DNA from: a virus
Lineage: Duplodnaviria > Caudoviricetes
Length of the DNA stretch: 55,341 bases
Direction: 5' to 3' (one strand)
IMG/VR virus record: IMGVR_UViG_3300032213_001903
Coordinates: 1 to 55,341 of that record
The position numbers were made by a program, and so were the translations under genes. Below the pieces are notes generated by a model, which was given only the letters and a program-made list of their open reading frames with translations, had not been told where the DNA came from and searched no databases. Shown here in pieces: positions 1 to 55,341 of the stretch. Numbering within the stretch: the stretch's first letter is position 1; each line of letters begins with the position of its first letter.

Positions 1-1269
1 ATCATAGGTAGTTATTCAGGTACTGCTGGATTGCAAAACATGATTCACTTAAGAGCAGGTACTAACTGCTTGCAGGTATGTGGTAGTGGATGTTTAACAG
101 TAAATGGTGTTGCCGTCGGAGGCGGTGGTGCTGGCGCGTTCAATGTATGTGGCACAAGAAATATTGTAAGTTGTATAGGTGGTACAGGCGGTAGTGGAAA
201 TGATAACTTCTTTGCTGGTCAATCTGCTGGCGCCTGCAGCACCACTGGCTGCAATAATAACTTTATCGGTTATTATGCCGGCCGTGCAAACACTTTCGGA
301 TCCCATAACAACTTTATCGGTAATGCTGCTGGTCGCTACAACACCACTGGCTGCAATAATAACTTTATTGGCTTCTGTGCTGGTTGCAGTAACACTTCTG
401 GCTGCTATAATAATTTCTTTGGTCGATGTGCTGGTTTCAGAAACACCACTGGCAACTACAACAATTTCTTTGGTTTTAGGGCTGGGTTATGCAACACCAC
501 TGGCTGCAGCAACAATTTCTTTGGAAACAGTGCCGGTTGCTGCAACACCACCGGCTGCAACAACAACTTTATTGGTCGGCAAGCTGGTGAATATAACACG
601 GTCGGTAATCACAACAACTTCTTTGGAATGTATGCTGGTAAGAGAAATACTTTTGGCTGCATGAATAACTTCTTTGGTCGCTATACTGGATGCAGGAATA
701 CCACTGGTAATAACAACATTTTCATGGGTTTTTGTGCTGGTCGATACAACACATGTGGTTCCTTCAATATCTTCATTGGTTGTAGTGCTGGTAACTACAG
801 CAACGGCAGCAACAATTTGTTACTTGGTTGTGGTGCCGGTACTTCAGGAGTTGGATTAGCATTCATCACCTCAGAAAGCAATCGTATCATTATGGGCAAC
901 AATGCTCACACTTGTGCTCAAATACAAATTGCCTGGACTGCTGTTTCCGATTGTAGAGATAAGTGTATATTTGGAAGAGTTCCGCATGGTCGAGGATTCT
1001 TGCAGAATCTTGAAACAATTGAATATGCATTTAAAGACCGTGCGACAGGATGTTTAACTGATATTCAAGGTAAAAGAAGATACGGATTTAGTGCTCAAAA
1101 TGTTCTATCCGCTGAAGGTGATAGTCCAGTTATTGTATCTGCGGATGATCCGGAAAAATTGCAATTAACTAGCGACTATATTATTCCAGTATTAGTTAAT
1201 GCAGTCAATGAATTATCCCAAGAAGTAGACAACTTAAAATCAAGAATAGAAGCATTGGAAGCAAGATAA
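1..1269 (+). CDS. Tail fibre/adhesin-like protein with (N/C)TTGxxNNFxGxxAG repeats and C-terminal intramolecular chaperone (peptidase S74-like); 5' truncated
   Basis: Frame open from base 1; many 14-aa Gly/Asn/Cys repeats; C-terminal SDCRDK...YGFSAQ...DYIIPVLVNAVNEL plus coiled coil typical of S74 chaperones. Confidence 0.75.
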   Translation: MIGSYSGTAGLQNMIHLRAGTNCLQVCGSGCLTVNGVAVGGGGAGAFNVCGTRNIVSCIGGTGGSGNDNFFAGQSAGACSTTGCNNNFIGYYAGRANTFGSHNNFIGNAAGRYNTTGCNNNFIGFCAGCSNTSGCYNNFFGRCAGFRNTTGNYNNFFGFRAGLCNTTGCSNNFFGNSAGCCNTTGCNNNFIGRQAGEYNTVGNHNNFFGMYAGKRNTFGCMNNFFGRYTGCRNTTGNNNIFMGFCAGRYNTCGSFNIFIGCSAGNYSNGSNNLLLGCGAGTSGVGLAFITSESNRIIMGNNAHTCAQIQIAWTAVSDCRDKCIFGRVPHGRGFLQNLETIEYAFKDRATGCLTDIQGKRRYGFSAQNVLSAEGDSPVIVSADDPEKLQLTSDYIIPVLVNAVNELSQEVDNLKSRIEALEAR

Positions 1270-1322
1270 TTTTTATTATATGTCGTAGGATTGATATATA
1301 CTTCAATCTCACTATCGTTTTT

Positions 1323-1967
1323 ATGAAAAATATTCTTATTGCCACACCTTGTCTCGACCAAAAAGTAGATGCTTATTTTGTCCATAGTTTATGTGAATCT
1401 ATTAAATTAGGATTACAAAATGATTTGAATATTCGCTGTGTCTTTTTGGCTAATGAAAGTATTTTACCAATGGCAAGAAATGAATTGTTTGCACTAGCCT
1501 ACAAAGAAAACTATGACTCAATGATTTTTATTGACGATGATGAATATTGGGATGCTAACACTTTAATTGAAATTATCAAATCAGATAAAGATGTTATTAC
1601 AGTACCAGTAGTAAATAAAGGTGACAAAGAAATTACATTTAATGTTTGGTTAACTGAAAATTTTGAAAAAGATTACCAAGATGGTTACATTAAAATAGAA
1701 AAATGTGGTACGGGATTTTTAAAATTATCTAAAAAAGTTATCGTAGATTTGTGGGAATCTAATACCGAACTTACATTTAGGAATAAAAAACTAAAAAATA
1801 TTTGCGAGTATACTTACAAAAACGGTGACTTTATTGGCGAAGATATCACACTAAGTAGTAAAATAAAAGAATTGAATTACAATATTTGGCTTAATCCTAA
1901 TCACACTGTATCACACATTGGAAACAAAATGTATAAAGGTGATTTTAAATTAAAAAATAATTTATGA
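1323..1967 (+). CDS. GT-A fold glycosyltransferase-like protein
   Basis: ILIATP start, ARN..FIDDD (DxD), GTGF and GED motifs. Confidence 0.7.
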   Translation: MKNILIATPCLDQKVDAYFVHSLCESIKLGLQNDLNIRCVFLANESILPMARNELFALAYKENYDSMIFIDDDEYWDANTLIEIIKSDKDVITVPVVNKGDKEITFNVWLTENFEKDYQDGYIKIEKCGTGFLKLSKKVIVDLWESNTELTFRNKKLKNICEYTYKNGDFIGEDITLSSKIKELNYNIWLNPNHTVSHIGNKMYKGDFKLKNNL

Positions 1968-3235
1968 TAGATGTTGTTATCCCCACAATGTGGATGAGTA
2001 ATAATTTTACAGATAGTTTAGAAACTTATACAAATCACCCACAAATTAATAAAATTATTATCATAGATAATAATAAATCACATAGACCCAACGCAAACAT
2101 ACTAAATCATCACAAAATAGATTTAGTTTCATATAACAAAAACATTTATGTAAATCCAGCATGGAACGAAGGATATTATAGATCAACATCTAAAATATTG
2201 TCATTAATTAATGATGATATTACGGTGTCAGATAGTGTATTTGATATGGTTATTGATTTTGATATACAACCCAATGATATTATTGGAGTGAATCTTAGAG
2301 GTCGTCAAAACAACTATAAGATTGATGATTTCATAGCAACTGAAGAAAAGATTGTAAAATTAAATTATGATATAAATAAACCCATTGGTGGACAAGCTTG
2401 GGCTTTTGGTATTTGTATGTTCATGTTAAGAGAATCATATAATGTTATTCCTAGTTTATACCAAATTTGGTACGGTGATGATTATTTGATACAACGGTCA
2501 AAAAATGTATACGCAATAAATTCAAATAAAATTAAGGGAACAATTTCTGAAACTATCAAGAAACTTGATTCTCATAGTGAGATAGCTAAAAGAATTGAAT
2601 TAGATTCAAAGAATTTTATTAGATTCAACCATTTTAAAGATAGCGAACACTGGGATCTTCCTAGACAAATAGTAGCAAAGAATCAAAATACAGAAACTAA
2701 AAATATGTTTGAAATAGAATATAAACGAGCAACACAGACACCTAGCGATATCAATGAAAATGTACATATTTTATATGACTTAGCTAAAGAATGTAAAACG
2801 GTAGTTGAAATGGGTGTAAGAACGGGTGTTAGTACCAGAGCTTTTTTAAATACTGATGTTCAATTATTATCATTTGATATTTTTATAGATGAACATGTAA
2901 AAAAACTGTTTGATTTAGCGAAACAACAGGGAAAAAATGTAAACTACATTAAAGAAAATGTACTCAACATAGAAATAGATGAGACTGATTTATTGTTTAT
3001 CGACACACTTCATACATATAACCAATTAAAGCAAGAGTTAACATTACATGGAAACAAAGCACAAAAATACATAGCATTCCATGACACATATACTTTTGGG
3101 TTAAGGGGAGAGGACAATGTTGATAAAAAGGGATTGATGACAGCAATTATAGAGTTTATGACAGAAAACTCACATTGGAAATTTAAAATACACAAAACTA
3201 ACAACAATGGTTTTACTGTACTAGAACGAACATAA
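1964..3235 (+). CDS. Glycosyltransferase family 2 fused to SAM-dependent methyltransferase
   Basis: N-term VVIPT..IIIDN..NPAWN..INDD..YGDD; C-term VEMGVRTGVST..LLFIDTLH..IAFHD. Confidence 0.75.
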   Translation: MIDVVIPTMWMSNNFTDSLETYTNHPQINKIIIIDNNKSHRPNANILNHHKIDLVSYNKNIYVNPAWNEGYYRSTSKILSLINDDITVSDSVFDMVIDFDIQPNDIIGVNLRGRQNNYKIDDFIATEEKIVKLNYDINKPIGGQAWAFGICMFMLRESYNVIPSLYQIWYGDDYLIQRSKNVYAINSNKIKGTISETIKKLDSHSEIAKRIELDSKNFIRFNHFKDSEHWDLPRQIVAKNQNTETKNMFEIEYKRATQTPSDINENVHILYDLAKECKTVVEMGVRTGVSTRAFLNTDVQLLSFDIFIDEHVKKLFDLAKQQGKNVNYIKENVLNIEIDETDLLFIDTLHTYNQLKQELTLHGNKAQKYIAFHDTYTFGLRGEDNVDKKGLMTAIIEFMTENSHWKFKIHKTNNNGFTVLERT

Positions 3236-3262
3236 ATAAATGTCTCTCAAAGAAAGAATTAT

Positions 3263-4162
3263 ATGAAGTATTGTATTTTTCATGTGCAGGGTGGAATAGG
3301 CAAACATGTTGCCTCAACTGCTGTTGCTCAAGTAATTAAAAATAATAACCCAGATAGAAAATTAATTATAGTTTGTGCTTATCCAGAAATATTCAACAAT
3401 TTAGACTTTGTTGACAGAGTTTATCAATTGGGCAACACTAGTTACTTTTATCAAAATTATGTCCATGAAAAAGACTCGTTGATTTTTCATCACGAACCAT
3501 ACTATACTACAGATCATATACATAAAAAATTACCACTAATTCAAAACTGGTCTAAGCTATATAATTTAGAATATAAAGGTGAAATGCCCGTAGTTAAATT
3601 TAATAAATTACAGTATGATATTTCTAAAAAGTTTTGGGTTAAAGGAAATAAGCCAATAATGGTATTGCATACTAACGGTGGCATGATGACTACCGATGCT
3701 AAACCCTATGCATGGACTAGAGATATGCCAGAAAATGTAGGGCAAGCACTAGTAGATCATTATAAAAAAGATTATACAATTTATCAAGTTACTAAACTAA
3801 ATTCACCTAAACTAAAAGGTGCTAATCATATTTTTGCAACACAGCAACAATCATTGACAACCATGGAATTGTTTAGTGTATTGTTACATAGTGAAAAAAG
3901 AATTTTAATTGATTCTTGCTTGCAACATACAGCAGCCGCAATGAATAGACCTGCTACAGTATTGTGGAATGGTACTAGTCCTAAAGTATTTGGTTACGAT
4001 ATGCATACAAATATTACCACTAAAATACCATATGAATTTAAGTTGCCTGGAAGCTATTTATTTGATTTTGACTTCAATGGTAACGAAATCGAATATCCAT
4101 TCGAAGAAGAACAAGAGTTATTCAATGTTAATGAAATCATACAATCAGTGGATTCACAATAA
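3263..4162 (+). CDS. GT-B (family 9-like) glycosyltransferase
   Basis: GGIGK start, IDSCLQH.AAA..PATVLW..T.P..FGY motif. Confidence 0.65.
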   Translation: MKYCIFHVQGGIGKHVASTAVAQVIKNNNPDRKLIIVCAYPEIFNNLDFVDRVYQLGNTSYFYQNYVHEKDSLIFHHEPYYTTDHIHKKLPLIQNWSKLYNLEYKGEMPVVKFNKLQYDISKKFWVKGNKPIMVLHTNGGMMTTDAKPYAWTRDMPENVGQALVDHYKKDYTIYQVTKLNSPKLKGANHIFATQQQSLTTMELFSVLLHSEKRILIDSCLQHTAAAMNRPATVLWNGTSPKVFGYDMHTNITTKIPYEFKLPGSYLFDFDFNGNEIEYPFEEEQELFNVNEIIQSVDSQ

Positions 4163-4171
4163 GGAACAAAA

Positions 4172-5110
4172 ATGACACAATCAAAGAAAAAATATTATTT
4201 TATGGCTGGGCTTCCACGAAGCGGAAGTACAATGTTATCTGCTATATTAAATCAAAATCCAAGATTTTATTGTGGTCCAAGCTCTCCTGTAGTACCTACA
4301 ATGTTAACAATAGAAAACTCATTAAAACAAGATGAACTATTTTTGGCATATCCTAAGTATGATTTTGGTAAAAATTTAATTGCATCTGTTATTGACCAGT
4401 ACTATTATGATATCGAAAAGCCTGTAATTTTTGAAAAAAATCGCAGTTGGGTTCATAGAATGAATTATATTCAAGGATATTTTGAAATTGAGCATCCAAA
4501 AATACTTTATCCTGTGCGTGATGTTGCTGAAATTTTAGCATCATTTATTTCTATGATTAATAGAAATCCTGTTATTGTTAATGAAAGATTAAATTTTATC
4601 GATCAATCATTAGTGCAACAAGGAATTCCTATAAATGATGAAAACAGATGCAGAGCTATTGCGGGTCCGGGTATTCTTGGACAATCGTTTGATGGGTTGA
4701 AAAAAGCATTAGCTGAAGGCTATCGTGCAAACATACATTTTGTAGAATATAAAGATTTAGTAAATAAACCTAAAGAAACAATGAAAAAGATTTACGAGTT
4801 CTTAAAAGAACCTGAGTATAATCATGATTTTAAAAATCTAGTAAATGTTCACAGAGAAGATGATGCTAGTATTTATGGGTTCACTGACATGCATGAAGTG
4901 CGTTCTGAAGTAAAATCAACCGCACTTCCACCAGAAGAGGTGTTACATAAAAACATCTTAGATATGTGTAAAGATTCTGAATTTTGGAGACAAATTGATG
5001 ATGTACCGTTGACAGATGAAACAGTAGACACTATTTCAAAAGTTAAACCCAAAGAAAGCTTTTTTGGACATACTGTAGACGAAGATAGTGATGATGTTAG
5101 ATTGATTTAA
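4172..5110 (+). CDS. Sulfotransferase family protein
   Basis: GLPRSGSTML PAPS-binding loop, VRD..EILAS, VEYKDL. Confidence 0.85.
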   Translation: MTQSKKKYYFMAGLPRSGSTMLSAILNQNPRFYCGPSSPVVPTMLTIENSLKQDELFLAYPKYDFGKNLIASVIDQYYYDIEKPVIFEKNRSWVHRMNYIQGYFEIEHPKILYPVRDVAEILASFISMINRNPVIVNERLNFIDQSLVQQGIPINDENRCRAIAGPGILGQSFDGLKKALAEGYRANIHFVEYKDLVNKPKETMKKIYEFLKEPEYNHDFKNLVNVHREDDASIYGFTDMHEVRSEVKSTALPPEEVLHKNILDMCKDSEFWRQIDDVPLTDETVDTISKVKPKESFFGHTVDEDSDDVRLI

Positions 5111-5145
5111 AACGGTATAAATATACTATAAGATAGGAGAAACTT

Positions 5146-5415
5146 ATGGCAAGAGAACCAAGAACACTTGAACAAATTCAAGCAACAATTCGTGCAGCAC
5201 GAGATAGTGTTTGGGTAATAAATGATGAAATTCAAAAACTTACTAACGGACAACCTGCTAATGATGAACGCAAAGGTAATATTGAAAGAAATGTTGCACA
5301 TTTAAAACTGATAGTTCCAAATTCAGAAATAATTGATTCTGGTGAAGATATTTCTGATTTACATACTGCTATTACGGTTGGTGAAGCAAAATTGGCTGAA
5401 AATATTTGGTCTTAA
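5146..5415 (+). CDS. Hypothetical protein
   Basis: ORF with AGGAG RBS and upstream TATAAATA late-promoter-like motif. Confidence 0.7.
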   Translation: MAREPRTLEQIQATIRAARDSVWVINDEIQKLTNGQPANDERKGNIERNVAHLKLIVPNSEIIDSGEDISDLHTAITVGEAKLAENIWS

Positions 5416-5441
5416 CTATAACCAAAAATTAAAAAAAATTT

Positions 5442-5473
5442 AAACCTTTATGATATAATCATAAGGGTTTTTA
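5442..5473 (+). terminator. Rho-independent terminator
   Basis: AAACCTTTATGAT/ATCATAAGGGTTT hairpin then T-run. Confidence 0.6.
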
Positions 5474-5537
5474 ATTTTACTACATCAAACCAATCATAAA
5501 TTATATTGCAACAACTTAATATTTAAAGGAAAACAAA

Positions 5538-5732
5538 ATGGAAAATCAAGAATTAGTTTTTAACATACAACTAAATTTAGATCAGGTAAATGTGATACTA
5601 GCTACTATGGGCAAACTTCCATATGAGTCAATTGCTCCGCTAATGAATTCAATTCAAATGCAAGCAAGTTCACAAATGCAACAATATCAAGCAGCAAATA
5701 GCGTCAACGATTCAGACAGTTCTATTCAATAA
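5538..5732 (+). CDS. Hypothetical small protein
   Basis: ORF with AAGGA RBS. Confidence 0.65.
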   Translation: MENQELVFNIQLNLDQVNVILATMGKLPYESIAPLMNSIQMQASSQMQQYQAANSVNDSDSSIQ

Positions 5733-5741
5733 GAGGTGAAA

Positions 5742-6602
5742 ATGTCAAAAAGAATACTTGTTATGGGCCTTCCTGGCTCAGGGAAAACCTATTTTGCGGA
5801 AAGATTGAAAAAATATCTTGAAGACAATGGAGATATTTTTAAAGTAAATCCAGATAGATTGTTAAATTATGAGGGAATTCCTGATCATAAATTAATGAAA
5901 GTTTCAGTTGATTGGTTTAACGCCGATGAAATAAGAAAGCGTTTTAACGATTGGGATTTTAGTCGTGAAGGTAGAATTCGTCAAAGTCTTAGAATGTTTG
6001 AGTTTGCGGTAAAATGTTCGGGAGAATTTGTAATTTGTGATTTTGTCGCGCCGTTACCAGAAATGCGTCATAATTTTAAAGCAGACTGGACAATTTGGAT
6101 GGACACAATTGACGCAGGAAGATACGAAGATACTAATAAGGCATTTGTACCACCCGATCTATATGATTTTAGAGTTACTGAAAAGAACGCAGAGCATTGG
6201 GTCGAATTCGTAGGTAATCATATTTTAGAAGATCGTCGTAGACCTAAATTTGATTGGCAGAAAGAAACTGTTCAAATGTTAGGTCGTTGGCAACCTTGGC
6301 ACCCAGGTCATCGCAAATTGTTTGAACGAGCAATTGCTAAGACAGGACAAGTCTGTATTATGATTCGTGACTGTCAGGGGTGGAATAATTCAAATCCGTT
6401 TGCAGTAGAACAAGTTAAATCTTTCATTCGTAGAGATTTAGATCCTATCTACCAAGGACAGTACGATATTCAAGTTGTACCTAATATTGTGAACATTACA
6501 TATGGTCGTGATGTTGGTTATAAAATTGAACAAGAAGTATTTGATGATGCAACTCATAGTATAAGTGCAACTAAGATCCGCAAAGAAATGGGATTAGAGT
6601 GA
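5742..6602 (+). CDS. Adenylylsulfate kinase (CysC-like) fused to HxGH nucleotidyltransferase
   Basis: GLPGSGKT P-loop, NADEIR..DFSREGRIRQ; C-term GRWQPWHPGH and SISATKIR. Confidence 0.8.
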   Translation: MSKRILVMGLPGSGKTYFAERLKKYLEDNGDIFKVNPDRLLNYEGIPDHKLMKVSVDWFNADEIRKRFNDWDFSREGRIRQSLRMFEFAVKCSGEFVICDFVAPLPEMRHNFKADWTIWMDTIDAGRYEDTNKAFVPPDLYDFRVTEKNAEHWVEFVGNHILEDRRRPKFDWQKETVQMLGRWQPWHPGHRKLFERAIAKTGQVCIMIRDCQGWNNSNPFAVEQVKSFIRRDLDPIYQGQYDIQVVPNIVNITYGRDVGYKIEQEVFDDATHSISATKIRKEMGLE

Positions 6603-6823
6603 ACAAATACCACATTAGATTTAATACCAAACATAATGGTTCTAAATTAGTGTGGCGTATATTCGAAAATGGAGTCGAACATCTAGCCGAAGATGTTCGA
6701 CTTATTGGAGAAACCTTTACAGAATGCACTCATGAACACGGTGAAACCAAATGGAATATAGCGTGTTTAGGTAGAATGATTTGGGTTGATAAAGTAGCAG
6801 TAATAGTTACTGATAAAGATTGA
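6599..6823 (+). CDS. Hypothetical protein
   Basis: ORF overlapping the previous stop codon. Confidence 0.6.
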   Translation: MNKYHIRFNTKHNGSKLVWRIFENGVEHLAEDVRLIGETFTECTHEHGETKWNIACLGRMIWVDKVAVIVTDKD

Positions 6824-7004
6824 TGACCTAACACAGTGTTAGGAGTCTTGCCAAAGTAATAAGTTGGCGAGCAAATAGTTACCACAACACTTTATTAGTC
6901 CATATCAATAATGTAAAATATGTATGTAATTACTGTTTTAGTTGATTCTAAATAACTATCTACGCAAATGTTACACAAAATAAAAATAAAAATATAGGTT
7001 AATC

Positions 7005-9326
7005 ATGCAAATATTAGTCACAAAACGAAACGGAACAAAAGAGACACTCACACTAGAAAAATGGCAATCTCAGGTGGCAAAAGTGTGCAATGGGATAGCT
7101 GATGTAAGTCCATCAATGATTGAAATTCGCAGTAATCCGCACTTTTACGATGGTATTAGTACACGAGAAATCGATGAAATTACATTACGAGCAATAGTTG
7201 ATTTAATTGATGTAGAGTCTAATCCAGACTTGGGTCATATTAATTATCAATATGTTGCTGGTAAAATGCGTTTAGGAATGCTGCGCAAAGATGTTTACGG
7301 GAAATATGAACCGCTAACTCTATACGAAATTGTAAAAAAGAATGTTAGTATTGGATTGTATACCAAAGAATTACTAGAATGGTATACTGAAGATGATTGG
7401 AACAAGATGAACGATATGCTTGATCATTCTAAAGATGAACAATATAGTTACGCAGCAATCGAACAACTGATTGAAAAATATCTAGTAAGAAATCGCTCAA
7501 CAAAGGAAATTTATGAAACTCCACAAATTAGATACATGGTCGCAGCAGCTACTGTCTTTCATAAAGAGGAACCCAACAGTGCTAGAATGCGATATATCAA
7601 AGAATATTATAACGCCGCTAGTGACGGTTTATTTACTTTGGCTACTCCTGTGCTTGCTGGTCTCGGTACTCCTACCAAGCAGTTTAGTTCCTGTGTTCTC
7701 ATTCGCAGTGATGATGACCTTGATAGCATTTTTGCTAGCGGGGAAATGATGGCTAAATATGCCAGTAAACGCGCTGGCATAGGTTTAGAGATCGGTAGAT
7801 TAAGACCTCTTGGTAGTCCCATCAGGGGCGGAGAGATCATGCACACTGGCATGATCCCTTTTCTAAAAAAATGGTTTGGTGATTTACGCAGTTGTTCACA
7901 AGGGGGAATTCGCAATGCTAGTGCTACTGTATTTTATCCTATTTGGCATCATCAGTTTGATGATCTTATCGTCCTTAAGAACAATCAAGGAACAGAAGAA
8001 ACCCGAGTCCGTCATATGGATTATGGGGTTGTGCTTAGTGCTTTCTTCTGGAGAAGATTCAAAAACAAAGAAAACATAACATTCTTTGATCCTAATGAGG
8101 TACCCGATCTTTATGAAGCTTTTTATAGCAACACAAAACTTTTTGAAGAACTTTATGTTAAGTACGAAAAACAAAAAGGACTTAGAAAAAAAGTCATAGC
8201 TGCTGAAGAAGTTTTTAAAGGGGGAGTTCTAAAAGAAAGAACCGACACTGGTCGTATATATCTAGTGTTCATTGATAATGTAATGAATCAAGGCCCATTT
8301 GATTCAGAATATCATACCATTTATCAGAGTAACTTATGCTGTGAAATACTATTGCCCACTAAACCATTCAAGAGACTTGATGATCCAGAAGGAAGAATTG
8401 CATTATGTACACTTGGATCAATCAACTGGGGAGCTTTCCGTAATCCAGAAGACATGCGCCGCGCTTGCAGGATTCTTCATCGCAGTCTTAATAACATTTT
8501 AGACTATCAAGATTTCTTGAGCATTCAAAGTAAATTATCTAACGATGAAATTCGCCCATTAGGTATAGGTGTTACTAACTTAGCATACTGGCATGCTAAA
8601 CGCAATTTTAAATACGGAGAAAAAGACTCACTACAAGAAGTTAAAAGTTGGATGGAACATCAGGCGTTTTATCTTACAGAGGCTAGTACAGAACTAGCGC
8701 AAGAACGCGGCCGTTGTATTGATAGTGATAATACTTATTATGGTAAGGGTATATTTCCTTGGGAACGAAGAGCCAATGGAGTAAATGAACTCGCAGATTT
8801 TACACCTGACTCAAGTTTAAATTGGGAAAATCTTCGTAATCAGATGAAAACATACGGTGTCAGAAATGCTACACAAATGGCTATTGCTCCTGTAGAATCT
8901 AGTAGTGTAGTGATTAATTCAACGAATGGTATTGAAATGCCAATGAGTTTGATTTCCGTGAAAGAAAGTAAAGCAGGATCATTTGTACAAGTTGTACCTG
9001 AATATCAAAAATTAAAAAACAAATATCAATTAATGTGGGAACAAAAAGATTGTGATGCATATTTGAAAACCAGTGCTGTGTTACAGGTATATGTAGATCA
9101 AAGTATTTCTACCAATACATTCTATAATCCTGCACACTTTAATGATCGTAAAGTTCCTACAACTCTTATTGCTAAAAACTTAATGAATTTTTATTACTGG
9201 GGAGGTAAAACATTGTACTACTCATTAATAAATAAACAAGGTTCTAAATCAGAGGATCCAATAAATTCACCATTACAAGAAATTAATTATGATGAAGAAG
9301 AAGCTTGCGAAGCTTGCACACTTTGA
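7005..9326 (+). CDS. nrdA: Ribonucleotide reductase class Ia alpha subunit
   Basis: ATP-cone VTKRNG, FSSC, SNLCCEI, APVESSS, C-terminal CEAC. Confidence 0.97.
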   Translation: MQILVTKRNGTKETLTLEKWQSQVAKVCNGIADVSPSMIEIRSNPHFYDGISTREIDEITLRAIVDLIDVESNPDLGHINYQYVAGKMRLGMLRKDVYGKYEPLTLYEIVKKNVSIGLYTKELLEWYTEDDWNKMNDMLDHSKDEQYSYAAIEQLIEKYLVRNRSTKEIYETPQIRYMVAAATVFHKEEPNSARMRYIKEYYNAASDGLFTLATPVLAGLGTPTKQFSSCVLIRSDDDLDSIFASGEMMAKYASKRAGIGLEIGRLRPLGSPIRGGEIMHTGMIPFLKKWFGDLRSCSQGGIRNASATVFYPIWHHQFDDLIVLKNNQGTEETRVRHMDYGVVLSAFFWRRFKNKENITFFDPNEVPDLYEAFYSNTKLFEELYVKYEKQKGLRKKVIAAEEVFKGGVLKERTDTGRIYLVFIDNVMNQGPFDSEYHTIYQSNLCCEILLPTKPFKRLDDPEGRIALCTLGSINWGAFRNPEDMRRACRILHRSLNNILDYQDFLSIQSKLSNDEIRPLGIGVTNLAYWHAKRNFKYGEKDSLQEVKSWMEHQAFYLTEASTELAQERGRCIDSDNTYYGKGIFPWERRANGVNELADFTPDSSLNWENLRNQMKTYGVRNATQMAIAPVESSSVVINSTNGIEMPMSLISVKESKAGSFVQVVPEYQKLKNKYQLMWEQKDCDAYLKTSAVLQVYVDQSISTNTFYNPAHFNDRKVPTTLIAKNLMNFYYWGGKTLYYSLINKQGSKSEDPINSPLQEINYDEEEACEACTL

Positions 9327-9335
9327 GGTAAACAC

Positions 9336-10448
9336 ATGTCACACGCACAGTATAATTTAAAAACAAAAACAGACTACTTATCAAGAAAAATGTTCTTGGA
9401 TCCAGCTGGACCAGTAACTATTCAACGATTTGAAGAAGTTAAGTATAACAAGCTAGTAAAATACGAACAGACCGCTCGTGGATTTTTCTGGGTACCAGAA
9501 GAAATATCATTAACTAAAGATGCACAAGATTTTAAAGATGCAAGTGAAACTGTTAAGCACATTTTTACAAGTAATTTATTAAGACAAACCGCTCTTGATA
9601 GTTTGCAAGGGCGCGGCCCAAGTCAAATCTTTACGCCTGTTGTAAGTTTACCTGAACTAGAAGCATTAGTCTATAACTGGACCTTCTTTGAAACTAATAT
9701 TCATAGTCGCAGTTACAGTCACATTATTCGTAACATCTATAATGTTCCCAAAGAAGTATTCAATACAATTCACGACACTAACGAAATTGTTGATATGGCA
9801 AGTAGTGTAGGTAAATATTACGATGATTTACATAGACTAAACTCTTTGAAAGAAATTAGTGACCTTACAAAAGAAACAGTATTAGAAACGGCACACATTA
9901 AAGCAATTTATCTAGCACTACACGCAAGCTATGCCTTAGAAGCATTCCGTTTCATGGTATCATTCGCTACAAGTTTAGCAATGGTTGAAAACAAAATCTT
10001 TATCGGTAATGGCAACATTATCAGCTTAATTTTACAAGATGAAATACTGCACAAAGAATGGACAGCTTTCTTGATTAACCAAGTAGTTAAAGAAGATAGT
10101 CGTTTTGCTAAAGTTGCAGAAGAATGCAAACAAGAAGTTTATAACATTTATATGGATGTTATCCGTGAAGAAAAAGAATGGGCTAAGTATCTATTCAAGT
10201 TTGGTCCTGTTATTGGGCTAAATGCAAATATATTATGTGATTTTGTAGACTATACTGCAAAAAATGCACTTCATGAAATAGGCATTAAATATAGTCAGCC
10301 GGCCCCTAAGTCTACCCCTATTCCATGGTTCAATAAGCATACTAATTCTTCTAATAAACAATCCGCTCTACAAGAAACTGAGAGTACGAATTATGTTATA
10401 GGAGTTATGTCTGCTGATTTGAATTACGATGAATTACCCAACTTATAA
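9336..10448 (+). CDS. nrdB: Ribonucleotide reductase class Ia beta subunit
   Basis: FFWVPEE, ETNIHSRSY, DEILH, QETE..Y motifs. Confidence 0.97.
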   Translation: MSHAQYNLKTKTDYLSRKMFLDPAGPVTIQRFEEVKYNKLVKYEQTARGFFWVPEEISLTKDAQDFKDASETVKHIFTSNLLRQTALDSLQGRGPSQIFTPVVSLPELEALVYNWTFFETNIHSRSYSHIIRNIYNVPKEVFNTIHDTNEIVDMASSVGKYYDDLHRLNSLKEISDLTKETVLETAHIKAIYLALHASYALEAFRFMVSFATSLAMVENKIFIGNGNIISLILQDEILHKEWTAFLINQVVKEDSRFAKVAEECKQEVYNIYMDVIREEKEWAKYLFKFGPVIGLNANILCDFVDYTAKNALHEIGIKYSQPAPKSTPIPWFNKHTNSSNKQSALQETESTNYVIGVMSADLNYDELPNL

Positions 10449-10459
10449 GAAAGAATAAT

Positions 10460-10687
10460 ATGACTACAGCAATTATTTGGAGCAAATATCATTGTCCCTA
10501 TTGCGATCAAGCAAAACAGTTGTTAAAACAAAAAGGTATACCGTTCGAAGAACGAAAAATTGGAGATGGATATACCAAAGAAGAATTATTAGAAGCAGTT
10601 CCAACTGCCAGAACAGTCCCACAAATTATATTAGATGGCGAATTAATTGGTGGATTCACAGAGTTAAAACAAAAACTATTAGGTTAA
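10460..10687 (+). CDS. Glutaredoxin
   Basis: CPYC, TVPQI, IGGF. Confidence 0.95.
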   Translation: MTTAIIWSKYHCPYCDQAKQLLKQKGIPFEERKIGDGYTKEELLEAVPTARTVPQIILDGELIGGFTELKQKLLG

Positions 10688-10697
10688 AGGAAATAAA

Positions 10698-10997
10698 ATG
10701 AATATTGAAACAGGAACAGTGTGGACTTTTAAATTAAATTCTGGTGAAGAAATGATTGCAAAAGTAACTAAAATAGAAGGTGATTATTTAATAATTGAAG
10801 AACCAGTTAGTGTAGCCCCAGGCCCACAGGGAATGGGTTTAGTACCGAGTTTATTTACTGCTGATCCAAGCAGTACTACAAAGCTAAATACTAATAGTAT
10901 TGCGGTATTTGCACCAACCGAAGATAATGTTAAAATGAAATACATTGAAGCTACAACTGGAATTAAAATACCCGAGAAAAAATTAATTTTAGGTTAA
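10698..10997 (+). CDS. Hypothetical phage protein (Sm-like fold suspected)
   Basis: KLNSGEEMIA motif common in T4-like phages. Confidence 0.6.
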   Translation: MNIETGTVWTFKLNSGEEMIAKVTKIEGDYLIIEEPVSVAPGPQGMGLVPSLFTADPSSTTKLNTNSIAVFAPTEDNVKMKYIEATTGIKIPEKKLILG

Positions 10998-11001
10998 ATA
11001 T

Positions 11002-11286
11002 ATGGCAAAATTAAGTCGTGTGGGGGATAGTAATCAAGCTGGTGGTACAATAATGAACGGCGCGTCTACTGTATTTGCTAATGGGCAAAAAGTAGGATTG
11101 CACACCAGTCAAATATCCCCACATGCACCTTGGAGTAAAAAGGCTCACCCACCACACAAAAATGCCACTACTACAAATGGAAGTCCTACGGTATTCTGCG
11201 AGGGTAAGCCTGTACTAAGAATTGGTTCAGGAAATACTTGCGGTCATTCTATTGCTAGTGGTAGTCCTAATATCGAGGTACCATGA
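11002..11286 (+). CDS. PAAR-domain spike tip protein
   Basis: SRVGD, GSPTVF.EGKPVLRIG, CGH..GS. Confidence 0.88.
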   Translation: MAKLSRVGDSNQAGGTIMNGASTVFANGQKVGLHTSQISPHAPWSKKAHPPHKNATTTNGSPTVFCEGKPVLRIGSGNTCGHSIASGSPNIEVP

Positions 11287-12626
11287 GTAATTCAGGAGTT
11301 CAAAGTCCACTTGGAGTAAATGTTTTAGGCTCTGTATTATCAAATCAGGGTTTAGGAATTAACCCAGTAGAAACTCAAATTATAGGTGAAAGTCAAACTT
11401 TATCTACTTATACTCCTGGTACTATTATTAATAATACTTGTCTAAATTACCTAGTACAGGCTATAAACGAAGCATGGACTATAGGAATCGATTCTGCTAC
11501 ATATGACAATTTAATTAGCATAGGTTCTAGTTCTATACCTGCATTAGGAGATGCAAAAGCATCTACATACACATATGTAGGCAATAATATAGGACCCTTG
11601 GGTAATCAATCTGCTTGGGGAGGTGTTAACTATTCTGCTAGTAATGAATGCACACGATATGGTTATATAAGATTATTTGCGTTGCAAGCATATGATGAAT
11701 TAAATTATAACGATTCATTACCTGAATATAAAGATTTTTTAAACAGCATTCAAATATCTCAATCATATATGAATGCTCAAAATGGTACTATTCAAACACT
11801 TCAAAACAGTAAGACATTCTTAAATGGTACATATAGCAACATCAATGATTTGATAACAGGTGATATCACTGGAGTAAATTTAGCTACATTAGCGTTTGGT
11901 AAAGACCTGCAAAATTTAGGTAAAGCTATAGATTTGTCTAGTATTGCGACATTTGGGTTACCTTCGAATTTGTTACTAACACTTCAAAAATACAATGCTA
12001 TAACAAAATCACTTAGTATTGCACTAATCTCATGTGGATTAACTACTAATGAAATAAATCAGATTTTATCAGGCTTAATCGGGGTAAGTAAAGACCAGGA
12101 GAAAAAGTTATATCAAGCCTTTTCAATTATTTTGGGACAAGATTTATTAGATATACTAATCCCTTTAAATTGCAAAACTAGCAATCTAGATTCATTAGTA
12201 GATTTATTAAATCCGCTTAAACTATTTCCAAACAGTTATCAATCATTAACTGTGCCTGTTTATAATTTAACACAGACTACTACAAATAGCAAAACATATT
12301 ATTTAATCTATACTAATGAAGGGGTCAACTCTCAGTTGAATCAACCATCAGTTGCAGATCAAATAGGAACTATAACCCCTGCAGGTCCTCCTCCTATAGC
12401 ATCTGTTACTCCTACTGACACTGTGATTAATGCATTCATAGGATTATCTGATATCAAGCAAGCAGAAATAGTTCGCCAATACAATGAATATATATATGGT
12501 CCTAAATATAATGGGATAATAGACGAAATAAAAATTAATCCAGACTTTTCAATAACTGGTGGGTCAGCGCAAATATCGTTTGATACATACTTAAGAACTG
12601 TTTGGTTTGCAAATGGAATAGTATAA
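11283..12626 (+). CDS. Probable virion structural protein
   Basis: Long ORF coupled to the PAAR gene; S/T/N/G-rich. Confidence 0.5.
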   Translation: MSNSGVQSPLGVNVLGSVLSNQGLGINPVETQIIGESQTLSTYTPGTIINNTCLNYLVQAINEAWTIGIDSATYDNLISIGSSSIPALGDAKASTYTYVGNNIGPLGNQSAWGGVNYSASNECTRYGYIRLFALQAYDELNYNDSLPEYKDFLNSIQISQSYMNAQNGTIQTLQNSKTFLNGTYSNINDLITGDITGVNLATLAFGKDLQNLGKAIDLSSIATFGLPSNLLLTLQKYNAITKSLSIALISCGLTTNEINQILSGLIGVSKDQEKKLYQAFSIILGQDLLDILIPLNCKTSNLDSLVDLLNPLKLFPNSYQSLTVPVYNLTQTTTNSKTYYLIYTNEGVNSQLNQPSVADQIGTITPAGPPPIASVTPTDTVINAFIGLSDIKQAEIVRQYNEYIYGPKYNGIIDEIKINPDFSITGGSAQISFDTYLRTVWFANGIV

Positions 12627-13825
12627 TGGCTACAGATCAAAATATAGTATTTCAACAACCAGCAGTGGGATTTGGATCTTACTTAGATGGTATATTACCT
12701 AGTGATATAGCTACTGCCGCAGGTGCATTTAGCTTTTCAATGCAGCAAATTAAAAATATAACTAATATACCTATAGAAAAATTTGCACAAGTAGTAAGCA
12801 CATTAGAAACTACTAAGGAACTTAATATCAATGGAACTTCAGTGCCAGTAGATGTATCTGGCACAGATGCTGCTATAGCGGCGATTGCCTTAGGAAGTGG
12901 ACCAAACGGAACATATACTTTAAGTGACTTCTTTGGGTGCATGAGCAGTTTGCCATATGACTGGACACAAATTAAAACACTTATAAACGAGTTAGAAACT
13001 AATAAAGCAGGCTCACCTGGTAATAGGGGCTTATATCAAATTTACGAAGCTTTATATAATGCGGTAGTAGCTAATGATCCATCTACACCTTCAGGTGAAG
13101 CAGCTATTCAATTATTAATAGATGAAGCTAATACAGAAATTCAAAATATACAAAACAACAATTCTGAAAAAGCAACAAAATTGAATAGTTTATGGGAAAT
13201 AACAGGATCACAGTTAACAAAAGAACAACAAGCTAGGGGAGCAGCATTGTTTCCGGTACCAGTTCCTAGAGATAGTACATTAACAAAATTCCCCGATACT
13301 CAGATTTCTTTTGTGAATGCATTGCCTTCAATGGCTTCTGATACCAGACCTCATATGTATGCACAAACACTTGAGGCTATTGTAGATTTATCAACTGCTG
13401 GTGGGCAGTCATTAGTGGGAATGTTACGAGAAACTAGAAATCAGACTAGACTATCTATTATTGGTGTACCATTAGATAACAATATTTCCCAAACTCTCAC
13501 CGAAAGACAAAATAAAGAATTAGTAGCAAATGGAGTTTTACCCGGAACAATACCCGCGGTATTAAAACAACTTGATCAAAATGGCAATTTAATAGAGCCA
13601 GAACGATATGGGGTGTACAACCCTAGTACTAATACATACGATTCAGTATATAGACAGAACAAAGTTCTTGTCCCAGGTAGCTTGGCAGATCCTGAAAATA
13701 TTGATATAATACCAGAACTAGACCCAGTTTATTTTTCTGATATCACCTTACCTTCGACACCTAGTGTGAGCGAAGCAATTGACGAAGTTATTAGATGCAA
13801 TTGTGATTGCTGGGATAACTTGTAA
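12626..13825 (+). CDS. Probable virion structural protein
   Basis: TAATG-coupled to previous ORF; ends RCNCDCWD. Confidence 0.5.
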   Translation: MATDQNIVFQQPAVGFGSYLDGILPSDIATAAGAFSFSMQQIKNITNIPIEKFAQVVSTLETTKELNINGTSVPVDVSGTDAAIAAIALGSGPNGTYTLSDFFGCMSSLPYDWTQIKTLINELETNKAGSPGNRGLYQIYEALYNAVVANDPSTPSGEAAIQLLIDEANTEIQNIQNNNSEKATKLNSLWEITGSQLTKEQQARGAALFPVPVPRDSTLTKFPDTQISFVNALPSMASDTRPHMYAQTLEAIVDLSTAGGQSLVGMLRETRNQTRLSIIGVPLDNNISQTLTERQNKELVANGVLPGTIPAVLKQLDQNGNLIEPERYGVYNPSTNTYDSVYRQNKVLVPGSLADPENIDIIPELDPVYFSDITLPSTPSVSEAIDEVIRCNCDCWDNL

Positions 13826-13855
13826 AAACGCTTTTAGTTAAGCAGGAGGACAAAT

Positions 13856-14419
13856 ATGAGTTTGAGTGTTTTGAATAAACTCTTTGCCGCATCCTTGGTG
13901 TTGGTTTTACTGTTGACAACAAGAGAGATAGATGAAAATCAGCATGTGGTACCTACACCGCCAAAAATCAATGAATTACCGCCCTCACAATTAGCGCAAT
14001 TAAAATGTATGGCAAAGAATATTTTTTATGAAGCTAGTGGAGAAAGTTTATTGGGTCAAGCAGCAGTTGCTAGAGTGGTAATGAACCGTGTTGCATATGG
14101 TTTCGCCAACAACCCATGTAATGTTGTATATCAAAAAACTAAAATCAATGATAGAATAATTTGTCAATTTAGTTGGGTATGTGAAAATAAACCAGAGCCT
14201 AATAGGAATAATTGGAATTATAAAGTTGCAGAACAGGTAGCATATGAAGTCATGGTTTTAGGAAAGCACAAAGATGTTGTACCTAAATCAACTTTATTCT
14301 TCCATAGTATAAATATAGATCCGTTATGGCCATATAAGCAAGTAGCTACTATCGGTGGGCATGTGTTTTATTCTAAAACAAAAACAAACCAACAATCTAA
14401 AAACAAATCCAATGAGTAA
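13856..14419 (+). CDS. Cell wall hydrolase, SleB/Hydrolase_2 family
   Basis: CMAKNIFYEA.GE..GQ.AVA.VVMNR, CQFSW, IGGHVFY; N-terminal hydrophobic anchor. Confidence 0.9.
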   Translation: MSLSVLNKLFAASLVLVLLLTTREIDENQHVVPTPPKINELPPSQLAQLKCMAKNIFYEASGESLLGQAAVARVVMNRVAYGFANNPCNVVYQKTKINDRIICQFSWVCENKPEPNRNNWNYKVAEQVAYEVMVLGKHKDVVPKSTLFFHSINIDPLWPYKQVATIGGHVFYSKTKTNQQSKNKSNE

Positions 14420-15002
14420 TATGAATAATCCTACTAAAATGGCAAGTAGCCTGGAGCGAGGATCGTTCCAAATTGAATGTGAACTAAAACAAGTCGAAGA
14501 AGGTAAAAAGACTATTGAAGAAGCACAGGGCATGATTGATTTTTTTAAATCATTGCATGATCGACGCAAAGAACTAGAACAAGATCCTGAATGGCAAAAA
14601 GACAACATGGAATATGACCTTCGTTCTACTAAATGGATTTGTGATAAAGTAAAAGAAAATGAATATTACGCACAAAATCTATATGCTGCAATATGCAATA
14701 ATGATTTTATTAAAAATGATGTGTGGCCATTACTACAAGAAAAGACTTGGAGTGCAAGTTGGCGTAGTGCTGGGGGGATAGTTGCTAATATGCGAGAACG
14801 AGGAGATTATATGGATTGGTATTGTTCTGGAATAAGAGGCGAGTTATCAGATGAAGAATATAATCAACTTACTAAAGAAGAACAAGAAAATTATCTTTAC
14901 ATGAAAACTAAGTTTGCTAGTGAAAGTGAAGTTACTGATGAAATCCGAGAAGATTTATTGAAATTAGGTTGGATAGTAATCGATGAAGTAGATAATGAAT
15001 AA
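14412..15002 (+). CDS. Hypothetical phage protein
   Basis: YAQNLYAA.CNN, SWRSAGGIVA, GDYMDWYCSG segments. Confidence 0.65.
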   Translation: MSNMNNPTKMASSLERGSFQIECELKQVEEGKKTIEEAQGMIDFFKSLHDRRKELEQDPEWQKDNMEYDLRSTKWICDKVKENEYYAQNLYAAICNNDFIKNDVWPLLQEKTWSASWRSAGGIVANMRERGDYMDWYCSGIRGELSDEEYNQLTKEEQENYLYMKTKFASESEVTDEIREDLLKLGWIVIDEVDNE

Positions 15003-15010
15003 ATAAACAT

Positions 15011-15397
15011 ATGTCTTACAGTACACAAGTTGTTAATCATTATGAAAACCCCCGCAATGTTGGAAAAATGAACCCAGATGATATAGATGTGGGAACTGGT
15101 CTTGTAGGAGCCCCGGCATGTGGGGATGTCCTAAGATTGCAAATCAAAGTTAATGAACATGGATTGATTGAAGATGCAAAATTTAAAACATACGGTTGTG
15201 GATCGGCAATCGCAAGCTCAAGTCTTATCACAGAATGGGTCAAAGGAAAAACTTTGGACGAAGCGGGAAGTATTAAAAACTCTGATATCGCCAAAGAGTT
15301 GGCTCTTCCACCTGTTAAAATCCACTGCTCAATCCTCGCAGAAGATGCAATAAAAGCAGCAATACAAGATTATAAATCTAAACAACAAAATATATAA
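15011..15397 (+). CDS. iscU: Fe-S cluster scaffold protein IscU
   Basis: HYENPRNVG, GAPACGD, FKTYGCGSAIASSS, LPPVKIHCSILAEDA. Confidence 0.96.
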   Translation: MSYSTQVVNHYENPRNVGKMNPDDIDVGTGLVGAPACGDVLRLQIKVNEHGLIEDAKFKTYGCGSAIASSSLITEWVKGKTLDEAGSIKNSDIAKELALPPVKIHCSILAEDAIKAAIQDYKSKQQNI

Positions 15398-15398
15398 T

Positions 15399-15572
15399 AT
15401 GGCAAATTTAAAAAATATGGGTGTAGGTAAAAAACTACTAGATCAGGTTTTGTCATTGACTGGACCAAAAGTAAAGCATTGGTATAATCAACAAAATTTA
15501 ACCGCTAGTAAATCTATCTCTAATCAATTAAAAGAACAATCAAAGTACAATATTCATCGATCCACAAAATAA
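15399..15572 (+). CDS. Hypothetical small protein (57 aa)
   Basis: ATG right after iscU stop, open to TAA; not in ORF track. Confidence 0.45.
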   Translation: MANLKNMGVGKKLLDQVLSLTGPKVKHWYNQQNLTASKSISNQLKEQSKYNIHRSTK

Positions 15573-15600
15573 GCAACTCAATCATATGAAGGGATACAGT

Positions 15601-15897
15601 ATGAGCAATGAGACAGCAAAATTTTTGAATAGTAGACGAAGACATAAAACAGATATTGCAGTTGCAAGGCAAATTAAAATTGCCAAACAACATGGTGCAG
15701 GTGATAAAATAACGAAACAACCTCATCGTCTAGCAAAACATCACGCAATGGATTGTGGTAATCCTAAATGCGGTCTTTGCGGCAACCCACGCAAGACACA
15801 TAAAGATAAATTAACAGCACAAGAAAAAAGATTGTTTCAAGATATGGAACATATTAGTGACAAACATAGTAATGGTTTGTTACCTGAAGATACTTGA
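15601..15897 (+). CDS. Hypothetical basic protein with CxxxxCxxC motif
   Basis: HHAMDCGNPKCGLCGNPR. Confidence 0.65.
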   Translation: MSNETAKFLNSRRRHKTDIAVARQIKIAKQHGAGDKITKQPHRLAKHHAMDCGNPKCGLCGNPRKTHKDKLTAQEKRLFQDMEHISDKHSNGLLPEDT

Positions 15898-15968
15898 TTA
15901 CCATTTTTGTAGTATAAATATTAATGAGTATGTTATACTCAAACAGACTGTACACACAAGGAGAAAAT

Positions 15969-16523
15969 ATGAAAACAGTAGGACAGAAACTAGAAAAATT
16001 TGCCGTTACCGGCGTCAACCCAGGTAAAGATGATTTCTTTACTATCACAGAAGAATCATTTCAAGGTAAGTGGAAAGTAATTGTCTATTACCCAAAGGAC
16101 TTTACATTTGTATGCCCAACTGAAATTGTTGCATATGATAAGTTATTCCAAGACTTTGCTGACCGTGATGCAGTATTGCTAACTGGTTCTACAGACAACG
16201 AGTTTTGTAAACTAGCATGGCAAAAAGCACACCCTGATCTTTCTAAGATTAAGCACATTCAATTTGCTGATACTGCCCGTCATCAAAGTGGTGAAGAGCG
16301 TGGTGGTGTAAGTTTGATTGAACAACTTGGTGTATTCTATGCGCCAGCAGGCGCTGCACTCCGTGCAACATTTATTGTTGACCCAAATAATGAAATTCAA
16401 CATGTAACTGTTAACAACTTGAATGTTGGTCGCAGTCCAGAAGAAACATTGCGTATTCTTGACGCATTACAAACTGGTGAACTATGCCCATGCAGTCGTC
16501 CAATAGGTGGCGATACACTGTAA
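15969..16523 (+). CDS. ahpC: Peroxiredoxin AhpC
   Basis: YPKDFTFVCPTE, GELCP; AGGAG RBS. Confidence 0.95.
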   Translation: MKTVGQKLEKFAVTGVNPGKDDFFTITEESFQGKWKVIVYYPKDFTFVCPTEIVAYDKLFQDFADRDAVLLTGSTDNEFCKLAWQKAHPDLSKIKHIQFADTARHQSGEERGGVSLIEQLGVFYAPAGAALRATFIVDPNNEIQHVTVNNLNVGRSPEETLRILDALQTGELCPCSRPIGGDTL

Positions 16524-16533
16524 TAGGCATACA

Positions 16534-17682
16534 ATGATAGATCCAAGACTTGAAATTGCTTTGCTCAATGAGAGTATTAGACAAACTAACACAATTGAAC
16601 TAATTGCTAGCGAAAACTATACCAGTCAAGCAGTTATGGATCTATGTGGTAGTATACTGACTAATAAGTATGCCGAAGGCCTTCCGGGTCGTCGGTATTA
16701 CAATGGTTGCACTAATGTAGATGAAATTGAAAACATTGCCATTGAGTATGCTACTAAGTTGTTCGGCTGCAAGTTTGCTAATGTACAACCACATTCAGGT
16801 GCTAATGCTAATTTAGCAGTACTCAAAGCTTTTTTGAACATGGGTGACACTGTGGTGGGGATGGACTTAGCATCAGGAGGACATTTGAGTCATGGTGCTA
16901 AAGTTAATATCAGTGGTAGCTGGTTTTTTAGTCATAGCTATGGAGTTAATTCACATGGTTTTATTGACTACGATAAAGTAGCACAGTTAGTTTGGGAAAC
17001 AAGACCTAAACTAGTTATTGCTGGAGCCAGTGCATATAGTCAAGTAATTGATTGGGCTAAGTTTGAAGAAATTGCTGCCAGTGTAGGTGCTATTCTATTA
17101 GCTGATATTGCTCATTACTCAGGATTGATTGTAGGCGGTGAGTATCCAAATCCGTTCCCACACGCAGATGTAGTCACTACCACAACACACAAAGGCTTGC
17201 GTGGCCCCAGGGGCGGATTAATATTATGGAATGATCCTGATCATACCAAGCGTATAAACAGTGCTGTGTTTCCTGGTACTCAAGGCGGACCATTAATGCA
17301 TATTATTGCAGGTAAAGCACAATGTTTTTACGAAGCACTACAGCCTGAGTTTAAACAATATGCTAAACAGATACGAATTAATGCTGACGCAATGGCAGAT
17401 GCTTTCATTCAATCAGGTGTTAATGTAGTAAGTGGTGGAACTAAATGCCATATGTTTACTATAGACTTGACTAATGAAAGACTTAGTGGTCGTGAATATG
17501 CTGACCGTCTAGAACAAAATGGTATCATAGCTAATAAAAATGGTGTTCCGGGTGAGAAACGCAGCTTTGCTGAAACATCGGGTGTGCGTATCGGAGTAGC
17601 CGCGGAAACAACTCGTGGTCATGATGAACAATGGTTTCGTGAGTTAGCCACCCGAATGATATCTATTTTAAGGGCTGTATAA
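16534..17682 (+). CDS. glyA: Serine hydroxymethyltransferase
   Basis: LIASEN, NKYAEG, GGHLSHG, TTTHKGLRGPRGG. Confidence 0.96.
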   Translation: MIDPRLEIALLNESIRQTNTIELIASENYTSQAVMDLCGSILTNKYAEGLPGRRYYNGCTNVDEIENIAIEYATKLFGCKFANVQPHSGANANLAVLKAFLNMGDTVVGMDLASGGHLSHGAKVNISGSWFFSHSYGVNSHGFIDYDKVAQLVWETRPKLVIAGASAYSQVIDWAKFEEIAASVGAILLADIAHYSGLIVGGEYPNPFPHADVVTTTTHKGLRGPRGGLILWNDPDHTKRINSAVFPGTQGGPLMHIIAGKAQCFYEALQPEFKQYAKQIRINADAMADAFIQSGVNVVSGGTKCHMFTIDLTNERLSGREYADRLEQNGIIANKNGVPGEKRSFAETSGVRIGVAAETTRGHDEQWFRELATRMISILRAV

Positions 17683-18302
17683 TGCTAGAAACCATTTGCG
17701 ACACATTGGTTGAAGCATATAGACGCAACTGGATTACCAGTCGTGATGGCAATGTTTCAATTCGCCATCACGACCGTGATCATTTTTACATCACACCCAG
17801 TGGTGTCCGTAAGCAGACACTACAGCCTGATCAATTTAAAAAGATTAGTATTCATGGATTGCTATGGCAGGAAGAATACTATACTGATATCAGTAAAAAC
17901 TTAAAGCCCTCAGGCGAGATTCCCCTACATTTTGGGTTACAAAGAGCAATGGGTCAGCACAGTAATGATGTTAGAGTTGTAGTTCATTTACATCCAACTT
18001 ATTGTGTTGCGGCCATGCATGCCGGAATTGATCTAAGCACTATTGTCAATGATTTTCCTGAACTTAGTCGTTATACGCGAGTAGCACCCAATGTCCCAGA
18101 TGTACCACCGATCAGTCAAGAACTTGCTGATCGTTGTCATGAAAACTTGCAACTAGATGACTACGGTAATATTGCCTACGACATTGTGGGTATCAAAGGT
18201 CATGGTGTTGTTGCTATTGACACCAGTCCATGGCGTGCGTTTGAACATATTGAACGATTAGAACATATTTGTCAAATTGTATTGGCATCAGGGAAATATT
18301 GA
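17682..18302 (+). CDS. Class II aldolase/adducin family protein
   Basis: DGNVSIR, ITPSG, PSGE..LH, VHLHP, KGHGV. Confidence 0.88.
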   Translation: MLETICDTLVEAYRRNWITSRDGNVSIRHHDRDHFYITPSGVRKQTLQPDQFKKISIHGLLWQEEYYTDISKNLKPSGEIPLHFGLQRAMGQHSNDVRVVVHLHPTYCVAAMHAGIDLSTIVNDFPELSRYTRVAPNVPDVPPISQELADRCHENLQLDDYGNIAYDIVGIKGHGVVAIDTSPWRAFEHIERLEHICQIVLASGKY

Positions 18303-18303
18303 T

Positions 18304-18711
18304 ATGTTAGAATGTATGATTATTGGAGATAGCATTGCTGTAGGAGTCAGCCAAATTCGCAAAGAATGCACTGCTATTGCTAAAAGTGGAATTAATTCTA
18401 AAGATTGGAATACCCAGCATTTAGACAAATTAAAACCTACTAAAACACTGATAATTAGTTTAGGTGCAAACGATTATAAAGGAATTGATACTGAAGCTAA
18501 CATTCGAAAACTTAGAACAAAAGTACAAGCTGAAAAAGTGTTTTGGCTGTTGCCCAGTAACAAACTGAAGCCCCTTCAGGTCAAAGTTGTTGAACAAGTG
18601 GCTAAAGAATACGGAGATAACATTATCAATAGACCTGAAACAGATATTAGTAATGATGGAGTTCACCCTACTTATACTGGATATAAAAAATTAGCAGAAA
18701 AAACAAAATGA
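18304..18711 (+). CDS. SGNH/GDSL hydrolase-like protein
   Basis: IGDSIA, SLGAND, DGVHP. Confidence 0.8.
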   Translation: MLECMIIGDSIAVGVSQIRKECTAIAKSGINSKDWNTQHLDKLKPTKTLIISLGANDYKGIDTEANIRKLRTKVQAEKVFWLLPSNKLKPLQVKVVEQVAKEYGDNIINRPETDISNDGVHPTYTGYKKLAEKTK

Positions 18712-18753
18712 TATTTAAAAAACAATTTGAACACAACACACAAGGAGAAAAAA

Positions 18754-19272
18754 ATGAGTTGGGTTGATGAAGTAAAAGAAAGTATTCCTGATCACGCAAA
18801 GGATATTCGTCTTAATTTAGATGCTGTTATAAATCGCAGCGGATTAGACGAAATTGATACTCATGCATGTGCATATGTTGCTGCAATTGCTGCTGGCAAC
18901 GGCAGACTAGCACACGAAATAGAAATGAATGGGCCTTTGTTCGAAGCAAAGGCAGAACGAGAGGCTGCTAAAACTGCGGCTGCTCTTATGGGTATGAACA
19001 ATGTTTGGTATCCATTTGTAGAAATGGCAGATGACAGTAGCATGAAAGGACTTCCTGCAGGATTGCGTATGAATGCATATGCTACTCATGGTGGCGTTTC
19101 AAAAAAGAAATTTGAAATGTATGCACTAGCGGCAAGTATTGTTGGTAAGTGCCATTTTTGTGTAAAGTCTCATTATGACTTACTCAAAAAAGAAGGTATG
19201 ACTACACAAGAATTGATGGCGGTTGGTAGGATTGCAGCAGTAATTCATAGTATAGGCAAAGTGGCAATTTAA
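18754..19272 (+). CDS. ahpD: Alkyl hydroperoxide reductase AhpD
   Basis: PDHAKDIRLNL, MGMNNVWYPF, CHFCVKSH. Confidence 0.92.
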   Translation: MSWVDEVKESIPDHAKDIRLNLDAVINRSGLDEIDTHACAYVAAIAAGNGRLAHEIEMNGPLFEAKAEREAAKTAAALMGMNNVWYPFVEMADDSSMKGLPAGLRMNAYATHGGVSKKKFEMYALAASIVGKCHFCVKSHYDLLKKEGMTTQELMAVGRIAAVIHSIGKVAI

Positions 19273-19273
19273 C

Positions 19274-19298
19274 AAAAAGAGTCTAAGGACTCTTTTTA
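19274..19298 (+). terminator. Rho-independent terminator
   Basis: AAAAAGAGTC-TAAG-GACTCTTTTT. Confidence 0.8.
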
Positions 19299-19347
19299 AT
19301 ATATACTTAAAATTATAACTTTGTGGTTAATGTATATAATAAATATT

Positions 19348-20100
19348 ATGATGTTAACTGCAAAAAATCTTTTTTTGATTCAACTAATCGCACATATCTT
19401 AGCGTTAGTTTGGATACTTTCATTACCTCCTTTAACTGATATACTACTAGTTTTTTTGGTATATTTTTTTACAGGTTGTATTGGAATGAGCATTACATAC
19501 CATCGGTTATTAACTCATCGAAGTTTCAAAACAAATAAATTTTTTGAATATTTTGGAACATTGTGTGCCACAGTAGGATTGACTGGCAGTTCTATTGCAT
19601 GGACAGCGGCACATCGCTCACACCATGCAAATGCTGATAAAAACGGCGACCCTCATAGTCCAATGATGTTTGGTTATTTTCGCTCTCAGTTTTTATCAAT
19701 GTTTAGTCCGGTAAATATCAAAAAAAGTCCCGTAGTAACTTATAAAGCTCATCAATTTTTTCACAAGTATTACTTGCACATTAATTTAGTTTGGGCTATG
19801 ATATTATTTTTAATGGGTGGTGTTTGGGCAGTGTTAACTTTATATATTGTACCTGCTGTTCTTTTGTGGAATGCAGGTAGTTTAATCAATACAGTATGTC
19901 ATACTAGATACTTAGGGTATCGTAGATATAATGTACCTGATAATAGTGTTAATAATCCTATTTTAGGATTATTAATGTGGGGTGAAGGATGGCATAATAA
20001 TCATCATAGATTTCAATCTAGACCTAATATCGGTGAGCGTTGGTATGAAATTGACATTGGATATCAAATAATAAAATTAATACAAACTAAAACAACATGA
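19348..20100 (+). CDS. Membrane fatty acid desaturase (delta-9-like)
   Basis: His boxes HRLLTH, HRSHH, GEGWHNNHH. Confidence 0.92.
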   Translation: MMLTAKNLFLIQLIAHILALVWILSLPPLTDILLVFLVYFFTGCIGMSITYHRLLTHRSFKTNKFFEYFGTLCATVGLTGSSIAWTAAHRSHHANADKNGDPHSPMMFGYFRSQFLSMFSPVNIKKSPVVTYKAHQFFHKYYLHINLVWAMILFLMGGVWAVLTLYIVPAVLLWNAGSLINTVCHTRYLGYRRYNVPDNSVNNPILGLLMWGEGWHNNHHRFQSRPNIGERWYEIDIGYQIIKLIQTKTT

Positions 20101-21194
20101 TAGAAATTTATAGCATCGGTGAGATCAAAGAAGAATTGACCGCAATGCCTAAATATTTTGAAAGACTAGATACAATGGGAGGAGTCAACAACAGACATAT
20201 ACCCAAACTAGAAAAAAAATTTAGTAAGTTAACAAACCGTTCAGCTACACTAGTCAATAGTTGTACTAACGGTGTTTACTTAGCATTGAAACACTTGAAC
20301 CTAAATAATGACCCTGTAATTGTGCCACCCATCACATTTTTTGGCATAGGTAGTAGTATTATTAAAGCAGGTGGAATACCTATATATAGTAGATCCGACA
20401 AGCATGGTTTAATGGATGTTGATAGTGTCTTAGAAATACTAGATACTAAATTTTATGGTAAAAAACCAAAAGCTGTAATTCCCTGCCACATCAATAGTAG
20501 ACATAATGATGTTGAACGATTGCAAGGGTTAATAGACATAATAGAAGATGCTGCCCCGGCTTATGGCGTAAAAGATAAAAACGGTAACTGCATCGTCAGT
20601 AATACTGAAAATGTAAGCATTATTAGTTTTAGCTATGGTAAACCACTGACAGCAGGTGAAGGCGGAGTCATCTTTAGTAATGAAGAAACTACTCAATGGA
20701 TAAAGGGACATCGATATTGCGGATTAGAAAATCTAGATGGTCAATATGGTTATGGAGTGTTCAATGTAACCGAACCTGATCTAAAATTCCCCTTTCATGC
20801 ATTGGGTGCTATGCTTGTCACGGAAAAACTAAAACGATTTGACGAACAATTGCTACGCAGAACACAGATTGGTTTATATTATAATGATAAATTGGGTAAA
20901 AATAATGATGCAGACTTTTATGTTAATGGAAATCATGTGACATATATGCTTCTTGCAAAAGATACCGAACATAGAAATAGAATACAAAAAACTTTATTAG
21001 ATGCTAAGATTCGCAGCTACTATAATCATAGACCTATGTATCTATTAGATGCGTTTAGAAATTACCCCGGTGCATCGGAGTATATACAATCAACTAATAA
21101 GTATTTTGATAGAGTTTTGCATATTCCATGTAGACATGATTTATCTGATAATGAAGTCGACCATATTGTTAACACTACAAAGGCAATACTATGA
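20097..21194 (+). CDS. DegT/DnrJ/EryC1/StrS PLP aminotransferase
   Basis: NSCTNG, IIEDAA, SFSYGKPLTAGEGG. Confidence 0.88.
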   Translation: MIEIYSIGEIKEELTAMPKYFERLDTMGGVNNRHIPKLEKKFSKLTNRSATLVNSCTNGVYLALKHLNLNNDPVIVPPITFFGIGSSIIKAGGIPIYSRSDKHGLMDVDSVLEILDTKFYGKKPKAVIPCHINSRHNDVERLQGLIDIIEDAAPAYGVKDKNGNCIVSNTENVSIISFSYGKPLTAGEGGVIFSNEETTQWIKGHRYCGLENLDGQYGYGVFNVTEPDLKFPFHALGAMLVTEKLKRFDEQLLRRTQIGLYYNDKLGKNNDADFYVNGNHVTYMLLAKDTEHRNRIQKTLLDAKIRSYYNHRPMYLLDAFRNYPGASEYIQSTNKYFDRVLHIPCRHDLSDNEVDHIVNTTKAIL

Positions 21195-21925
21195 TCAAAG
21201 ATTATAACAGAGATTTATTTGACCGTGAATGGTTTGAAGTAAGCAAACCACAATTAATTAATGCATTTGAAGAATTTACTCCAAGATCCGCATATCTAAG
21301 TGATAAGAAAAATATTGAGCGTATCAACCGGTTAGCACTAGATAACACAGAGCAACCAAATATTGTAAGTTATCCTACACGATTTGCACCAAACAAAACT
21401 CCAGGTATAGAAAGTTTTGATATATTATTCAACGATAATCCAAAATTCGATGTAATGAAAGATAAGTTTAACAAGGTAGAAGAATATATTTCACAATATG
21501 TTGAATCAGTACATACTACTTTTTTAACTTTTAGCACAAATGTTACAGGAGCAGAATTAGGAGTAAAACATTTACATCCTAAGTTAAATGCTGATAGATG
21601 TAATGTTTGGAGTTTTGGTATTCCATTGTACATTGATATAAATTGTAATGACAATCCTGAGTTTTGTTATACTAGTCAAGAGGAATTGTTTCCCGCACGA
21701 TGGTACCTAGATTATGATAGAATCAAAGCCAAGAATTATAACTACGGTAGTTTCAAAGTTCCATTGGATAATAAAATTTTTAGTATAAGATTTGATGGTT
21801 CTAGAAGCCCGCATTATATTAATTACAAAAATCATGTATTTGTTTGGTTTGTGTTTGACGGGGTAATATACAAAGATATCAAATATCAACCAGAAGGAAT
21901 TCAGTTTATAACGGAGTTAATATGA
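21191..21925 (+). CDS. Hypothetical protein (possible cupin/2OG-oxygenase-like)
   Basis: HLH..D and FDGS..PH segments; coupled to neighbours. Confidence 0.5.
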   Translation: MIKDYNRDLFDREWFEVSKPQLINAFEEFTPRSAYLSDKKNIERINRLALDNTEQPNIVSYPTRFAPNKTPGIESFDILFNDNPKFDVMKDKFNKVEEYISQYVESVHTTFLTFSTNVTGAELGVKHLHPKLNADRCNVWSFGIPLYIDINCNDNPEFCYTSQEELFPARWYLDYDRIKAKNYNYGSFKVPLDNKIFSIRFDGSRSPHYINYKNHVFVWFVFDGVIYKDIKYQPEGIQFITELI

Positions 21926-22662
21926 CATATAAATTAAAACGCACACAGATTTATATTAGACCAAATACTGATATACCATTTCATATTGATATAGATCCTA
22001 CATGGGTAGATAAGATGCGAGCTACTACTAAAGAATTTAGTGATAATTGTAAAGTTACTTCAGGGTACTATAATGATAATATATTTTATTGCTCATTTTG
22101 GTTACCTGAATATGAAGATTATGTAAGAATGACAGATTGTTTATATGATAAGGGTCAAATTAAAGAAGTATTCAAAGATGCAATGCGGCATTCAAAACCC
22201 AATTGTATTGCATTGGCTATGCCAAGTGTATGGGTGCATAAACGATCAATAGACGGAACTTATATTAAAGAGTGGTATACTAATAAAAAAACACGACCTG
22301 ACGGTAAGTTTCTAGAAGAAGTCAAAGAAACATTACCTGCAAGACAGTATGCACTTAAAGGATATATGGGAGTAACTGATTGTGTATTGAATAGTACTAT
22401 ATACGATTATACACATAGTATTAAGCATAGTTACTTTTTGTATACAAAAAGAGACCAAGATACTGAACTAGAAATTGATGATATTAGAAAAAATGCTAGT
22501 GAAAATTTTGCATATAAAAAGATCCACAACCAAAAAAATGGAATTGAATATCTTATTAGTAAAGATACCTGCACTTGTATAGAATATCATGATTTTTCTA
22601 GTGTACCTGACGGAATTTTTCCTCCGGGGTTTACAGATTTAAAAGTACCCATACTACTATAA
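21922..22662 (+). CDS. Hypothetical protein
   Basis: 246-aa ORF with ATGA overlap. Confidence 0.6.
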   Translation: MTYKLKRTQIYIRPNTDIPFHIDIDPTWVDKMRATTKEFSDNCKVTSGYYNDNIFYCSFWLPEYEDYVRMTDCLYDKGQIKEVFKDAMRHSKPNCIALAMPSVWVHKRSIDGTYIKEWYTNKKTRPDGKFLEEVKETLPARQYALKGYMGVTDCVLNSTIYDYTHSIKHSYFLYTKRDQDTELEIDDIRKNASENFAYKKIHNQKNGIEYLISKDTCTCIEYHDFSSVPDGIFPPGFTDLKVPILL

Positions 22663-22670
22663 ATACAATT

Positions 22671-23441
22671 ATGCTAAACAGAAAACAATTACCACTAGTT
22701 GCTAAATTAAACAATATCAAAGTTGATATAAATGCTATTTTAGAGCATTGTAGAAATAATGACCTATTAGACGGTAGTAAATATAACGATATCAAATATA
22801 GCGCAAATAGTAAGCATCAGGCTTTTCTTATCAGTAATGAATATTGCAAGACTAACTTTTTCACTGAAACAGACGCACAAGTGATGGAAGGTGAAAGGTA
22901 TAAGCAACTGTACTTAACTGATTTTGATGAAACTAAATTAAGTGGTAAAGTTAATCTGCATGGTACTAATATATTTGAACGGACTAAACGACTTGATCCT
23001 AATGATCCTAGATATCTACCAGAAGCAGACGAATTAAATTATGGAGTCAGGAACAAATTTGTCACTGGTCCGTTTGAAGATATACTTAACCAATTTAAAA
23101 GTCAAGTAACAAGAGTGCGTTTAGCGTACTTGACTTCAGGATTTTCTATCAAACAACATGTTGATTACGACCCGTCTTATATCGTAAGATATCATATACC
23201 ATTAATTACTAATAATGGTGTCGTCATGGGTTTTAAAAAAAGTGATAGAGATTATTTGTATCATATGTCCGCAGATGGATCAGTATATTTCTTTAATAGC
23301 GGAATAAAGCATTGGGTTGACAATAATGGAACTGAGGCAAGATTGCACTTAATTATTGATACTCACGGTCAAAATGATTTAACAGACTACACAGAGATAC
23401 CAGAGATATCATTTGTACAAGAGCTTAACTCTTACAACTAA
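22671..23441 (+). CDS. Aspartyl/asparaginyl beta-hydroxylase-like 2OG-Fe(II) oxygenase
   Basis: RVRLA..I.QHVD..RYHIPL.TN..H.V.N....RLHLIID. Confidence 0.82.
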   Translation: MLNRKQLPLVAKLNNIKVDINAILEHCRNNDLLDGSKYNDIKYSANSKHQAFLISNEYCKTNFFTETDAQVMEGERYKQLYLTDFDETKLSGKVNLHGTNIFERTKRLDPNDPRYLPEADELNYGVRNKFVTGPFEDILNQFKSQVTRVRLAYLTSGFSIKQHVDYDPSYIVRYHIPLITNNGVVMGFKKSDRDYLYHMSADGSVYFFNSGIKHWVDNNGTEARLHLIIDTHGQNDLTDYTEIPEISFVQELNSYN

Positions 23442-23450
23442 TAATATTAT

Positions 23451-24035
23451 TCATAAAGACCACTCTATTACAGTTTGCTTGGTGTTGTTAAGTGTTACTT
23501 CACCTAAAAATTTAGAAGTAGAAATCAATCTATCGTTTTCCTCATACATTATATTATTTCGCTTGTGTTTTTTATTGCTATTGAATTCTTTAACAATCCA
23601 TGTATTATATAGATGTACATTATATGAGTTAAATGTAGTCCATGCTTTTTTGTATCCATGTTCTTTTGCAATCTCTAAGTGAAATGGAAGCAACAAACCA
23701 TAACTCATGGGTTTTACAGTAAAAAAACAAAATAATCTTGCTAATACCAATGCAATATCATCCGTATGTTTGCGAACTCCTGCAAAGGCCCAGGCTTTGT
23801 CATTGACTGCCAGTATAGAATAACCATGAGCAAAGCCGTTGTTTAGTAGCATAGGACCAAGTGACCAAGGCTTAGCATCTTCACCAAACTGATAGTTTTC
23901 AATACTGTTATTTTTTCCTGCAGTAGCCCAATATTTCTCAGCCTCTTCTTTGACTATATGATAACATTCTTCTCCGTCATCGTAGTGATTTATAGTATAT
24001 GTTGCTGATCCTATGATTTTGGTCACTGATCTCAT
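23451..24035 (-). CDS. Hypothetical protein, GNAT-like fold suspected
   Basis: AFAGVR..VLARLF..AKEHGYKKAWTTFN. Confidence 0.5.
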   Translation of the reverse strand: MRSVTKIIGSATYTINHYDDGEECYHIVKEEAEKYWATAGKNNSIENYQFGEDAKPWSLGPMLLNNGFAHGYSILAVNDKAWAFAGVRKHTDDIALVLARLFCFFTVKPMSYGLLLPFHLEIAKEHGYKKAWTTFNSYNVHLYNTWIVKEFNSNKKHKRNNIMYEENDRLISTSKFLGEVTLNNTKQTVIEWSL

Positions 24036-24069
24036 TATAATATTTGTATGGTAAAGACAATAACAATTT

Positions 24070-25824
24070 TCAAAAATTCAAGAAATCTTTAGCATAGTTA
24101 TATTCACTCCATGTCTCTAGAAATTTTTCTTTATCTGGACAATCTTTCATAGTGTCTTCGACTATACCCCAATTTCTTGCTACTAGACTATGCATATCAG
24201 CCGAGCCAACTAAAATTTTTCCACTCGCACTATCCATAGCGTTTATTCTGTATTTTGAAAAATTTGATATTCTTGTTTCTAAAATAATTTTAAAATCATT
24301 AGTTTCAACTAATCTGTCTATTAATGCTTTTAAATATTTCCAGTTAACATCTATCCAACCCCAAGCCGGCCATTTAGTTCTACTTAACAATGCTCGATAT
24401 AATTGGTCAAACACCATCATTGTCACGATATCTCGTTCACTGGCAGTGCTAGTAGAAAGAACCATTTCAGTCATTATCTCTGGGTCACTCGCATTATAAA
24501 CATCTAGTACTGAGTTTTGTTTTGGCTTCATATCAATGATATCAAATACCACTCCGCTTTCTACTTTGTATTTTTCTTTATAATCTGCATCATATGCTAC
24601 AGGAGCATTGACTAAAATATGAAATGAGTAACTTCTAGGTACAAATCCATTACTATAAATTTCATTTAATGTTTCTAAATATGATTTTAGTGATTGTCCT
24701 GGTAACCCAACTATAATTTCTACATAAATCTTTTTTAATCCATGTGATTCATTATATTTTCTATACATTGAATGCGCAAAGTTTTTCTGATCTTCCCAGC
24801 TTCCTGGTCTGTGTATCGCATCAAGTACATCTTTATTAACATCCTGTGCGCTTAATTTTATCCACCAGCGGGATAATTTATACTTAATGATTAGTTCTAA
24901 TATTTCTTTAGTAGTGTTACTAAAATTTTTGTTTAAGTTATAAAGATAGTATTTAAATTCATGTCCATTTTGATTATGTTCGATTACTCTTTTAGTTATA
25001 GCTAGATCATCTTCCCACATACCAAAATTAGCATCTGCTAGATATAAATTATACATCTGATGTTTGGCCATAAAATCAATATCGTCTAAAAAATTTATTT
25101 TCCTCTTCTGTGTTTTATTACTTTGCCCACCATTCCAATCACAGAATGTACAGTGAAACGGACAACCTCTACTAGTCTCATATATCCAGGCTAGACTAAC
25201 ATTTGGTTTGGTTTTATAAAATTCTATTAATTCTACCACTAAATCTTCACATTCACGATATGGGCTAAAATGAATACCACGAACAAATTCATAGTTGTAT
25301 GATGTTTGAGTAGATTTAATATCATCCTTATTTTTTATGAAATGAACTATGTTTGAATCTTCCGAAGAAATTTGACGGGCGCCAATAAAGTCTAGTGCTA
25401 AACTAGCCCAAGCTTTCTCCCCCTGTCCAATGACATAGTGATCTATAAAAGGATATTTAGTATACCAGTCTTGATTGACAGCATCACAACTTGGTCCTCC
25501 AGCTACTATTTTGATTGAATCCTGAAAGTAGTCTTTAACTGCCTTAATTTGATCAAAAATACTTCTAACATTCCATAAATACAAGCTTACACAGAGTATA
25601 TTTGCATTTTGTTCTTTGATATAACTTATTAATTCTTGGTTTGTAGCAGTATGTATAATACTAGGTGCCCACTGAACCATATCTTTGTACAATGGATAAT
25701 TTACTTTGAAATAACTATGCAAATAATATGGAGTTGGATTTACGAATATATTCTCATTATTTAATGCTGAATAGTTAGCACTGTTACCTGGCGGAGAATA
25801 AAATACAACTTTTATAGTTTTCAT
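24070..25824 (-). CDS. B12-binding radical SAM protein
   Basis: SLYLWN..IVAGGP..GQGE cobalamin-binding domain; ETSRGCPFHCTFCDW; DANFG; GLPGQ. Confidence 0.9.
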   Translation of the reverse strand: MKTIKVVFYSPPGNSANYSALNNENIFVNPTPYYLHSYFKVNYPLYKDMVQWAPSIIHTATNQELISYIKEQNANILCVSLYLWNVRSIFDQIKAVKDYFQDSIKIVAGGPSCDAVNQDWYTKYPFIDHYVIGQGEKAWASLALDFIGARQISSEDSNIVHFIKNKDDIKSTQTSYNYEFVRGIHFSPYRECEDLVVELIEFYKTKPNVSLAWIYETSRGCPFHCTFCDWNGGQSNKTQKRKINFLDDIDFMAKHQMYNLYLADANFGMWEDDLAITKRVIEHNQNGHEFKYYLYNLNKNFSNTTKEILELIIKYKLSRWWIKLSAQDVNKDVLDAIHRPGSWEDQKNFAHSMYRKYNESHGLKKIYVEIIVGLPGQSLKSYLETLNEIYSNGFVPRSYSFHILVNAPVAYDADYKEKYKVESGVVFDIIDMKPKQNSVLDVYNASDPEIMTEMVLSTSTASERDIVTMMVFDQLYRALLSRTKWPAWGWIDVNWKYLKALIDRLVETNDFKIILETRISNFSKYRINAMDSASGKILVGSADMHSLVARNWGIVEDTMKDCPDKEKFLETWSEYNYAKDFLNF

Positions 25825-25993
25825 AGATTTTTAATACTTGTTATATTCTATTTATTAGATATTTATCCTTAAATGATGTTTTTTTTGGCTTGTTGTATAA
25901 ATACAACACAACAAAGATTGACATTAAAATCAAACTTTGTTAAAGTAGAGGATCACTTAGTTTGCAATTGGGTATATTTAAAAATACAAGTCA

Positions 25994-26022
25994 TTGACAA
26001 GATATGATAAATAAACTACAAT
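25994..26022 (+). promoter_or_regulatory. Sigma70-type promoter of the RNA island
   Basis: TTGACA-17 nt-TACAAT. Confidence 0.75.
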
Positions 26023-26065
26023 GCAATCTAGGCACTGAAAAAACAGAATAGAAAACTTATTGAAA

Positions 26066-26239
26066 ATGAAAACAAAGGTAAATCATCAATTTAGCACACT
26101 GCCCAAGCAGACAAGATCACCTATGTCTAGCCAGTGGCAAGCTTTATCGACATTTACGATTTGTGCCAGTGGCAATAGCATTAAAAATGATCGCCCAGAG
26201 TATAAGTCAGGGTTCCTAGAAGGAGCAGATTACAAATAA
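26066..26239 (+). CDS. Putative attenuator leader peptide (57 aa, all 20 amino acids)
   Basis: MKTKVNHQFSTLPKQTRSPMSSQWQALSTFTICASGNSIKNDRPEYKSGFLEGADYK*; contains the antiterminator strand; weak RBS. Confidence 0.65.
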   Translation: MKTKVNHQFSTLPKQTRSPMSSQWQALSTFTICASGNSIKNDRPEYKSGFLEGADYK

Positions 26240-26262
26240 ATTTATTAGTAATCTAAACATCT

Positions 26263-26298
26263 AAGAACCCTGAGAAACTAAAAAGTCTCAGGGTTTTT
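26263..26298 (+). terminator. Attenuator terminator
   Basis: AAGAACCCTGAGA/TCTCAGGGTTTTT hairpin; 5' arm can alternatively pair with 26207-26220. Confidence 0.8.
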
Positions 26299-26315
26299 CG
26301 TTAAGTGGATAGAAA

Positions 26316-26504
26316 ATGAAAAGGGTTGACAAAAAATATAAAGATGATGTAAGATTCGAAACTTGTGACAAACCAGATTGGTTGAAGAATCATACATTGT
26401 CAGAGGATCAAGTAAAGCATCTGATGTATAACAAATATCAGAGGGCTTTGAAGGATCAGAAAATTCTAGAAAAGATCAAATATCTTGATAGGTTTACTGA
26501 TTAA
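26316..26504 (+). CDS. Hypothetical small protein
   Basis: 62-aa ORF after the attenuator. Confidence 0.45.
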   Translation: MKRVDKKYKDDVRFETCDKPDWLKNHTLSEDQVKHLMYNKYQRALKDQKILEKIKYLDRFTD

Positions 26505-26724
26505 CAGTGTTAAAATGAGGGAACGTGGCCCTCGCAACACACTATAATAAGTTGTAAACGGGCGGACTGCTAGATGAAATGATGGCGATAACATCAGAGT
26601 ACAAACAGCAGGCTAGGGTATAGCTCTAGCATAGCGTAGAAATACGCTATTCACTAGTGTATTGAAGAAAATACGCCCTTAGCCCCTGACGCTAAGACAA
26701 GCATTCAGTACATTAATGAATAGC
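26505..26724 (+). ncRNA. Structured leader/ncRNA region
   Basis: Hairpins GAGGG/CCCTC, TGATG/CATCA, GCTAGG/TCTAGC, ATAGCGTA-GAAA-TACGCTAT, long GCTATTCA..TGAATAGC stalk. Confidence 0.45.
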
Positions 26725-26731
26725 AATTTAT

Positions 26732-26809
26732 TGGGGTATAGCTTAGTTTGGCCTAAAGCAACGGTCTTTGAAATCGTGATCACTGGTTCGAATCCAGTTA
26801 CCTCTGCCA
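26732..26809 (+). tRNA. tRNA-Gln(TTG)
   Basis: Cloverleaf, loop CTTTGAA, TTCGAAT T-loop, CCA. Confidence 0.9.
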
Positions 26810-26814
26810 GTTTT

Positions 26815-26867
26815 AGGATCGGTTCAGCAATTAAAAAAACTTTATATGAAAAAATTAAAAGCGTCCT
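26815..26867 (+). ncRNA. CAGCAA-clamp RNA #1 (short, degenerate; overlaps 5' end of the tRNA-Arg-like gene)
   Basis: AGGATCG-GTT-CAGCAA ... CG-TCCT. Confidence 0.5.
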
Positions 26868-26940
26868 TATACCCTCTGGCTACGAACCAGTTGAAAGGTT
26901 AGTTGGATACATGGAGGTTCGAATCCTCCAGGGCGCGCCA
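26861..26940 (+). tRNA. Atypical 'rewired' tRNA-Arg(ACG)
   Basis: Acceptor GCGTCCT/AGGGCGC+GCCA, normal T-arm, CTGG-CTACGAA-CCAG arm, D-loop-like AGTTGGATA located after the anticodon arm. Confidence 0.7.
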
Positions 26941-26984
26941 AACATAAATATTCAACAACATATATGATGTTACTAAATAAAAAT

Positions 26985-27071
26985 GGAAGATAGATGGCTT
27001 GGAGCCTAACTGGACTTGAAATCCGGTCCACTCAGTGATGGGTGACAGTTCGATTCTGTTATCTTCCTCCA
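26985..27071 (+). tRNA. tRNA-Ser(TGA), tRNA-Sec/allo-tRNA-like
   Basis: GGAAGAT(A)/(T)ATCTTCC acceptor, CTGGA-CTTGAAA-TCCGG, long variable arm, short D-loop. Confidence 0.75.
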
Positions 27072-27078
27072 AACTAAT

Positions 27079-27152
27079 ATCTCGATAGTGTAATGGCAGC
27101 ATACCGGTCTCCAAAACCGTTAGTCTAGGTTCGAGTCCTAGTCGGGATGCCA
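27079..27152 (+). tRNA. tRNA-Trp(CCA)
   Basis: Cloverleaf, loop CTCCAAA, CCA end. Confidence 0.92.
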
Positions 27153-27163
27153 AATATTCATGT

Positions 27164-27238
27164 GCTGATATAACACAGGGGAAGTGTACTTTCTTGGTAA
27201 GAAAGAGGTCACTGGTTCGAATCCAGTTATCAGCACCA
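27164..27238 (+). tRNA. tRNA-Thr(GGT)
   Basis: Cloverleaf, loop TTGGTAA. Confidence 0.92.
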
Positions 27239-27245
27239 AAATTAT

Positions 27246-27321
27246 GTGGGTGTGACCCGAAAGGCTAGGGAACGGATTGCAAATCCGTTTTATGCAGGTT
27301 CGACTCCTGTCATCCACTCCA
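27246..27321 (+). tRNA. tRNA-Cys(GCA)
   Basis: Cloverleaf, loop TTGCAAA, U73. Confidence 0.92.
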
Positions 27322-27328
27322 ATATATT

Positions 27329-27352
27329 GGAAGTATAGCAAAGTGGTAGTGC
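27329..27352 (+). pseudogene. 5' fragment of a tRNA (acceptor strand + D-arm)
   Basis: GGAAGTA-TA-GCA-AAGTGGTAG-TGC, then breaks off before the endonuclease gene. Confidence 0.55.
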
Positions 27353-27384
27353 TTTTATTAAAAAGGCATAAATAATAGAAGAAG

Positions 27385-28062
27385 ATGCACTACCAAATGT
27401 TAACTTGTAAATTTTGTGGTAAAGAATGTAAGAATGAAAACTCATTGAGGAATCATCAAAGATTATGCAAGAGTAATCCTGAACGACAACAGAGTCCTTT
27501 TGAGAAGAAAGAAATTCAAGAAAATAGAAAAAGATCAAATCAATTTTTAAAAGCAAAATCTTTGGGTATTGACTATGTAATTTCAGACGAAACTAGGAAT
27601 AAATTTAAAGAATTAGCTGTTAGAACTTGGACCGATGAAAAGCGTAGGGAACATTCTGAGTGGATGAAAATACAAGCACAACGAAATTTGAATAATCACC
27701 CAGATTCATATCTATCCAAGAATATATTCGGTCGTTCTAAAAAAACACTGTACAAAAATGAATGGATGCATAGTTCATGGGAACTAGAATTTGCGATGTG
27801 GTTGGATTCGATTCAAGTTGAATGGACTAAAAAAGTTCCGTATTTTACTTATGATTGGGATGGCTCGGTTCGTAGATACTTTCCTGATTTCTATTTGAAA
27901 GAATTTGATTTATATGTAGAAATTAAAGGATATCAAACAGATCGTGATCTTGTTAAATGGAAATGTATTCCTAATTTAGCGATAGTTAAAGAAAAAGAAA
28001 TTAAGGCAATTAAAGAAAAAAAGTTTGAATTGTCGCAATTGTTAAATGGTAAGGTACCTTAA
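27385..28062 (+). CDS. Putative homing endonuclease: zinc finger + PD-(D/E)xK (TnsA-like) nuclease
   Basis: CKFC...H..LC; SSWE..FA..LD; YFPDFYL...YVEIKG; 3' end overlaps the next tRNA. Confidence 0.8.
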   Translation: MHYQMLTCKFCGKECKNENSLRNHQRLCKSNPERQQSPFEKKEIQENRKRSNQFLKAKSLGIDYVISDETRNKFKELAVRTWTDEKRREHSEWMKIQAQRNLNNHPDSYLSKNIFGRSKKTLYKNEWMHSSWELEFAMWLDSIQVEWTKKVPYFTYDWDGSVRRYFPDFYLKEFDLYVEIKGYQTDRDLVKWKCIPNLAIVKEKEIKAIKEKKFELSQLLNGKVP

Positions 28063-28123
28063 GAGGAAGAGGACATCCTTCATACGGATGAATGTGTGAT
28101 TTCGAGCATCACCCTTACCACCA
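28048..28123 (+). tRNA. tRNA-Met/Ile2(CAT)
   Basis: GGTAAGG/CCTTACC acceptor, loop TTCATAC. Confidence 0.8.
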
Positions 28124-28136
28124 TAGAGTATTTTGT

Positions 28137-28212
28137 GGTGCTATTAGTGTAGTGGTCTGCACATCATGTTGTGACCGTGAAAGTATGAGTTCAATCCTCA
28201 TATAGCACCCCA
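28137..28212 (+). tRNA. tRNA-His(GTG)
   Basis: G-1:C73, loop TTGTGAC. Confidence 0.9.
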
Positions 28213-28223
28213 AAGCATTTTAT

Positions 28224-28297
28224 GCCCCTTTAGTTAAAAAGTATAACACTGTGCTGATAACGCAGAGTCGGAGGAGCGTTACCTCCCGGGGGTACCA
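28224..28297 (+). tRNA. tRNA-Ile(GAT)
   Basis: Loop CTGATAA; atypical T-loop AGCGTTA. Confidence 0.85.
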
Positions 28298-28303
28298 AGT
28301 TTT

Positions 28304-28367
28304 AGGATGCGTTCAGCAACTTTAATACATTAGACTTTTAATCTAAACCGTAAAAAAGCATCCTGTT
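28304..28367 (+). ncRNA. CAGCAA-clamp RNA #2 carrying a Lys(UUU) anticodon stem-loop
   Basis: AGGATGC/GCATCCT-GTT clamp, GTTCAGCAA, internal TTAGA-CTTTTAA-TCTAA. Confidence 0.8.
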
Positions 28368-28380
28368 ATTTTTGACCTTT

Positions 28381-28498
28381 AGGTTCTTTTCAGCAATTTA
28401 AATAATCTTTCTGGAAAAAAGAGGGTCTGGGTTCGAATCCCAGCACTAGGTTGGTCTCTAGTGTGGTGTAATGGTAGCACGAAAAAAGAGAACCTGTT
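28381..28498 (+). ncRNA. CAGCAA-clamp RNA #3 carrying a circularly permuted tRNA (YrlA-like)
   Basis: AGGTTCT/AGAACCT-GTT clamp; anticodon arm TCTTT-CTGGAAA-AAAGA, T-arm CTGGG-TTCGAAT-CCCAG, loop-closed acceptor CACTAGG/TCTAGTG, D-arm GTGT-AATGGTA-GCAC. Confidence 0.85.
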
Positions 28499-28500
28499 AT

Positions 28501-28575
28501 ATTCCGTGAGGCAGCTGGAGTGGCCGATAGTCCTTCAAACTATTGAGATGGGATCAAAACCCATACGGAATACCA
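28501..28575 (+). tRNA. Atypical tRNA (loop CCTTCAA: Glu TTC, or shifted TCA)
   Basis: ATTCCGT/ACGGAAT acceptor, ATAGT/ACTAT stem, T-loop ATCAAAA, CCA. Confidence 0.65.
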
Positions 28576-28583
28576 AATTTTAT

Positions 28584-28661
28584 TGTGCATGAGCAAGCAA
28601 GGTGTATGCGTCTGGCTGTTAACCAGAAATGAGTGGGGTTCGATTCCTCAATGCACAGCCA
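28584..28661 (+). tRNA. tRNA-Asn(GTT)
   Basis: Loop CTGTTAA, G73 CCA. Confidence 0.88.
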
Positions 28662-28667
28662 ATTTAA

Positions 28668-28742
28668 GCCGAAGTGGTAGACTGGTAATGCAACGGATTG
28701 TCTATCCGTCCTATGCGGGTTCGATTCCCGTCTTCGGCGCCA
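28668..28742 (+). tRNA. tRNA-Asp(GTC)
   Basis: Loop TTGTCTA, G73 CCA. Confidence 0.88.
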
Positions 28743-28744
28743 AG

Positions 28745-28894
28745 TTTTGAGATAGACGATGAGATTGAGTCCCTTATATTCTAGTGCCCTATTTCTTGAG
28801 CATGACACACCAGTAGAATTGTATAAGGTAGTATAAACTCTCTCAATCGAGACAAGCCAATGAGTCCTTAAGAAAGATAGTTGGTCTCTCAAAA
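28745..28894 (+). ncRNA. Unknown structured RNA (~150 nt)
   Basis: TTTTGAGA/TCTCAAAA closing stem; nested CGAT.GAGA..GAGT/ACTC.TCTC.ATCG and CTTATA.TTCTA/TAGAA..TATAAG. Confidence 0.55.
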
Positions 28895-28903
28895 ACCTAT
28901 AAC

Positions 28904-28978
28904 GGGGGCAGTAGCGGGCTACGGCGATCCCTTGCAAGGATCGTGTCTAGAAGGGTTCAACTCCCTCGGCTTCCACCA
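28904..28978 (+). tRNA. Atypical tRNA-Ala(TGC) with minimal D-arm
   Basis: G3:U70, CGATCC-CTTGCAA-GGATCG, D region GTAG-CGGG-CTAC, ACCA. Confidence 0.7.
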
Positions 28979-28993
28979 AACAAAGGAGTAGTA

Positions 28994-29362
28994 ATGGTGA
29001 AACAATTTACTATCGATGAAAGTTTTATTTGTGAAGTTTCAATTATTGTAGAAACTGATTTTATTACTGACCGTAATAATCCTACACATGAAGACCTTAT
29101 AAAAATACTTAAAGGATATGACAAATCAATTAGTATATCTAGCAAAGACCATGATGAGTTTACAAAATTGCGTGACCAACTTGAAAGTGAAGGTTACATT
29201 GAATGTCAACGATCTTGGTATAATGGTGATAGAGTATTAAAAAGTTTTAAATTAAATGAATTCGTCCTGCGAAAAGGACACAAGTTTTTATGTGCTGTTG
29301 CAATGAAGAACAGTATTACATACGCAAGAAGTAAAGGTCGTAAAACGATTTCTTTCTTGTAA
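28994..29362 (+). CDS. Hypothetical protein
   Basis: AAGGAG RBS before ATG 28994. Confidence 0.7.
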   Translation: MVKQFTIDESFICEVSIIVETDFITDRNNPTHEDLIKILKGYDKSISISSKDHDEFTKLRDQLESEGYIECQRSWYNGDRVLKSFKLNEFVLRKGHKFLCAVAMKNSITYARSKGRKTISFL

Positions 29363-29369
29363 AAATTAA

Positions 29370-29445
29370 CTCTCTATAGCGTAACTTGGTAGCGTTCCTG
29401 GTTTGGGGCCAGGCGGTCGGGGTTCAAATCCTCGTGGGGAGACCA
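29370..29445 (+). tRNA. tRNA-Pro(TGG)
   Basis: Loop TTTGGGG, C1-G72, A73. Confidence 0.9.
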
Positions 29446-29449
29446 GTTT

Positions 29450-29566
29450 AGGGATACATACAGCAAATTCTATCCAAACGATAGGTAGTTGGTTCGATTC
29501 CAACATTACGCACATGCGTGATTAGCTCACTCGGTAGAGCATTCGTCTTAAAGACTGTATCCCGTT
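29450..29566 (+). ncRNA. CAGCAA-clamp RNA #4 carrying a circularly permuted tRNA (YrlA-like)
   Basis: GGGATACA/TGTATCCC-GTT clamp; CTATC-CAAAC-GATAG, T-arm GTTGG-TTCGATT-CCAAC, closed acceptor ATTACGC-ACAT-GCGTGAT, D-arm GCTC-ACTCGGTA-GAGC. Confidence 0.85.
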
Positions 29567-29572
29567 TTACAT

Positions 29573-29648
29573 AGTCGATTAGTTCAGTGGTATGAACGCT
29601 ACATTGACACTGTAGAGGTCAGTGGTTCGACTCCACTATCGACTACCA
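29573..29648 (+). tRNA. tRNA-Val(GAC)
   Basis: Loop TTGACAC. Confidence 0.93.
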
Positions 29649-29671
29649 ATTATCTTTTAAAGGAAATAAAA

Positions 29672-29845
29672 ATGAAAACAATTTATTTTGAAAACATTAG
29701 AAATAATGAAAAATTTTATTGTACCGATATTAAAGATATAAGGACAATTGATGGAATTGAATATCTTAGAGTATTCAAAATGGGAACTCAGCGTGATTGT
29801 CTTGTAAAGAAAGACACACTTAGAAAGATTCCTGAAAAGAAATAA
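29672..29845 (+). CDS. Hypothetical small protein (57 aa)
   Basis: AAGGA RBS; MKTIYFENIRNNEKFYC... Confidence 0.65.
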   Translation: MKTIYFENIRNNEKFYCTDIKDIRTIDGIEYLRVFKMGTQRDCLVKKDTLRKIPEKK

Positions 29846-29846
29846 T

Positions 29847-29924
29847 GCCCCCTTGGACAAATTGGCAAAGTCGCTTCTCTCAAAAGGAAGAGTTTTCTCG
29901 GTTCGACTCCGAGAGGGGGTACCA
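29847..29924 (+). tRNA. tRNA-Leu(CAA), short variable loop
   Basis: Leu-type D-arm, loop CTCAAAA. Confidence 0.88.
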
Positions 29925-29932
29925 CAATAAAT

Positions 29933-30009
29933 GCCCAAGTGGTGGAATTGGTATACACGCAATGTTGAGGTCGTTGTCACTGCAGGTTCGAGTCCTGTCT
30001 TGGGTACCA
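29933..30009 (+). tRNA. tRNA-Leu(GAG), short variable loop
   Basis: GTGGAATTGGTATACAC D-arm, loop TTGAGGT. Confidence 0.88.
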
Positions 30010-30049
30010 AATTTGACATAAATTAATTTTTATGTTATAGTAGTACTAT

Positions 30050-30126
30050 GGGTCGTTAGCTCAGTGGATAAGAGTGCTTGGCTTCGAACCAAGTGGTCAG
30101 GGGTTCGAATCCTCTACGACCCTCCA
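30050..30126 (+). tRNA. tRNA-Arg(TCG)
   Basis: Loop CTTCGAA. Confidence 0.92.
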
Positions 30127-30174
30127 AAACTAGTTAAATAGTTATAGTGGCAATAGCAGATAAAGGAGTAGAAA

Positions 30175-30735
30175 ATGGCTGTTCTAGCACTAGATATTTC
30201 GGGAGTTCCCCGGCAATGGATTTCGCATGATGATGCAATTACTTACCATGCAAAAAATGCAGTAGCATGGGCATTGGGTGAAGTAGTGGCTAAATATCGC
30301 GGCGGTGTTCAAAATGACGGAGAAATGAGTTATCTAGAAACTTCTAGCATAATTGCTATTAAAGGTCATGGTTTTAACCCACACAAACATGCTACTGTTG
30401 CATTGAGTAATAGAACATTGTTTGGTCGTGATCGTTATATTTGTGCATATTGCGGTGGGCATTTTCCTAATTATCACAATCTAAGCCGTGATCATATTAT
30501 GCCTAAAAGTCGCGGTGGTGAAAACATTTGGACAAATGTGGTAACCGCATGTAAGGATTGTAATGCTAAAAAAGGTCACAAACTTTTAAAAGAATGTAGC
30601 ATGGAATTGCTTTATGTTCCTTATGTGCCAAATCACTATGAAAATATGATTCTACAAAATCGTACAATCCTTGCAGATCAAATGGAATATTTGCTTGCTG
30701 GAGTACCAAAGCATAGTAGAATTTTATTGTCGTAA
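30175..30735 (+). CDS. HNH endonuclease (McrA-like)
   Basis: RDRYICAYCG, DHIMPKSRGG..W.NVVTACKDCN..KG. Confidence 0.9.
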   Translation: MAVLALDISGVPRQWISHDDAITYHAKNAVAWALGEVVAKYRGGVQNDGEMSYLETSSIIAIKGHGFNPHKHATVALSNRTLFGRDRYICAYCGGHFPNYHNLSRDHIMPKSRGGENIWTNVVTACKDCNAKKGHKLLKECSMELLYVPYVPNHYENMILQNRTILADQMEYLLAGVPKHSRILLS

Positions 30736-30796
30736 CGGGATATCATGCAGTTGACAAAAAATCTGCTGCATGATATACTAGCTAAATATTTTAAAC

Positions 30797-30872
30797 GCTC
30801 CTGAAGCATTGCTGGCGATGCGCCGGATTTGTAACCCGGAGATAATCTGTTCGATTCAGATCGGGAGCACCA
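30797..30872 (+). tRNA. tRNA-Thr(TGT)
   Basis: Loop TTTGTAA. Confidence 0.88.
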
Positions 30873-30881
30873 ACAACATAT

Positions 30882-30957
<76 letters not shown>

Positions 30958-30976
30958 AACATAGTATGGAGATTGT

Positions 30977-31171
30977 ATGTTAGTAAGTGAAAACGCAGGA
31001 TATAAACTATATTGTGAGGTTCGTAAACTAGATGTGCCCCCACAAAACAATTATGTTCGCATTTATACAACATATGATTGGGCTAAAAATCCAACTTACG
31101 AACAAAACAAACTAGAGTTGTTCCTCAGTGATGAAGAACTATCAACACTCAGGCAATCGTTAACGCTATAA
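30977..31171 (+). CDS. Hypothetical small protein
   Basis: GGAG RBS. Confidence 0.65.
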   Translation: MLVSENAGYKLYCEVRKLDVPPQNNYVRIYTTYDWAKNPTYEQNKLELFLSDEELSTLRQSLTL

Positions 31172-31179
31172 AAAATTCT

Positions 31180-31254
31180 CTGGCGTTAGTATAACGGATA
31201 ATACAGCGGCCTTCTAAGCCGTCAATAGAGGTTCGATTCCTCTACGCCGGACCA
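31180..31254 (+). tRNA. tRNA-Arg(TCT)
   Basis: Loop CTTCTAA. Confidence 0.92.
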
Positions 31255-31302
31255 AAAACAAAAGTAGTATAAAATTGTTGTAAAAATACAACATAAAAAG
31301 TT

Positions 31303-31385
31303 TTGACAATAAATCAAAACGGTAGTATACTACATGTATTGAAAGTGATAAAGCAATCTTGCTTATCATTAAGGTTCTTTAAAAA
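31303..31385 (+). promoter_or_regulatory. Sigma70 promoter + hairpin + boxA-like leader
   Basis: TTGACA-17-TATACT; TGATAA.GCAA/TTGC.TTATCA hairpin; GTTCTTTAAAAA. Confidence 0.7.
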
Positions 31386-31391
31386 ATTGTC

Positions 31392-31517
31392 AGACTGTTT
31401 CTAAGTGTGCTGTAGTATAGTGGGAAGTACGCAAGGGCCCTCACGATTCATATCGTACGGTGGGAATCGCCAGTGAAACGATGGTTCGACTCCATCTAGT
31501 ACACTTAAAAACAGTTT
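31392..31517 (+). ncRNA. tRNA-like RNA with extended stalk and no CCA
   Basis: D-arm GTAT-AGTGGGAA-GTAC, T-arm GATGG-TTCGACT-CCATC, AGACTGTTT.TAAGTGTGCTG/TAGTACACTTA.AAACAGTTT stalk. Confidence 0.65.
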
Positions 31518-31582
31518 GACAATAAATGCACTTGGTGCTATACTATGTGCATACGCTGAGAAATCAGCAAGTTCTTTAAAAA
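31516..31582 (+). promoter_or_regulatory. Sigma70 promoter + boxB/boxA-like leader
   Basis: TTGACA-17-TATACT; GCTGA-GAAA-TCAGC; GTTCTTTAAAAA. Confidence 0.75.
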
Positions 31583-31617
31583 ATTAATTTTGTATAGTCC
31601 CTGTTTAAGTTACAGGG

Positions 31618-31733
31618 TACTATATGTAAACACATTGTTATGCAGCACAGCCGAATCTGTGTGTAACTCCTAGGCGTAACCTATTATGAGAAATAGGGGA
31701 GTGCTATTCTCATCAGTGTGTTTTCATATAGTA
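31618..31733 (+). ncRNA. Stalk-enclosed structured RNA with probable pseudoknot
   Basis: TACTATATG.AAACACATTG/CAGTGTGTTT.CATATAGTA; loop ATGAGA can pair with downstream TCTCAT. Confidence 0.6.
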
Positions 31734-31737
31734 ATTT

Positions 31738-31812
31738 GCTCGGTTCGTCTATTGGTTAGGACGCTGGCCTTTCACGCCGGAAAGAGGGGTTCAATTCCCC
31801 TACCGAGTACCA
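31738..31812 (+). tRNA. tRNA-Glu(TTC)
   Basis: Loop CTTTCAC. Confidence 0.93.
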
Positions 31813-31948
31813 AGTAATAGGGAGAGTCGCTGCGAAGCGTATTCTTAAACGACCCGTAGAACTCCCGGGCGTCCCCAAGTAAGTTTTTGGTGACATGACA
31901 GATTTCAAATCTTACTTACAAATGATAAATACATTTAGGAGTAAGATT

Positions 31949-32374
31949 GTGAAACAAAACCATACTAACAAATTTACGGATGCTGATTTAATAGCACAAT
32001 ACAAGTTAACACCCACTTTAAGTAAACTTTCTCATTTTTTTAATGTACCTGATGTAACAGTCTGGCGCAGAGCAAAAAAATTAGGATTAGAATTTAAGAT
32101 AGGTGGTGCTAATGCTAAAATGCCTTTATCAGAGATTTTAGAAGGAAAGCATCCACAATATCAAAGTAATAAATTAAAAAACAGACTTATTAATGAAGGT
32201 ATAAAAGAAAATAAATGCGAAGAATGTGGTATTACTGAATATCAAGGTAAGCCTTTAGTGATGCAGTTAGATCACATAGACGGTAATACACATAATCATT
32301 TATACAGTAATTTAAAACTACTATGTCCAAACTGTCATTCTCAGACAGTAACATGGTGTGGTAAAAACAAATAA
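31949..32374 (+). CDS. HNH homing endonuclease
   Basis: CEECG, LDHIDGN..N...NLKLLCPNCHSQT; AGGAG before GTG 31949. Confidence 0.88.
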   Translation: MKQNHTNKFTDADLIAQYKLTPTLSKLSHFFNVPDVTVWRRAKKLGLEFKIGGANAKMPLSEILEGKHPQYQSNKLKNRLINEGIKENKCEECGITEYQGKPLVMQLDHIDGNTHNHLYSNLKLLCPNCHSQTVTWCGKNK

Positions 32375-32376
32375 TT

Positions 32377-32464
32377 GGGTGTTGCCCCCGTCGGCGGTCT
32401 GTAAAACCGTTACCTAAAGAGATGGGAAGTCAGGTTCGTGGAGCGTTACCATCAACACCCACCA
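32377..32464 (+). tRNA. Atypical 'rewired' tRNA-Tyr(GTA)
   Basis: GGGTGTTG/CAACACCC+ACCA, GCGGT-CTGTAAA-ACCGT arm directly after CCCC, then GGGA and D-loop-like AGTCAGGTT before the T-arm. Confidence 0.7.
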
Positions 32465-32471
32465 AGTTTAT

Positions 32472-32548
32472 GCACCGTTAGATCAGTTGGTTAGATCGCA
32501 TGCCTGTCACGCATGAGGCCAGGGGTTCAAGTCCCCTACGGTGCGCCA
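32472..32548 (+). tRNA. tRNA-Asp(GTC)
   Basis: Canonical, loop CTGTCAC. Confidence 0.95.
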
Positions 32549-32722
32549 AAATTCAAACATAAACAATATCTGGTATTTTGCTAGTATCTAGAAAATTAAG
32601 ATATTGTTTTATACTTTTGAAGTCGCTAGTAATCATTATTATTTTGTTCTGTTTATTAACAACAGTGTACATTTTGATATGATTATGCCAGGTAACTTCA
32701 ATAGTCATAGACATATTTATAT

Positions 32723-32792
32723 GCGCTGGAATGGTTTACTAGCTGGATTTGAAGCCAGAAGTAGACGGGTTCGATTCCCGTTAGGTGCGCCA
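32723..32792 (+). pseudogene. tRNA remnant lacking the 5' acceptor strand
   Basis: CTGG-ATTTGAAG-CCAG, ACGGG-TTCGATT-CCCGT, TAGGTGC-GCCA without a complementary 5' strand. Confidence 0.6.
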
Positions 32793-32801
32793 AATTTTTT
32801 T

Positions 32802-32877
32802 GCTGCTTTAGCTGATGTGGTCATAGCAACGGTCTGAAGAACCGATGAACGTGGTTCGATCCCACGAGGCAGCACCA
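32802..32877 (+). tRNA. tRNA-Phe(GAA)
   Basis: Loop CTGAAGA. Confidence 0.9.
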
Positions 32878-32880
32878 AGT

Positions 32881-33091
32881 TTTGTAAGTGTCAGCAAGAG
32901 AAAGTCACGCTATCTAGGTAAGTTCGAACTACCAAAATAGTAGAAGGTGACGGGTTCGACTCCCGGCCGATCGGAAGATCGGTGCAGATTGGTTGCTAAC
33001 TGGACCGGTATCCCAAGTGGCGTATCTTGACCCAGCCGGCTTAATTACATGGGAAAATGGTAGCGATATGAGGGACGCTACTACTTACAAA
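32881..33091 (+). ncRNA. CAGCAA-clamp RNA #5 (~210 nt) with permuted tRNA-like module
   Basis: TTTGTAAGT/ACTTACAAA clamp, GTCAGCAA; CGGG-TTCGACT-CCCG, GCCGATC-GGAA-GATCGGT, GCA-GATTGGT-TGC. Confidence 0.7.
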
Positions 33092-33119
33092 TTCATTTTT
33101 TAAGTTAAAATATAATATT

Positions 33120-33211
33120 GGAGATGTGGCCGAGTGGCCGAAGGCAGCAGGTTGCTAACCTGTCGTGTTTAGTAATAAGCACCGTGAGTTCGAATCTCAC
33201 CGTCTCCACCA
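33120..33211 (+). tRNA. tRNA-Ser(GCT)
   Basis: Loop TTGCTAA, long variable arm. Confidence 0.93.
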
Positions 33212-33220
33212 ATAACAATA

Positions 33221-33397
33221 AGTCCCGGCTATGCTTGTTGTCACGGTCCCTAGTGATTAGCAGCACACTTTGGTCGAGGCGGGTGTAAGTCCCGTCAACA
33301 AAAAATATGCGAGTGATAGCGGACTACGCATACGGACATCTAGGCTTGAGGACTGTCGTCCGATATCAAAAGACAATATGTTGCTAGTTTAGGGACT
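33221..33397 (+). ncRNA. Unknown structured RNA (~175 nt)
   Basis: AGTCCC/GGGACT closure; TGCT..TCAC/GTGA..AGCA, GCGGG-TGTAAGT-CCCGT, TATGCG/CGCATA, CGGAC/GTCCG helices. Confidence 0.6.
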
Positions 33398-33400
33398 AGC

Positions 33401-33554
33401 GCCATATTTTAACACATTTCTGTCTTATACGGGGTTTCAGGTTCCACGATAGGTATGCCAGAACGAGAATAGACTTGCAATGAAATACTCGGGGTAACAT
33501 ACTAATACTTACAGACGACATTGACAATCGTTTGGGAGTGTGTTAAAATATGGT
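33401..33554 (+). ncRNA. Stalk-enclosed structured RNA
   Basis: GCCATATTTTAACACATTT/GAGTGTGTTAAAATATGGT ~19-bp stalk. Confidence 0.6.
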
Positions 33555-33559
33555 AAATT

Positions 33560-33710
33560 ATTTGTTGAGGACCTGTGAGCAAAGTGCCTAACCAGCAGCC
33601 TGACTCTTAAGGTATATACCAACCCTGCCCTACTATTCACTATGGTGGTGAAAGCAATTCAGGGGGCCATTTTATTAGGTCTTAAACAGACAAGAGTGTC
33701 CTCAATAAAT
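33560..33710 (+). ncRNA. Stalk-enclosed structured RNA
   Basis: ATTTGTTGAGGAC/GTCCTCAATAAAT stalk; CTGT/ACAG, CCTAA/TTAGG, CCTGA/TCAGG inner helices. Confidence 0.55.
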
Positions 33711-33723
33711 AAATTTTTATAAA

Positions 33724-34191
33724 ATGAAAAAAATAATCATAACATTTATTATCAGCATAACTTCTATTGCCCATGCTTGTTCAGGATACATCATAGGTTT
33801 TAGAGGTAAGGATAATCAATTTGATCAACAGGCATTTAATTTATATGCTGATAGAGTTGGGTATTGTAGTAATGCTTACAACTGGCAGCAAGATAAAGAT
33901 GCAATTAAGTTAATCAAAACTCTATCAGTTCCATATCAATTATATGGATACAGTCAAGGTGCAGTTACTGTTGCTAATTTGTTAAAAATTAAAGATTTAA
34001 CTAAGCCTGAGTTTGTGATAACAATAGGTGCGTATAGAACAACTGATGTTAATTTTGATAGATATAAAATTAAATATATCAATTATTTTGACAATAGTGG
34101 TAAGGGGCAACGAAGCCCAGGAATATTTCTGAATGTACCTCATAATGAGATACAACGAGAAGTAAATAATTTTTTTAATAAAGGAGATTGA
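33724..34191 (+). CDS. Secreted alpha/beta-hydrolase-like protein
   Basis: Signal peptide-like N-terminus; GYSQG nucleophile elbow. Confidence 0.65.
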   Translation: MKKIIITFIISITSIAHACSGYIIGFRGKDNQFDQQAFNLYADRVGYCSNAYNWQQDKDAIKLIKTLSVPYQLYGYSQGAVTVANLLKIKDLTKPEFVITIGAYRTTDVNFDRYKIKYINYFDNSGKGQRSPGIFLNVPHNEIQREVNNFFNKGD

Positions 34192-34272
34192 CATGAAACC
34201 TGGTAAACGGTAAGTGTCATCTTAGATTCTGTATGGTCTAGGGTGGCACTATAAACAATATAGTACAATTCA

Positions 34273-34348
34273 CCCTGATTGGCGTTAACGGTAGCGTACC
34301 GGACTCTTAATCCGAGAGGTGTAGGTTCGAATCCTACATCAGGGACCA
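34273..34348 (+). tRNA. tRNA-Lys(CTT)
   Basis: Loop CTCTTAA. Confidence 0.9.
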
Positions 34349-34351
34349 TAT

Positions 34352-34428
34352 GGAAGTATAGCTCAACTGGCTAGAGCAACCGGCTTTTAACCGGTAGGTT
34401 CAGGGTTCAAGTCCCTGTGCTTCTACCA
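34352..34428 (+). tRNA. tRNA-Lys(TTT)
   Basis: Loop CTTTTAA. Confidence 0.94.
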
Positions 34429-34553
34429 TATAAAAACATTCTCGACGGAGCAAGTGCCGCGCATAAATTGCGGTAACTGCATCGGTGGCCCTGGCAGGCT
34501 GCGAAAATCTATTGTGCCAGCAGTAGAGAATTATCAAGAGTGTTTCTATATGG
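34426..34553 (+). ncRNA. Stalk-enclosed structured RNA
   Basis: CCATATA.AAACATTCT/AGAGTGTTT.TATATGG stalk; TGCCGCG/TGCGGTA and CTGGCA/TGCCAG helices. Confidence 0.6.
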
Positions 34554-34574
34554 TAAATAACAAATAAAAAGTAG

Positions 34575-34646
34575 TTGACAATAAATCAAGATACATATAC
34601 AATACATGTATTGTGACGCTGAGAAATCAGCGATGTTCTTTAAAAA
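34575..34646 (+). promoter_or_regulatory. Sigma70 promoter + boxB/boxA-like leader
   Basis: TTGACA-17-TACAAT; CGCTGA-GAAA-TCAGCG; TGTTCTTTAAAAA. Confidence 0.78.
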
Positions 34647-34665
34647 TAATGATTGTAAAAAATTT

Positions 34666-34752
34666 GCCCGGATGGTGAAATAGGTAGACACAAGAGACTT
34701 AAAATCTCTCGCTTTAATCGGTGTGCCGGTTCGATTCCGGCTCCGGGCACCA
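34666..34752 (+). tRNA. tRNA-Leu(TAA)
   Basis: Loop CTTAAAA, variable arm present. Confidence 0.94.
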
Positions 34753-34762
34753 AAAATAAATT

Positions 34763-34839
34763 GCCTCTATAGCACAATTGGTTAGTGCAAACGACTCATA
34801 ATCGTTAGGTTACTGGTTCGAGTCCAGTTGGAGGCACCA
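34763..34839 (+). tRNA. tRNA-Ile2/Met(CAT)
   Basis: Loop CTCATAA. Confidence 0.9.
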
Positions 34840-34916
34840 ATATATTGTAGAGTTTAGATGATCGTTTAAATAAAAATATTAAACAGGTTATCGGTAAATG
34901 CCCGATAAATAGTGTG

Positions 34917-35669
34917 ATGATAACCACACGCAATAAATTTTATTTTTTTCTGATCGCCTATTTGACTTTATTTACATATTCATTTGTTGTAGATTTTAGT
35001 TGGATATGGCTAATCATCGGAATTATTTTAGCAAGAATTTTTAGTATTATTGGAATTGATTTAGGGTTCCATAGATATTGGTCTCATAAAGCATTTAAAT
35101 CTACAAGATGGTTTGAATATCTAATGATGTTTTGTGGTATTGTTGTGTATAACGGTAGCAGCATTATGTATGCAGGTACCCATAGAATGCATCATGCATT
35201 TAGTGATACTGACAAAGACCCACATGGTAGTGTTTGGTGGAAAGTTTGTCTGTATATGTATGAAGTAAAAGATATACCTATGAAAGTTATTAGCGATTTA
35301 ATTCGCATTGATTACCATAGATGGTGCCACAAACATTATTTTAAAATACATACAGTAATTTTATTAATCTGTTTATTAGATCCTGTATTTTTTGGACATA
35401 CAATTGGTTCGATTGTGTTTGGTGGGTTTATATTTACAGGAGTAGTTAATGTTCTTGCACATAGAAATGTAGGTTATAGAAATTTTGAAACTAATGACTC
35501 TTCAACCAACATAAGATGGTTACAAATTTGGTCCTTGCACGAAGGATTACATAATAATCATCACTATAAAGCTAGTGCATATGATTTTGCAATGAAAACA
35601 GGTGAGTTAGATATTTCCGCAGTTATATTAAGATTTCTAGCACGATTTAATATTGTCAAATTAACATAA
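34917..35669 (+). CDS. Membrane fatty acid desaturase (second copy)
   Basis: HRYWSH, HRMHH, EGLHNNHH. Confidence 0.9.
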   Translation: MITTRNKFYFFLIAYLTLFTYSFVVDFSWIWLIIGIILARIFSIIGIDLGFHRYWSHKAFKSTRWFEYLMMFCGIVVYNGSSIMYAGTHRMHHAFSDTDKDPHGSVWWKVCLYMYEVKDIPMKVISDLIRIDYHRWCHKHYFKIHTVILLICLLDPVFFGHTIGSIVFGGFIFTGVVNVLAHRNVGYRNFETNDSSTNIRWLQIWSLHEGLHNNHHYKASAYDFAMKTGELDISAVILRFLARFNIVKLT

Positions 35670-35679
35670 TTAAACCAGA

Positions 35680-35844
35680 TTAAATGTTTTTTATAAATTG
35701 TTTTGCAGATTCAACATTTGTAAAAAATTTCATATTAAACTGTTGAGTATATATATCGAATATAAAAATATAACAAGCTTCCTGAACATTCATTGATAAA
35801 TGAATCAATAATCCAGTTTTTGTTATTGCATCATATGTATACAT
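35680..35844 (-). CDS. Hypothetical small protein
   Basis: MYTYDAITKTG... fills the gap between the desaturase and tRNA-Gly. Confidence 0.45.
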   Translation of the reverse strand: MYTYDAITKTGLLIHLSMNVQEACYIFIFDIYTQQFNMKFFTNVESAKQFIKNI

Positions 35845-35877
35845 AAATATATTTATACTGAATATTAAGTGTTTTAA

Positions 35878-35953
35878 GCATCCGTGGTGTAAGCGGAAAC
35901 ATAGCGTCCTTCCAAGTCGCAGTACCCGGTTCGATTTCCGGGCGGATGCTCCA
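35878..35953 (+). tRNA. tRNA-Gly(TCC)
   Basis: Loop CTTCCAA, U73. Confidence 0.88.
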
Positions 35954-35965
35954 ATGTAATATATT

Positions 35966-36042
35966 GCCCCGGTGATGGAATTGGTATACATGCCGGTCTT
36001 AGAAGCCGTATTTTGCGAGTTCGAGTCTCGCCTGGGGCACCA
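35966..36042 (+). tRNA. tRNA-Leu(TAG), short variable loop
   Basis: Loop CTTAGAA. Confidence 0.88.
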
Positions 36043-36100
36043 AGAAATTCTCCATAACACACGGAGTATAATAGGATAAATAGTGTGTTAATGAATATTT

Positions 36101-36175
36101 GGGCTGTTAGTGATAATGGGAGCACGAGGCCTTTGCACGGCTTAGGTGGGAGTTCGATTCTCCCACGGTCCACCA
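36101..36175 (+). tRNA. tRNA-Ala(TGC)
   Basis: G3:U70, loop TTTGCAC. Confidence 0.92.
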
Positions 36176-36182
36176 AGTATAT

Positions 36183-36258
36183 TGCGGCGTAGAGAAATGG
36201 CATCTCATCGGTCTCATAAGCCGAAGGTAGTTGGTTCGATTCCAACCGTTCGCAACCA
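36183..36258 (+). tRNA. tRNA-Met(CAT), initiator-like
   Basis: TGCGG../..CGCA-ACCA, GAG/CTC D-stem, loop CTCATAA. Confidence 0.85.
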
Positions 36259-36263
36259 GATAT

Positions 36264-36340
36264 CGGAGTGTAGCACAGCCTGGTAGTGCGCTGCGTTTGG
36301 GACGCAGAGGTCCAAGGTTCGAATCCTTGTACTCCGACCA
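36264..36340 (+). tRNA. tRNA-Pro(TGG)
   Basis: Canonical, loop TTTGGGA. Confidence 0.95.
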
Positions 36341-36359
36341 ATTTTAAAAGGATTAAATT

Positions 36360-36533
36360 ATGTCACCTTCAGTAGAACAAATGAAAAAAGGTACTTGTGG
36401 ATGCGGTCGCAGCCCTACAGGTAATTGCATCGGCTGGCATGCATTAAGTGAATCTGAGTTTCAAGCTAAACTAGAATCATATATTGCTGATGAAGAAGCC
36501 AAAGAATTCAATAGCAATCTACAAGGTGATTAA
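36360..36533 (+). CDS. Small CDGSH-like Fe-S/Zn-binding protein (57 aa)
   Basis: CGCGRSPTGNCIGWH = CxCxxS..CxGxH; AAGGA RBS; not in ORF track. Confidence 0.65.
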   Translation: MSPSVEQMKKGTCGCGRSPTGNCIGWHALSESEFQAKLESYIADEEAKEFNSNLQGD

Positions 36534-36543
36534 ATATAGTTAT

Positions 36544-36618
36544 GCCTGGATAGCTCAGGGGTAGAGCGTCTCCTTTACACGGAGAGGGTCCGCGGTTCGA
36601 AACCGTGTCCAGGTACCA
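36544..36618 (+). tRNA. tRNA-Val(TAC)
   Basis: Loop TTTACAC. Confidence 0.94.
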
Positions 36619-36625
36619 AGTTAAT

Positions 36626-36701
36626 GCGGGAATAGCTCAGTTGGTAGAGCGAGTGCTTGCCAAGCACTAGGTCGTCGGTTCGAACCCGATTTCCCGCTCC
36701 A
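36626..36701 (+). tRNA. tRNA-Gly(GCC)
   Basis: Canonical, loop TTGCCAA. Confidence 0.96.
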
Positions 36702-36715
36702 ATATTATTAATGTT

Positions 36716-37252
36716 ATGGCACATAAACAACAATTCGATTTCGTACAAAAAGTAAAATTAAAATACCCAACTTATTTTTTTCAAAAAAAGATTTTAGAAG
36801 TTGGTAGTTTAAATATCAATGGCACAGTTCGTGATTTTTTTAGTTACTGTGATTATTTAGGAATTGATGTTGGAGAAGGCCCAAGTGTTGATTTAGTATG
36901 TGAGGGTCAAACTTTAGATCACCCCGAAAATACATACGATACTACCGTGTCATGTGAATGTTTTGAACATAACCCATTTTGGGTAGAAACATTTAAAAAT
37001 ATGCACCGTATGACTAAATCGAATGGTTTAGTTTTTATGAGTTGTGCTACTACAGGTAGACCAGAACATGGTACCACTAGAACAAGTCCAAAAGATAGTC
37101 CATTAACTATTGGTAAAGGTTGGGATTATTATAAAAATTTAACTGAACAAGATTTCAGAGACAATTTAAACATTGACGATATGTTTTCTAGTTACATGTT
37201 TGAAGTAGGTCGTCCACATTGTGATTTGTATTTTTATGGAATAAAGAGGTAA
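36716..37252 (+). CDS. Class I SAM-dependent methyltransferase
   Basis: ILEVGS, YLGIDV..G..VD, ECFEH. Confidence 0.85.
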   Translation: MAHKQQFDFVQKVKLKYPTYFFQKKILEVGSLNINGTVRDFFSYCDYLGIDVGEGPSVDLVCEGQTLDHPENTYDTTVSCECFEHNPFWVETFKNMHRMTKSNGLVFMSCATTGRPEHGTTRTSPKDSPLTIGKGWDYYKNLTEQDFRDNLNIDDMFSSYMFEVGRPHCDLYFYGIKR

Positions 37253-37256
37253 TATT

Positions 37257-37457
37257 ATGCCACGCATTAGTAGTGAAAAAGCAGTGCAAGCAATTGGTAA
37301 CCGATATGATTTGGTTTTAATTGCGTCACTTAGAGCCAGAGAATTAAAAAATGGTAATTTGGCAAAAGTTAAAACTGAAAACGGACCAATTCTTACGGCT
37401 CTAAAAGAAATTGAAGATGGTCTTATCAAAAAAGATTATCTAAAACGAATTAGATAA
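37257..37457 (+). CDS. rpoZ: RNA polymerase omega subunit homolog
   Basis: MPRISSEKAV..IGNRYDLVLIASLRAREL...ALKEI.DG. Confidence 0.88.
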   Translation: MPRISSEKAVQAIGNRYDLVLIASLRARELKNGNLAKVKTENGPILTALKEIEDGLIKKDYLKRIR

Positions 37458-37471
37458 TTACCCAAAAATAA

Positions 37472-37510
37472 TAGACAACAAACAAATATTCATATACAAT
37501 ACATGTATTG
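37472..37510 (+). promoter_or_regulatory. Sigma70 promoter with CAATACATGTATTG palindrome
   Basis: TAGACA-17-TACAAT just upstream of clamp RNA #6. Confidence 0.7.
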
Positions 37511-37524
37511 AATGATTAAATTTT

Positions 37525-37697
37525 AGGATCGGTACAGCAACCATACTTATTACATGGACTGCTACACTTACCCTGTTACTAGCTGGAGCCTTAATTGGCT
37601 TTGAAGGTTGGTAACAATGCGCAAGCAAGGATCGTGTAGATAGAGGAGTTTCGATAAGTCTCCTCGATAAAAACAAAAAGTAGACAACGATCCTGTT
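37525..37697 (+). ncRNA. CAGCAA-clamp RNA #6 (~170 nt)
   Basis: AGGATCG-GTA-CAGCAA ... CGATCCT-GTT; inner CTACAC/GTGTAG, GTTACTAGC/GTTGGTAAC, GAGGAG/CTCCTC helices. Confidence 0.8.
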
Positions 37698-37703
37698 AAA
37701 CTT

Positions 37704-37936
37704 GGGATGTGTTCAGCATTTTAAACAACTTGATTACTGCTATTGAAGGTGGTCGAAGGACACAATAGAAATATTGTTCTAGTAATAGAAACTGATGGAA
37801 TAGATGACAGATTGGAAAGACAGCCTATGTTGTTAGTAGCAGACACAATTACTAACTAGACAACATGAATTGTTGGTATGGTCTGAGTAGCATAATTGGT
37901 CAGACCAGAAAATAAAAAAACTGCTACGAACATCCC
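37704..37936 (+). ncRNA. CAGCAA-clamp RNA #7 (~230 nt)
   Basis: GGGATGT-GTT-CAGCAT ... ACATCCC; inner ATGTTG.TTAGTA/TACTAA..CAACAT, TGGTCTGA/TCAGACCA helices. Confidence 0.75.
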
Positions 37937-37952
37937 GCTAACCCAAAACACA

Positions 37953-37981
37953 TTTACATTATATCTGAAATCAGTTATAAT
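37953..37981 (+). promoter_or_regulatory. Sigma70 promoter for clamp RNA #8 and the DUF2828-like gene
   Basis: TTTACA-17-TATAAT. Confidence 0.75.
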
Positions 37982-37989
37982 ACATTTTT

Positions 37990-38046
37990 AGGATGCATTC
38001 AGCAATCTTTAATACTTTTCATAATAGTAAAAAAGCGCATCCTGTT
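37990..38046 (+). ncRNA. CAGCAA-clamp RNA #8 carrying a CAU anticodon-like hairpin, in the 5' leader of the DUF2828-like gene
   Basis: AGGATGC-ATT-CAGCAA ... TACT-T-TTCATAA-T-AGTA ... GCATCCT-GTT. Confidence 0.8.
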
Positions 38047-38074
38047 GCATAACACACATAGAAAGGAGAGTACT

Positions 38075-39496
38075 ATGCAATTCGCCGAAGCAGTAATGAA
38101 CCAAGAAGTCCGTACTACTAATGGTATGAAGGCTCGCAAGTCAACAGCAAACGCCTGTGTTGATTTGTTTTATAACATCGGTGCAAGCCGAGGTAAAAAC
38201 ATCATCCCAGCATTTACTGCGGCATATGTAGAAAACTCTGATCTAGCATTGCGTATCGCCCAATGGGCGCGTGATGCGCGTGGGGGTTCAGGTGAACGAG
38301 AATTGTTCCGACAAATCTTGTCTTACTTGGAAGTAGCTAATCCAACAGACGCTAGCCGTCTATTGGCTAAGGTTCCTGAATTGGGACGCTACGATGACTT
38401 GTTTGTTTTTAAGACTAAGAATCTTAAAACACAGGCATACACTATGTTGGGCGATGCATTGCGTAACCGTAATGGATTGGCTGCAAAGTGGACCCCACGA
38501 AAGGGCGATGTTGCACGAGAAATTCGTGAATTCTTTGGTATGACTCCAAAGCAATATCGTAAGAGCCTTGTTGCATTGACCAATGTCGTTGAAACACAAA
38601 TGTGTGCCAACGATTGGGACAATATCAACTATAGTCATGTACCATCCGTGGCACATGCACGATACAAGAAGGCTTTTGGTCGTCATGGTACAACTTATGC
38701 AGAGTATGTAACCAAGTTGGTTAAGGGTGAAGCTGGTGTTAAAATTAACGCTGGTGCAGTATTCCCTTACGATGTATTGAAGGGTGCTATCAACAAGTAC
38801 AGCCGTAGTTCAATGACTAAGACTGAGTTGGATGCATTGCAAGCTCAATGGGACGCATTGCCGAACTTCATTGGTGATAGTAATGTTTTACCAATGGTTG
38901 ACAGTTCAGGTTCTATGACTTGTGCCGCAGGTGGACCTTCTTCAAAGAGTGGTTTGACTTGTTTGGATGTTGCAATCTCATTGGGATTGTATTTTGCAGA
39001 CAAGAACACTGGTAAGTTCAAGGATACTTTCTTGACTTTCAGTCGCACTCCTAAGTTGGTTAACCTTAAGGGTAATATCAATCAAAAGATTGATCAAATG
39101 AACACTGGTGAAGTTGCTAACACCGACTTGAACAAGGCGTTTGATTTGATCCTTAAGACTGCTGTAGATAACAGTGTGCCTCAAGCAGAAATGCCTGAAA
39201 CTCTTGTGATCTTCAGTGACATGCAGTTTGATCAAGGTGTTGACCATGATGACAGTGCTATCGAAATGATTGCACGAAAGTACAAGCTTGCAGGTTACGA
39301 ACTTCCAAAGGTCGTATTCTGGAACTTGAACGCCGCATACGGCAACAGTCCAGTTAAGTTTAACAAGGCAGGTGTTGCGCTAGTCTCAGGATTTAGCCCA
39401 GCAGTTGCACAAGGTATGCTTAGTGGTAACATGGATGACTTCACCCCAGAAGCAATCATGCTGAAGACCGTTATGAAGGATCGTTATTCAGTTTAA
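38075..39496 (+). CDS. DUF2828-like TROVE/vWA protein (Ro60/Rsr-related RNA-binding protein)
   Basis: T.NG..A, WARDARGGSGER, GRYDD, AAKWTPRKG, VETQMCAN.W..INYS.VPS; vWA MIDAS DSSGS..NTD..SDMQFD; VVFWNL, LVSGFSP; AAAGGAG RBS. Confidence 0.85.
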   Translation: MQFAEAVMNQEVRTTNGMKARKSTANACVDLFYNIGASRGKNIIPAFTAAYVENSDLALRIAQWARDARGGSGERELFRQILSYLEVANPTDASRLLAKVPELGRYDDLFVFKTKNLKTQAYTMLGDALRNRNGLAAKWTPRKGDVAREIREFFGMTPKQYRKSLVALTNVVETQMCANDWDNINYSHVPSVAHARYKKAFGRHGTTYAEYVTKLVKGEAGVKINAGAVFPYDVLKGAINKYSRSSMTKTELDALQAQWDALPNFIGDSNVLPMVDSSGSMTCAAGGPSSKSGLTCLDVAISLGLYFADKNTGKFKDTFLTFSRTPKLVNLKGNINQKIDQMNTGEVANTDLNKAFDLILKTAVDNSVPQAEMPETLVIFSDMQFDQGVDHDDSAIEMIARKYKLAGYELPKVVFWNLNAAYGNSPVKFNKAGVALVSGFSPAVAQGMLSGNMDDFTPEAIMLKTVMKDRYSV

Positions 39497-39519
39497 CCAC
39501 TGATAATGATACTATCTTA

Positions 39520-39549
39520 AAATAGCACCCTTAGTGGTGCTATTTTTTT
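39520..39549 (+). terminator. Rho-independent terminator
   Basis: AAATAGCACC-CTTAGT-GGTGCTATTTTTTT. Confidence 0.85.
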
Positions 39550-39601
39550 GGTTGATGAAAACCAAAAATATAGTATAATGATAAAACTATAAAGGTAAGA
39601 T

Positions 39602-39859
39602 ATGAAATTTAAGCGTTGGCAACTTGTTAGTAACGATTCAGTGTGGATGTTTCCTCCCGATGTTCAATTGAGTACAGTATCATTACACCCTGATATTTAT
39701 GAAGATACCCCTTTTGAATCATGTTTATTTTATAGTAACGGTGATAGTGATGTAATTTGCAGATACAAAACACAAGAAGAAGCTTTATTGGGTCATATTG
39801 AATTGGAAAAGAAATATGGTCTAAAGAGATGTACAGAATTAAAGATTTATAATACTTGA
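39602..39859 (+). CDS. Hypothetical protein
   Basis: ORF with upstream TATAAT; RYKTQEEALLGH segment. Confidence 0.65.
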   Translation: MKFKRWQLVSNDSVWMFPPDVQLSTVSLHPDIYEDTPFESCLFYSNGDSDVICRYKTQEEALLGHIELEKKYGLKRCTELKIYNT

Positions 39860-39911
39860 CAAATATAGAATTTGGGCATATAATAGTTCATTAAACAGAA
39901 AGGAGCATAGT

Positions 39912-40100
39912 ATGGGTTACAATACAAAACACTTTGACCATGAAGCACACTATGCTTCTAAGTCAACAAAGGAACTTGAGGCTCTGTTAAAGCAGGCCGA
40001 AGAGTTTGTCAAAGAACATCCTAAGTTTGAGCATGGTTGGCATAATGATTATCGCCAAATGTTGAAACTGAAAATTGCTGAAAGAATTGGAAGGAAATAA
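39912..40100 (+). CDS. Hypothetical protein
   Basis: AAGGAG RBS, upstream TTGACA/TATAAT promoter. Confidence 0.7.
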   Translation: MGYNTKHFDHEAHYASKSTKELEALLKQAEEFVKEHPKFEHGWHNDYRQMLKLKIAERIGRK

Positions 40101-40101
40101 T

Positions 40102-40701
40102 ATGCCAAGTGTTTTTCTTACAAGTGATACACACTTTGGACACCTCGGCGTTTGTAAGTTTACAGGCCCCGATGGTGTCGCAAAGCTCCGTCCTTGGGAT
40201 ACACCTGAGGAGATGGATGAAGAAATGGTTCGTCGTTGGAACGAAACAGTTCGCCCTGGCGACAAGGTTTATCATCTTGGTGATGTAGTGATCAACCGAA
40301 AGGCGCTTAAGATTCTTCATCGCCTTAATGGTGATAAGATTCTTATCAAGGGCAACCATGATATTTTTAAACTTGAGGACTATACTCCTTACTTTAGAGA
40401 TATCCGTGCATATCATGTGATGAACGGTTGTATTCTCAGTCACATCCCTATGCATGAAAGCAATCTTGGTCGCTTTGGTGTTAACATCCATGGTCATCTT
40501 CATGCACACCGTGTAACACAAAAAGTTCGTTGGGGAGATACAGCACACTTTGATGAGGTAATTGATCCTCGCTATCATTGTGTTTGTGTTGAACAAACTG
40601 ACTTTAGGCCAATTCTTCTTGAGGATGTATTTAAGAGAATTGTCAAAGAAGGTGGCTCAGTTGGAATGAAGAGCCGTGAAGAGGTCTATGGACCTAATTA
40701 A
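40102..40701 (+). CDS. Calcineurin-like metallophosphoesterase
   Basis: SDTHFGH, LGD, GNHD, SHIP, HGHLH. Confidence 0.92.
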   Translation: MPSVFLTSDTHFGHLGVCKFTGPDGVAKLRPWDTPEEMDEEMVRRWNETVRPGDKVYHLGDVVINRKALKILHRLNGDKILIKGNHDIFKLEDYTPYFRDIRAYHVMNGCILSHIPMHESNLGRFGVNIHGHLHAHRVTQKVRWGDTAHFDEVIDPRYHCVCVEQTDFRPILLEDVFKRIVKEGGSVGMKSREEVYGPN

Positions 40702-40727
40702 ATAGGGACTTCGGTCCCTATTTTTTT
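40701..40727 (+). terminator. Rho-independent terminator
   Basis: AATAGGGAC-TTCG-GTCCCTATTTTTTT. Confidence 0.9.
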
Positions 40728-40775
40728 GGATGGCTTTACTTTTATATTTTTAACAAAATACTAAATAAGATTATT

Positions 40776-41252
40776 ATGTTACAGTTTATAAAAGACTTAG
40801 GAAATAAAATATTAGAGTTTATCAAAGATGACCCTGTTCGTCCTGAGATACCTACTGACTTTAGAGTAAGTGATGGTAGAATGGTCGCTGCTTTAGTAGA
40901 AGATGATAAACCAGACGCTATTGTTTGTGTAAGTTTTCATGATTTTATTCCTGCTAGTGTTAATGATTTGAATACCGTAACTGAGGTGCCTACAACTGCT
41001 GTGTTCTATACTATTTGGAGTTACAAGGCAGGAAAAGGTCAAGAGTTATTGAGAGAAGCTGTTAAAGGGATACAATCACAATATCCTAGCATTACTAGAT
41101 TCGTTACACTAAGTCCTAAAACTAATATGGCTAGACGATTTCATTTAAAGAATGGTGCAATTGTTTTTAGAGAGAATATTGAATCAATAAATTATGAATA
41201 TCAAGTGATAACAGATCCAAGTTCGGAGAAAATAAAAAATGAGCAAAGTTAA
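40776..41252 (+). CDS. Hypothetical protein, GNAT-like
   Basis: DDPVRPEI, FYTIWSY..G.G..L, TLSP.T.MA.RFHLKNGA. Confidence 0.65.
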   Translation: MLQFIKDLGNKILEFIKDDPVRPEIPTDFRVSDGRMVAALVEDDKPDAIVCVSFHDFIPASVNDLNTVTEVPTTAVFYTIWSYKAGKGQELLREAVKGIQSQYPSITRFVTLSPKTNMARRFHLKNGAIVFRENIESINYEYQVITDPSSEKIKNEQS

Positions 41253-41508
41253 AGTTGCTAAATCCCTAGAAAATATACAGTATGAACTCAGCGCAGAAAT
41301 TGCATCAGATTTTTTAGAAGATGAAATACTAACAAAACTAGATGAATTTGAAAACAACAATGACGACAACTATATTTATGGAATGGCAACACATGGTTTG
41401 TTTGCTGAATGCATAGCTCGGTTGGGTGAAATGGGATACACTGAAAAAGAACTTAAAAAAGAAATAAAGATTTGGCTTAATACATCATTAGGTCAAGTTA
41501 TTCACTAA
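41239..41508 (+). CDS. Hypothetical protein
   Basis: Coupled ORF. Confidence 0.6.
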   Translation: MSKVKVAKSLENIQYELSAEIASDFLEDEILTKLDEFENNNDDNYIYGMATHGLFAECIARLGEMGYTEKELKKEIKIWLNTSLGQVIH

Positions 41509-41942
41509 TGCCTAAAATAAAATTTATATATCAAACTGATGTTTTGGATATTGCTCGTGAATTAATGTGCAAAAAGGTATGTGAATTTGTATCTACTAAA
41601 ATAGAACTTCCTAAAAACATAGAAATAGTATTCGCTAAAATGAATCCTAGTGAATATGGTAATACCATAGTAAATTCACGATTTCCAAATAGAATAAATG
41701 TAAATGAAAAACTAAAAGCAAAAGAAATGCCATATATTCTTGTGCATGAATTAATTCATTTAAATCAAATAAAAGAAGGCTTATTAGCATCAACCTCAAA
41801 TGGTATGTGCATTTGGCGAGGGAAAATTTATAGAATTGATAAAGATTTGGATTATAAATCTTATATGCAACTTCCATGGGAACAGGATGTTAATCAAAGA
41901 TATAAAGTTTTATTAGCAGAAACATTGAATTCATTTAGTTGA
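41508..41942 (+). CDS. Zincin-like metallopeptidase
   Basis: HELIH.NQ and Y..LPWE motifs. Confidence 0.75.
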   Translation: MPKIKFIYQTDVLDIARELMCKKVCEFVSTKIELPKNIEIVFAKMNPSEYGNTIVNSRFPNRINVNEKLKAKEMPYILVHELIHLNQIKEGLLASTSNGMCIWRGKIYRIDKDLDYKSYMQLPWEQDVNQRYKVLLAETLNSFS

Positions 41943-42008
41943 CAAATAATTATTTTATGTATATACTGTAATTACAGTAGATAGCAACCCCCGAGAAAGG
42001 ACTAGAAA

Positions 42009-42200
42009 ATGGCAGAAGTCAAACTAAATGGACTCTACAAAGTCACCATGACCGAGTACGAAAGTGGCTATGGTCAACGGGAAATAGGTGTCAAGTTTTT
42101 TGACAATGAGACAGAGGCTAAGGCTTTTGTCAGAGAATATAATAAAGATCCCGGCGACCCTGACTGCTTTTATAGAGCAGAGTTTAGAAAAGTAAACTAA
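42009..42200 (+). CDS. Hypothetical early protein
   Basis: AAGGA RBS; TEYESGYGQR. Confidence 0.7.
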   Translation: MAEVKLNGLYKVTMTEYESGYGQREIGVKFFDNETEAKAFVREYNKDPGDPDCFYRAEFRKVN

Positions 42201-42360
42201 AAGTACTCAAACCCAGACATGATTTTAGTCATTCTGGGTTTCTTTTTAAGTACTAAAGTATTACATTTTTTACCCCGGAACGCTAGGACCAATTCTGAAA
42301 ATTTTTATGCACTCTGACACACGACTAGAGAAATTAGGCCTAGTGAGTACTAACTAACAT

Positions 42361-42400
42361 AATACCAAAGTAAATTTCAGAACAATACCAAAGTAAATTT
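42361..42400. repeat. Direct repeat 2 x 17 bp (AATACCAAAGTAAATTT), 23-bp period
   Basis: Exact copies at 42361 and 42384, immediately upstream of a TTGACG promoter. Confidence 0.75.
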
Positions 42401-42463
42401 TTGGTTGACGATAAATGGGCATCCTGCTATACTATGGGAATAGTAAAGAAAAGGAGCAAAAAA

Positions 42464-42607
42464 ATGAAAGTAAAAGAATTGATAGAGTTGTTGTCTCAAT
42501 TAGACGGCGACATGGAAATATATTTGTCCCAAAACGGCGGCGAATATCAGGGCGATATGTCCGGTGAAGTTGAAGTTGTGGACGGTGTTGTGTGGTTTTT
42601 AGATTAA
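42464..42607 (+). CDS. Hypothetical early protein
   Basis: AAGGAG RBS; MKVKELIELL. Confidence 0.65.
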   Translation: MKVKELIELLSQLDGDMEIYLSQNGGEYQGDMSGEVEVVDGVVWFLD

Positions 42608-42618
42608 AGGAGAAAGTA

Positions 42619-42834
42619 GTGCGTTCGTATACATTTGATGTTTTGGTACGTGAGTCGGCTAGTGGCTACTCACGAATAACTGAAGGTGCTCACTGGTACC
42701 GTCTAGCAAGCAAAATGGCTCGCAAGGGTACTGCTACTTTAGTTCTCAATAGTAAGATGTTTGCAGGTTACGGTTCGTCTCCATACGTTGGATTCAATCG
42801 ACTTAATTACACAGTGAATGAAAAAGTAAACTAA
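42619..42834 (+). CDS. Hypothetical early protein
   Basis: AAGGAG RBS before GTG. Confidence 0.6.
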   Translation: MRSYTFDVLVRESASGYSRITEGAHWYRLASKMARKGTATLVLNSKMFAGYGSSPYVGFNRLNYTVNEKVN

Positions 42835-42887
42835 AGCACTATATGCTCAAATTTGACAATAAATCATTTTGGGCATATAATACTTAC

Positions 42888-43226
42888 ATGAACTCGAAAA
42901 TCATCCGCAAGCGTAGGACCGATAGGAACCAAGTGATTTACTACATCCAGGATGTTGTAACACTTGAGTACTACATTGGGCTGACTGCGGTTGAGTTTAA
43001 AGGTAATGTTCGCAAAACCCTCAACCGTCGTATGCAAAAGCATATGCAAAGGGCCCTTGCTGAAAACAAAAATTGGGGTCTGAGCCGTGCATTGCGTGAG
43101 CGTGGTGCCGAGCGTTTTGTCTATGGTGTTGTCGAGGTTGTGCGCGGCAAGCGCCCTGCACATAGCCGTGAAACTGAATTGATTAACACATTGCAACCAG
43201 CATTGAACACATTCGGTGTGAAATAA
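42888..43226 (+). CDS. GIY-YIG-like protein (probably leaderless mRNA)
   Basis: VIY..YYIG.T..R...H...E..LI...P.LN; ATG 7 nt after TATAAT. Confidence 0.7.
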   Translation: MNSKIIRKRRTDRNQVIYYIQDVVTLEYYIGLTAVEFKGNVRKTLNRRMQKHMQRALAENKNWGLSRALRERGAERFVYGVVEVVRGKRPAHSRETELINTLQPALNTFGVK

Positions 43227-43292
43227 AAGGTTGACAAATAATCGGTTTGGGTATATAATACAGTCATAGACAGTTAAATAACGGAGCACACA

Positions 43293-43427
43293 ATGAAACG
43301 ACAATTCAAAATGGGACACTACGCAAAGATGCGTAAGATCATGGCAGAATACGGCTTCCCCTTGCAACTGGTCATGTGCGGCTATATCATCAACGGTCGC
43401 TTCTATCTCACTCACCGCACCAAATAA
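43293..43427 (+). CDS. Hypothetical small early protein
   Basis: GGAG RBS after a TTGACA/TATAAT promoter. Confidence 0.55.
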   Translation: MKRQFKMGHYAKMRKIMAEYGFPLQLVMCGYIINGRFYLTHRTK

Positions 43428-43438
43428 GGAGCACTAAA

Positions 43439-43657
43439 ATGGACAAGGTAAAAGGTGTGGTAGAAGGTGTGGGTGAGTACGGTATCGACACTGAAGCCAG
43501 TCCTGGCAACGGTCGTTATTATGTTAAGACCTACGACGGCAGGTACGATGTAGCAGGCTACACTAAAAAAGAAGCTATTGAAATGCTTGACATATTTTCA
43601 AATATAGCAAAACGCAAAGCACTAGGAATTCCGTTTAACAAGCCTCTTCCAGAATAA
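43439..43657 (+). CDS. Hypothetical early protein
   Basis: TAAGGAG RBS. Confidence 0.65.
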   Translation: MDKVKGVVEGVGEYGIDTEASPGNGRYYVKTYDGRYDVAGYTKKEAIEMLDIFSNIAKRKALGIPFNKPLPE

Positions 43658-43667
43658 GGAGCAAAAC

Positions 43668-43919
43668 ATGCTGATTAATTATACTAGCGAGCCTCAAGAG
43701 TTTGAAGGCAATCTCTACGACCAACGACACGGCGGTCCCTTTGATCGCGGTGCCGCTGACAGTTACTACAATCGTGGCTATCACCCGCACTACTTCCGAG
43801 GTGACACCTACTCATCGGAGATGGTTACTTTGGCAGAAATGACTGCCGAGGAGATCACTGCCTACACCGCAGGCTATAACTACAATGAAAAATTTGGTGA
43901 CAAGAAGGATTGGGGTTGA
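43668..43919 (+). CDS. Hypothetical early protein
   Basis: HGGPFDRGAADSYY; TAAGGAG RBS. Confidence 0.7.
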   Translation: MLINYTSEPQEFEGNLYDQRHGGPFDRGAADSYYNRGYHPHYFRGDTYSSEMVTLAEMTAEEITAYTAGYNYNEKFGDKKDWG

Positions 43920-43922
43920 ACT

Positions 43923-44066
43923 ATGAAACACGCAATTGATAGAATCACTGGTAATGTCGTCACTATTCTCCGTGAGGCTAATACTGATGGCCGTCGGTGT
44001 GTAGTGATCCGTCATCCTGATGGCTCTGAACAAATTCAATTTAAATCCTTGCTGATTGGACTGTAA
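43923..44066 (+). CDS. Hypothetical small protein
   Basis: 47-aa ORF filling the gap. Confidence 0.45.
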   Translation: MKHAIDRITGNVVTILREANTDGRRCVVIRHPDGSEQIQFKSLLIGL

Positions 44067-44067
44067 A

Positions 44068-44484
44068 ATGAACAAACGAATAATGATTAGTGCTGTAACT
44101 CAAACACCTGCTGCTCCTAGCCAAATCGCCATAGAGCATTTTGAATCTGAATTTACTTTTGAAACCGACTGTTGGGATGTCAATGACGCAATGAACAAAG
44201 GCCCTGACTTTGTTTTATTAGATGTTCGCAGTCACGATTTATATGCAAAAGGTCACATTCGTGGAGCCATTAGCATGCCACACGGGAAAATTGTTGGATC
44301 TCTGTTGTCAAGATGGTCTCAAGACACGCTGTTTGTCACATATTGTGCTGGTCCGCATTGCAATGGAGCATCCAAGGCTGCGTTACGATTAGCAAAGTTA
44401 GGCAGACCTGTTAAAATTATGACAGGTGGTATTACAGGTTGGCTTGATGAAGGTTTTGTTTTAGATATCGGAGTTAAAGAATGA
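44068..44484 (+). CDS. Rhodanese-like sulfurtransferase
   Basis: LLDVRS..Y.KGHI.GA, YCAGPHCNGA, GGITGW. Confidence 0.92.
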   Translation: MNKRIMISAVTQTPAAPSQIAIEHFESEFTFETDCWDVNDAMNKGPDFVLLDVRSHDLYAKGHIRGAISMPHGKIVGSLLSRWSQDTLFVTYCAGPHCNGASKAALRLAKLGRPVKIMTGGITGWLDEGFVLDIGVKE

Positions 44485-44678
44485 ACGAACGAATCAAAGA
44501 ACTTGCTGACCAAATTCTGCCTAACGAAAAAGAATGGCACAAAGGTGACTCCAAGGACTGGGGATATTTCTTCTCCGGTGATGAACTGGAAAAGTTCGCC
44601 GAGTTGATTGTTCGGCAATGTGCTAAGTTCACAGATTATAAAGAAGAATTATATAAACATTTCGGAGTTGAAGAATGA
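44481..44678 (+). CDS. Hypothetical phage protein
   Basis: MNERIKELA..EKFAELIVR.C..HFGVEE. Confidence 0.7.
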   Translation: MNERIKELADQILPNEKEWHKGDSKDWGYFFSGDELEKFAELIVRQCAKFTDYKEELYKHFGVEE

Positions 44679-44920
44679 TTACCGCTGATAAAGTTAAAAC
44701 TCTTATTGAGTTTGGTCCTAAAGGACTTGCTGTAATTTTAGATAAGAGTGGTTATCACGGAGCATCATTTAAAACTGCTCAATTTGTAGGCATCACCAAC
44801 GGCGGGCAATTTGCTTATAAAGTAACATACTTTGACAAGGAAAATACCGGCAAAGATCAAGTGGGAAAAGTATTTATAACCTACAATTTTGAGACTGATT
44901 CCATTGTTGCTGACTATTGA
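44675..44920 (+). CDS. Hypothetical protein
   Basis: ATGA-coupled ORF. Confidence 0.65.
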   Translation: MITADKVKTLIEFGPKGLAVILDKSGYHGASFKTAQFVGITNGGQFAYKVTYFDKENTGKDQVGKVFITYNFETDSIVADY

Positions 44921-44956
44921 CAATAAATCCAAACCCTAATACAATACTTGTATTGA
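44917..44956 (+). promoter_or_regulatory. Early sigma70 promoter (repeated motif)
   Basis: TTGACAATAAATC-N-TACAATACTTGTATTGA. Confidence 0.85.
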
Positions 44957-44977
44957 GAATTTAACACAGGATCACAC

Positions 44978-47131
44978 ATGAAACTTCACAGTGCCGTTCA
45001 AAATGAAGCCATCGTTTCCAATGTAGGAGAGATTGGCGAGTTTAGAATTCGTAATTCGGCTAAAGCATTTAATATTCTATCTAGCGGTCTATATGCAAAT
45101 AAAATCCGTGCTATCATCCGTGAACTGAGTTGCAATGCCGTTGACAGCCATGTTGCCGCAGGTAAACAGGATACTCCCTTTGATGTTCATCTGCCTAACG
45201 CACTGGAACCTTATTTTTCTATCCGTGACTATGGTACTGGTCTAAGCCACAATCAAGTCACCAATATCTATACTACTTATTTTGAATCCACCAAGACCGA
45301 TAGTAATGAATTTATCGGTGCGCTTGGTCTGGGTTCTAAGAGTCCATTCAGTTACACCGACAATTTTACTGTGACCGCAGTCAAGGATGGTCGCAAAGGT
45401 GTCTACACCGCCTTCATTAACGACCAAGGTGTGCCCAGTATCGCCCTAATGATGGAAGAACAAACCACTGACCCTGCAGGTGTCGAAGTGCGGTTTGCTG
45501 TAGATAGTCGCTATGATTTTGATAAGTTTCGTCAAGAGGCTCGTTATGTCTATGAATATTTCAAATTGCGCCCGGTGATTAAAGGCAGCGCAGATTTTAA
45601 ATTCACTGATCCCGAATACAAAGAAAAAGATATTATTCCCGGCGTACATAACATTGCAGGCAATCGCAGTTATGCAGTGATGGGAAATATCAAGTATCCT
45701 ATTGAAATTCCTAATGCAGAAAATAGTCTCGGTAAACTGCATACCTTGCTAGGTTGCGGCCTCGTCATGGAATTTAATATTGGTGAACTTGATTTCCAAG
45801 CAAGTCGTGAAGGTCTGAGTTATATCCCCGAAACGATTCAATCTATTAAGCGTAAACTTGAGGCACTGAATGGACAATTGTCTATTCATATTGCTAATGA
45901 AGCCAACAAGATTGAAAATCTGTGGGATCGTGCAGTGTATCTGTCTGTTCGGCACAATGAAAATCTTTGGTCTAATGCAGTAATCAAGTATGTTGCTGAT
46001 ACCAAGTTTGAATTATTTGATCCTCACACTAGTCGTTGGCAATATCTCAAACAATTCAAACTGGATGTGAAGGATCTTGAAAGTAAGTACAACATTGTTA
46101 TCCGCGGTTTTTCAAAATCTCGTGGTGTTGCTACTTGTACTAACCTTAAGTTTCATACAGGTTATCAACAAACTGCCAATGGTCAAGTCTTGCAACAAGA
46201 GTGGCACATCACTGTGTCTGAGGATGTGAACTTTGTTATCACTGATACCAAAGTTGGTGCGTTGGAGCGCAGTAAGTATCATTGGAAGAATATTCAGTTG
46301 ACCAAACATCACAACCATGTGTATGTTATTGAGGCTGCTGACAAAAACAAACCAATGAAAACTGATCAGTTTTTCAATGATATCTACAATCCTCCTGCAA
46401 GTAAAATCTTTGTAGCAAGCGATCTCTTACTGAAGGATCGTGCTAGTAGTCTAGGAAAGAATGTCACTATCCTGCATTTGGTGGAGGGCGCACGCCGTGG
46501 TCGTTGGAGTAGTTCTACCCCAATGGTTTGGCACGATGCTGGAAAAGCTGATAATTTTGATAGTAATGAAACCTATTATTATCTACCGCTTAGTGGCTTC
46601 AAGTGTTTGGGTCTTGTTGAAGATGTTAAAAATCTTCACCTTAATCTACAAAAGAGTGGTATCTTTACTTACACCATCTATGGTGTGCGTAAGAATGATC
46701 TAGAGTGGGTAAAACTACAAAAGAACTGGGTTAACCTTAACGAACATATCAAGGACAAACTCAGCAAAATGGGTAACGCAGATGTGATGGGTTTGGTTAA
46801 ACAGGCTATTGACTGGAAAGACCTTTATCAGTATAATGCTATCAAGCATGTAACGAATCCGAATAGTCCTTATGTTGTCCTGTTCAATACTTTTAAAGAT
46901 GTAAAAGTAGAAGATGGTAGCCGCAAAGTTCATCTTGAATGGTTGTGCAAAATGTATTCGGTACAAACTCAAGCAAATGTTGATCCGTCACAATTGATTG
47001 ATAAGTACACTAAGATGGTCGGAGATATTTACAAGCGTTACCCACTGTTGAAGCATATCAGCCGATACAGCGTCCAAGCAAACGATATTGCTGAATACAT
47101 TAATTTGATTGATTCTCACAAAGGAGTTTAA
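44978..47131 (+). CDS. rIIA: RIIA-like lysis inhibition/anti-exclusion protein
   Basis: GHKL ATPase: IRELSCNAVDSH, RDYGTGL, STK..IGALGLGSKSPF; upstream of rIIB. Confidence 0.9.
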   Translation: MKLHSAVQNEAIVSNVGEIGEFRIRNSAKAFNILSSGLYANKIRAIIRELSCNAVDSHVAAGKQDTPFDVHLPNALEPYFSIRDYGTGLSHNQVTNIYTTYFESTKTDSNEFIGALGLGSKSPFSYTDNFTVTAVKDGRKGVYTAFINDQGVPSIALMMEEQTTDPAGVEVRFAVDSRYDFDKFRQEARYVYEYFKLRPVIKGSADFKFTDPEYKEKDIIPGVHNIAGNRSYAVMGNIKYPIEIPNAENSLGKLHTLLGCGLVMEFNIGELDFQASREGLSYIPETIQSIKRKLEALNGQLSIHIANEANKIENLWDRAVYLSVRHNENLWSNAVIKYVADTKFELFDPHTSRWQYLKQFKLDVKDLESKYNIVIRGFSKSRGVATCTNLKFHTGYQQTANGQVLQQEWHITVSEDVNFVITDTKVGALERSKYHWKNIQLTKHHNHVYVIEAADKNKPMKTDQFFNDIYNPPASKIFVASDLLLKDRASSLGKNVTILHLVEGARRGRWSSSTPMVWHDAGKADNFDSNETYYYLPLSGFKCLGLVEDVKNLHLNLQKSGIFTYTIYGVRKNDLEWVKLQKNWVNLNEHIKDKLSKMGNADVMGLVKQAIDWKDLYQYNAIKHVTNPNSPYVVLFNTFKDVKVEDGSRKVHLEWLCKMYSVQTQANVDPSQLIDKYTKMVGDIYKRYPLLKHISRYSVQANDIAEYINLIDSHKGV

Positions 47132-47133
47132 AA

Positions 47134-48114
47134 ATGTCATTTCCCTTCATTCTTCAAGGTAACAATGTTACCGTAGTTATTGGTTCTAAACCCCACACTA
47201 TCGCTAAGAGCCATATTACTTATCAAAAGGTAATTGATAGTATCAAGGCAGGCGATTGGGATAAAGTCAAGGACATTATCGAACCTAAACAAGTTGTTCT
47301 AAATTACGGCAAGGGTAATGTAAGTATCCAAGGTGAGGACCTTTACTGGAAGGGTAAGCTCATGCACAATGCATTGACCAGTCGCATGATTGCTATGCTG
47401 CAGGATGAGTTTCCCATTGAGCCTCTTGTTAACTTCATGGAAAACCTCATGAGTAACCCTTCTCGTCAAGCGGTTAATGAACTTTATGGTTTTCTTGAAA
47501 AGAATAGTCTGCCGATTACTCCTGATGGTCACTTCCTCGCATACAAGCGTGTGCGTGAGGACTACAAGGACATTCATAGTGGCACTATGGACAACAGTGT
47601 TGGTAAGATTGTTGAAATGGAACGCAATGAAGTTGATGACAACCGCAACCAAACTTGTTCTACTGGTTTGCATTTCTGCTCTCACAGTTACCTCGCACAC
47701 TTTAGTGGTGCTCGTACCGTGATTGTGAAAATCAATCCTCGTGATGTAGTGTCCATTCCTAGCGATTACAACGATGCTAAAGGTCGTGCATGTCGTTATG
47801 AAGTGGTCGGTGAAGTTGGTGTAAATCCTGATGACAATGCTGAATTCAGTAAGCCTGTACAGACTAACGCCAATAGTGTACCTGTCAAGCGTGAACCTAA
47901 ACTTGGTTCTACTCCGTTCTATCGCGGTTACAGCGACGGTTATAATTATCACTATAACAACAGTGACCACTTTACTAACTGGAAAGATCGTAACGATTAC
48001 GAAGAAGGTTATGACAAGGGTGATTGTGACCGTGAAGATGGCAATGATCCTCGATATAAGTATATTATTAAATCTACTACTAATTCGTGGCCACTACCTA
48101 AGAGTAGCTACTAA
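47134..48114 (+). CDS. rIIB: RIIB-like protein
   Basis: NPS..AV.ELY.FL, ITPDGHFLAYKRV, CSTGLHFC, INPRDVVSIP.DY...KGR.CRY.V. Confidence 0.92.
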   Translation: MSFPFILQGNNVTVVIGSKPHTIAKSHITYQKVIDSIKAGDWDKVKDIIEPKQVVLNYGKGNVSIQGEDLYWKGKLMHNALTSRMIAMLQDEFPIEPLVNFMENLMSNPSRQAVNELYGFLEKNSLPITPDGHFLAYKRVREDYKDIHSGTMDNSVGKIVEMERNEVDDNRNQTCSTGLHFCSHSYLAHFSGARTVIVKINPRDVVSIPSDYNDAKGRACRYEVVGEVGVNPDDNAEFSKPVQTNANSVPVKREPKLGSTPFYRGYSDGYNYHYNNSDHFTNWKDRNDYEEGYDKGDCDREDGNDPRYKYIIKSTTNSWPLPKSSY

Positions 48115-48115
48115 A

Positions 48116-48147
48116 CAAAATGGGCATTGCGCCCATTTTGTTTTTTT
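48116..48147 (+). terminator. Rho-independent terminator
   Basis: CAAAATGGGC/GCCCATTTTG then T-run. Confidence 0.8.
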
Positions 48148-48153
48148 GTAAGG

Positions 48154-48193
48154 TTGACAATAAATCCATTTTCTTATACAATACTTGTATTGA
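48154..48193 (+). promoter_or_regulatory. Early sigma70 promoter (repeated motif)
   Basis: TTGACAATAAATC-N-TACAATACTTGTATTGA. Confidence 0.85.
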
Positions 48194-48208
48194 AGATAAG
48201 GAACTGGA

Positions 48209-48349
48209 ATGAAATATACTCTGGTCACAGGTAAAGGTAAAATATTCACTTTCTTCATCAAATCCGTCGCCGAAACTTATCAAAAAGCATATGGCGGAAT
48301 AATCATCACAAACGAAATTTTTGAAAAGGAAACTTATGTCTCTAATTAA
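48209..48349 (+). CDS. Hypothetical small early protein
   Basis: TAAGGA RBS; MKYTLVTGKGKIFTFF. Confidence 0.6.
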   Translation: MKYTLVTGKGKIFTFFIKSVAETYQKAYGGIIITNEIFEKETYVSN

Positions 48350-48584
48350 TAAAGTCATGGACAAATATGAGAATTTGTCGGTTAGGAAAAAAGCATTTAT
48401 TGATATTGTTGGCATGTTTGCAGTTGCCATCACAGCCGGAATCGTTGTAAATATTATTGCTAGTTATAACTTGTGGATGGAAACTGCACTTGCATTAAGC
48501 ATCATTGTTCTAGTTGGTGTAACTAAAACAGCATATGATTTTCGAGTTTGGCAACACACCATCAGCAAGGAACTGAAAAAATAA
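48336..48584 (+). CDS. Hypothetical membrane protein
   Basis: Two hydrophobic segments. Confidence 0.65.
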   Translation: MSLINKVMDKYENLSVRKKAFIDIVGMFAVAITAGIVVNIIASYNLWMETALALSIIVLVGVTKTAYDFRVWQHTISKELKK

Positions 48585-48587
48585 AGA

Positions 48588-48627
48588 TTGACAATAAATC
48601 AGTTTGGGCTTACAATACTTGTATTGA
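48588..48627 (+). promoter_or_regulatory. Early sigma70 promoter (repeated motif)
   Basis: TTGACAATAAATC-N-TACAATACTTGTATTGA. Confidence 0.85.
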
Positions 48628-48648
48628 CACTGACACACAGGAGTTTTT

Positions 48649-48939
48649 ATGGCAACGATTCAGGAAATCAATAGCACTATCATTAGTGGTCAATTTACCA
48701 ATGAACAATTGGATTCTATTACAATGGCAATAAAATTTGCCCGTAATCAACTTGCACAAAAAAACAAGTTCACAATGGTTAGGGGTTCTAAGGTTAAGTT
48801 TGTGTCTAGTCGCAGTGGAAAGACCGTGCTCGGTACGGTTGAAAAGGTCAATCGTAAATTCATTATCGTGCGCGAGAACACCGGTAGCATGTTTGGCATG
48901 CAATGGCGAGTCCCTGCCAACATGCTAGAGGCTGCTTAA
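48649..48939 (+). CDS. Hypothetical early protein (SH3-like barrel suspected)
   Basis: AGGAG RBS; GSKVKF..GTVEKVNRK..WRVP. Confidence 0.7.
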   Translation: MATIQEINSTIISGQFTNEQLDSITMAIKFARNQLAQKNKFTMVRGSKVKFVSSRSGKTVLGTVEKVNRKFIIVRENTGSMFGMQWRVPANMLEAA

Positions 48940-48949
48940 GGAGTTAATC

Positions 48950-49165
48950 ATGGATCTTAGTAAAATATTTGTTACTGTCGTTTCTGGCATTTTGTTTTTG
49001 ATCTTTCTCAGTTTTGTACTGAGTTGGCCCGTCTACATGCTGTGGAACGGTTGTCTGGTTGGTGCTGTGACTGGTATCAATGAAGTGACCTGGCTACAAG
49101 CATGGGGTCTGAATATTCTTGCAGGTTTTCTGTTCAAACACACTGTCCTCCGTGTTAAGGAGTAA
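48950..49165 (+). CDS. Hypothetical membrane protein
   Basis: Hydrophobic; LWN...TWLQAWGL. Confidence 0.7.
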   Translation: MDLSKIFVTVVSGILFLIFLSFVLSWPVYMLWNGCLVGAVTGINEVTWLQAWGLNILAGFLFKHTVLRVKE

Positions 49166-49168
49166 ATT

Positions 49169-49351
49169 ATGAGTCAAATGTCAGAGTTGGATATTGATAT
49201 TAGAACAATGTTGGATAATAAAATTCATCCTACAAAAATCGCAAAACAACTACAAATTCCGCTTACTTGGGTGTATGATACCCTCGAAAACATGGACAAT
49301 TCAGAAAATAATACTGAAGTATTCAGTCCTTTTGAAACAATGAATTCTTAA
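49169..49351 (+). CDS. Small HTH-like protein
   Basis: PTKIAKQLQIPLTWVY. Confidence 0.55.
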   Translation: MSQMSELDIDIRTMLDNKIHPTKIAKQLQIPLTWVYDTLENMDNSENNTEVFSPFETMNS

Positions 49352-49356
49352 AAAGG

Positions 49357-49396
49357 TTGACAATAAATCGTTTTGGCTATATAATACTTGTATTGA
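49357..49396 (+). promoter_or_regulatory. Early sigma70 promoter (repeated motif)
   Basis: TTGACAATAAATC-N-TATAATACTTGTATTGA. Confidence 0.85.
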
Positions 49397-49418
49397 TAGT
49401 TAAGTAACGGAGCTTTTT

Positions 49419-49742
49419 ATGTTGTTTCAAGAAACTGAACATCAATCTGCTGGTCGTTTTGCATGGTTTGCAGCGCGGGACGCACGAATGAAAAGTTTAG
49501 TTAATGCTTCAAGATTTTCGGATAGCCAAAAATTGAAGGCTGAAAGGATGAAATTGGCTCTTGAATTGGTATATGCTTGCGAAGAAGTTAGTATTACCAA
49601 TTGCAAAAAGTGGATTCGTGTCAAGGTTCACAAAGCCAATATTCGTGACAAGAAACAATTGGCTCTCCTTGAGAAGGATTGGACCAAAGAAGGTATTACT
49701 AAAGTGTCCACTAACCAAGGTGTCATCTATCATGTCGCCTAA
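49419..49742 (+). CDS. Hypothetical early protein
   Basis: GGAG RBS. Confidence 0.7.
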   Translation: MLFQETEHQSAGRFAWFAARDARMKSLVNASRFSDSQKLKAERMKLALELVYACEEVSITNCKKWIRVKVHKANIRDKKQLALLEKDWTKEGITKVSTNQGVIYHVA

Positions 49743-49748
49743 AAAAGG

Positions 49749-49788
49749 TTGACAATAAATCATTTTGGATATATAATACTTGTATTGA
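49749..49788 (+). promoter_or_regulatory. Early sigma70 promoter (repeated motif)
   Basis: TTGACAATAAATC-N-TATAATACTTGTATTGA. Confidence 0.85.
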
Positions 49789-49810
49789 GTTTGAAACACA
49801 GGAGAAACAA

Positions 49811-50236
49811 ATGGCTTATATGTCTCAGGAACGCAAATCAGAAATCGCCCCTAAGGTCAAGGCTGTCTTGAAAAAATACGGTGTCAAGGGCACTCTTGCT
49901 GTCCGTAATCATTCTACCTTGGTCTTGAATATCAAGTCCGGTAAAATTGATTTTATTGAGAACTTTATTCAGACTGATGCCAATGTCATGCATGGTCGTA
50001 AAATGGATCAAAGTCAAATTGACTACATCCGCAAGAATCAATCAGTGGATGTTAATCCTTACTGGTACAAGGAACACTTTTCGGGTAAGGCTCTTGCTTT
50101 CTTGAAGGAACTGTTTCCGGTAATGAACAAAGGCAACCACGACAACTCCGATATTCAAACTGACTACTTTGATGTGGGTTGGTATGTTAGTGTCAACATT
50201 GGTAAGTGGAACAAGCCTTATACTTTGGAGAAATAA
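49811..50236 (+). CDS. Hypothetical phage protein
   Basis: MAYMSQERK..DNSDIQTDYFDVGWY..IGKWNKPY. Confidence 0.75.
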   Translation: MAYMSQERKSEIAPKVKAVLKKYGVKGTLAVRNHSTLVLNIKSGKIDFIENFIQTDANVMHGRKMDQSQIDYIRKNQSVDVNPYWYKEHFSGKALAFLKELFPVMNKGNHDNSDIQTDYFDVGWYVSVNIGKWNKPYTLEK

Positions 50237-50237
50237 A

Positions 50238-50717
50238 ATGTCTAAAATTGAAATGAAGCCTGTTAAAGGTTTTACTGGTTATTTTGTTACTAAGTCCGGA
50301 GAAGTTTATTCTACTCGGCGAAATGGTGAACCAGTAAAAATGACACCAAATGTTTTTAATGGATACGAACGAATTAAATTGACACGGAATGACGGTTCTA
50401 TTTCTAACACCACTGTTCATCGATTGGTTGCTGAAGTATATTTGAAAAAGCCTAAAGGAAAAAATATTGTCAACCATATTGACGGTGTAAAAAATAATAA
50501 TAAGGTTACTAATTTGGAATGGACCGATCATCGTGGTAATATGAAGCATTATGGTGAGAAGCTTGAAAAAGGTTATCGTATTCAACGAAACAAAATAAAA
50601 CAAGACCTTGATAAAGCAAAGCAATCTGTACTTAATCTTGCTTTTAGTCTTTATAAGGATCAAGCTCCTGAAGAATTTATTAAATTGTATGGTGTAACTT
50701 ATAACCTAAGCAAATAA
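50238..50717 (+). CDS. HNH homing endonuclease (NUMOD4/HNH_3 type)
   Basis: Y.VT.SGEVYS, VHRLVAE.YL, VNHIDG.K.NN...NLEW. Confidence 0.88.
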   Translation: MSKIEMKPVKGFTGYFVTKSGEVYSTRRNGEPVKMTPNVFNGYERIKLTRNDGSISNTTVHRLVAEVYLKKPKGKNIVNHIDGVKNNNKVTNLEWTDHRGNMKHYGEKLEKGYRIQRNKIKQDLDKAKQSVLNLAFSLYKDQAPEEFIKLYGVTYNLSK

Positions 50718-50718
50718 A

Positions 50719-50946
50719 ATGAACGATAAAGATAAATATAACCTACAGTTTATGTTGTCCTTGTCTACTAATGAATTTGCTGATTGGTATCAATCAATTA
50801 GTTTTACTGATAGGGAATATGCTAATGAACTACTAGATCAGGCTAAAAAAGAAATCACTGTGCAGGTTGCGTCAATGCATGATGATATATTAGATGTAAC
50901 TGATGCTAAAAAGTTGTTGAAAAAATTCACCCTTAAAGGAAATTAA
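50719..50946 (+). CDS. Hypothetical protein
   Basis: Coupled ORF. Confidence 0.65.
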   Translation: MNDKDKYNLQFMLSLSTNEFADWYQSISFTDREYANELLDQAKKEITVQVASMHDDILDVTDAKKLLKKFTLKGN

Positions 50947-50947
50947 A

Positions 50948-51100
50948 ATGAAATTTATGGTTCTTGTGCGTCTTAAAGATGAACCCGGTGCTGGTCTAAT
51001 GCGTGTTATGATCGAAGCCGATAATGGATATAATGCTTTGCAAATGGCTAAAGCACAATATGGACGACTGTTGTTGTCCGAGACTGCAATCCCTCAATAA
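50948..51100 (+). CDS. Hypothetical small protein
   Basis: AAGGA RBS; 50 aa. Confidence 0.6.
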   Translation: MKFMVLVRLKDEPGAGLMRVMIEADNGYNALQMAKAQYGRLLLSETAIPQ

Positions 51101-51210
51101 GAATTTTGGTAACACAAGTGGTTGACAATAACAGTTACTTGTGTTATCATTATAACTGTGTCGAAAGACATATTTTTATCAACTTAGTCTAACTGTAAAG
51201 GAAACACAAA

Positions 51211-51579
51211 ATGGCTAATCAAACTTTCAAAGTCGCTGGTATCACTGTTCACAATGGTAATGCCAAGGTTCGTTTCACTGATGACATGGTTCGCCGTGTT
51301 AAACAATTCACTAAAGGCGGCGCTGCTCGCTGTGACTTTATTGAGTTGCCCAGTGAGATGACTAAGGTAGAGGCACTCAAGTATATGCAGGCACATGACA
51401 TGTTCAAGTCTGCTGAGGATCAGGCAACTATCAGTGATAGTCTCGCCGATCGTGAAAAAGAAGTAAAGAAAGGCACCGTTAAGGTCAAAGCATCTAAGCC
51501 TAGCCTCGACGCTATTAAAGCTCGTGGTAAAAAAGCAGTAACTGAAACTGCACCCTCAACCGAAACTATTGCGGAGTAA
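51211..51579 (+). CDS. Hypothetical protein
   Basis: AAGGA RBS; FKVAGIT..KVRF..IELP..MTK.EA. Confidence 0.75.
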   Translation: MANQTFKVAGITVHNGNAKVRFTDDMVRRVKQFTKGGAARCDFIELPSEMTKVEALKYMQAHDMFKSAEDQATISDSLADREKEVKKGTVKVKASKPSLDAIKARGKKAVTETAPSTETIAE

Positions 51580-51611
51580 TAAATAGGACCACTAAGTGGT
51601 CCTTACTAATT

Positions 51612-51827
51612 ATGCAATATTTTCGTTTGACCGATGTAAATGCACGACGACTATTTGATCCTTCTAATGAGCAGGATTTGCGTGAGTTGCAACATTATAT
51701 CAAAACCAATCAATGGACCAAAAATTGTCCTTTCTATCTTGAAGAACACTGGGACAACATCCCTGCAATGTGTATGCAAAAATACACCGAGTTCATGTTA
51801 GATAGGACACTTCAACCATCGAAATAA
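51612..51827 (+). CDS. Hypothetical protein
   Basis: W...CPFYLE..W..IP motif. Confidence 0.65.
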   Translation: MQYFRLTDVNARRLFDPSNEQDLRELQHYIKTNQWTKNCPFYLEEHWDNIPAMCMQKYTEFMLDRTLQPSK

Positions 51828-51851
51828 AAAAGCCCCGCAAGGGGCTTTTTT
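51826..51851. terminator. Bidirectional terminator between convergent units
   Basis: AAAAAAGCCCC-GCAA-GGGGCTTTTTT. Confidence 0.9.
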
Positions 51852-51861
51852 GTGTTTTCTA

Positions 51862-52599
51862 TTAATATGGTTTAGTAGAAGTTTGTGTAACTGTATTGTT
51901 GTTAGTTACAGTTTGTGTACCTGAGGTGTCTGTAGTAACTGCCGCACCCAACATCAGGTACTTAGTGTTAGCCAAACTAGTCAATGGTGCCGACGGTGCT
52001 GTCACCGTACTACTGGTGCTGTTATACACTGCTGAGCCCACAGTGATTCTAAGGTTGGTTATAAAGCCAGACCAATATCCGCCATAGAATCTGCCTATCC
52101 AGTTACAAACACCCGTGTAATCAAGATTGTTGACTTGTGTGCCACCGCTAACACTGGTTCCGCCTGCGGCACCGGTAGCACGACTACAAGTGACATAAGC
52201 ACTGGTATTGACAAAAGTGCCTATCCACATTGTTTCTACTTGAGTACTAGCATTACGATTTAATATGATATACTGCCACTTATTGACTTGTAAGGTGTTA
52301 CTGGGAAAGGTATAAGTCCTAGCACCACCGCCACCATATTTGTCCAGGGTCAATGACTGTGCATCAGTGTTGAATAGACTTAGAGCACCTCCCTGATCTG
52401 TAGCAACAAATGCCTTTTGAGTAGCATAGGTACTATTGTTGTAGAACCAACCTTCTATGGTGTAAGCACCGGTACCTAATGCGGCGCCTGGCGACATACT
52501 AAGATACTGACTGCTTCCGTTAAACTGTAGGCTACCAGCAAGTGCAGTATAGCTTACACCTGCTACATTATTCATCATAGCCAACATTGCGCCTGCCAT
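51862..52599 (-). CDS. LamG/concanavalin A-like virion protein
   Basis: SLQFNGSSQYL, YTIEGWFY, WQYI.L.R, G.ITNLRIT.G.AVY. Confidence 0.8.
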   Translation of the reverse strand: MAGAMLAMMNNVAGVSYTALAGSLQFNGSSQYLSMSPGAALGTGAYTIEGWFYNNSTYATQKAFVATDQGGALSLFNTDAQSLTLDKYGGGGARTYTFPSNTLQVNKWQYIILNRNASTQVETMWIGTFVNTSAYVTCSRATGAAGGTSVSGGTQVNNLDYTGVCNWIGRFYGGYWSGFITNLRITVGSAVYNSTSSTVTAPSAPLTSLANTKYLMLGAAVTTDTSGTQTVTNNNTVTQTSTKPY

Positions 52600-55341
52600 T
52601 ATGCTACTCCTGCACCGTTAATGAACCAAGTATCACTTGCTACTTTCATTAGTGTTGCCATACCATAACCACCAACTACACGATTAGCCGCTGTACTGTT
52701 GCCTGCCATATACAATGTAACACCACTTGCCGCATTCACTAATATGTTACCTGCCGCTTGAACAACAATACTGATTGCTGTACCAGTAGTGAATGGAACT
52801 GTTGAGTTCAATGGAATAGTCAATGTCAAGTTACCAGCAGTAGTTGAGTAGTAATGTTTACCTGCATCGGTTGCAGCCAATGTAACGTTGCCAGCAGCCA
52901 CTTGAGGAATATCTCTATAACCTATTGCAGTGCCACCACCAGCCGGGCTATTAGCAATATCTATTGATAAGCCTCTTGCAGTTCCACCTTGCTCAAACAT
53001 TCGCAATGTATTTTGATATGCATCAATAGTAATACCACCTAATAAATTTCCATTTGGTGGTTGTGCCAATGAAATCTCACCGCCTTCATTACCCGAAGCA
53101 TTGGTTGATATTAGATATGATCCGGTAACATTACCTGTAGCATTAAATGTACCAGTAACATTAGCACCGGTGCTTGTAACTACTAATTCAACGTTGCTCC
53201 CGGCTGATTGAATTGAAACATTGCCGTTACTAGTAATAGTGATGTTTGAGTTACCATTCTGTAATAGACCGCTATTGATAGTAGTGATGTTACCTGTTGT
53301 AATGTTTGCTGTATTAGCAGTTACAACACCAGTAGTTGAGATGTTGCCACCAGCGATGTTGCCAGTACTTGGTTCAACTGTAGCATAGTTTACATATTTT
53401 AGATTACCATCATATGTCATTATACTCATAGCACCGTTAGAACTGATATCTTGTGCTACTGTTGGCGCTGGTATATTAGTCCAACTTGGAGCACTGTTTT
53501 CACCTGCGCTGGTTAATACTTGTCCAACATTACCAAAATTACCTTGTGTTAGATTGCCATTATAACTAGCACCCCATCCAATAGCCCCGTGCTCATTAAG
53601 TTCTAATGCGTAAGAGCCACTACTGTAGGTAAAGAACATTCTAGATTCACCAGATTCGGCGCTCTGCGGTCCCATCACTTGGTTGGTACTGTGACTAACA
53701 TAGCCAGCATCAGGTATTTCAAATAGAGTATTGTAGAATGGAGTAAAATTACTTGAATTGACTCCGACAGCCATGTAAACATTACCAGGATCGTTGTTGA
53801 CAAGAACTATGTTCATCGAGGCGTTACCGCCAGCATTTTGATTCTGTGCTATGATATCCGCAAAACCATCTTTGTTTTCTACTACTATTAGATTTGCACT
53901 TTCTGCATAATTTAAATTGCCACCAATATGAACTTGACCAAACAATGCTAAACCGTTGCCTGTGATATTATGTAAAGCTGTTGTTCCGTTTGCCGGGAAT
54001 GTTGCGTTGCCGGTTGTGTCAAATGTCCATTGTGCTGAGTTTCCATTGGCATCATCACTGCCGATCACAACATTGCCGGTATTAGCCAGTTTTACATACT
54101 TGCCGTCATCACCAAAGTATTGGTCAAAATAAGCGTTGTTGCCTGTATCAAGGTGAATGTGTGTGGCAACATCACCTCCACGCACTCTTAAATATTGTAC
54201 TGCACTATTAGCAATACTAGCATTTCCAGGGGCCAAATACAATCCACCACTGCCATCATTGCTGCCAGTGCCTATTACAATTTGGTCGCTAAATGTTACA
54301 TTGCCTGTGTTAACACCGCCACCGCCGTATGGACTACCGTTAGCATAGTTAATACTTGAGTAATTATTTGGTAATGTTATGTTACCGTCAACGCCGAATG
54401 TCCAATCAGTCGGAGCAGTATTATTATTACCGGCATTGGCAGCAGTATTATATTTGGTTATTACAAATGTTGCCCCACCATTACCAGCAGTCATAGTCAA
54501 TACATCACCTTCGGAATAACCTGTGCCCGGATCAGTTACACCAACGTTAACAACCTGACCACTTAAACCATAACCGTAACCTACTATCATACCTGTACCT
54601 GTGCCTCCGGAAATAGCAGAAGAACTTCCGCCACCACCGTAACCACTGCCACCAGTTAGTAATGTACAGATATTATATTGACCTGTTACTCGTAGTGTCA
54701 AGTCGTTTACATTCGGTGCAATGATAGTAGCACTGTTGGGTAGTGTTAAGTTACCAGAACCACCAAAATTCCATTGATTTGTTCCGGTGTTCAAAGTTAT
54801 TGCGCCAGGAGCAGTTGGGCCAGCACCACTATATATTGCAACATTGCCACCTACATATGGCCCTGTGCTATTTCCACTTCTTAGTGTGAGGTCTCCGCCT
54901 ACTTCTCCCCAACTCTGATTACCAATATTGGAACCTGCATCACCTGCAGTGATTGTTAGATCACCACCTGCTCCAGAATTAAGACTAGTTGCTGCAACAC
55001 CACCTGTACCAGCAGTAATCGTTAACGGAGCACCGGCTGCACCAGGTGTACCGGGGGACACTGCGTTGGCACCGTTAGGAGTTATAATATCGCCCGGTAA
55101 TGTTAGAGTACCATTTACGTTAAACGTCCAAGTACGACCATTGGCTGTGATATTAGTGCCAACATTGGCAGTTTCACTTATTTGGCTACCTTGAGGCAAT
55201 GTTAATGTACCTGCATTGTCAAATGTCCAACTGTATTCAGTATTGCCGCCCGAGTTAGCCCAAATCTGAAGATTTGCTGTTGAACTAATTTCACCATCAT
55301 CAGGATAAATCTTAATTGCGTCCCCAGTGAAACCAGTGAAT
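52599..55341 (-). CDS. Long tail fibre/structural protein (start beyond window)
   Basis: G/N/T-rich, repeated WTF...G.LTLP motifs, C-terminal IGYRDIPQ..DAGKH..TWFI.GAG. Confidence 0.75.
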   Translation of the reverse strand, partial: FTGFTGDAIKIYPDDGEISSTANLQIWANSGGNTEYSWTFDNAGTLTLPQGSQISETANVGTNITANGRTWTFNVNGTLTLPGDIITPNGANAVSPGTPGAAGAPLTITAGTGGVAATSLNSGAGGDLTITAGDAGSNIGNQSWGEVGGDLTLRSGNSTGPYVGGNVAIYSGAGPTAPGAITLNTGTNQWNFGGSGNLTLPNSATIIAPNVNDLTLRVTGQYNICTLLTGGSGYGGGGSSSAISGGTGTGMIVGYGYGLSGQVVNVGVTDPGTGYSEGDVLTMTAGNGGATFVITKYNTAANAGNNNTAPTDWTFGVDGNITLPNNYSSINYANGSPYGGGGVNTGNVTFSDQIVIGTGSNDGSGGLYLAPGNASIANSAVQYLRVRGGDVATHIHLDTGNNAYFDQYFGDDGKYVKLANTGNVVIGSDDANGNSAQWTFDTTGNATFPANGTTALHNITGNGLALFGQVHIGGNLNYAESANLIVVENKDGFADIIAQNQNAGGNASMNIVLVNNDPGNVYMAVGVNSSNFTPFYNTLFEIPDAGYVSHSTNQVMGPQSAESGESRMFFTYSSGSYALELNEHGAIGWGASYNGNLTQGNFGNVGQVLTSAGENSAPSWTNIPAPTVAQDISSNGAMSIMTYDGNLKYVNYATVEPSTGNIAGGNISTTGVVTANTANITTGNITTINSGLLQNGNSNITITSNGNVSIQSAGSNVELVVTSTGANVTGTFNATGNVTGSYLISTNASGNEGGEISLAQPPNGNLLGGITIDAYQNTLRMFEQGGTARGLSIDIANSPAGGGTAIGYRDIPQVAAGNVTLAATDAGKHYYSTTAGNLTLTIPLNSTVPFTTGTAISIVVQAAGNILVNAASGVTLYMAGNSTAANRVVGGYGMATLMKVASDTWFINGAGVA

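What the first reader, a model, noticed from the sequence alone, without database searches (positions are those of the whole stretch)
25994..26300. Ribosome-dependent attenuator with an all-20-amino-acid leader peptide in front of the tRNA island
Seen: promoter (25994-26022), a 57-codon ORF (26066-26239) and a strong terminator (26263-26298). Bases 26207-26220 inside the ORF (TCAGGGTTCCTAGA) pair 13/14 with 26260-26273, the terminator 5' arm, so the two folds exclude each other. All 20 amino acids occur before the antiterminator begins, and by my count 39 different sense codons are used in 57. Established: amino-acid operon attenuators use leader stalling to favour an antiterminator. Inference: a general translation-stress sensor that lets transcription enter the tRNA/decoy island when any tRNA is depleted or cleaved. 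The leader RBS is weak.
Basis: partly seen in the sequence, partly recalled or inferred. Interest (0 to 1): 0.9.

Follow-up and report, generated by a model that had tools for sequence, protein, structure and literature searches.

The report
All-amino-acid leader attenuator before phage tRNAs
A short gene at the front of a giant phage's block of tRNA genes uses every one of the 20 amino acids and ends in an RNA switch, so it looks like a gauge that lets transcription run on when protein synthesis slows at any codon.

Summary

**In the window.** The promoter, the 57-codon ORF, the terminator and the 13/14 antiterminator pairing are all present as described.

**In relatives.** The same layout occurs in 84 metagenomic phage loci, giving 64 unique leaders (67 with three added later). 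It sits at or near the 5' edge of their tRNA arrays.

**Support for the attenuator reading**
- 52 of 64 leaders (mean 49 aa) contain all 20 amino acids, and 51 of 64 have them all before the antiterminator arm.
- None of 52 neighbouring small ORFs of similar length does.
- The diversity is frame-specific.
- Residues that occur only once are substituted less often than others.
- Synonymous-codon diversity is raised in 37 of 37 testable leaders.
- The ORF's 3' end pairs with the terminator's 5' arm in nearly all leaders, and the two arms co-vary.
- The stop codon lies 20-33 nt before the terminator in 64 of 64.

**Best reading.** This is a ribosome-mediated attenuator. Smooth translation leads to termination. 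A delay at any codon leads to read-through towards a small ORF, a conserved structured RNA and the tRNAs.

**Caveats**
- There are no RNA or translation data.
- The window's leader has no Shine-Dalgarno sequence.
- A further promoter follows the terminator.
- The peptide motifs are fairly well conserved.
- One prediction failed.

I found no prior description. I classify it as a new variant of a known kind.

The parts
25994..26022 (+). Sigma-70-type promoter P1 (TTGACA-17-TACAAT) driving the leader
   Evidence: 11 of 12 matches. A strong promoter (score >=9.5) stands before 61 of 64 unique leaders. In 11 of these 61, plus L197 by eye, the -10 ends 6-10 nt before the ATG, which implies a leaderless mRNA.
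26066..26239 (+). Leader ORF: 57 codons plus TAA, all 20 amino acids, 39 distinct codons, no Shine-Dalgarno sequence
   Evidence: The ORF is kept open in 64 of 64 unique relatives, whereas the other five frames average 1.3-4 stops. Median dN/dS is 0.39.
26206..26223 (+). Arm A: the antiterminator 5' strand, inside the last codons of the ORF (SGFLEG)
   Evidence: The duplex with 26255-26275 is -19.9 kcal/mol and 0 of 200 shuffles are as good. It is also used in the MFE fold.
26228..26253 (+). Inner hairpin (GATTAC/GTAATC) in the A-B loop, with the stop codon 26237-26239 in its loop
   Evidence: Read and present in the MFE. Analogous hairpins (GTTAC/GTAAC) are visible in relatives.
26255..26275 (+). 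Arm B: 10 nt of extension plus the terminator 5' arm (26265-26275). It pairs either with A or with C.
   Evidence: A natural A>G variant at 26273 keeps a pair (G-U) in both helices.
26265..26298 (+). Intrinsic terminator: 11-bp stem, 10-nt A-rich loop AACTAAAAAG, T run
   Evidence: -15.4 kcal/mol. The 19-mer covering the loop and 3' arm is identical in 61 IMG/VR contigs. Other clades have different stems with similar A-rich 9-10 nt loops.
26326..26355 (+). Second promoter-like site P2 (TTGACA-18-TAAGAT), overlapping the start of the next small ORF
   Evidence: 10 of 12 matches. A TTGACA-17-TA..AT site at the same relative place is seen in many relatives.
26316..26504 (+). Conserved small ORF (62 aa; motif DW..NH.LS/T.EQ...L...K..RA), the first gene after the terminator
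   Evidence: tblastn matches in 33 of 84 loci, always 89-138 nt after the terminator start. No Pfam, PHROG or Atlas hit. It is absent in some loci.
26559..26731 (+). Conserved structured-RNA-like segment starting GGGCGGAC, ending at the first tRNA
   Evidence: the exact GGGCGGAC is found 78-361 nt after the 19-mer in 50 of the 62 oriented sequences (61 contigs plus the window). Compensatory changes are visible. No Rfam match.
26732..36701 (+). tRNA array: 32 tRNAs by ARAGORN, all on the + strand
   Evidence: Rfam lists 32, including two that ARAGORN missed (28224-28294 and 36184-36254).

Best explanation
This is a ribosome-mediated transcription attenuator at the entrance of a jumbo phage's tRNA island.

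**Proposed mechanism (inferred)**
1. Host RNA polymerase starts at P1 and transcribes a short ORF.
2. The last codons of the ORF (arm A) are complementary to the 5' arm of the following intrinsic terminator (arm B).
3. If a ribosome translates smoothly to the stop codon, it sits on A or in the A-B loop while the terminator's 3' arm (C) is made. B then pairs with C and transcription stops.
4. If the ribosome lags, A pairs with B as soon as B is made. The terminator cannot form, and polymerase reads on into the small ORF, the conserved structured RNA and the tRNA genes.

**What is unusual**
The part of the ORF before A holds all 20 amino acids and an unusually broad set of synonymous codons. A shortage of almost any charged tRNA should therefore delay the ribosome. 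Starvation, a codon-supply mismatch or tRNA cleavage by a host defence could each cause such a shortage. The phage tRNAs made after read-through would then relieve the delay, giving negative feedback.

**Shown versus inferred**
- Shown by sequence and comparison: the parts, their conservation and covariation, the fixed spacing, the frame-specific amino-acid and codon diversity, and the position before the tRNA arrays.
- Inferred: translation of the ORF, the direction of the switch, the natural signal and the feedback.
For: **1. Parts present in the window.**

**2. Conserved layout.**
- The 19-mer of the terminator occurs in 61 IMG/VR contigs.
- A second anchor, the downstream RNA, brought 22 further usable loci with different terminator sequences.
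- This gives 64 unique leaders, and 3 more from metagenomes, all with 20 amino-acid kinds.

**3. Position relative to tRNAs.**
- In the 19-mer group, 47 of 47 loci with at least 700 nt downstream have tRNAs there. There are 568 tRNAs downstream, all on the same strand, and 0 in 367 kb upstream.
- In the second group there are 227 downstream (same strand) and 10 upstream.

**4. Amino-acid content.**
- All 20 kinds occur in 52 of 64 leaders; 19 kinds in 9.
- All 20 lie before arm A in 51 of 64.
- The chance level is 1.5-2% at 44 aa and 6-9% at 57 aa.
- Matched control: 0 of 52 unique downstream small ORFs (mean 52.8 aa) have 20 kinds. Their mean is 16.7 kinds against 19.7 for leaders.
- Frame control: 20 kinds occur in 51 of 64 leaders in the ORF frame and in 0-3 of 64 in each of the other five frames.

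**5. Selection for presence rather than position.**
- Residues occurring once are substituted at 6.3% against 16.3% for others. Fisher p = 5e-9 over 34 nearest-neighbour pairs, which are not independent.
- At 23 of 27 substituted single-occurrence positions, the amino acid is present elsewhere in the partner.
- Trp, Cys and His sit at different places in L118, L105, L113 and the window.

**6. Codon diversity.** It is above expectation given the peptide in 37 of 37 testable leaders: mean 36.4 against 32.6, and 29.1 in same-length windows of the phages' own genes.

**7. Coding signature.** Pooled pN/pS is 0.46. Median dN/dS is 0.39 and below 1 in 99% of 269 of 270 pairs.

**8. A:B duplex.**
- Median -19.9 against -10.0 kcal/mol for shuffles.
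- 36 of 64 have 0 of 200 shuffles as good; 49 of 64 have at most 2 of 200.
- Cognate A:B averages -19.6 against -13.1 for foreign partners. The cognate pair beats at least 90% of foreign B arms in 51 of 64.

**9. Folding order.** When folded only to the end of B, A:B is in the MFE in 62 of 64.

**10. Spacing.**
- The stop codon lies 20-33 nt before the terminator's 5' arm in 64 of 64.
- A ends between overlapping the stop and 22 nt before it.

**11. Peptide fold.** AlphaFold gives no fold for the peptide: pLDDT 57.8, pTM 0.12.
Against: - **No expression or translation data.** No RNA run is on record.
- **Weak initiation signal.** The window's leader has a 43-nt 5' UTR without a Shine-Dalgarno sequence, so the efficiency of initiation is unknown.
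- **tRNA output may not depend on read-through.** A promoter-like site follows the terminator directly (26326-26355) and several 11-of-12 promoters lie inside the island. The specific output may be only the small ORF.
- **Peptide motifs are fairly conserved.** Examples are KH.G.W, P(S/T)SIRG and NDR.PE, with dN/dS about 0.4. The peptide may have a function of its own.
- **The last codons before A may not be sensed.** Only 2 of 64 leaders have all 20 kinds more than 12 nt before A. A ribosome stalled at the last ~4 codons (often Asp, Glu or Arg) would cover part of A and might not cause read-through.
- **Exceptions to the 20-amino-acid pattern.** 12 of 64 leaders lack at least one amino acid. 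Two are short: L208 (32 aa, 17 kinds) and L224 (22 aa, 14 kinds).
- **A:B is not better than shuffles in some leaders.** Shuffles as good, out of 200: L144 55, L208 48, L156 20.
- **A prediction failed.** Leaders lacking an amino acid do not lack the matching tRNA. L144 lacks Glu and Val but encodes both tRNAs. The L190 contig lacks Cys in the leader but has tRNA-Cys.
- **Equilibrium favours the terminator.** The full-length MFE prefers the terminator in 54 of 64, so read-through would depend on folding kinetics.
- **No anti-antiterminator found.** No conserved segment 1 of the trp type was identified. Without any translation the default would therefore be read-through.
Confidence: 0.6

Rival explanations
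1. Same attenuator hardware, different signal. It reports the general coupling of translation to transcription, such as ribosome availability, host shut-off or the infection stage, rather than the supply of individual charged tRNAs. On this view the broad amino-acid and codon content is a way to give an average translation speed.
For: - The hardware evidence is the same as above.
- Without translation the default is A:B. Any global loss of translation would therefore give read-through.
- 11 of the 61 leaders with a strong promoter, plus L197 by eye, are leaderless and so depend on 70S initiation.
- The failed match between missing amino acids and missing tRNAs fits a non-specific gauge.
Against: - An average-speed gauge does not need every amino acid.
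- It does not explain why single-occurrence residues are protected.
- It does not explain why synonymous diversity is raised in 37 of 37 leaders.
Confidence: 0.15
2. An ordinary small protein gene with its own terminator. The peptide is the product that matters, perhaps acting in trans. The complementarity between its 3' end and the terminator serves mRNA stability or is a by-product.
For: - Conserved peptide motifs and dN/dS of about 0.4.
- The terminated transcript would be a complete small mRNA.
- Leader peptides with functions in trans are known (peTrpL; abstracts seen in the listing).
Against: - No Pfam, PHROG or Atlas family, and no predicted fold.
- All 20 amino acids lie before arm A in 51 of 64 leaders, while 0 of 52 neighbouring small proteins have 20 kinds.
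- A and B co-vary.
- The stop-to-terminator spacing is fixed at 20-33 nt.
- Upstream neighbours vary, while the tRNA array downstream is constant.
Confidence: 0.12
3. Precursor peptide of a ribosomally made, modified natural product (RiPP). It would be processed by the divergently transcribed B12-binding radical SAM enzyme (24070-25824, minus strand) and the nearby Asp/Asn hydroxylase homologue.
For: In the window the peptide gene lies beside a radical SAM/B12-binding protein and, further upstream, an Asp/Asn beta-hydroxylase homologue.
Against: - The radical SAM gene is near the leader in only 4 of 61 loci with at least 3 kb upstream (one of these at 22% identity).
- The hydroxylase is near in 6 of 61.
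- 78 of the 80 radical-SAM loci fetched have no tRNAs or leader.
Confidence: 0.03
4. A factor-dependent or RNA-only switch, such as a protein antiterminator or a tRNA-binding RNA like a T-box. The ORF would be incidental.
For: - The 9-10 nt A-rich terminator loop is unusually conserved, which could be a binding site.
- The leader RNA is strongly structured, z = -5.2.
Against: - No Rfam family matches, T-box included, even at E up to 10.
- The ORF is open in 64 of 64 leaders, and its amino-acid diversity is frame-specific.
- The stop codon position is fixed relative to the terminator.
Confidence: 0.05

Closest known systems
Leader-peptide transcription attenuators of amino-acid operons (trp, his, leu, thr, ilv, pheA; recalled from textbook knowledge, with abstracts seen in the listings)
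   Same: - A short ORF in the leader.
- An intrinsic terminator after it.
- An antiterminator helix that shares one strand with the terminator.
- A stop codon placed so that a terminating ribosome blocks the antiterminator.
- Smooth translation gives termination.
   Different: - There is no run of codons for one or a few amino acids. Instead all 20 amino acids occur, each mostly once or a few times, with many synonymous codons.
- The ORF is 39-67 codons long in 62 of the 64 unique leaders (the two short exceptions, L208 and L224, have 32 and 22), against 14-32 in the classical cases.
- No segment-1 anti-antiterminator was found, so no translation should give read-through.
- What follows is a phage tRNA array, not biosynthetic genes.
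- Some members are leaderless mRNAs.
pheST / pheM and other attenuators or T-boxes that control the translation apparatus (recalled)
   Same: They link the expression of parts of the decoding apparatus to the supply of charged tRNA.
   Different: - Those sense one amino acid or one tRNA and control synthetase genes.
- No T-box match is present here.
- This element precedes tRNA genes and samples all amino acids.
pyrBI / pyrE coupling attenuators (recalled)
   Same: They read how closely the ribosome follows the polymerase.
   Different: There the leader ORF runs through the terminator, and a close ribosome prevents termination. Here the stop codon is always 20-33 nt before the terminator, so the polarity is opposite.

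Membership tests
Ribosome-mediated (leader-peptide) transcription attenuator | Short translated ORF in the transcript leader, upstream of the controlled genes | tested here: inconclusive
   The ORF is present and kept open in 64 of 64 unique leaders. Median dN/dS is 0.39, and the amino-acid diversity is frame-specific. Translation itself is not shown: no RNA runs, and no Shine-Dalgarno sequence in the window.
Ribosome-mediated (leader-peptide) transcription attenuator | Intrinsic terminator between the leader ORF and the downstream genes | tested here: met
   A G+C-rich stem of 6-12 bp plus a T run is found in all 64. In the window it lies at 26265-26298 with -15.4 kcal/mol. About ten loci have a short T run (GGGGTTTCC), seen.
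Ribosome-mediated (leader-peptide) transcription attenuator | Antiterminator helix mutually exclusive with the terminator, conserved through covariation | tested here: met
   - A:B has a median of -19.9 against -10.0 kcal/mol for shuffles, with at most 2 of 200 shuffles as good in 49 of 64.
- Cognate pairs average -19.6 against -13.1 for foreign partners.
- A:B is in the MFE in 62 of 64 when folded to the end of B.
Ribosome-mediated (leader-peptide) transcription attenuator | Stop codon placed so that a terminating ribosome blocks the antiterminator but not the terminator | tested here: met
   The stop codon is 20-33 nt before the terminator's 5' arm in 64 of 64. A ends between overlapping the stop and 22 nt before it. 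The ribosome footprint values used to interpret this are recalled, not computed.
Ribosome-mediated (leader-peptide) transcription attenuator | Cluster of regulatory codons for the cognate amino acid(s) | tested here: not met
   There is no run of any codon. Instead all 20 amino acids occur (52 of 64), and 39 distinct codons in 57 in the window.
Ribosome-mediated (leader-peptide) transcription attenuator | Anti-antiterminator (segment 1:2) or pause hairpin that gives termination when the leader is not translated | tested here: inconclusive
   In folds of the ORF alone, a median of 47% of A bases are paired, but no conserved partner was identified.
Ribosome-mediated (leader-peptide) transcription attenuator | Read-through that responds to translation of the leader | not testable with these tools
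   This needs reporter or in vitro assays. No cultured relative was found in the phage collection.
T-box riboswitch | Match to the T-box covariance model (specifier loop and T-box sequence) | tested here: not met
   No Rfam match to the leader at gathering thresholds or at E up to 10.
RiPP precursor linked to a radical SAM enzyme | Conserved linkage of the peptide gene to the modifying enzyme gene | tested here: not met
   The radical SAM homologue is near the leader in 4 of 61 loci with at least 3 kb upstream.

The most novel reading that the evidence does not exclude
Jumbo phages carry a universal decoding gauge. The gauge is a 'pangram' leader peptide whose translation tests the supply of every amino acid and many isoacceptor tRNAs at once. 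When any one of them runs short, it switches on extra transcription into the phage's own tRNA island and an unknown small protein. The shortage could be caused by host anticodon nucleases or by decay of host tRNA. This would be a self-correcting counter-measure to tRNA-targeting defences.
Probability: 0.4. Interest if true: 0.95.

Novelty: new variant of a known kind. Interest (0 to 1): 0.88.

Why it matters
**Regulation of phage tRNA genes.** Why large phages carry dozens of tRNA genes, and how they regulate them, is an open question. A conserved switch at the entrance of the tRNA island would be the first regulatory logic proposed for these islands. It is built so that any slow codon can flip it. 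It would link the islands directly to translational stress and possibly to tRNA-cleaving host defences.

**Attenuation mechanisms.** This would extend leader-peptide attenuation from sensing one amino acid to sensing all of them.

**A testable part.** It offers a compact natural element of about 300 nt that could be tested in a laboratory strain or a cell-free system as a general reporter of decoding problems.

**Neighbouring elements.** The conserved RNA and the small protein next to it are also uncharacterised.

Tried and rejected
**Searches for relatives**
- DNA similarity to cultured phages found no match for the window's region or for two relatives' regions.
- Single-protein searches in viral contigs with the radical SAM protein and with the leader peptide found nothing.
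- The radical SAM alignment brought 80 loci. Only 2 of them have tRNAs, so they did not extend the family.
- The alignment of 27 leader peptides was too variable for the search for related loci (error). I went on with DNA patterns instead.
Most new loci were G+C-rich chance matches. 25 of the 105 new loci had a tRNA array after the match, and I used 22 of them. L216, L233 and L244 start too close to the anchor to hold a leader.

**Searches with the peptide and small ORF**
- The peptide search against 1.84 billion representatives gave one true relative (P0121, 96% identity).
- It also gave four long repeat proteins whose several weak stretches I take as spurious. P0123 has a repeated PEYKEGFLLG stretch that I did not explain.
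- Pfam, PHROGs and the protein Atlas gave nothing for the leader or the small ORF.

**Alignment and fold**
- The MAFFT alignment used 40 of the 63 distinct switch regions. It aligned the terminators with one-column offsets and misaligned arm A, so I made no pair counts on it. I used per-sequence duplex tests instead.
- I did not build a covariance model.
- AlphaFold on the peptide gave no confident model. I ran no fold search.

**RNA and read data**
- No RNA holder is listed for the window.
- Laying contigs of four DNA runs showed only a few variants.

**Failed prediction.** The idea that an amino acid missing from a leader matches a tRNA missing from the island was tested and not met.

**Host.** One copy lies on a 13-kb contig of a metagenome bin labelled Neisseriaceae. 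I take this as a weak hint only.

**Literature.** Four full-text searches found no description of such an element. I saw listings and abstract starts only and read no paper. Supplements were not seen. Papers outside the open library were not searched.

Full report
**What the window is.** The window is a 55-kb IMG/VR virus record. CheckV rates it 16% complete, which points to a fragment of a very large phage. It carries ribonucleotide reductase, SHMT and other metabolic genes. It also carries an array of 32 tRNA genes on the + strand from 26732 to 36701 (32 in Rfam too).

**Checking the observation.**
- Promoter: TTGACA-17-TACAAT at 25994-26022 scores 11 of 12.
- ORF: it runs from ATG 26066 to TAA 26237-26239, 57 codons.
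- Terminator: an 11-bp stem (26265-26275 with 26286-26296), a 10-nt loop and a T run to 26298, at -15.4 kcal/mol.
- Antiterminator: bases 26206-26223, inside the last codons of the ORF, pair with 26255-26275, which includes the terminator's 5' arm. The duplex is -19.9 kcal/mol against a mean of -8.1 for shuffled partners, and 0 of 200 shuffles were as good.
- Fold: the minimum-energy fold of 26030-26305 uses this helix and is far more stable than shuffles (z = -5.2).
- Amino acids: the 46 codons before the pairing arm hold all 20 amino acids.
- Codons: the count of 39 distinct codons is right and unusual. P is 0.005 for random codons, 0.016 given the peptide, and 1e-4 in real 57-codon windows of the phage's own long ORFs.
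- On its own, having all 20 amino acids in 57 residues is only mildly unusual (6-9%).

**Finding relatives.** No cultured phage matches, and single-protein searches failed.
- Homologues of the divergent radical SAM gene led to two loci, L003 and L004, with the same layout next to tRNAs.
- Their terminator loop and 3' arm were identical to the window's. An exact search with that 19-mer gave 61 viral contigs, some from records of 200-367 kb.
- A conserved RNA-like segment lies after the terminator. Used as a second anchor, it gave 22 further usable loci whose terminators have different sequences.
- Together with the window this makes 84 loci and 64 unique leader peptides.
- A later metagenome scan added three leaders close to the window's clade.

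**Position.**
- In the 19-mer group, all 47 loci with at least 700 nt downstream have tRNAs there. The first tRNA is 280-1208 nt after the 19-mer (median 443). There are 568 tRNAs downstream, all on the leader's strand, and none in 367 kb of upstream sequence.
- In the second group there are 227 tRNAs downstream (all on the same strand) and 10 upstream. The upstream ones are 1-3 tRNAs in 7 of 22 loci, often tRNA-Met.
- The element therefore marks the entrance of the tRNA island, or nearly so.
- By contrast the upstream neighbours vary. The radical SAM gene is nearby in only 4 of 61 loci with at least 3 kb upstream. This argues against a precursor-peptide role for that enzyme.

**The peptide.** The leaders are homologous but diverge strongly. 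The window's peptide is 18-35% identical to 26 others.
- Content: 52 of 64 contain all 20 amino acids, 9 contain 19, and three contain fewer (18, 17 and 14; the last two are only 32 and 22 aa long). Many all-20 leaders are only 41-46 residues long, where the chance level is about 1.5-2%.
- Placement: in 51 of 64, all 20 kinds lie before the antiterminator arm.
- Control 1, neighbouring small ORFs: the small ORFs just downstream in the same phages (52 unique, mean 52.8 aa) have a mean of 16.7 kinds, and none has 20.
- Control 2, other frames: the other five reading frames of the same DNA have 16.3-17.6 kinds, and 0-3 of 64 reach 20.
- Control 3, single-occurrence residues: between nearest neighbours, residues that occur once are substituted at 6.3% against 16.3% for the rest. 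The odds ratio is 0.34 and p = 5e-9, though the pairs share ancestry. In 23 of 27 such substitutions the amino acid is present elsewhere in the partner.
- Examples of relocation are Trp in L118 and L105, His in L113, and Cys, His and Trp in the window.
- Synonymous-codon diversity is above expectation given the peptide in all 37 leaders for which local codon usage could be estimated: mean 36.4 distinct codons against 32.6.
- Median dN/dS is 0.39. This supports translation, and it also shows moderate constraint on the peptide sequence.
- AlphaFold finds no fold.

**The switch.**
- Pairing: a duplex between the ORF's 3' end (A) and the extended 5' arm of the terminator (B) is found in nearly all leaders. 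The median is -19.9 against -10.0 kcal/mol for shuffles; 36 of 64 have no shuffle as good, and 49 of 64 have at most 2 of 200.
- Exceptions: L144, L208 and L156 are not better than shuffles.
- Covariation: the outer part of the helix has different sequences in different clades, for example TAGGTAA/TTATCTA, GTTTCATA/TATGAAAC and CAAGTAG/CTACTAG. A leader's own A and B pair much better than A with foreign B or the reverse (-19.6 against -13.1). The cognate pair beats at least 90% of foreign partners in 51 of 64.
- Folding order: folded only up to the end of B, the A:B helix is in the minimum-energy structure in 62 of 64. With the 3' arm added, the terminator is preferred in 54 of 64. The two states are therefore close in energy, and the order of synthesis favours A:B.
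- Spacing: the stop codon lies 20-33 nt before the terminator's 5' arm in all 64. A ends between overlapping the stop codon and 22 nt before it. With the usual ribosome footprint (recalled), a terminating ribosome would cover A or fill the A-B loop and leave the terminator free.

**Mechanism (inferred).** Smooth translation keeps A out of play, so the terminator forms. A delayed ribosome leaves A free to capture B first, so polymerase reads on. Because every amino acid and many codons are sampled before A, a delay at almost any codon could flip the switch.

**Initiation.** In 11 of the 61 leaders with a strong promoter (12 with L197, where the script picked an upstream site), from several clades, the -10 element ends 6-10 nt before the ATG. 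That would make a leaderless mRNA. The 19-mer group has a conserved 64-78 nt UTR without a well-spaced Shine-Dalgarno sequence. The window has a 43-nt UTR and no Shine-Dalgarno sequence.

**What lies downstream.** Three things follow the terminator.
- A second promoter-like site (window 26326-26355; also visible in relatives). It overlaps the start of the small ORF, so that ORF may be translatable only from read-through transcripts.
- A conserved small ORF (33 of 84 loci by tblastn), which is optional.
- A conserved structured-RNA-like segment with no Rfam match, followed by the tRNAs.

The second promoter and several strong promoter matches inside the island mean that tRNA synthesis need not depend on read-through.

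**Results against the reading.**
- There are no RNA data.
- Only 2 of 64 leaders have all 20 kinds more than 12 nt before A, so the last few codons may not be sensed.
- Leaders that lack an amino acid do not lack the matching tRNA. L144 lacks Glu and Val in the leader but encodes both tRNAs. The L190 contig lacks Cys in the leader but encodes tRNA-Cys.
- Peptide motifs are conserved.
- No segment-1 hairpin was found.

**Comparison and novelty.** The hardware is that of classical leader-peptide attenuators. It differs in three respects: it has no codon run, it samples all amino acids, and it precedes phage tRNA genes. It is not a T-box and it is not of the pyrBI type, because the stop codon lies before the terminator. 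Four full-text searches found no description of it (listings and abstract starts only). I rate it a new variant of a known kind and of high interest. My confidence in the attenuator reading is about 0.6, and lower for the specific signal.

Noticed in passing
window 26559-26731; also L083-L143 and the second group of loci: A strongly conserved, apparently structured RNA segment starts GGGCGGAC and ends at the first tRNA. It shows visible compensatory changes (GCTAGGG.../...CTCTAGC versus GTTAGGG.../...CCCTAAC) and a long-range helix in relatives (ATTCTAAAACATAC...GTATGTTTTAGAAT). The exact GGGCGGAC is present in 50 of the 62 oriented sequences (61 contigs plus the window). It has no Rfam match.
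   Followed up: partly
window 26316-26504 and 26326-26355: A conserved small ORF (motif DW..NH.LT.EQ...LI..K..RA) starts just after the terminator. A TTGACA-17/18-TA...T promoter-like site overlaps its first codons. The ORF may therefore be translatable only from read-through transcripts. It has no family match.
   Followed up: partly
window 26007-26015; promoter spacers of L144, L149, L156, L190, L191, L197, L226, L236; just before the ATG in the 19-mer group: A motif (G)ATAAATAA(A) recurs in the spacer of the leader promoters. In the 19-mer group it occurs as GGACTAAATAAAAGACT directly before the start codon. There, TTAACC-17-TATGAT overlapping the ATG could be a second promoter that would make an untranslatable leader.
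   Followed up: no
window 31555-31568 and 34617-34632: Near-identical small hairpins (GCTGAGAAATCAGC) lie about 10 nt after two 11-of-12 promoters inside the tRNA island (31516-31544 and 34575-34603).
   Followed up: no
L088 1311-1383, L121 8492-8564, L102 595-686: ARAGORN calls tRNAs with anticodon TTA, which would read the TAA stop codon, inside the tRNA islands of relatives. These phages' leaders end in TAA. A suppressor of this kind could in principle change where ribosomes stop on the leader.
   Followed up: no
second-group loci L149, L191, L197, L208, L236 (upstream of the leader): Where tRNAs do lie upstream of the leader, the first is often tRNA-Met (CAT). This is the case in 5 of the 7 loci with upstream tRNAs.
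   Followed up: no
window 28224-28294 and 36184-36254: Two tRNA matches in Rfam (41.4 and 51.2 bits) are not called by ARAGORN. ARAGORN finds no tRNA-Ile or tRNA-Tyr in the window.
   Followed up: no
window 27385-28062: A 225-aa ORF with a weak zinc-finger match lies between tRNA genes. It may be a mobile endonuclease-like insertion in the array.
   Followed up: no
L249 (contig of a metagenome bin labelled Neisseriaceae): A 13-kb contig in a bacterial bin carries the same leader, terminator and 12 tRNAs. It is probably a phage contig binned with a bacterium, and only a weak host hint.
   Followed up: partly
P0123 (655 aa, from the representative search): This protein is made of four tandem copies of a unit containing GPPEYKEGFLLGTDADAK. 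That stretch resembles the window leader's C-terminal DRPEYKSGFLEGADYK (51% identity over 32 aa). It is unexplained.
   Followed up: no

What the first reader, a model, noticed from the sequence alone, without database searches (positions are those of the whole stretch)
26861..26940. 'Rewired' tRNA-Arg(ACG): D-loop placed after the anticodon arm
Seen: intact acceptor stem, T-arm and GCCA end, but the interior order is TA-TACC-C-[anticodon arm CTGG-CTACGAA-CCAG]-TTGAAA-GGTT-AGTTGGATA-CAT. ACC can pair with GGT, and AGTTGGATA is a typical Arg D-loop. Inference: the two D-stem strands are swapped in the chain, which could keep the L-shape with different connectivity. It is the only ACG-anticodon gene in the island. 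Could evade tRNA-targeting defences and tRNA scanners.
Basis: partly seen in the sequence, partly recalled or inferred. Interest (0 to 1): 0.85.

Follow-up and report, generated by a model that had tools for sequence, protein, structure and literature searches.

The report
Phage tRNA with a relocated D-arm
This 80-base gene belongs to a widespread, mostly unannotated class of phage arginine and isoleucine tRNAs in which half of the D-arm sits after the anticodon arm instead of before it, so the familiar tRNA shape seems to be built with a different chain order.

Summary
ARAGORN and the Rfam tRNA model both miss the gene.

It is not a decayed pseudogene. BLAST found the same core in cultured Streptomyces, Microbacterium, Rhodococcus, Pseudomonas and Bacteroides (crAss-like) phages.

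They occur as 14 different complementary triplets. RNAalifold predicts the same fold independently. The single-sequence MFE alternative fails on the alignment.

Only Arg (ACG, UCG, UCU, CCU) and Ile/CAU anticodons occur. The relocated D-loop keeps the matching identity base: A20 in 55/59 Arg members and U20 in 33/37 Ile/CAU members.

In tRNA-rich loci these genes tend to replace the canonical tRNA with the same anticodon.

Most likely this is a working tRNA-Arg(ACG) with permuted core connectivity. Expression, charging and 3D shape are untested. Nine full-text searches found no description of the class.

The parts
26861..26867 (+). Acceptor stem, 5' strand (positions 1-7)
   Evidence: Pairs with 26930-26936. 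In the family alignment this helix is 98.7% paired, and all 7 pairs show changes on both sides.
26868..26870 (+). Connector UAU. U8 and A9 are as in ordinary tRNA. The third U faces U26900 as a conserved U-U, the inferred equivalent of pair 13:22.
   Evidence: Sequence. U-U in 95/96 rows, but UAU was fixed by my search pattern, so its invariance is partly by construction.
26871..26873 (+). ACC: D-stem strand that in ordinary tRNA lies 3' of the D-loop (equivalent of 23-25), here placed first
   Evidence: Pairs with 26897-26899. Watson-Crick in 95/95, 96/96 and 96/96 rows, with 14 complementary triplet types. My filter did not select for this pairing.
26874..26874 (+). C between the D-like stem and the anticodon stem (equivalent of position 26)
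   Evidence: Fixed by the search pattern.
26875..26891 (+). Anticodon arm: 4 bp plus a U-U on top, and the 7-nt loop CUACGAA. Anticodon ACG is at 26882-26884.
   Evidence: The four inner pairs covary. The top position is unpaired in 85/96 rows.
26892..26896 (+). UGAAA linker from the anticodon stem back to the D-like stem
   Evidence: Fixed by the search pattern in most relatives. Other subtypes carry AUC, ACA, UAA or AGAA. A GNRA-like turn is my inference.
26897..26900 (+). GGU+U: D-stem strand that in ordinary tRNA lies 5' of the D-loop (equivalent of 10-13), relocated 3' of the anticodon arm
   Evidence: Covaries with 26871-26873.
26901..26909 (+). D-loop-like AGUUGGAUA (equivalents of A14, G15, G18, G19, A20, A21)
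   Evidence: GG is nearly invariant. The base after GG is A in 55/59 Arg-anticodon members and U in 33/37 Ile/CAU members. Canonical viral tRNA-Arg genes with the same T arm have D-loops AGCUGGAUA or AGCAGGAUA.
26910..26912 (+). CAU connector into the T stem. Its U is the inferred equivalent of position 48.
   Evidence: Fixed by the search pattern.
26913..26929 (+). T arm: 5-bp stem and UUCGAAU loop
   Evidence: 98.5% paired, and 4 of 5 pairs covary.
26930..26940 (+). Acceptor stem 3' strand (26930-26936), discriminator G (26937) and encoded CCA (26938-26940)
   Evidence: The discriminator is G or A in 52/59 Arg-anticodon members.

Best explanation
The gene encodes a working elongator tRNA-Arg (anticodon ACG, presumably deaminated to ICG by the host). 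It belongs to a phage-borne tRNA class whose core is wired in a different order. In ordinary tRNA the chain runs 8-9, D-stem 5' strand, D-loop, D-stem 3' strand, 26, anticodon arm, variable loop, T arm. Here the block 'D-stem 5' strand + D-loop' has moved behind the anticodon arm. The 3-bp D-like stem plus a U-U pair therefore encloses the anticodon hairpin as one continuous stack. The GG-containing loop leads straight into the T arm, taking the place of the variable loop. Counting layers gives 5 (anticodon stem) + 1 (C facing U) + 4 (D-like stem), the same as in a canonical tRNA. U8, A14, G18, G19, the isotype-specific base 20, A21 and a U before the T stem all have counterparts. I infer that it folds into the usual L-shape, is charged by host ArgRS (A20, C35, G36, G73 are all present) and reads the phage's CGU/CGC/CGA codons. 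Shown here: the secondary structure (by covariation), the family, the isotype restriction, the retained identity bases, and the replacement of canonical genes. Inferred: the 3D fold, processing, charging and decoding. Why the rewiring is kept is unknown. Candidates are escape from host tRNA-directed nucleases or modification enzymes, or a frozen accident spread by descent.
For: Structure:
- In 96 distinct relatives, D-like pairs 11:39, 12:38 and 13:37 are Watson-Crick in 95/95, 96/96 and 96/96 rows, with 48, 31 and 16 double changes.
- The whole-structure covariation score is 0.913, against 0.205 for shuffles (0/500 reach it) and at most 0.171 for slid partners.
- There are 14 complementary triplets and 83 different acceptor stems.
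- RNAalifold predicts the same fold with no structure supplied.

Family:
Of these, 104 parse by regex and 13 of the other 14 score 53-89 bits with model R1.
- Cultured phages of four host phyla carry it.
- Streptomyces phage Mildred21 carries four copies: GAU, UCG, ACG and UCU.

tRNA-like function:
- Anticodons are only ACG 28, UCU 20, UAU 16, GAU 13, CCU 8, CAU 8 and UCG 3.
- Base 20 is A in 55/59 Arg members and U in 33/37 Ile/CAU members. The discriminator is A in 37/37 Ile/CAU members and G or A in 52/59 Arg members.
- These match the bacterial identity sets in Table 1 of PMC9976931 (passages read).
- In 38 loci with at least 10 canonical tRNAs, a canonical ACG gene is present in 1/12 loci that have the non-canonical ACG gene versus 12/26 that lack it (p=0.03). 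For GAU the figures are 1/14 versus 16/24 (p=0.0005).

In the window:
- This is the only ACG gene.
- CGU, CGC and CGA make up 160 of 289 Arg codons in 19 ORFs.
- The same sequence stands in an independent assembly.
Against: - There is no direct evidence of transcription, end processing, charging or ribosomal use. RNA-run contigs gave only thin partial cover.
- Nearest-neighbour thermodynamics does not favour the fold. For the window sequence it is -22.6 versus -26.8 kcal/mol for the MFE. Only 12 of 96 members have the three D-like pairs in their MFE structure.
- Microbacterium phage Zooman has a canonical tRNA-Arg(ACG) about 70 nt upstream of its non-canonical ACG gene, so replacement is not strict.
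- The co-occurrence test uses partial loci of 14 kb or less and related phages, so its p-values are optimistic.
- Many 'invariant' positions (UAU, C, UGAAA, UA, CAU, GUUC) were fixed by my search pattern, so they give no independent support for tertiary contacts.
- The top anticodon-stem pair is a U-U in most members.
Confidence: 0.72

Rival explanations
1. A structured but non-decoding tRNA look-alike. It would act as a decoy or sponge for host tRNA-targeting nucleases or toxins aimed at Arg/Ile tRNAs, or as a processing signal or regulator. It would keep the tRNA surface features but not serve the ribosome.
For: The core is non-canonical and standard tRNA models reject it. Zooman keeps a canonical ACG tRNA right beside it. 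The restriction to two isotypes could mirror the targets of particular nucleases. The anticodon stem has only 4 bp in most members.
Against: Anticodon, base 20 and discriminator co-vary by isotype as synthetase identity sets do. A nuclease decoy would need only some of this. The canonical tRNA with the same anticodon is usually absent where the gene is present. The gene has a full 7-bp acceptor stem, a discriminator and (in the window) an encoded CCA.
Confidence: 0.17
2. The RNA is cut and rejoined after transcription to restore the ordinary order, in the way permuted tRNA genes of red algae are matured. The odd order would then exist only in the gene.
For: Permuted tRNA genes exist elsewhere (PMC3728597, abstract seen in the listing). 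A gene for an RNA-binding-type protein (DUF2828/DUF7788) lies after the island.
Against: The 5' and 3' ends are already in the normal place. Restoring the canonical order would need two cuts and two ligations inside the molecule. The covarying D-like stem encloses the anticodon hairpin as one continuous helix in the transcribed order. No ligase or splicing endonuclease was identified in the window.
Confidence: 0.03
3. A decayed or rearranged tRNA-Arg pseudogene, or an assembly artefact, with chance complementarity between ACC and GGU.
For: Three base pairs can arise by chance. The MFE fold of the single sequence is a different hairpin with a weak z-score of -1.83. One relative (L033/L071) has an aberrant 3' part and may be a decayed copy.
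Against: More than 100 homologues from unrelated phages show compensatory changes in every helix. The gene is identical in an independent assembly from another study. Model R1 separates it from canonical tRNAs by about 68 bits in the window.
Confidence: 0.01

Closest known systems
Canonical bacterial and phage tRNA-Arg (anticodon ACG/ICG; Rfam RF00005)
   Same: It has a 7-bp acceptor stem, discriminator G, CCA, a 5-bp T stem with a UUCGAAU loop, and the anticodon loop CU-ACG-AA. It also has a D-loop motif with GG followed by A (A20). Its 3' 24 nt are identical to those of canonical viral tRNA-Arg(UCU) genes.
   Different: The D-stem 5' strand and D-loop lie 3' of the anticodon arm. There is no D hairpin and no separate variable loop. 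The D-like stem has 3 bp plus a U-U, and the anticodon stem is mostly 4 bp. RF00005 and ARAGORN do not recognise it.
D-arm-lacking mitochondrial tRNAs (e.g. mt-tRNA-Ser(AGY), nematode and mite tRNAs; review PMC7609411, passages read)
   Same: There is no D hairpin between the acceptor stem and the anticodon arm, and only a short 5' connector.
   Different: Here the D-stem pairing and the GG loop are kept but relocated. The T arm and T loop are fully canonical. The RNA has normal length (77 nt plus CCA). It is found in phages, not organelles.
Allo-tRNAs and (8/4)/(9/3) tRNAs of bacteria and phages (Mukai et al., PMC5389517; abstract and passages read)
   Same: They are natural non-canonical tRNAs found by metagenome mining, some in phage tRNA clusters.
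   Different: Those change helix lengths (acceptor/T 8/4 or 9/3, long V-arm) but keep the normal order of arms. Here the lengths are normal (7/5) and the order is changed.
Permuted and split tRNA genes (Cyanidioschyzon merolae, Archaea; PMC3728597 abstract only; the archaeal cases are recalled)
   Same: The order of tRNA segments in the gene differs from the textbook order.
   Different: Those are whole-molecule circular permutations that are repaired by RNA processing to give a canonical tRNA. Here an internal block is transposed, the ends are normal and no repair route is evident.
tRNA-like modules with other connectivity (YrlA-type Y RNAs, RF02553; plant-virus tRNA-like structures) - recalled, plus lead e1-5830169
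   Same: They show tRNA-like shape features built with a different chain path.
   Different: Those lack a decoding anticodon arm with an open aminoacylatable acceptor end of this kind, or sit at the 3' end of a viral genome. No Rfam family other than a weak tRNA-Sec match hit this gene.

Membership tests
Canonical tRNA (RF00005 cloverleaf) | 7-bp acceptor stem, discriminator and 3' CCA end | tested here: met
   Covarying in 96 relatives.
Canonical tRNA (RF00005 cloverleaf) | T arm: 5-bp stem and GUUCRANYC-type loop | tested here: met
Canonical tRNA (RF00005 cloverleaf) | Anticodon hairpin with a 7-nt loop, U33 and purine 37 | tested here: met
   Loop CUACGAA. The stem is 4 bp plus a U-U in 81/96 rows.
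Canonical tRNA (RF00005 cloverleaf) | D hairpin (stem 10-13/22-25 closed by the D-loop) located between position 9 and the anticodon arm | tested here: not met
   The two strands flank the anticodon arm and the loop follows it. No RF00005 hit. ARAGORN misses it.
Canonical tRNA (RF00005 cloverleaf) | Aminoacylation and decoding on the ribosome | not testable with these tools
   Only indirect evidence: isotype-matched identity bases and replacement of canonical genes.
The relocated-D-arm tRNA family defined here (model R1) | 3-bp covarying stem enclosing the anticodon hairpin, followed by a GG loop that leads into the T arm | tested here: met
   90.2 bits, E 2.5e-25, full length 1-77. This sequence is one of the 96 used to build the model, so the match is partly by construction. 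Relatives that failed my regex filter and were left out of the model's alignment score 68-89 bits.
D-armless mitochondrial-type tRNA | D-arm replaced by a short loop without D-stem pairing or the G18G19 motif | tested here: not met
   The D-like stem covaries and GG is kept.
Permuted tRNA gene (3' half upstream of 5' half) | Acceptor ends internal in the gene, joined through a processed linker | tested here: not met
   The acceptor strands are at the two ends of the gene.
YrlA-type Y RNA (RF02553) | tRNA-like module closed at the acceptor end, plus a Ro-binding stem formed by the RNA ends | tested here: not met
   No Rfam hit at E up to 10 in 26500-27400. The acceptor end is open with CCA.

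The most novel reading that the evidence does not exclude
This is a so-far undescribed, translationally active class of tRNA in which nature has solved the L-shape with a second strand topology (D-stem 5' strand and D-loop transposed behind the anticodon arm). It arose in or spread through phage tRNA islands for Arg and Ile decoders. The rewiring is kept because it makes these phage tRNAs poor substrates for host tRNA-directed nucleases, toxins or modification enzymes, while ArgRS/IleRS, EF-Tu and the ribosome still accept them.
Probability: 0.3. Interest if true: 0.95.

Novelty: new variant of a known kind. Interest (0 to 1): 0.88.

Why it matters
The order of the arms in tRNA is among the most conserved features in biology. 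[quoted passage not shown]

A natural, abundant class with a permuted core would show that the cloverleaf order is not required for a tRNA-like set of modules. It would also give a new scaffold for orthogonal tRNA engineering.

These genes are systematically missing from phage annotations and from counts of phage tRNA repertoires. In GenBank most copies are unannotated, one is labelled 'tRNA-OTHER' and one is mislabelled 'tRNA-Leu'.

The finding also makes a question testable in cultured systems (Streptomyces, Bacteroides): do phage tRNAs change architecture, and not only their anticodon loops, to escape host defences?

Tried and rejected
- Strict first pattern: 6 hits, all chance matches in coding sequence.
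- The search for related loci with the neighbouring radical-SAM protein: nothing found.
- Exact T-arm/acceptor 3' pattern: 22 contigs, all canonical tRNA-Arg(UCU) genes or 3'-half att-like copies. This is useful only as a canonical comparison.
- The single-sequence MFE hairpin: its two helices are only 60% and 52% paired across the family, so it is rejected as the conserved fold.
- Thermodynamic folding of all 96 members: it recovers the D-like stem in only 12. This counts against the fold on energy grounds but is outweighed by covariation.
- RNA run X15: small partial cover at 85% likeness, so no statement on expression.
- X4: one contig replaces 26844-26912 with 86 other letters, and another carries a homologue with 8 differences. 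These are relatives and were not analysed further.
- L033/L071: a close homologue with an aberrant T-stem/acceptor 3' part (51.5 bits), possibly decayed. It was left out of the alignment.
- L134: the only one of the 14 unparsed IMG/VR loci with no model hit.
- Other loose-pattern hits (L032, L042, L043, L046, L053, L054, L057, L070): ordinary or unclear tRNA-like sequences, scoring 25 bits or less or not scored. They were not counted as members.
- Cellular origin: 29 hits in 185,579 species genomes, of which 23 parse. Most lie on MAG contigs with tRNA islands. The Pedobacter isolate copy lies about 700 nt from an SPP1-type portal gene, and only 1 of 121 genomes of that family has a match. The class is therefore phage-borne, not a host lineage trait.
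- Earlier-findings look-ups by place, sequence and words: nothing on this family.
- Literature: nine full-text searches and passages of PMC7609411, PMC5389517 and PMC13092985 gave no description of this architecture. Subscription journals and supplementary files were not searchable.

Full report
**What is there.**
- It has a 7-bp acceptor stem, UA, and U+ACC, then C and a 4-bp stem (with a U-U on top) around the loop CUACGAA, anticodon ACG.
- UGAAA, GGU+U and the D-loop-like AGUUGGAUA follow, then CAU and a canonical T arm. The gene ends with the acceptor 3' strand, discriminator G and CCA.
- The window is a 55-kb IMG/VR virus record, estimated to be 16% of the genome. Its tRNA island spans 26.7-36.7 kb, with 32 genes by ARAGORN and 32 by Rfam, the two lists overlapping.
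- Neither tool calls this gene. The only Rfam matches are tRNA-Sec at 19.1 bits (E 0.63) and an antisense plastid element.
- The single-sequence MFE fold is a different long hairpin with a weak z-score of -1.83.

**Finding relatives.**
- A strict pattern found only chance coding matches. A neighbouring protein found nothing.
- The exact T-arm/acceptor 3' half found only canonical tRNA-Arg(UCU) genes and att-like halves. These show what the ordinary version looks like, with D-loop AGCUGGAUA in front of the anticodon arm.
- A looser pattern gave the first true relatives. L033/L071 are close homologues. L048/L051/L061 have anticodon CCG, and their proposed 3-bp stem is CGG/CCG instead of ACC/GGU.
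- BLAST of the 91-nt region against GenBank phages found the interior core at 76-92% identity. Hosts were dozens of Streptomyces phages, Microbacterium phages, Rhodococcus phage Trina and an uncultured 462-kb phage.
- Almost none of these copies is annotated. Trina's copy is labelled 'tRNA-OTHER'.
- The copies have the same architecture with different anticodons: ACG, UCG, CCU and GAU.

**Structure by comparison.**
- A regex required only acceptor (at least 6/7), anticodon-stem (at least 4/5) and T-stem (at least 4/5) pairing, and did not require the D-like pairing. It parsed 114 instances, 96 of them distinct.
- 104 of the 118 IMG/VR loci parsed. Of the other 14, 13 have model hits of 53-89 bits and one (L134) has none.
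- On the 96-row alignment A1, the three proposed pairs are Watson-Crick in 95/95, 96/96 and 96/96 rows, with no G-U. Both sides changed in 48, 31 and 16 rows. They occur as 14 complementary triplets, and there are 83 different acceptor stems.
- The whole-structure covariation score is 0.913. Shuffled partners give 0.205 (0 of 500 reach the observed value) and slid partners give at most 0.171.
- The position next to the stem is U-U in 95/96 rows. The top of the anticodon stem is unpaired in 85/96 rows.
- The MFE alternative is only 60% and 52% paired in its two specific helices.
- RNAalifold, given no structure, returns the same fold.
- Caveats:
  - UAU, C, UGAAA, UA, CAU and GUUC were fixed by my pattern, so their invariance is not independent evidence.
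  - The rows include related phages.
  - Energy models do not favour the fold. It is -22.6 versus -26.8 kcal/mol for the window sequence, and only 12/96 MFE structures contain the D-like stem.

**Model and distribution.**
- Model R1 scores the window gene at 90.2 bits and nothing else in the window above 22.5 bits.
- Divergent subtypes with other linkers score 44-58 bits: L048/L051, Trina, Pseudomonas phage PA11, and second copies in Zooman and Mildred21.
- The crAss-like Kehishuvirus 'tikkala' has a GAU member at 84.7 bits in an unannotated gap of its tRNA array.
- Mildred21 has four members: GAU, UCG, ACG and UCU.
- Further BLAST queries found 86 GenBank records, 82 of them Streptomyces phages, for an Ile-type member. 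They found 11 records, 9 of them Pseudomonas phages, for a UCU-type member.
- In one genome per species of 185,579 prokaryotes the pattern hit 29 places, of which 23 parse. Most are on MAG contigs carrying tRNA islands.
- The copy in a Pedobacter isolate lies about 700 nt from a phage portal gene. Only 1 of 121 genomes of that bacterial family has a match.
- The class is therefore phage-borne.

**Signs of tRNA function.**
- The anticodons are ACG 28, UCU 20, UAU 16, GAU 13, CCU 8, CAU 8 and UCG 3, so only Arg and Ile/CAU occur.
- The base after GG in the relocated loop is A in 55/59 Arg members and U in 33/37 Ile/CAU members.
- The discriminator is A in 37/37 Ile/CAU members and G or A in 52/59 Arg members.
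- These are the bacterial identity determinants listed in Table 1 of PMC9976931: Arg has A/G73, A20, C35 and U/G36; Ile has A73 and U20, among others (passages read).
- ARAGORN called 2 of the 114 instances.
- In the 38 loci with at least 10 canonical tRNAs, the canonical gene with the same anticodon is usually missing where the non-canonical one is present. For ACG it is present in 1/12 versus 12/26 loci (Fisher p=0.03). For GAU it is 1/14 versus 16/24 (p=0.0005). UCU, UAU and CCU are too few to test.
- Zooman is a counter-example, with a canonical ACG gene just upstream.
- In the window, CGU, CGC and CGA are 160 of 289 Arg codons in 19 long ORFs. The other Arg tRNAs called are UCG and UCU.

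**Independent sequence support.**
- The stretch occurs in freshwater and lake metagenomes of several studies.
- A contig of run X5, from a different study, covers 26843-26993 with no change inside the gene. It carries a 770-base insertion just upstream.
- Run X4 holds a homologue with 8 differences. One of them is G26902A, which matches the family consensus.
- RNA-run cover was too thin to use.

**How it most likely works (inference).**
- Mapped onto standard numbering, the chain runs in this order:
  - acceptor 1-7, then U8 and A9;
  - the strand equivalent to 22-25, then 26;
  - anticodon arm 27-43;
  - a linker, whose first U faces the C at '26';
  - the strand equivalent to 10-13, then D-loop 14-21;
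  - two bases and a U at '48';
  - the T arm.
- The anticodon stem, the C-U layer and the D-like stem would form one 10-layer coaxial stack, as in ordinary tRNA.
- The GG loop can still reach the T loop, and the identity base 20 would still sit at the elbow.
- The GAAA of the linker may form a GNRA-like turn. This is untested.
- A tandem duplication of the segment spanning the D-arm and the anticodon arm, followed by loss of the outer copies, would produce this order.
- UCU and UAU differ by one base, so an Arg-to-Ile shift within one lineage is plausible. Single versus multiple origin was not tested.

**Comparison and novelty.**
- The gene is a tRNA by its acceptor arm, T arm, anticodon loop and identity bases. 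It fails the defining cloverleaf order.
- It differs from each known unusual type:
  - D-armless mitochondrial tRNAs have lost the D-stem and GG, whereas here they are kept.
  - Allo-tRNAs change helix lengths and keep the order of arms.
  - Permuted tRNA genes have internal ends and are repaired by processing.
  - Y-RNA or viral tRNA-like modules lack a decoding tRNA body.
- Nine full-text searches and passages of three relevant papers found no description. Subscription literature and supplements were not searchable, so prior publication cannot be excluded.
- I rate it a new variant of a known kind, of high interest.

Noticed in passing
window 28224-28294 (+): Rfam calls a tRNA here (41.4 bits) that ARAGORN misses. 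Its anticodon loop reads GAU (Ile) and its T-loop region is unusual.
   Followed up: partly
window 36184-36254 (+): A second tRNA found by Rfam only (51.2 bits), with anticodon CAU.
   Followed up: partly
window 28904-28978 (+): ARAGORN calls a tRNA-Ala(UGC) with the anticodon at position 30, and Rfam gives no hit at gathering level. The sequence has a short GG-less first hairpin and ends in CCACCA. It may be another atypical tRNA. A canonical Ala(UGC) lies at 36101.
   Followed up: no
window 32713-32789 (+) and 32908-32970 (+): Weak full-length matches to model R1 (15.6 and 12.2 bits) at places where neither ARAGORN nor Rfam calls a tRNA. They are possible tRNA-like remnants.
   Followed up: no
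window 38045-39496 (+): A 483-aa protein with DUF2828 and DUF7788 domains (PHROG 850, 'RNA-binding protein') sits just after the tRNA island. Any link to the tRNAs is unknown.
   Followed up: no
window 27385-28062 (+) and 30175-30735 (+): Endonuclease genes, the second of HNH type, lie inside the tRNA island. HNH or endonuclease VII genes also flank the non-canonical tRNA in several GenBank phages, which suggests mobility of island segments.
   Followed up: no
window 26838-26843: A related phage in run X5 carries a 770-base insertion here, just upstream of the gene. Its content was not seen.
   Followed up: no
L072/W01 (Streptomyces phage Mildred21) 73703-73779, 86379-86453, 91367-91442, 94857-94933: One cultured phage carries four relocated-D-arm tRNAs (Ile GAU, Arg UCU of a divergent subtype, Arg UCG, Arg ACG). 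The copy whose annotation table was seen (94857-94933) is unannotated.
   Followed up: partly
GenBank record of Streptomyces phage EGole, 75271-75334: The family member here overlaps a feature annotated 'tRNA-Leu', although the relatives carry an Ile anticodon. This is a likely mis-annotation.
   Followed up: no
L215 (Pedobacter nyackensis contig) 2189-2268: A CAU-anticodon member lies in a bacterial isolate genome, about 700 nt after an SPP1-type portal gene and 136 nt before a canonical tRNA-Ile(GAU). It is probably in a prophage.
   Followed up: partly
window 24070-25824 (-): A 584-aa radical-SAM protein with a B12-binding domain lies next to the island. It has no PHROG match and no close relative in IMG/VR by peptide patterns.
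   Followed up: no

What the first reader, a model, noticed from the sequence alone, without database searches (positions are those of the whole stretch)
28304..28367. Minimal clamp RNA displaying an isolated tRNA-Lys(UUU) anticodon stem-loop
Seen: the only structured cargo is TTAGA-CTTTTAA-TCTAA, whose loop is identical to that of the tRNA-Lys(TTT) gene at 34352, between AT-rich linkers. Established: tRNA-Lys(UUU) is the target of the anticodon nuclease PrrC. Inference: decoy or sensor substrate for such nucleases.
Basis: partly seen in the sequence, partly recalled or inferred. Interest (0 to 1): 0.8.

Follow-up and report, generated by a model that had tools for sequence, protein, structure and literature searches.

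The report
Phage small RNA mimicking tRNA-Lys anticodon arm
A 64-base phage RNA, one of a large unrecorded family that sits beside a Ro60-like protein gene, carries a near-exact copy of a bacterial lysine-tRNA anticodon arm and probably serves as bait for a host protein that reads that arm.

Summary
At 28304-28367 (+) a 7-bp terminal stem encloses the motif TTCAGCAA and one hairpin (28330-28346), a 5-bp stem with the loop CTTTTAA, which is also the loop of the window's tRNA-Lys(UUU) gene. Folding energy alone is unremarkable. Comparison decides it. 85 true homologues from viral contigs keep the hairpin, one stem pair covaries, and the terminal stem covaries strongly. The commonest form of the 17-nt arm is letter-for-letter the anticodon arm of real bacterial tRNA-Lys(UUU) genes. 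None of 46 phage-encoded tRNA-Lys genes has that arm.

The Lys triplet is not fixed: UUU 49, UCU 30, others 6. It has switched within 7 of 20 lineages.

The RNA is one of seven "clamp" RNAs in this window's tRNA array. Two others carry whole permuted tRNA-like bodies. The array ends at a DUF2828/DUF7788 gene whose predicted fold is Ro60.

The same family occurs next to that gene in cultured phages (Felixounavirus, Mooglevirus, a mycobacteriophage). Rfam 15 has no model that matches it. I read it as a new Y-RNA-like family with an anticodon-arm bait. A role as decoy for an anticodon nuclease is plausible but untested, and PrrC in particular has no support.

The parts
28304..28367 (+). Clamp RNA B, the finding: terminal stem, motif, anticodon-arm hairpin and GUU tail
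28304..28310 (+). 5' strand of the 7-bp terminal clamp stem (AGGATGC)
   Evidence: Pairs with 28358-28364. Clamp positions 4, 6 and 7 covary in homologues.
28312..28319 (+). Conserved single-stranded motif TTCAGCAA next to the 5' clamp strand; candidate protein-binding site
   Evidence: 11 matches in the window against 3.25 expected, 4 of them on the + strand inside the tRNA/sRNA array. Motif variants TTCAGCAA 44, AACAGCAA 23 and TACAGCAA 5 among 80 homologues.
28326..28352 (+). Inner helix TAC/GTA (28326-28328 with 28350-28352) enclosing the anticodon-arm hairpin
   Evidence: one double change, UA to AU, in 65 rows
28330..28346 (+). Anticodon-stem-loop mimic TTAGA-CTTTTAA-TCTAA, loop 28335-28341
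28358..28367 (+). 3' strand of the clamp (GCATCCT) plus conserved GTT tail
   Evidence: tail GTT in 72 of 80
28224..28297 (+). Upstream tRNA (called by Rfam only) with encoded CCA; B starts 6 nt after the CCA
   Evidence: 52 of 67 homologues have a CCA within 12 nt upstream.
26815..26867 (+). Clamp RNA A; imperfect 3' strand (CGTCCT, one base short)
28381..28498 (+). Clamp RNA C. Cargo is a circularly permuted tRNA-like body in the order anticodon arm (loop CTGGAAA), variable loop, T arm, capped acceptor stem, D arm.
   Evidence: (Rfam YrlA 20.8 bits, tRNA 22 bits, both below cut-off)
29451..29566 (+). Clamp RNA D (GGGATACA...TGTATCCC, TACAGCAA) with T arm, capped acceptor-like stem and D arm
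   Evidence: z = -5.18
37525..37697 (+). Clamp RNA E, about 150-nt cargo
37704..37936 (+). Clamp RNA F (GGGATGT...ACATCCC, TTCAGCAT), about 210-nt cargo
37990..38046 (+). Clamp RNA G, minimal; ends about 30 nt before the start of the Ro60-like gene
   Evidence: (a homologue at this position in almost every related locus)
38075..39496 (+). DUF2828 + DUF7788 (vWA) protein with a predicted Ro60 fold; proposed protein partner
34352..34428 (+). The phage's own tRNA-Lys(UUU). Same 7-nt loop (34384-34390) but a different, G+C-rich stem.

Best explanation
B is a real, selected small RNA. It belongs to a large phage family not matched by any Rfam 15 model, and the family is built like a Y RNA. The 5' and 3' ends form a 7-bp stem, and an unpaired YNCAGCAA motif follows the 5' strand. 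Between these lies a variable 'cargo'.

The stem plus motif is the likely handle for the Ro60-fold DUF2828/vWA protein encoded at the end of the same array. In B the cargo is reduced to one element, a copy of a bacterial-type tRNA-Lys(UUU) anticodon stem-loop.

Most likely the ribonucleoprotein presents this arm as bait for a host protein that reads the Lys (or, with C35, Arg-like) anticodon arm. The leading candidate is a tRNA-targeting defence nuclease, which the bait would soak up or block while the phage's own, differently stemmed tRNA-Lys keeps translation going.

Shown here: the structure, its conservation and covariation, the identity of the arm to bacterial tRNA-Lys arms, the co-occurrence with the Ro60-fold protein, and that protein's fold.

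Inferred: that the RNA is expressed and processed out of the tRNA transcript, that it binds the protein, and what the bait catches.
For: Structure and selection:
- 80 of 87 contexts have a perfect clamp plus motif, with 3-4 pair types at clamp positions 6 and 7. The hairpin pair 29:41 is U-A in 55 and A-U in 31.
- The formal pair count shows 0 of 500 shuffles reaching the observed values.

Anticodon-arm character:
- Loops are CU-NNN-AA in 84 of 85 true homologues.
- The same loop form occurs in unrelated stems of other minimal clamp RNAs, 29 of 124 against 0.5 expected, with 11 different triplets.
- C-type relatives carry a full permuted tRNA body whose arm keeps CU..AA while the triplet varies: GGA, ACG, GCG, GAA, GUA, GCA.

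Host-type identity:
- The 17-mer pattern gave at least 120 bacterial stretches.
- Of 81 matches in the 80 loci returned, 68 lie in ARAGORN tRNA-Lys(ttt) genes on the same strand.
- E. coli lysT shares 15 of 17 positions.
- None of 46 distinct phage tRNA-Lys(UUU) genes has this stem.

Protein partner:
- Pfam DUF2828 and DUF7788; phrog_850 'RNA-binding protein'.
- AlphaFold2 model with pLDDT 92.5. The top 12 listed PDB matches are all Ro60, with TM up to 0.60.
- The protein is present in 30 of 41 B-carrying contigs and in 4 of 4 near-complete ones.
- The same RNA architecture lies directly beside the gene in E. coli phage JH2, in Moogleviruses and in Mycobacterium phage Crossroads.

Defence context:
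- PARIS AriB recognises the tRNA-Lys anticodon stem-loop and cuts between residues 40 and 41. T5 escapes with a tRNA-Lys changed in that arm (PMC11464382, passages read; T5 and E. coli arms compared).
- A Ro60-like gp130 that lies upstream of the tRNA genes of phage Bas63 counters the Ppl defence (preprint PMC11482910, passage read).
Against: - There is no expression data. No RNA run was listed as holding the stretch, so ends and abundance are unknown.
- No binding or cleavage test is possible with these tools.
- The triplet is UCU in 30 of 85. That form is not a copy of any bacterial tRNA arm in the sample searched: 1 of 401 genomes matched, and the match is neither a tRNA nor a clamp RNA. 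A strict 'Lys decoy' reading does not fit a third of the family.
- The window's own variant (A29-U41) matched only 1 of the 68 bacterial tRNA-Lys arms.
- The exact 17-mer is found in only 14 of 401 genomes of one phylum. The host is unknown.
- Many sibling minimal RNAs (95 of 124) have no strict anticodon-like loop, so the family's function does not depend on anticodon mimicry.
- B lies 9.7 kb from the protein gene.
- The canonical Ro-binding motif is absent.
- The sequence sets were chosen by pattern, which inflates the apparent pairing.
Confidence: 0.55

Rival explanations
1. The arm is bait for a housekeeping tRNA-reading protein rather than a defence nuclease. Candidates are lysyl/arginyl-tRNA synthetase anticodon-binding domains and anticodon-loop modification enzymes (t6A37, mnm5s2U34). 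The ribonucleoprotein would tether or titrate such a protein for the phage's benefit, as YrlA's tRNA-like domain is handled by tRNA enzymes.
For: - Loop positions 32, 33, 36, 37 and 38 are almost invariant, while 35 toggles between U and C.
- From recalled knowledge, not a call: position 35 is a main identity element for LysRS (U35) and ArgRS (C35), and U36-A37-A38 is the context for t6A37.
- Chen et al. 2014 (PMC4201824, passages read) show that YrlA tRNA-like domains are modified and cut by tRNA enzymes.
Against: - No phage benefit is evident.
- The phage's own tRNA-Lys avoids the host-type stem (0 of 46). That pattern is expected under nuclease pressure, not under synthetase recruitment.
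- Nothing was tested directly.
Confidence: 0.15
2. An RNA quality-control or repair platform. As with bacterial Rsr-Y RNA, the clamp RNAs gate or target the Ro-like ring towards damaged tRNAs or tRNA fragments, and the arm acts as a specificity or sensing module rather than a decoy.
For: - The partner has the Ro60 fold.
- Iyer et al. 2021 (PMC7824862, passage read) describe phage ROT/TROVE proteins as part of RNA-repair platforms with a tRNA-like partner.
- In one near-complete relative an Rnl1-type RNA ligase lies 2.4 kb from the DUF2828 gene.
Against: - RNA ligases are sporadic among five large relatives: RtcB 1 of 5, Rnl2-like 1 of 5, Rnl1-like 1 of 5.
- No Rnl1-type ligase (PF09511) was found in the window, which is only a 16% fragment; the other two ligase families were not searched there.
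- It is unclear how a free anticodon arm would guide repair.
Confidence: 0.13
3. Not a trans-acting RNA. The clamp elements would be processing or spacer signals within the polycistronic tRNA transcript, or decaying remnants of tRNA genes, and the anticodon arm would be a relic.
For: - B starts 6 nt after an encoded CCA, and 52 of 67 homologues follow a CCA within 12 nt.
- Sibling cargos are clearly tRNA-derived.
- Copy A in the window is imperfect.
Against: - A relic would not keep 5 of 7 loop positions and a covarying stem across 85 contexts in 20 clamp lineages.
- Clamp RNAs also occur away from tRNAs, directly before or after the Ro-like gene, in distant phages.
- The motif and the terminal stem are conserved from mycobacteriophages to enterobacterial phages.
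Confidence: 0.07
4. A chance hairpin in A+T-rich spacer DNA.
For: The folding energy is not unusual (z = -1.57).
Against: All the comparative data.
Confidence: 0.01

Closest known systems
Bacterial and phage Y RNAs (YrlA/YrlB, Rfam RF02553; Thermus phage phiLo Yrl1/Yrl2)
   Same: - A small RNA encoded beside a Ro60-fold protein gene.
- The 5' and 3' ends pair into a stem, with a conserved unpaired motif next to the 5' strand.
- A variable effector module that in several members (C and D here) is a tRNA-like T arm, capped acceptor stem and D arm.
   Different: - The motif is YNCAGCAA, not GNCGAA(N)G or CGAA.
- The protein is the DUF2828/DUF7788 branch, not Pfam TROVE: PF05731 was not found in 5 related contigs.
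- Rfam YrlA scores are far below cut-off (20.8 against 69).
- B has no T or D arm, only an anticodon arm, which YrlA lacks.
- C-type members carry an anticodon arm in addition.
Dictyostelid Class I RNAs (Rfam RF01414)
   Same: - About 60 nt, with a 6-7-bp terminal stem whose sequence varies through compensatory changes.
- A conserved motif ending ...CAGCAA right after the 5' strand, and a variable A/U-rich interior.
- 5' AG... and ...CUGU 3' flanks.
- It is the best non-tRNA Rfam match: 34.5 bits, E = 1.9e-5 for L156:1534-1587, and 20.1 bits for B.
- Features taken from Kjellin et al. 2021, PMC7919456, passages read.
   Different: - All scores are below the gathering score of 41.5.
- Class I RNAs are eukaryotic, have their own DUSE promoter, and are reported as absent outside Dictyostelia.
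- Their known binder is an RRM protein.
- I could not test whether dictyostelids have a DUF2828 protein.
Phage-encoded tRNAs that evade anticodon-arm nucleases (T5 tRNA-Lys against PARIS AriB; T4 repair against PrrC)
   Same: The same target region, the tRNA-Lys(UUU) anticodon stem-loop, is the battleground. The phage's own tRNA-Lys here also has a stem unlike the bacterial one.
   Different: Those are full, chargeable tRNAs that replace the cleaved host tRNA. B cannot be charged, keeps the host-type arm and would have to act by binding.
Anticodon-arm mimics in mRNAs and viral RNAs (E. coli thrS operator; HIV-1 tRNA-like element that binds LysRS). Recalled, no call.
   Same: An isolated stem-loop that copies a tRNA anticodon arm in order to bind a protein that reads it.
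   Different: Those are cis elements in long RNAs and bind synthetases. B is a free-standing small RNA in a Y-RNA-like frame.

Membership tests
Y RNA / YrlA | Encoded near a Ro60-family gene, on the same strand | tested here: met
   The array runs on the same strand up to the Ro60-fold gene. G ends about 30 nt before the gene, and B lies 9.7 kb upstream. The protein is present in 30 of 41 B-carrying contigs.
Y RNA / YrlA | Stem formed by the 5' and 3' ends | tested here: met
   A 7-bp stem with covariation
Y RNA / YrlA | Ro-binding motif GNCGAA(N0-1)G / GGUCCGA in a bulged helix | tested here: not met
   The motif is TTCAGCAA. The YrlA definition comes from PMC4201824 passages.
Y RNA / YrlA | Rfam RF02553 gathering score (69 bits) | tested here: not met
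   No YrlA hit on B. Sibling C scores 20.8 bits.
Y RNA / YrlA | tRNA-like T-arm and D-arm module | tested here: not met
   B has only the anticodon-arm hairpin. Siblings C and D do have these arms.
Y RNA / YrlA | Bound by the Ro60-type protein | not testable with these tools
   Needs RIP or EMSA
Dictyostelid Class I RNA (RF01414) | Short terminal stem with compensatory changes, and about 60 nt in length | tested here: met
   7 bp, 61-64 nt
Dictyostelid Class I RNA (RF01414) | 11-nt motif next to the 5' strand and a CUGU 3' end | tested here: inconclusive
   UU-CAGCAA aligns to the model's CUUACAGCAA with one gap, and the 3' ...CCUGUU contains CUGU. The RNA ends have not been mapped.
Dictyostelid Class I RNA (RF01414) | Rfam gathering score of 41.5 bits | tested here: not met
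   B scores 20.1, L150 scores 19.3, and the best relative scores 34.5
Dictyostelid Class I RNA (RF01414) | DUSE promoter and dictyostelid genome | tested here: not met
   The source is a phage contig. DUSE was not searched for.
tRNA (RF00005) | Cloverleaf with acceptor, D and T arms; Rfam score of 29 bits or more | tested here: not met
   No tRNA hit on B. A B-type relative scores 18.2 bits. ARAGORN makes no call.
tRNA-Lys(UUU) anticodon-stem-loop mimic | 5-bp stem, 7-nt loop, C32 U33 ... A37 A38 | tested here: met
   84 of 85 homologues
tRNA-Lys(UUU) anticodon-stem-loop mimic | Triplet UUU conserved | tested here: inconclusive
   UUU in the window and in 49 of 85 homologues. UCU in 30, GCU in 4 (3 with a CU and 1 with a CA loop start), UGU in 2. 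Both UUU and UCU occur in 7 of 20 clamp lineages.
tRNA-Lys(UUU) anticodon-stem-loop mimic | Arm sequence equals that of real tRNA-Lys genes | tested here: met
   68 of 81 bacterial matches lie in tRNA-Lys(ttt) genes. 67 of these are the majority variant and 1 is the window's variant. E. coli lysT matches 15 of 17.
Decoy or sensor for PrrC-type anticodon nuclease | Bound or cleaved by the nuclease, and protects host or phage tRNA-Lys | not testable with these tools
   Needs the bench tests listed under next steps

The most novel reading that the evidence does not exclude
The clamp/CAGCAA RNAs are the long-missing partners of the whole DUF2828 branch of Ro60-like proteins. That branch is very widespread: 5,997 clusters at 50% identity and 711 cultured-phage records.

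They are the same RNA class as the dictyostelid Class I RNAs, whose function has been open for 20 years and which were thought unique to social amoebae.

Within this class, B-type RNAs would be uncleavable or sacrificial copies of the host tRNA-Lys anticodon arm that neutralise anticodon-arm nucleases of the PARIS AriB or PrrC kind. The two polymorphic sites (pair 29:41 next to the AriB cut site, and position 35) would then be marks of an arms race.
Probability: 0.12. Interest if true: 0.92.

Novelty: new variant of a known kind. Interest (0 to 1): 0.78.

Why it matters
Ro60-Y RNA particles are known in animals and bacteria and in a few phages, always with a CGAA-type handle. Here a second handle (terminal stem plus CAGCAA) goes with a second, far larger branch of Ro60-fold proteins. 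That branch occurs in hundreds of cultured phages, including easy E. coli phages of the Felix O1 group.

The RNAs are not annotated in the records I looked at, and no Rfam 15 family matches them at its threshold.

Their cargos range from whole permuted tRNAs to a bare copy of the host's lysine-tRNA anticodon arm. The phage thus displays, on a protein-held scaffold, exactly the piece of tRNA that several bacterial defences cut. If the RNA acts as bait, this would be a new RNA-based counter-defence, and it would give the Ro-like proteins of phages a concrete job.

It can be tested with standard phage-defence assays. The likeness to dictyostelid Class I RNAs, if it reflects common descent, would give those RNAs a candidate protein partner.

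Tried and rejected
- Expression: the look-up of sequencing runs listed no RNA holder.
- Earlier notes of this scan: none for this genome.
- PDB by sequence for the protein: 0 hits at E up to 1. The fold search was needed.
- Literature on DUF2828: 5 papers, none about RNA (listing only).
- Search for a published phage anticodon-arm decoy (listing and abstract starts only): none seen among the 12 papers listed of 23.
- 'TROVE/Dictyostelium/Ro60' search (listing only): nothing bearing on a dictyostelid DUF2828 protein.
- ESM Atlas: only viral DUF2828 clusters, no eukaryotic lead.
- MAFFT alignment A2: it placed gaps inconsistently in the 3' clamp strand, so clamp positions 6-7 were counted by script and left out.
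- My first clamp scanner had a wrong spacing, and a later version closed RNA C on a false G-U stem. Both were corrected.
- That scanner also reports two window sites that I reject as chance, at 46752-46881 (+) and 19623-20011 (-). The first lies inside the long ORF 44978-47131; both have weak scores.
- The idea that the UCU variant copies a bacterial tRNA-Arg arm: rejected.
- The idea that B's covarying pair is the very pair whose swap gives PARIS resistance: not settled. The text says 'U-A for A-U' without numbering, and T5 differs from E. coli at both 29:41 and 31:39. The figure is not held.
- Clamp stem as an intrinsic terminator, and the hairpin as a T-loop mimic: considered from the sequence and rejected. 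The enclosed loop is 47 nt, and the hairpin loop lacks the T-loop pattern.
Full report
**Setting.** The window is a 55,341-bp IMG/VR viral contig estimated at 16% complete. Between 26.7 and 36.7 kb it carries 32-34 tRNA genes, all on the + strand. The finding lies in a spacer of this array, 6 nt after the encoded CCA of a tRNA that only Rfam calls (28224-28294).

**The observation.** The sequence is as described:
- AGGATGC (28304-28310) pairs with GCATCCT (28358-28364).
- TTCAGCAA follows the 5' strand (28312-28319).
- The interior is A/U-rich apart from TAC/GTA (28326-28328 with 28350-28352).
- This short helix encloses TTAGA-CTTTTAA-TCTAA (28330-28346).
- The window's tRNA-Lys(UUU) gene has the same loop but the stem ACCGG/CCGGT.

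RNAfold recovers the clamp and the hairpin. The energy is ordinary: z = -1.57, and 15 of 200 shuffles fold as well. On this window alone the hairpin could be chance.

**A family, not a single hairpin.** The pattern AGGATNNNTTCAGCA with up to two mismatches picks out seven + strand sites inside the array. Each has a matching 3' strand followed by G(T/C)T:
- A, 26815-26867 (imperfect)
- B, the finding
- C, 28381-28498
- D, 29451-29566
- E, 37525-37697
- F, 37704-37936
- G, 37990-38046

E, F and G run straight up to an ORF (38075-39496) that matches Pfam DUF2828 and DUF7788 and phrog_850 'RNA-binding protein'.

C and D carry permuted tRNA-like bodies: a T arm, an acceptor-like stem closed by a loop, and a D arm. 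C scores 20.8 bits on Rfam YrlA and 22 bits on tRNA, both below cut-off. In C an anticodon arm (TCTTT-CTGGAAA-AAAGA) precedes the T arm, so the clamp interrupts a complete tRNA shape between the D stem and the anticodon stem.

**The protein.** It has 5,997 relatives among 50%-identity cluster representatives at E up to 0.001. It matches 711 cultured-phage records, including:
- Felixounavirus
- KVP40-like Vibrio phages
- Listeria, Staphylococcus, Campylobacter, Enterococcus and Bacillus phages
- mycobacteriophages, where it is annotated 'Ro-like RNA binding protein'

By sequence it finds nothing in the PDB. An AlphaFold2 model built on 68 sequences has pLDDT 92.5 and pTM 0.91. Its 12 best listed Foldseek matches are all Ro60, from Xenopus, human, Deinococcus and Thermus phage phiLo, at E of about 1e-7 to 4e-6 and query-normalised TM 0.41-0.60. 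It is a Ro60-fold protein of a branch that Pfam TROVE does not cover: PF05731 was found in 0 of 5 related contigs, while the control genomes matched.

**Homologues of B.** I scanned IMG/VR with a pattern that fixed the hairpin stem and 3' flank and left a 5-9-nt loop free. It returned 105 stretches. Pooled with the loci fetched through the protein there are 114 hits in 87 distinct contexts:
- 80 have a perfect 7-bp clamp and the CNGCA motif at the expected distance.
- 2 are cut by the end of the locus.
- 1 has one clamp mismatch.
- 2 (L158, L178) hold the same inner module in a different two-helix scaffold.
- 2 (L093, L108) are chance hits.

The clamp was no part of the pattern, so its presence is independent evidence. 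Its pairs covary:
- position 4: A-T 73, T-A 6, G-C 1
- position 6: C-G 19, A-T 27, G-C 34
- position 7: G-C 32, C-G 33, A-T 7, T-A 8

The one free hairpin pair is T-A in 55 and A-T in 31.

On alignment A2 (65 distinct RNAs), 13 pairs are paired in all 845 cells and four change on both sides. None of 500 shuffles and no slid register comes near. Much of that pairing was imposed by how the set was chosen. The covarying positions were not.

**Is the loop anticodon-like?** Among the 85 true homologues the loops are CTTTTAA 49, CTTCTAA 30, CTGCTAA 3, CTTGTAA 2 and CAGCTAA 1. So 84 of 85 fit CU-NNN-AA. Positions 32, 33, 36, 37 and 38 are all but fixed, and variation sits at 35 and rarely at 34.

It also holds outside B's own lineage:
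- Of 124 other distinct minimal clamp RNAs, 29 have a stem of at least 4 bp closing a CT...AA loop, where shuffles predict 0.5.
- 44 fit the looser YT...R. form, where shuffles predict 3.4.
- These occur in at least eight unrelated stems, with triplets CAA, CAU, GAA, GCA, GGA, GUA, GUU, UGA, UGU, UUC and UUU.

C-type RNAs keep CU..AA while the triplet runs through GGA, ACG, GCG, GAA, GUA and GCA. For comparison, 783 of 1,525 distinct real phage tRNA genes in these loci have CT...AA loops.

Against this, 95 of the 124 other minimal RNAs have no strict anticodon-like loop, and D-type arms have 4-6-nt loops. Anticodon display is one kind of cargo, not the family's rule.

**Whose anticodon arm?** The majority arm, TTTGA-CTTTTAA-TCAAA, differs from E. 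coli K-12 lysT (GTTGA-CTTTTAA-TCAAT) only at the outermost pair. In the 80 loci returned there are 81 matches:
- 68 lie inside ARAGORN tRNA-Lys(ttt) genes on the same strand.
- 67 of those have the majority form and 1 has the window's form.
- 13 are not in a tRNA call.

The carriers include Saprospiraceae and other Bacteroidota, Bacilli, Clostridia and Alphaproteobacteria. In a 401-genome sample of one phylum the 17-mer is present in 14.

By contrast, none of 46 distinct phage-encoded tRNA-Lys(UUU) genes in the viral loci has this stem. Their stems are G+C-rich, averaging 6.7 G+C among 10 stem bases. So B copies a bacterial arm and not the phage's own, which is what a bait for a host-tRNA reader should do.

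**The Lys identity is not fixed.**
- UCU occurs in 30 of 85.
- Both UUU and UCU occur in 7 of 20 clamp-plus-motif lineages and with both states of the covarying pair.
- One contig carries a UUU copy and a UCU copy 580 nt apart (L118), and another carries UCU and GAU copies (L149).
- The UCU arm is not taken from a bacterial tRNA-Arg. The pattern was found in 1 of 401 genomes, at a site that is neither a tRNA nor a clamp RNA.

Position 35 therefore either is free or is under diversifying selection, while the rest of the loop is held.

**Reach of the family.**
- E. coli phage JH2: the DUF2828 gene is followed by the tRNA array. Directly after tRNA-Glu and tRNA-Met lie AGACCAA-TTACAGCAA...TTGGTCT-GG and AGACCGT-ATGCAGCAA...ACGGTCT-GG.
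- The 2-kb block is present at 80% coverage or more in 252 of 260 matching records.
- In Moogleviruses the clamp and motif are kept while the cargo differs.
- In Mycobacterium phage Crossroads three such RNAs follow the 'Ro-like' gene, the middle one with a tRNA-like body.
- Synechococcus phage BUCT-ZZ01 has B- and C-equivalents in an unannotated gap.
- None of these RNAs is annotated in the records shown.

Rfam 15 offers only sub-threshold hits. Published Y RNAs of bacteria and phages are defined by a GNCGAA(N)G or CGAA motif (PMC4201824 and PMC12135203, passages read), which these RNAs lack. I saw no description of this family in the searches.

**Mechanism.** The evidence supports a structured, selected RNA with a handle shared by all members and interchangeable cargo, linked in position and occurrence to a Ro60-fold protein: 30 of 41 B-carrying contigs, and 4 of 4 that are at least 90% complete. 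Y RNAs tether Ro60 to other proteins through their variable module. By that analogy, I take the clamp plus CAGCAA as the protein handle and the anticodon arm as the module that engages a protein reading the tRNA-Lys arm.

The defence-nuclease reading rests on context:
- tRNA-Lys(UUU) is a repeated target of bacterial defences.
- PARIS AriB recognises the anticodon stem-loop and cuts between residues 40 and 41. T5 escapes through a tRNA-Lys altered in that arm (PMC11464382, passages read; arms compared).
- The phages here likewise keep a non-host stem in their real tRNA-Lys.
- A Ro60-like protein upstream of the tRNA genes of Bas63 counters the Ppl system (preprint PMC11482910, passage read). 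I did not check that gp130 is a DUF2828 member. That Bas63 is a Felixounavirus is recalled.

B's covarying pair is 29:41, next to the AriB cut site. Whether it is the pair whose swap gives resistance I could not settle. Nothing links B to PrrC in particular.

Synthetase or modification-enzyme binding, and a role in tRNA repair or surveillance, remain open. RNA ligases are sporadic in large relatives, 1 of 5 for each of three families, although one Rnl1-type gene lies 2.4 kb from the DUF2828 gene in G014.

**An unexpected likeness.** The best non-tRNA Rfam match to these RNAs is the dictyostelid Class I RNA model:
- 20.1 bits for B and 17.0 for the 5' part of C
- 19.3 for L150
- 34.5 bits, E = 1.9e-5, for L156:1534-1587
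- the gathering score is 41.5

The published description of that class matches the minimal clamp RNAs point for point in outline: about 60 nt, a 6-bp terminal stem with compensatory changes, a conserved motif right after the 5' strand, conserved AAG start and CUGU end, a variable interior, and 'not found outside Dictyostelia' (PMC7919456, passages read). This may be convergence. I could not test whether dictyostelids have a DUF2828 protein.

**Verdict.** The reading 'isolated tRNA-Lys anticodon arm on a clamp RNA' is supported and sharpened: it is a host-type arm, the triplet is not fixed, and it is one cargo among many. The PrrC decoy idea stays a hypothesis. The larger result is the RNA family itself.

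Noticed in passing
window 26815-38046 (A-G); L156:1534-1587: Minimal clamp RNAs are the best non-tRNA match to Rfam RF01414, dictyostelid Class I RNA. Scores reach 34.5 bits (E = 1.9e-5) against a gathering score of 41.5. They share its published outline: terminal stem, ...CAGCAA motif, CUGU end, about 60 nt.
   Followed up: partly
window 28381-28498 and 29451-29566: Clamp RNAs C and D carry circularly permuted tRNA-like bodies. C has all four arms, with the clamp inserted between the D stem and the anticodon stem and the acceptor end capped by a loop. Among relatives the 'anticodon' varies (GGA, ACG, GCG, GAA, GUA, GCA).
   Followed up: partly
window 26861-26940: The imperfect 3' strand of clamp RNA A doubles as the 5' acceptor strand of an odd tRNA-like fold. 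It has a 7-bp acceptor stem, a T arm GGAGG-TTCGAAT-CCTCC and an encoded CCA, but no normal D arm. Neither ARAGORN nor Rfam calls it.
   Followed up: partly
window 28224-28294 and 36184-36254: Two tRNA genes are found by Rfam (41.4 and 51.2 bits) but not by ARAGORN.
   Followed up: no
L189:5717-5790 and 5886-5945 (E. coli phage JH2); L312-L314: Two unannotated clamp RNAs with the motif TTACAGCAA / ATGCAGCAA lie directly after tRNA-Glu and tRNA-Met, downstream of the DUF2828 gene. They are conserved across Felixounavirus and Mooglevirus, with variable cargo.
   Followed up: partly
L315:3426-3700 (Mycobacterium phage Crossroads): Three clamp RNAs (TAACAGCAA, TACAGCAA, TAACAGCAA) follow the 'Ro-like RNA binding protein' gene. 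The first has a hairpin loop TGCGGAT identical to that of the second JH2 RNA, despite the distance between the hosts.
   Followed up: no
L158 (- strand, about 3340-3420 of the reverse complement) and L178:1700-1790: The same anticodon-arm module (triplet GCU, with the ACCGTAAAAA flank) sits in a different covarying two-helix scaffold that has no CAGCAA motif. No DUF2828 or TROVE gene was found on these contig fragments.
   Followed up: partly
G014:C1:112748-113308 (relative of the window): A T4 Rnl1-type RNA ligase gene lies 2.4 kb from the DUF2828 gene, on the same strand. No such gene is in the window fragment.
   Followed up: no
L316:9-180 and 1039-1101 (phage T5): The T5 record annotates 'stable RNAs with unknown functions' (RNA2H, RNAIV) inside its tRNA cluster. 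RNA2H has a long terminal stem. Any relation to clamp RNAs was not examined.
   Followed up: no
window 36716-37457: A methyltransferase-like ORF (weak Pfam hits) and an RNA polymerase omega/Rpb6-like ORF (45 bits) lie between the last tRNA and clamp RNA E.
   Followed up: no
window 19321-25824 and 34914-35669: Auxiliary-metabolism-type genes flank the array: two fatty-acid desaturase-like ORFs, a DegT-type aminotransferase, an Asp/Arg hydroxylase-like ORF and a B12-binding radical SAM ORF. Several HNH and GIY-YIG endonuclease ORFs lie between the tRNAs.
   Followed up: no
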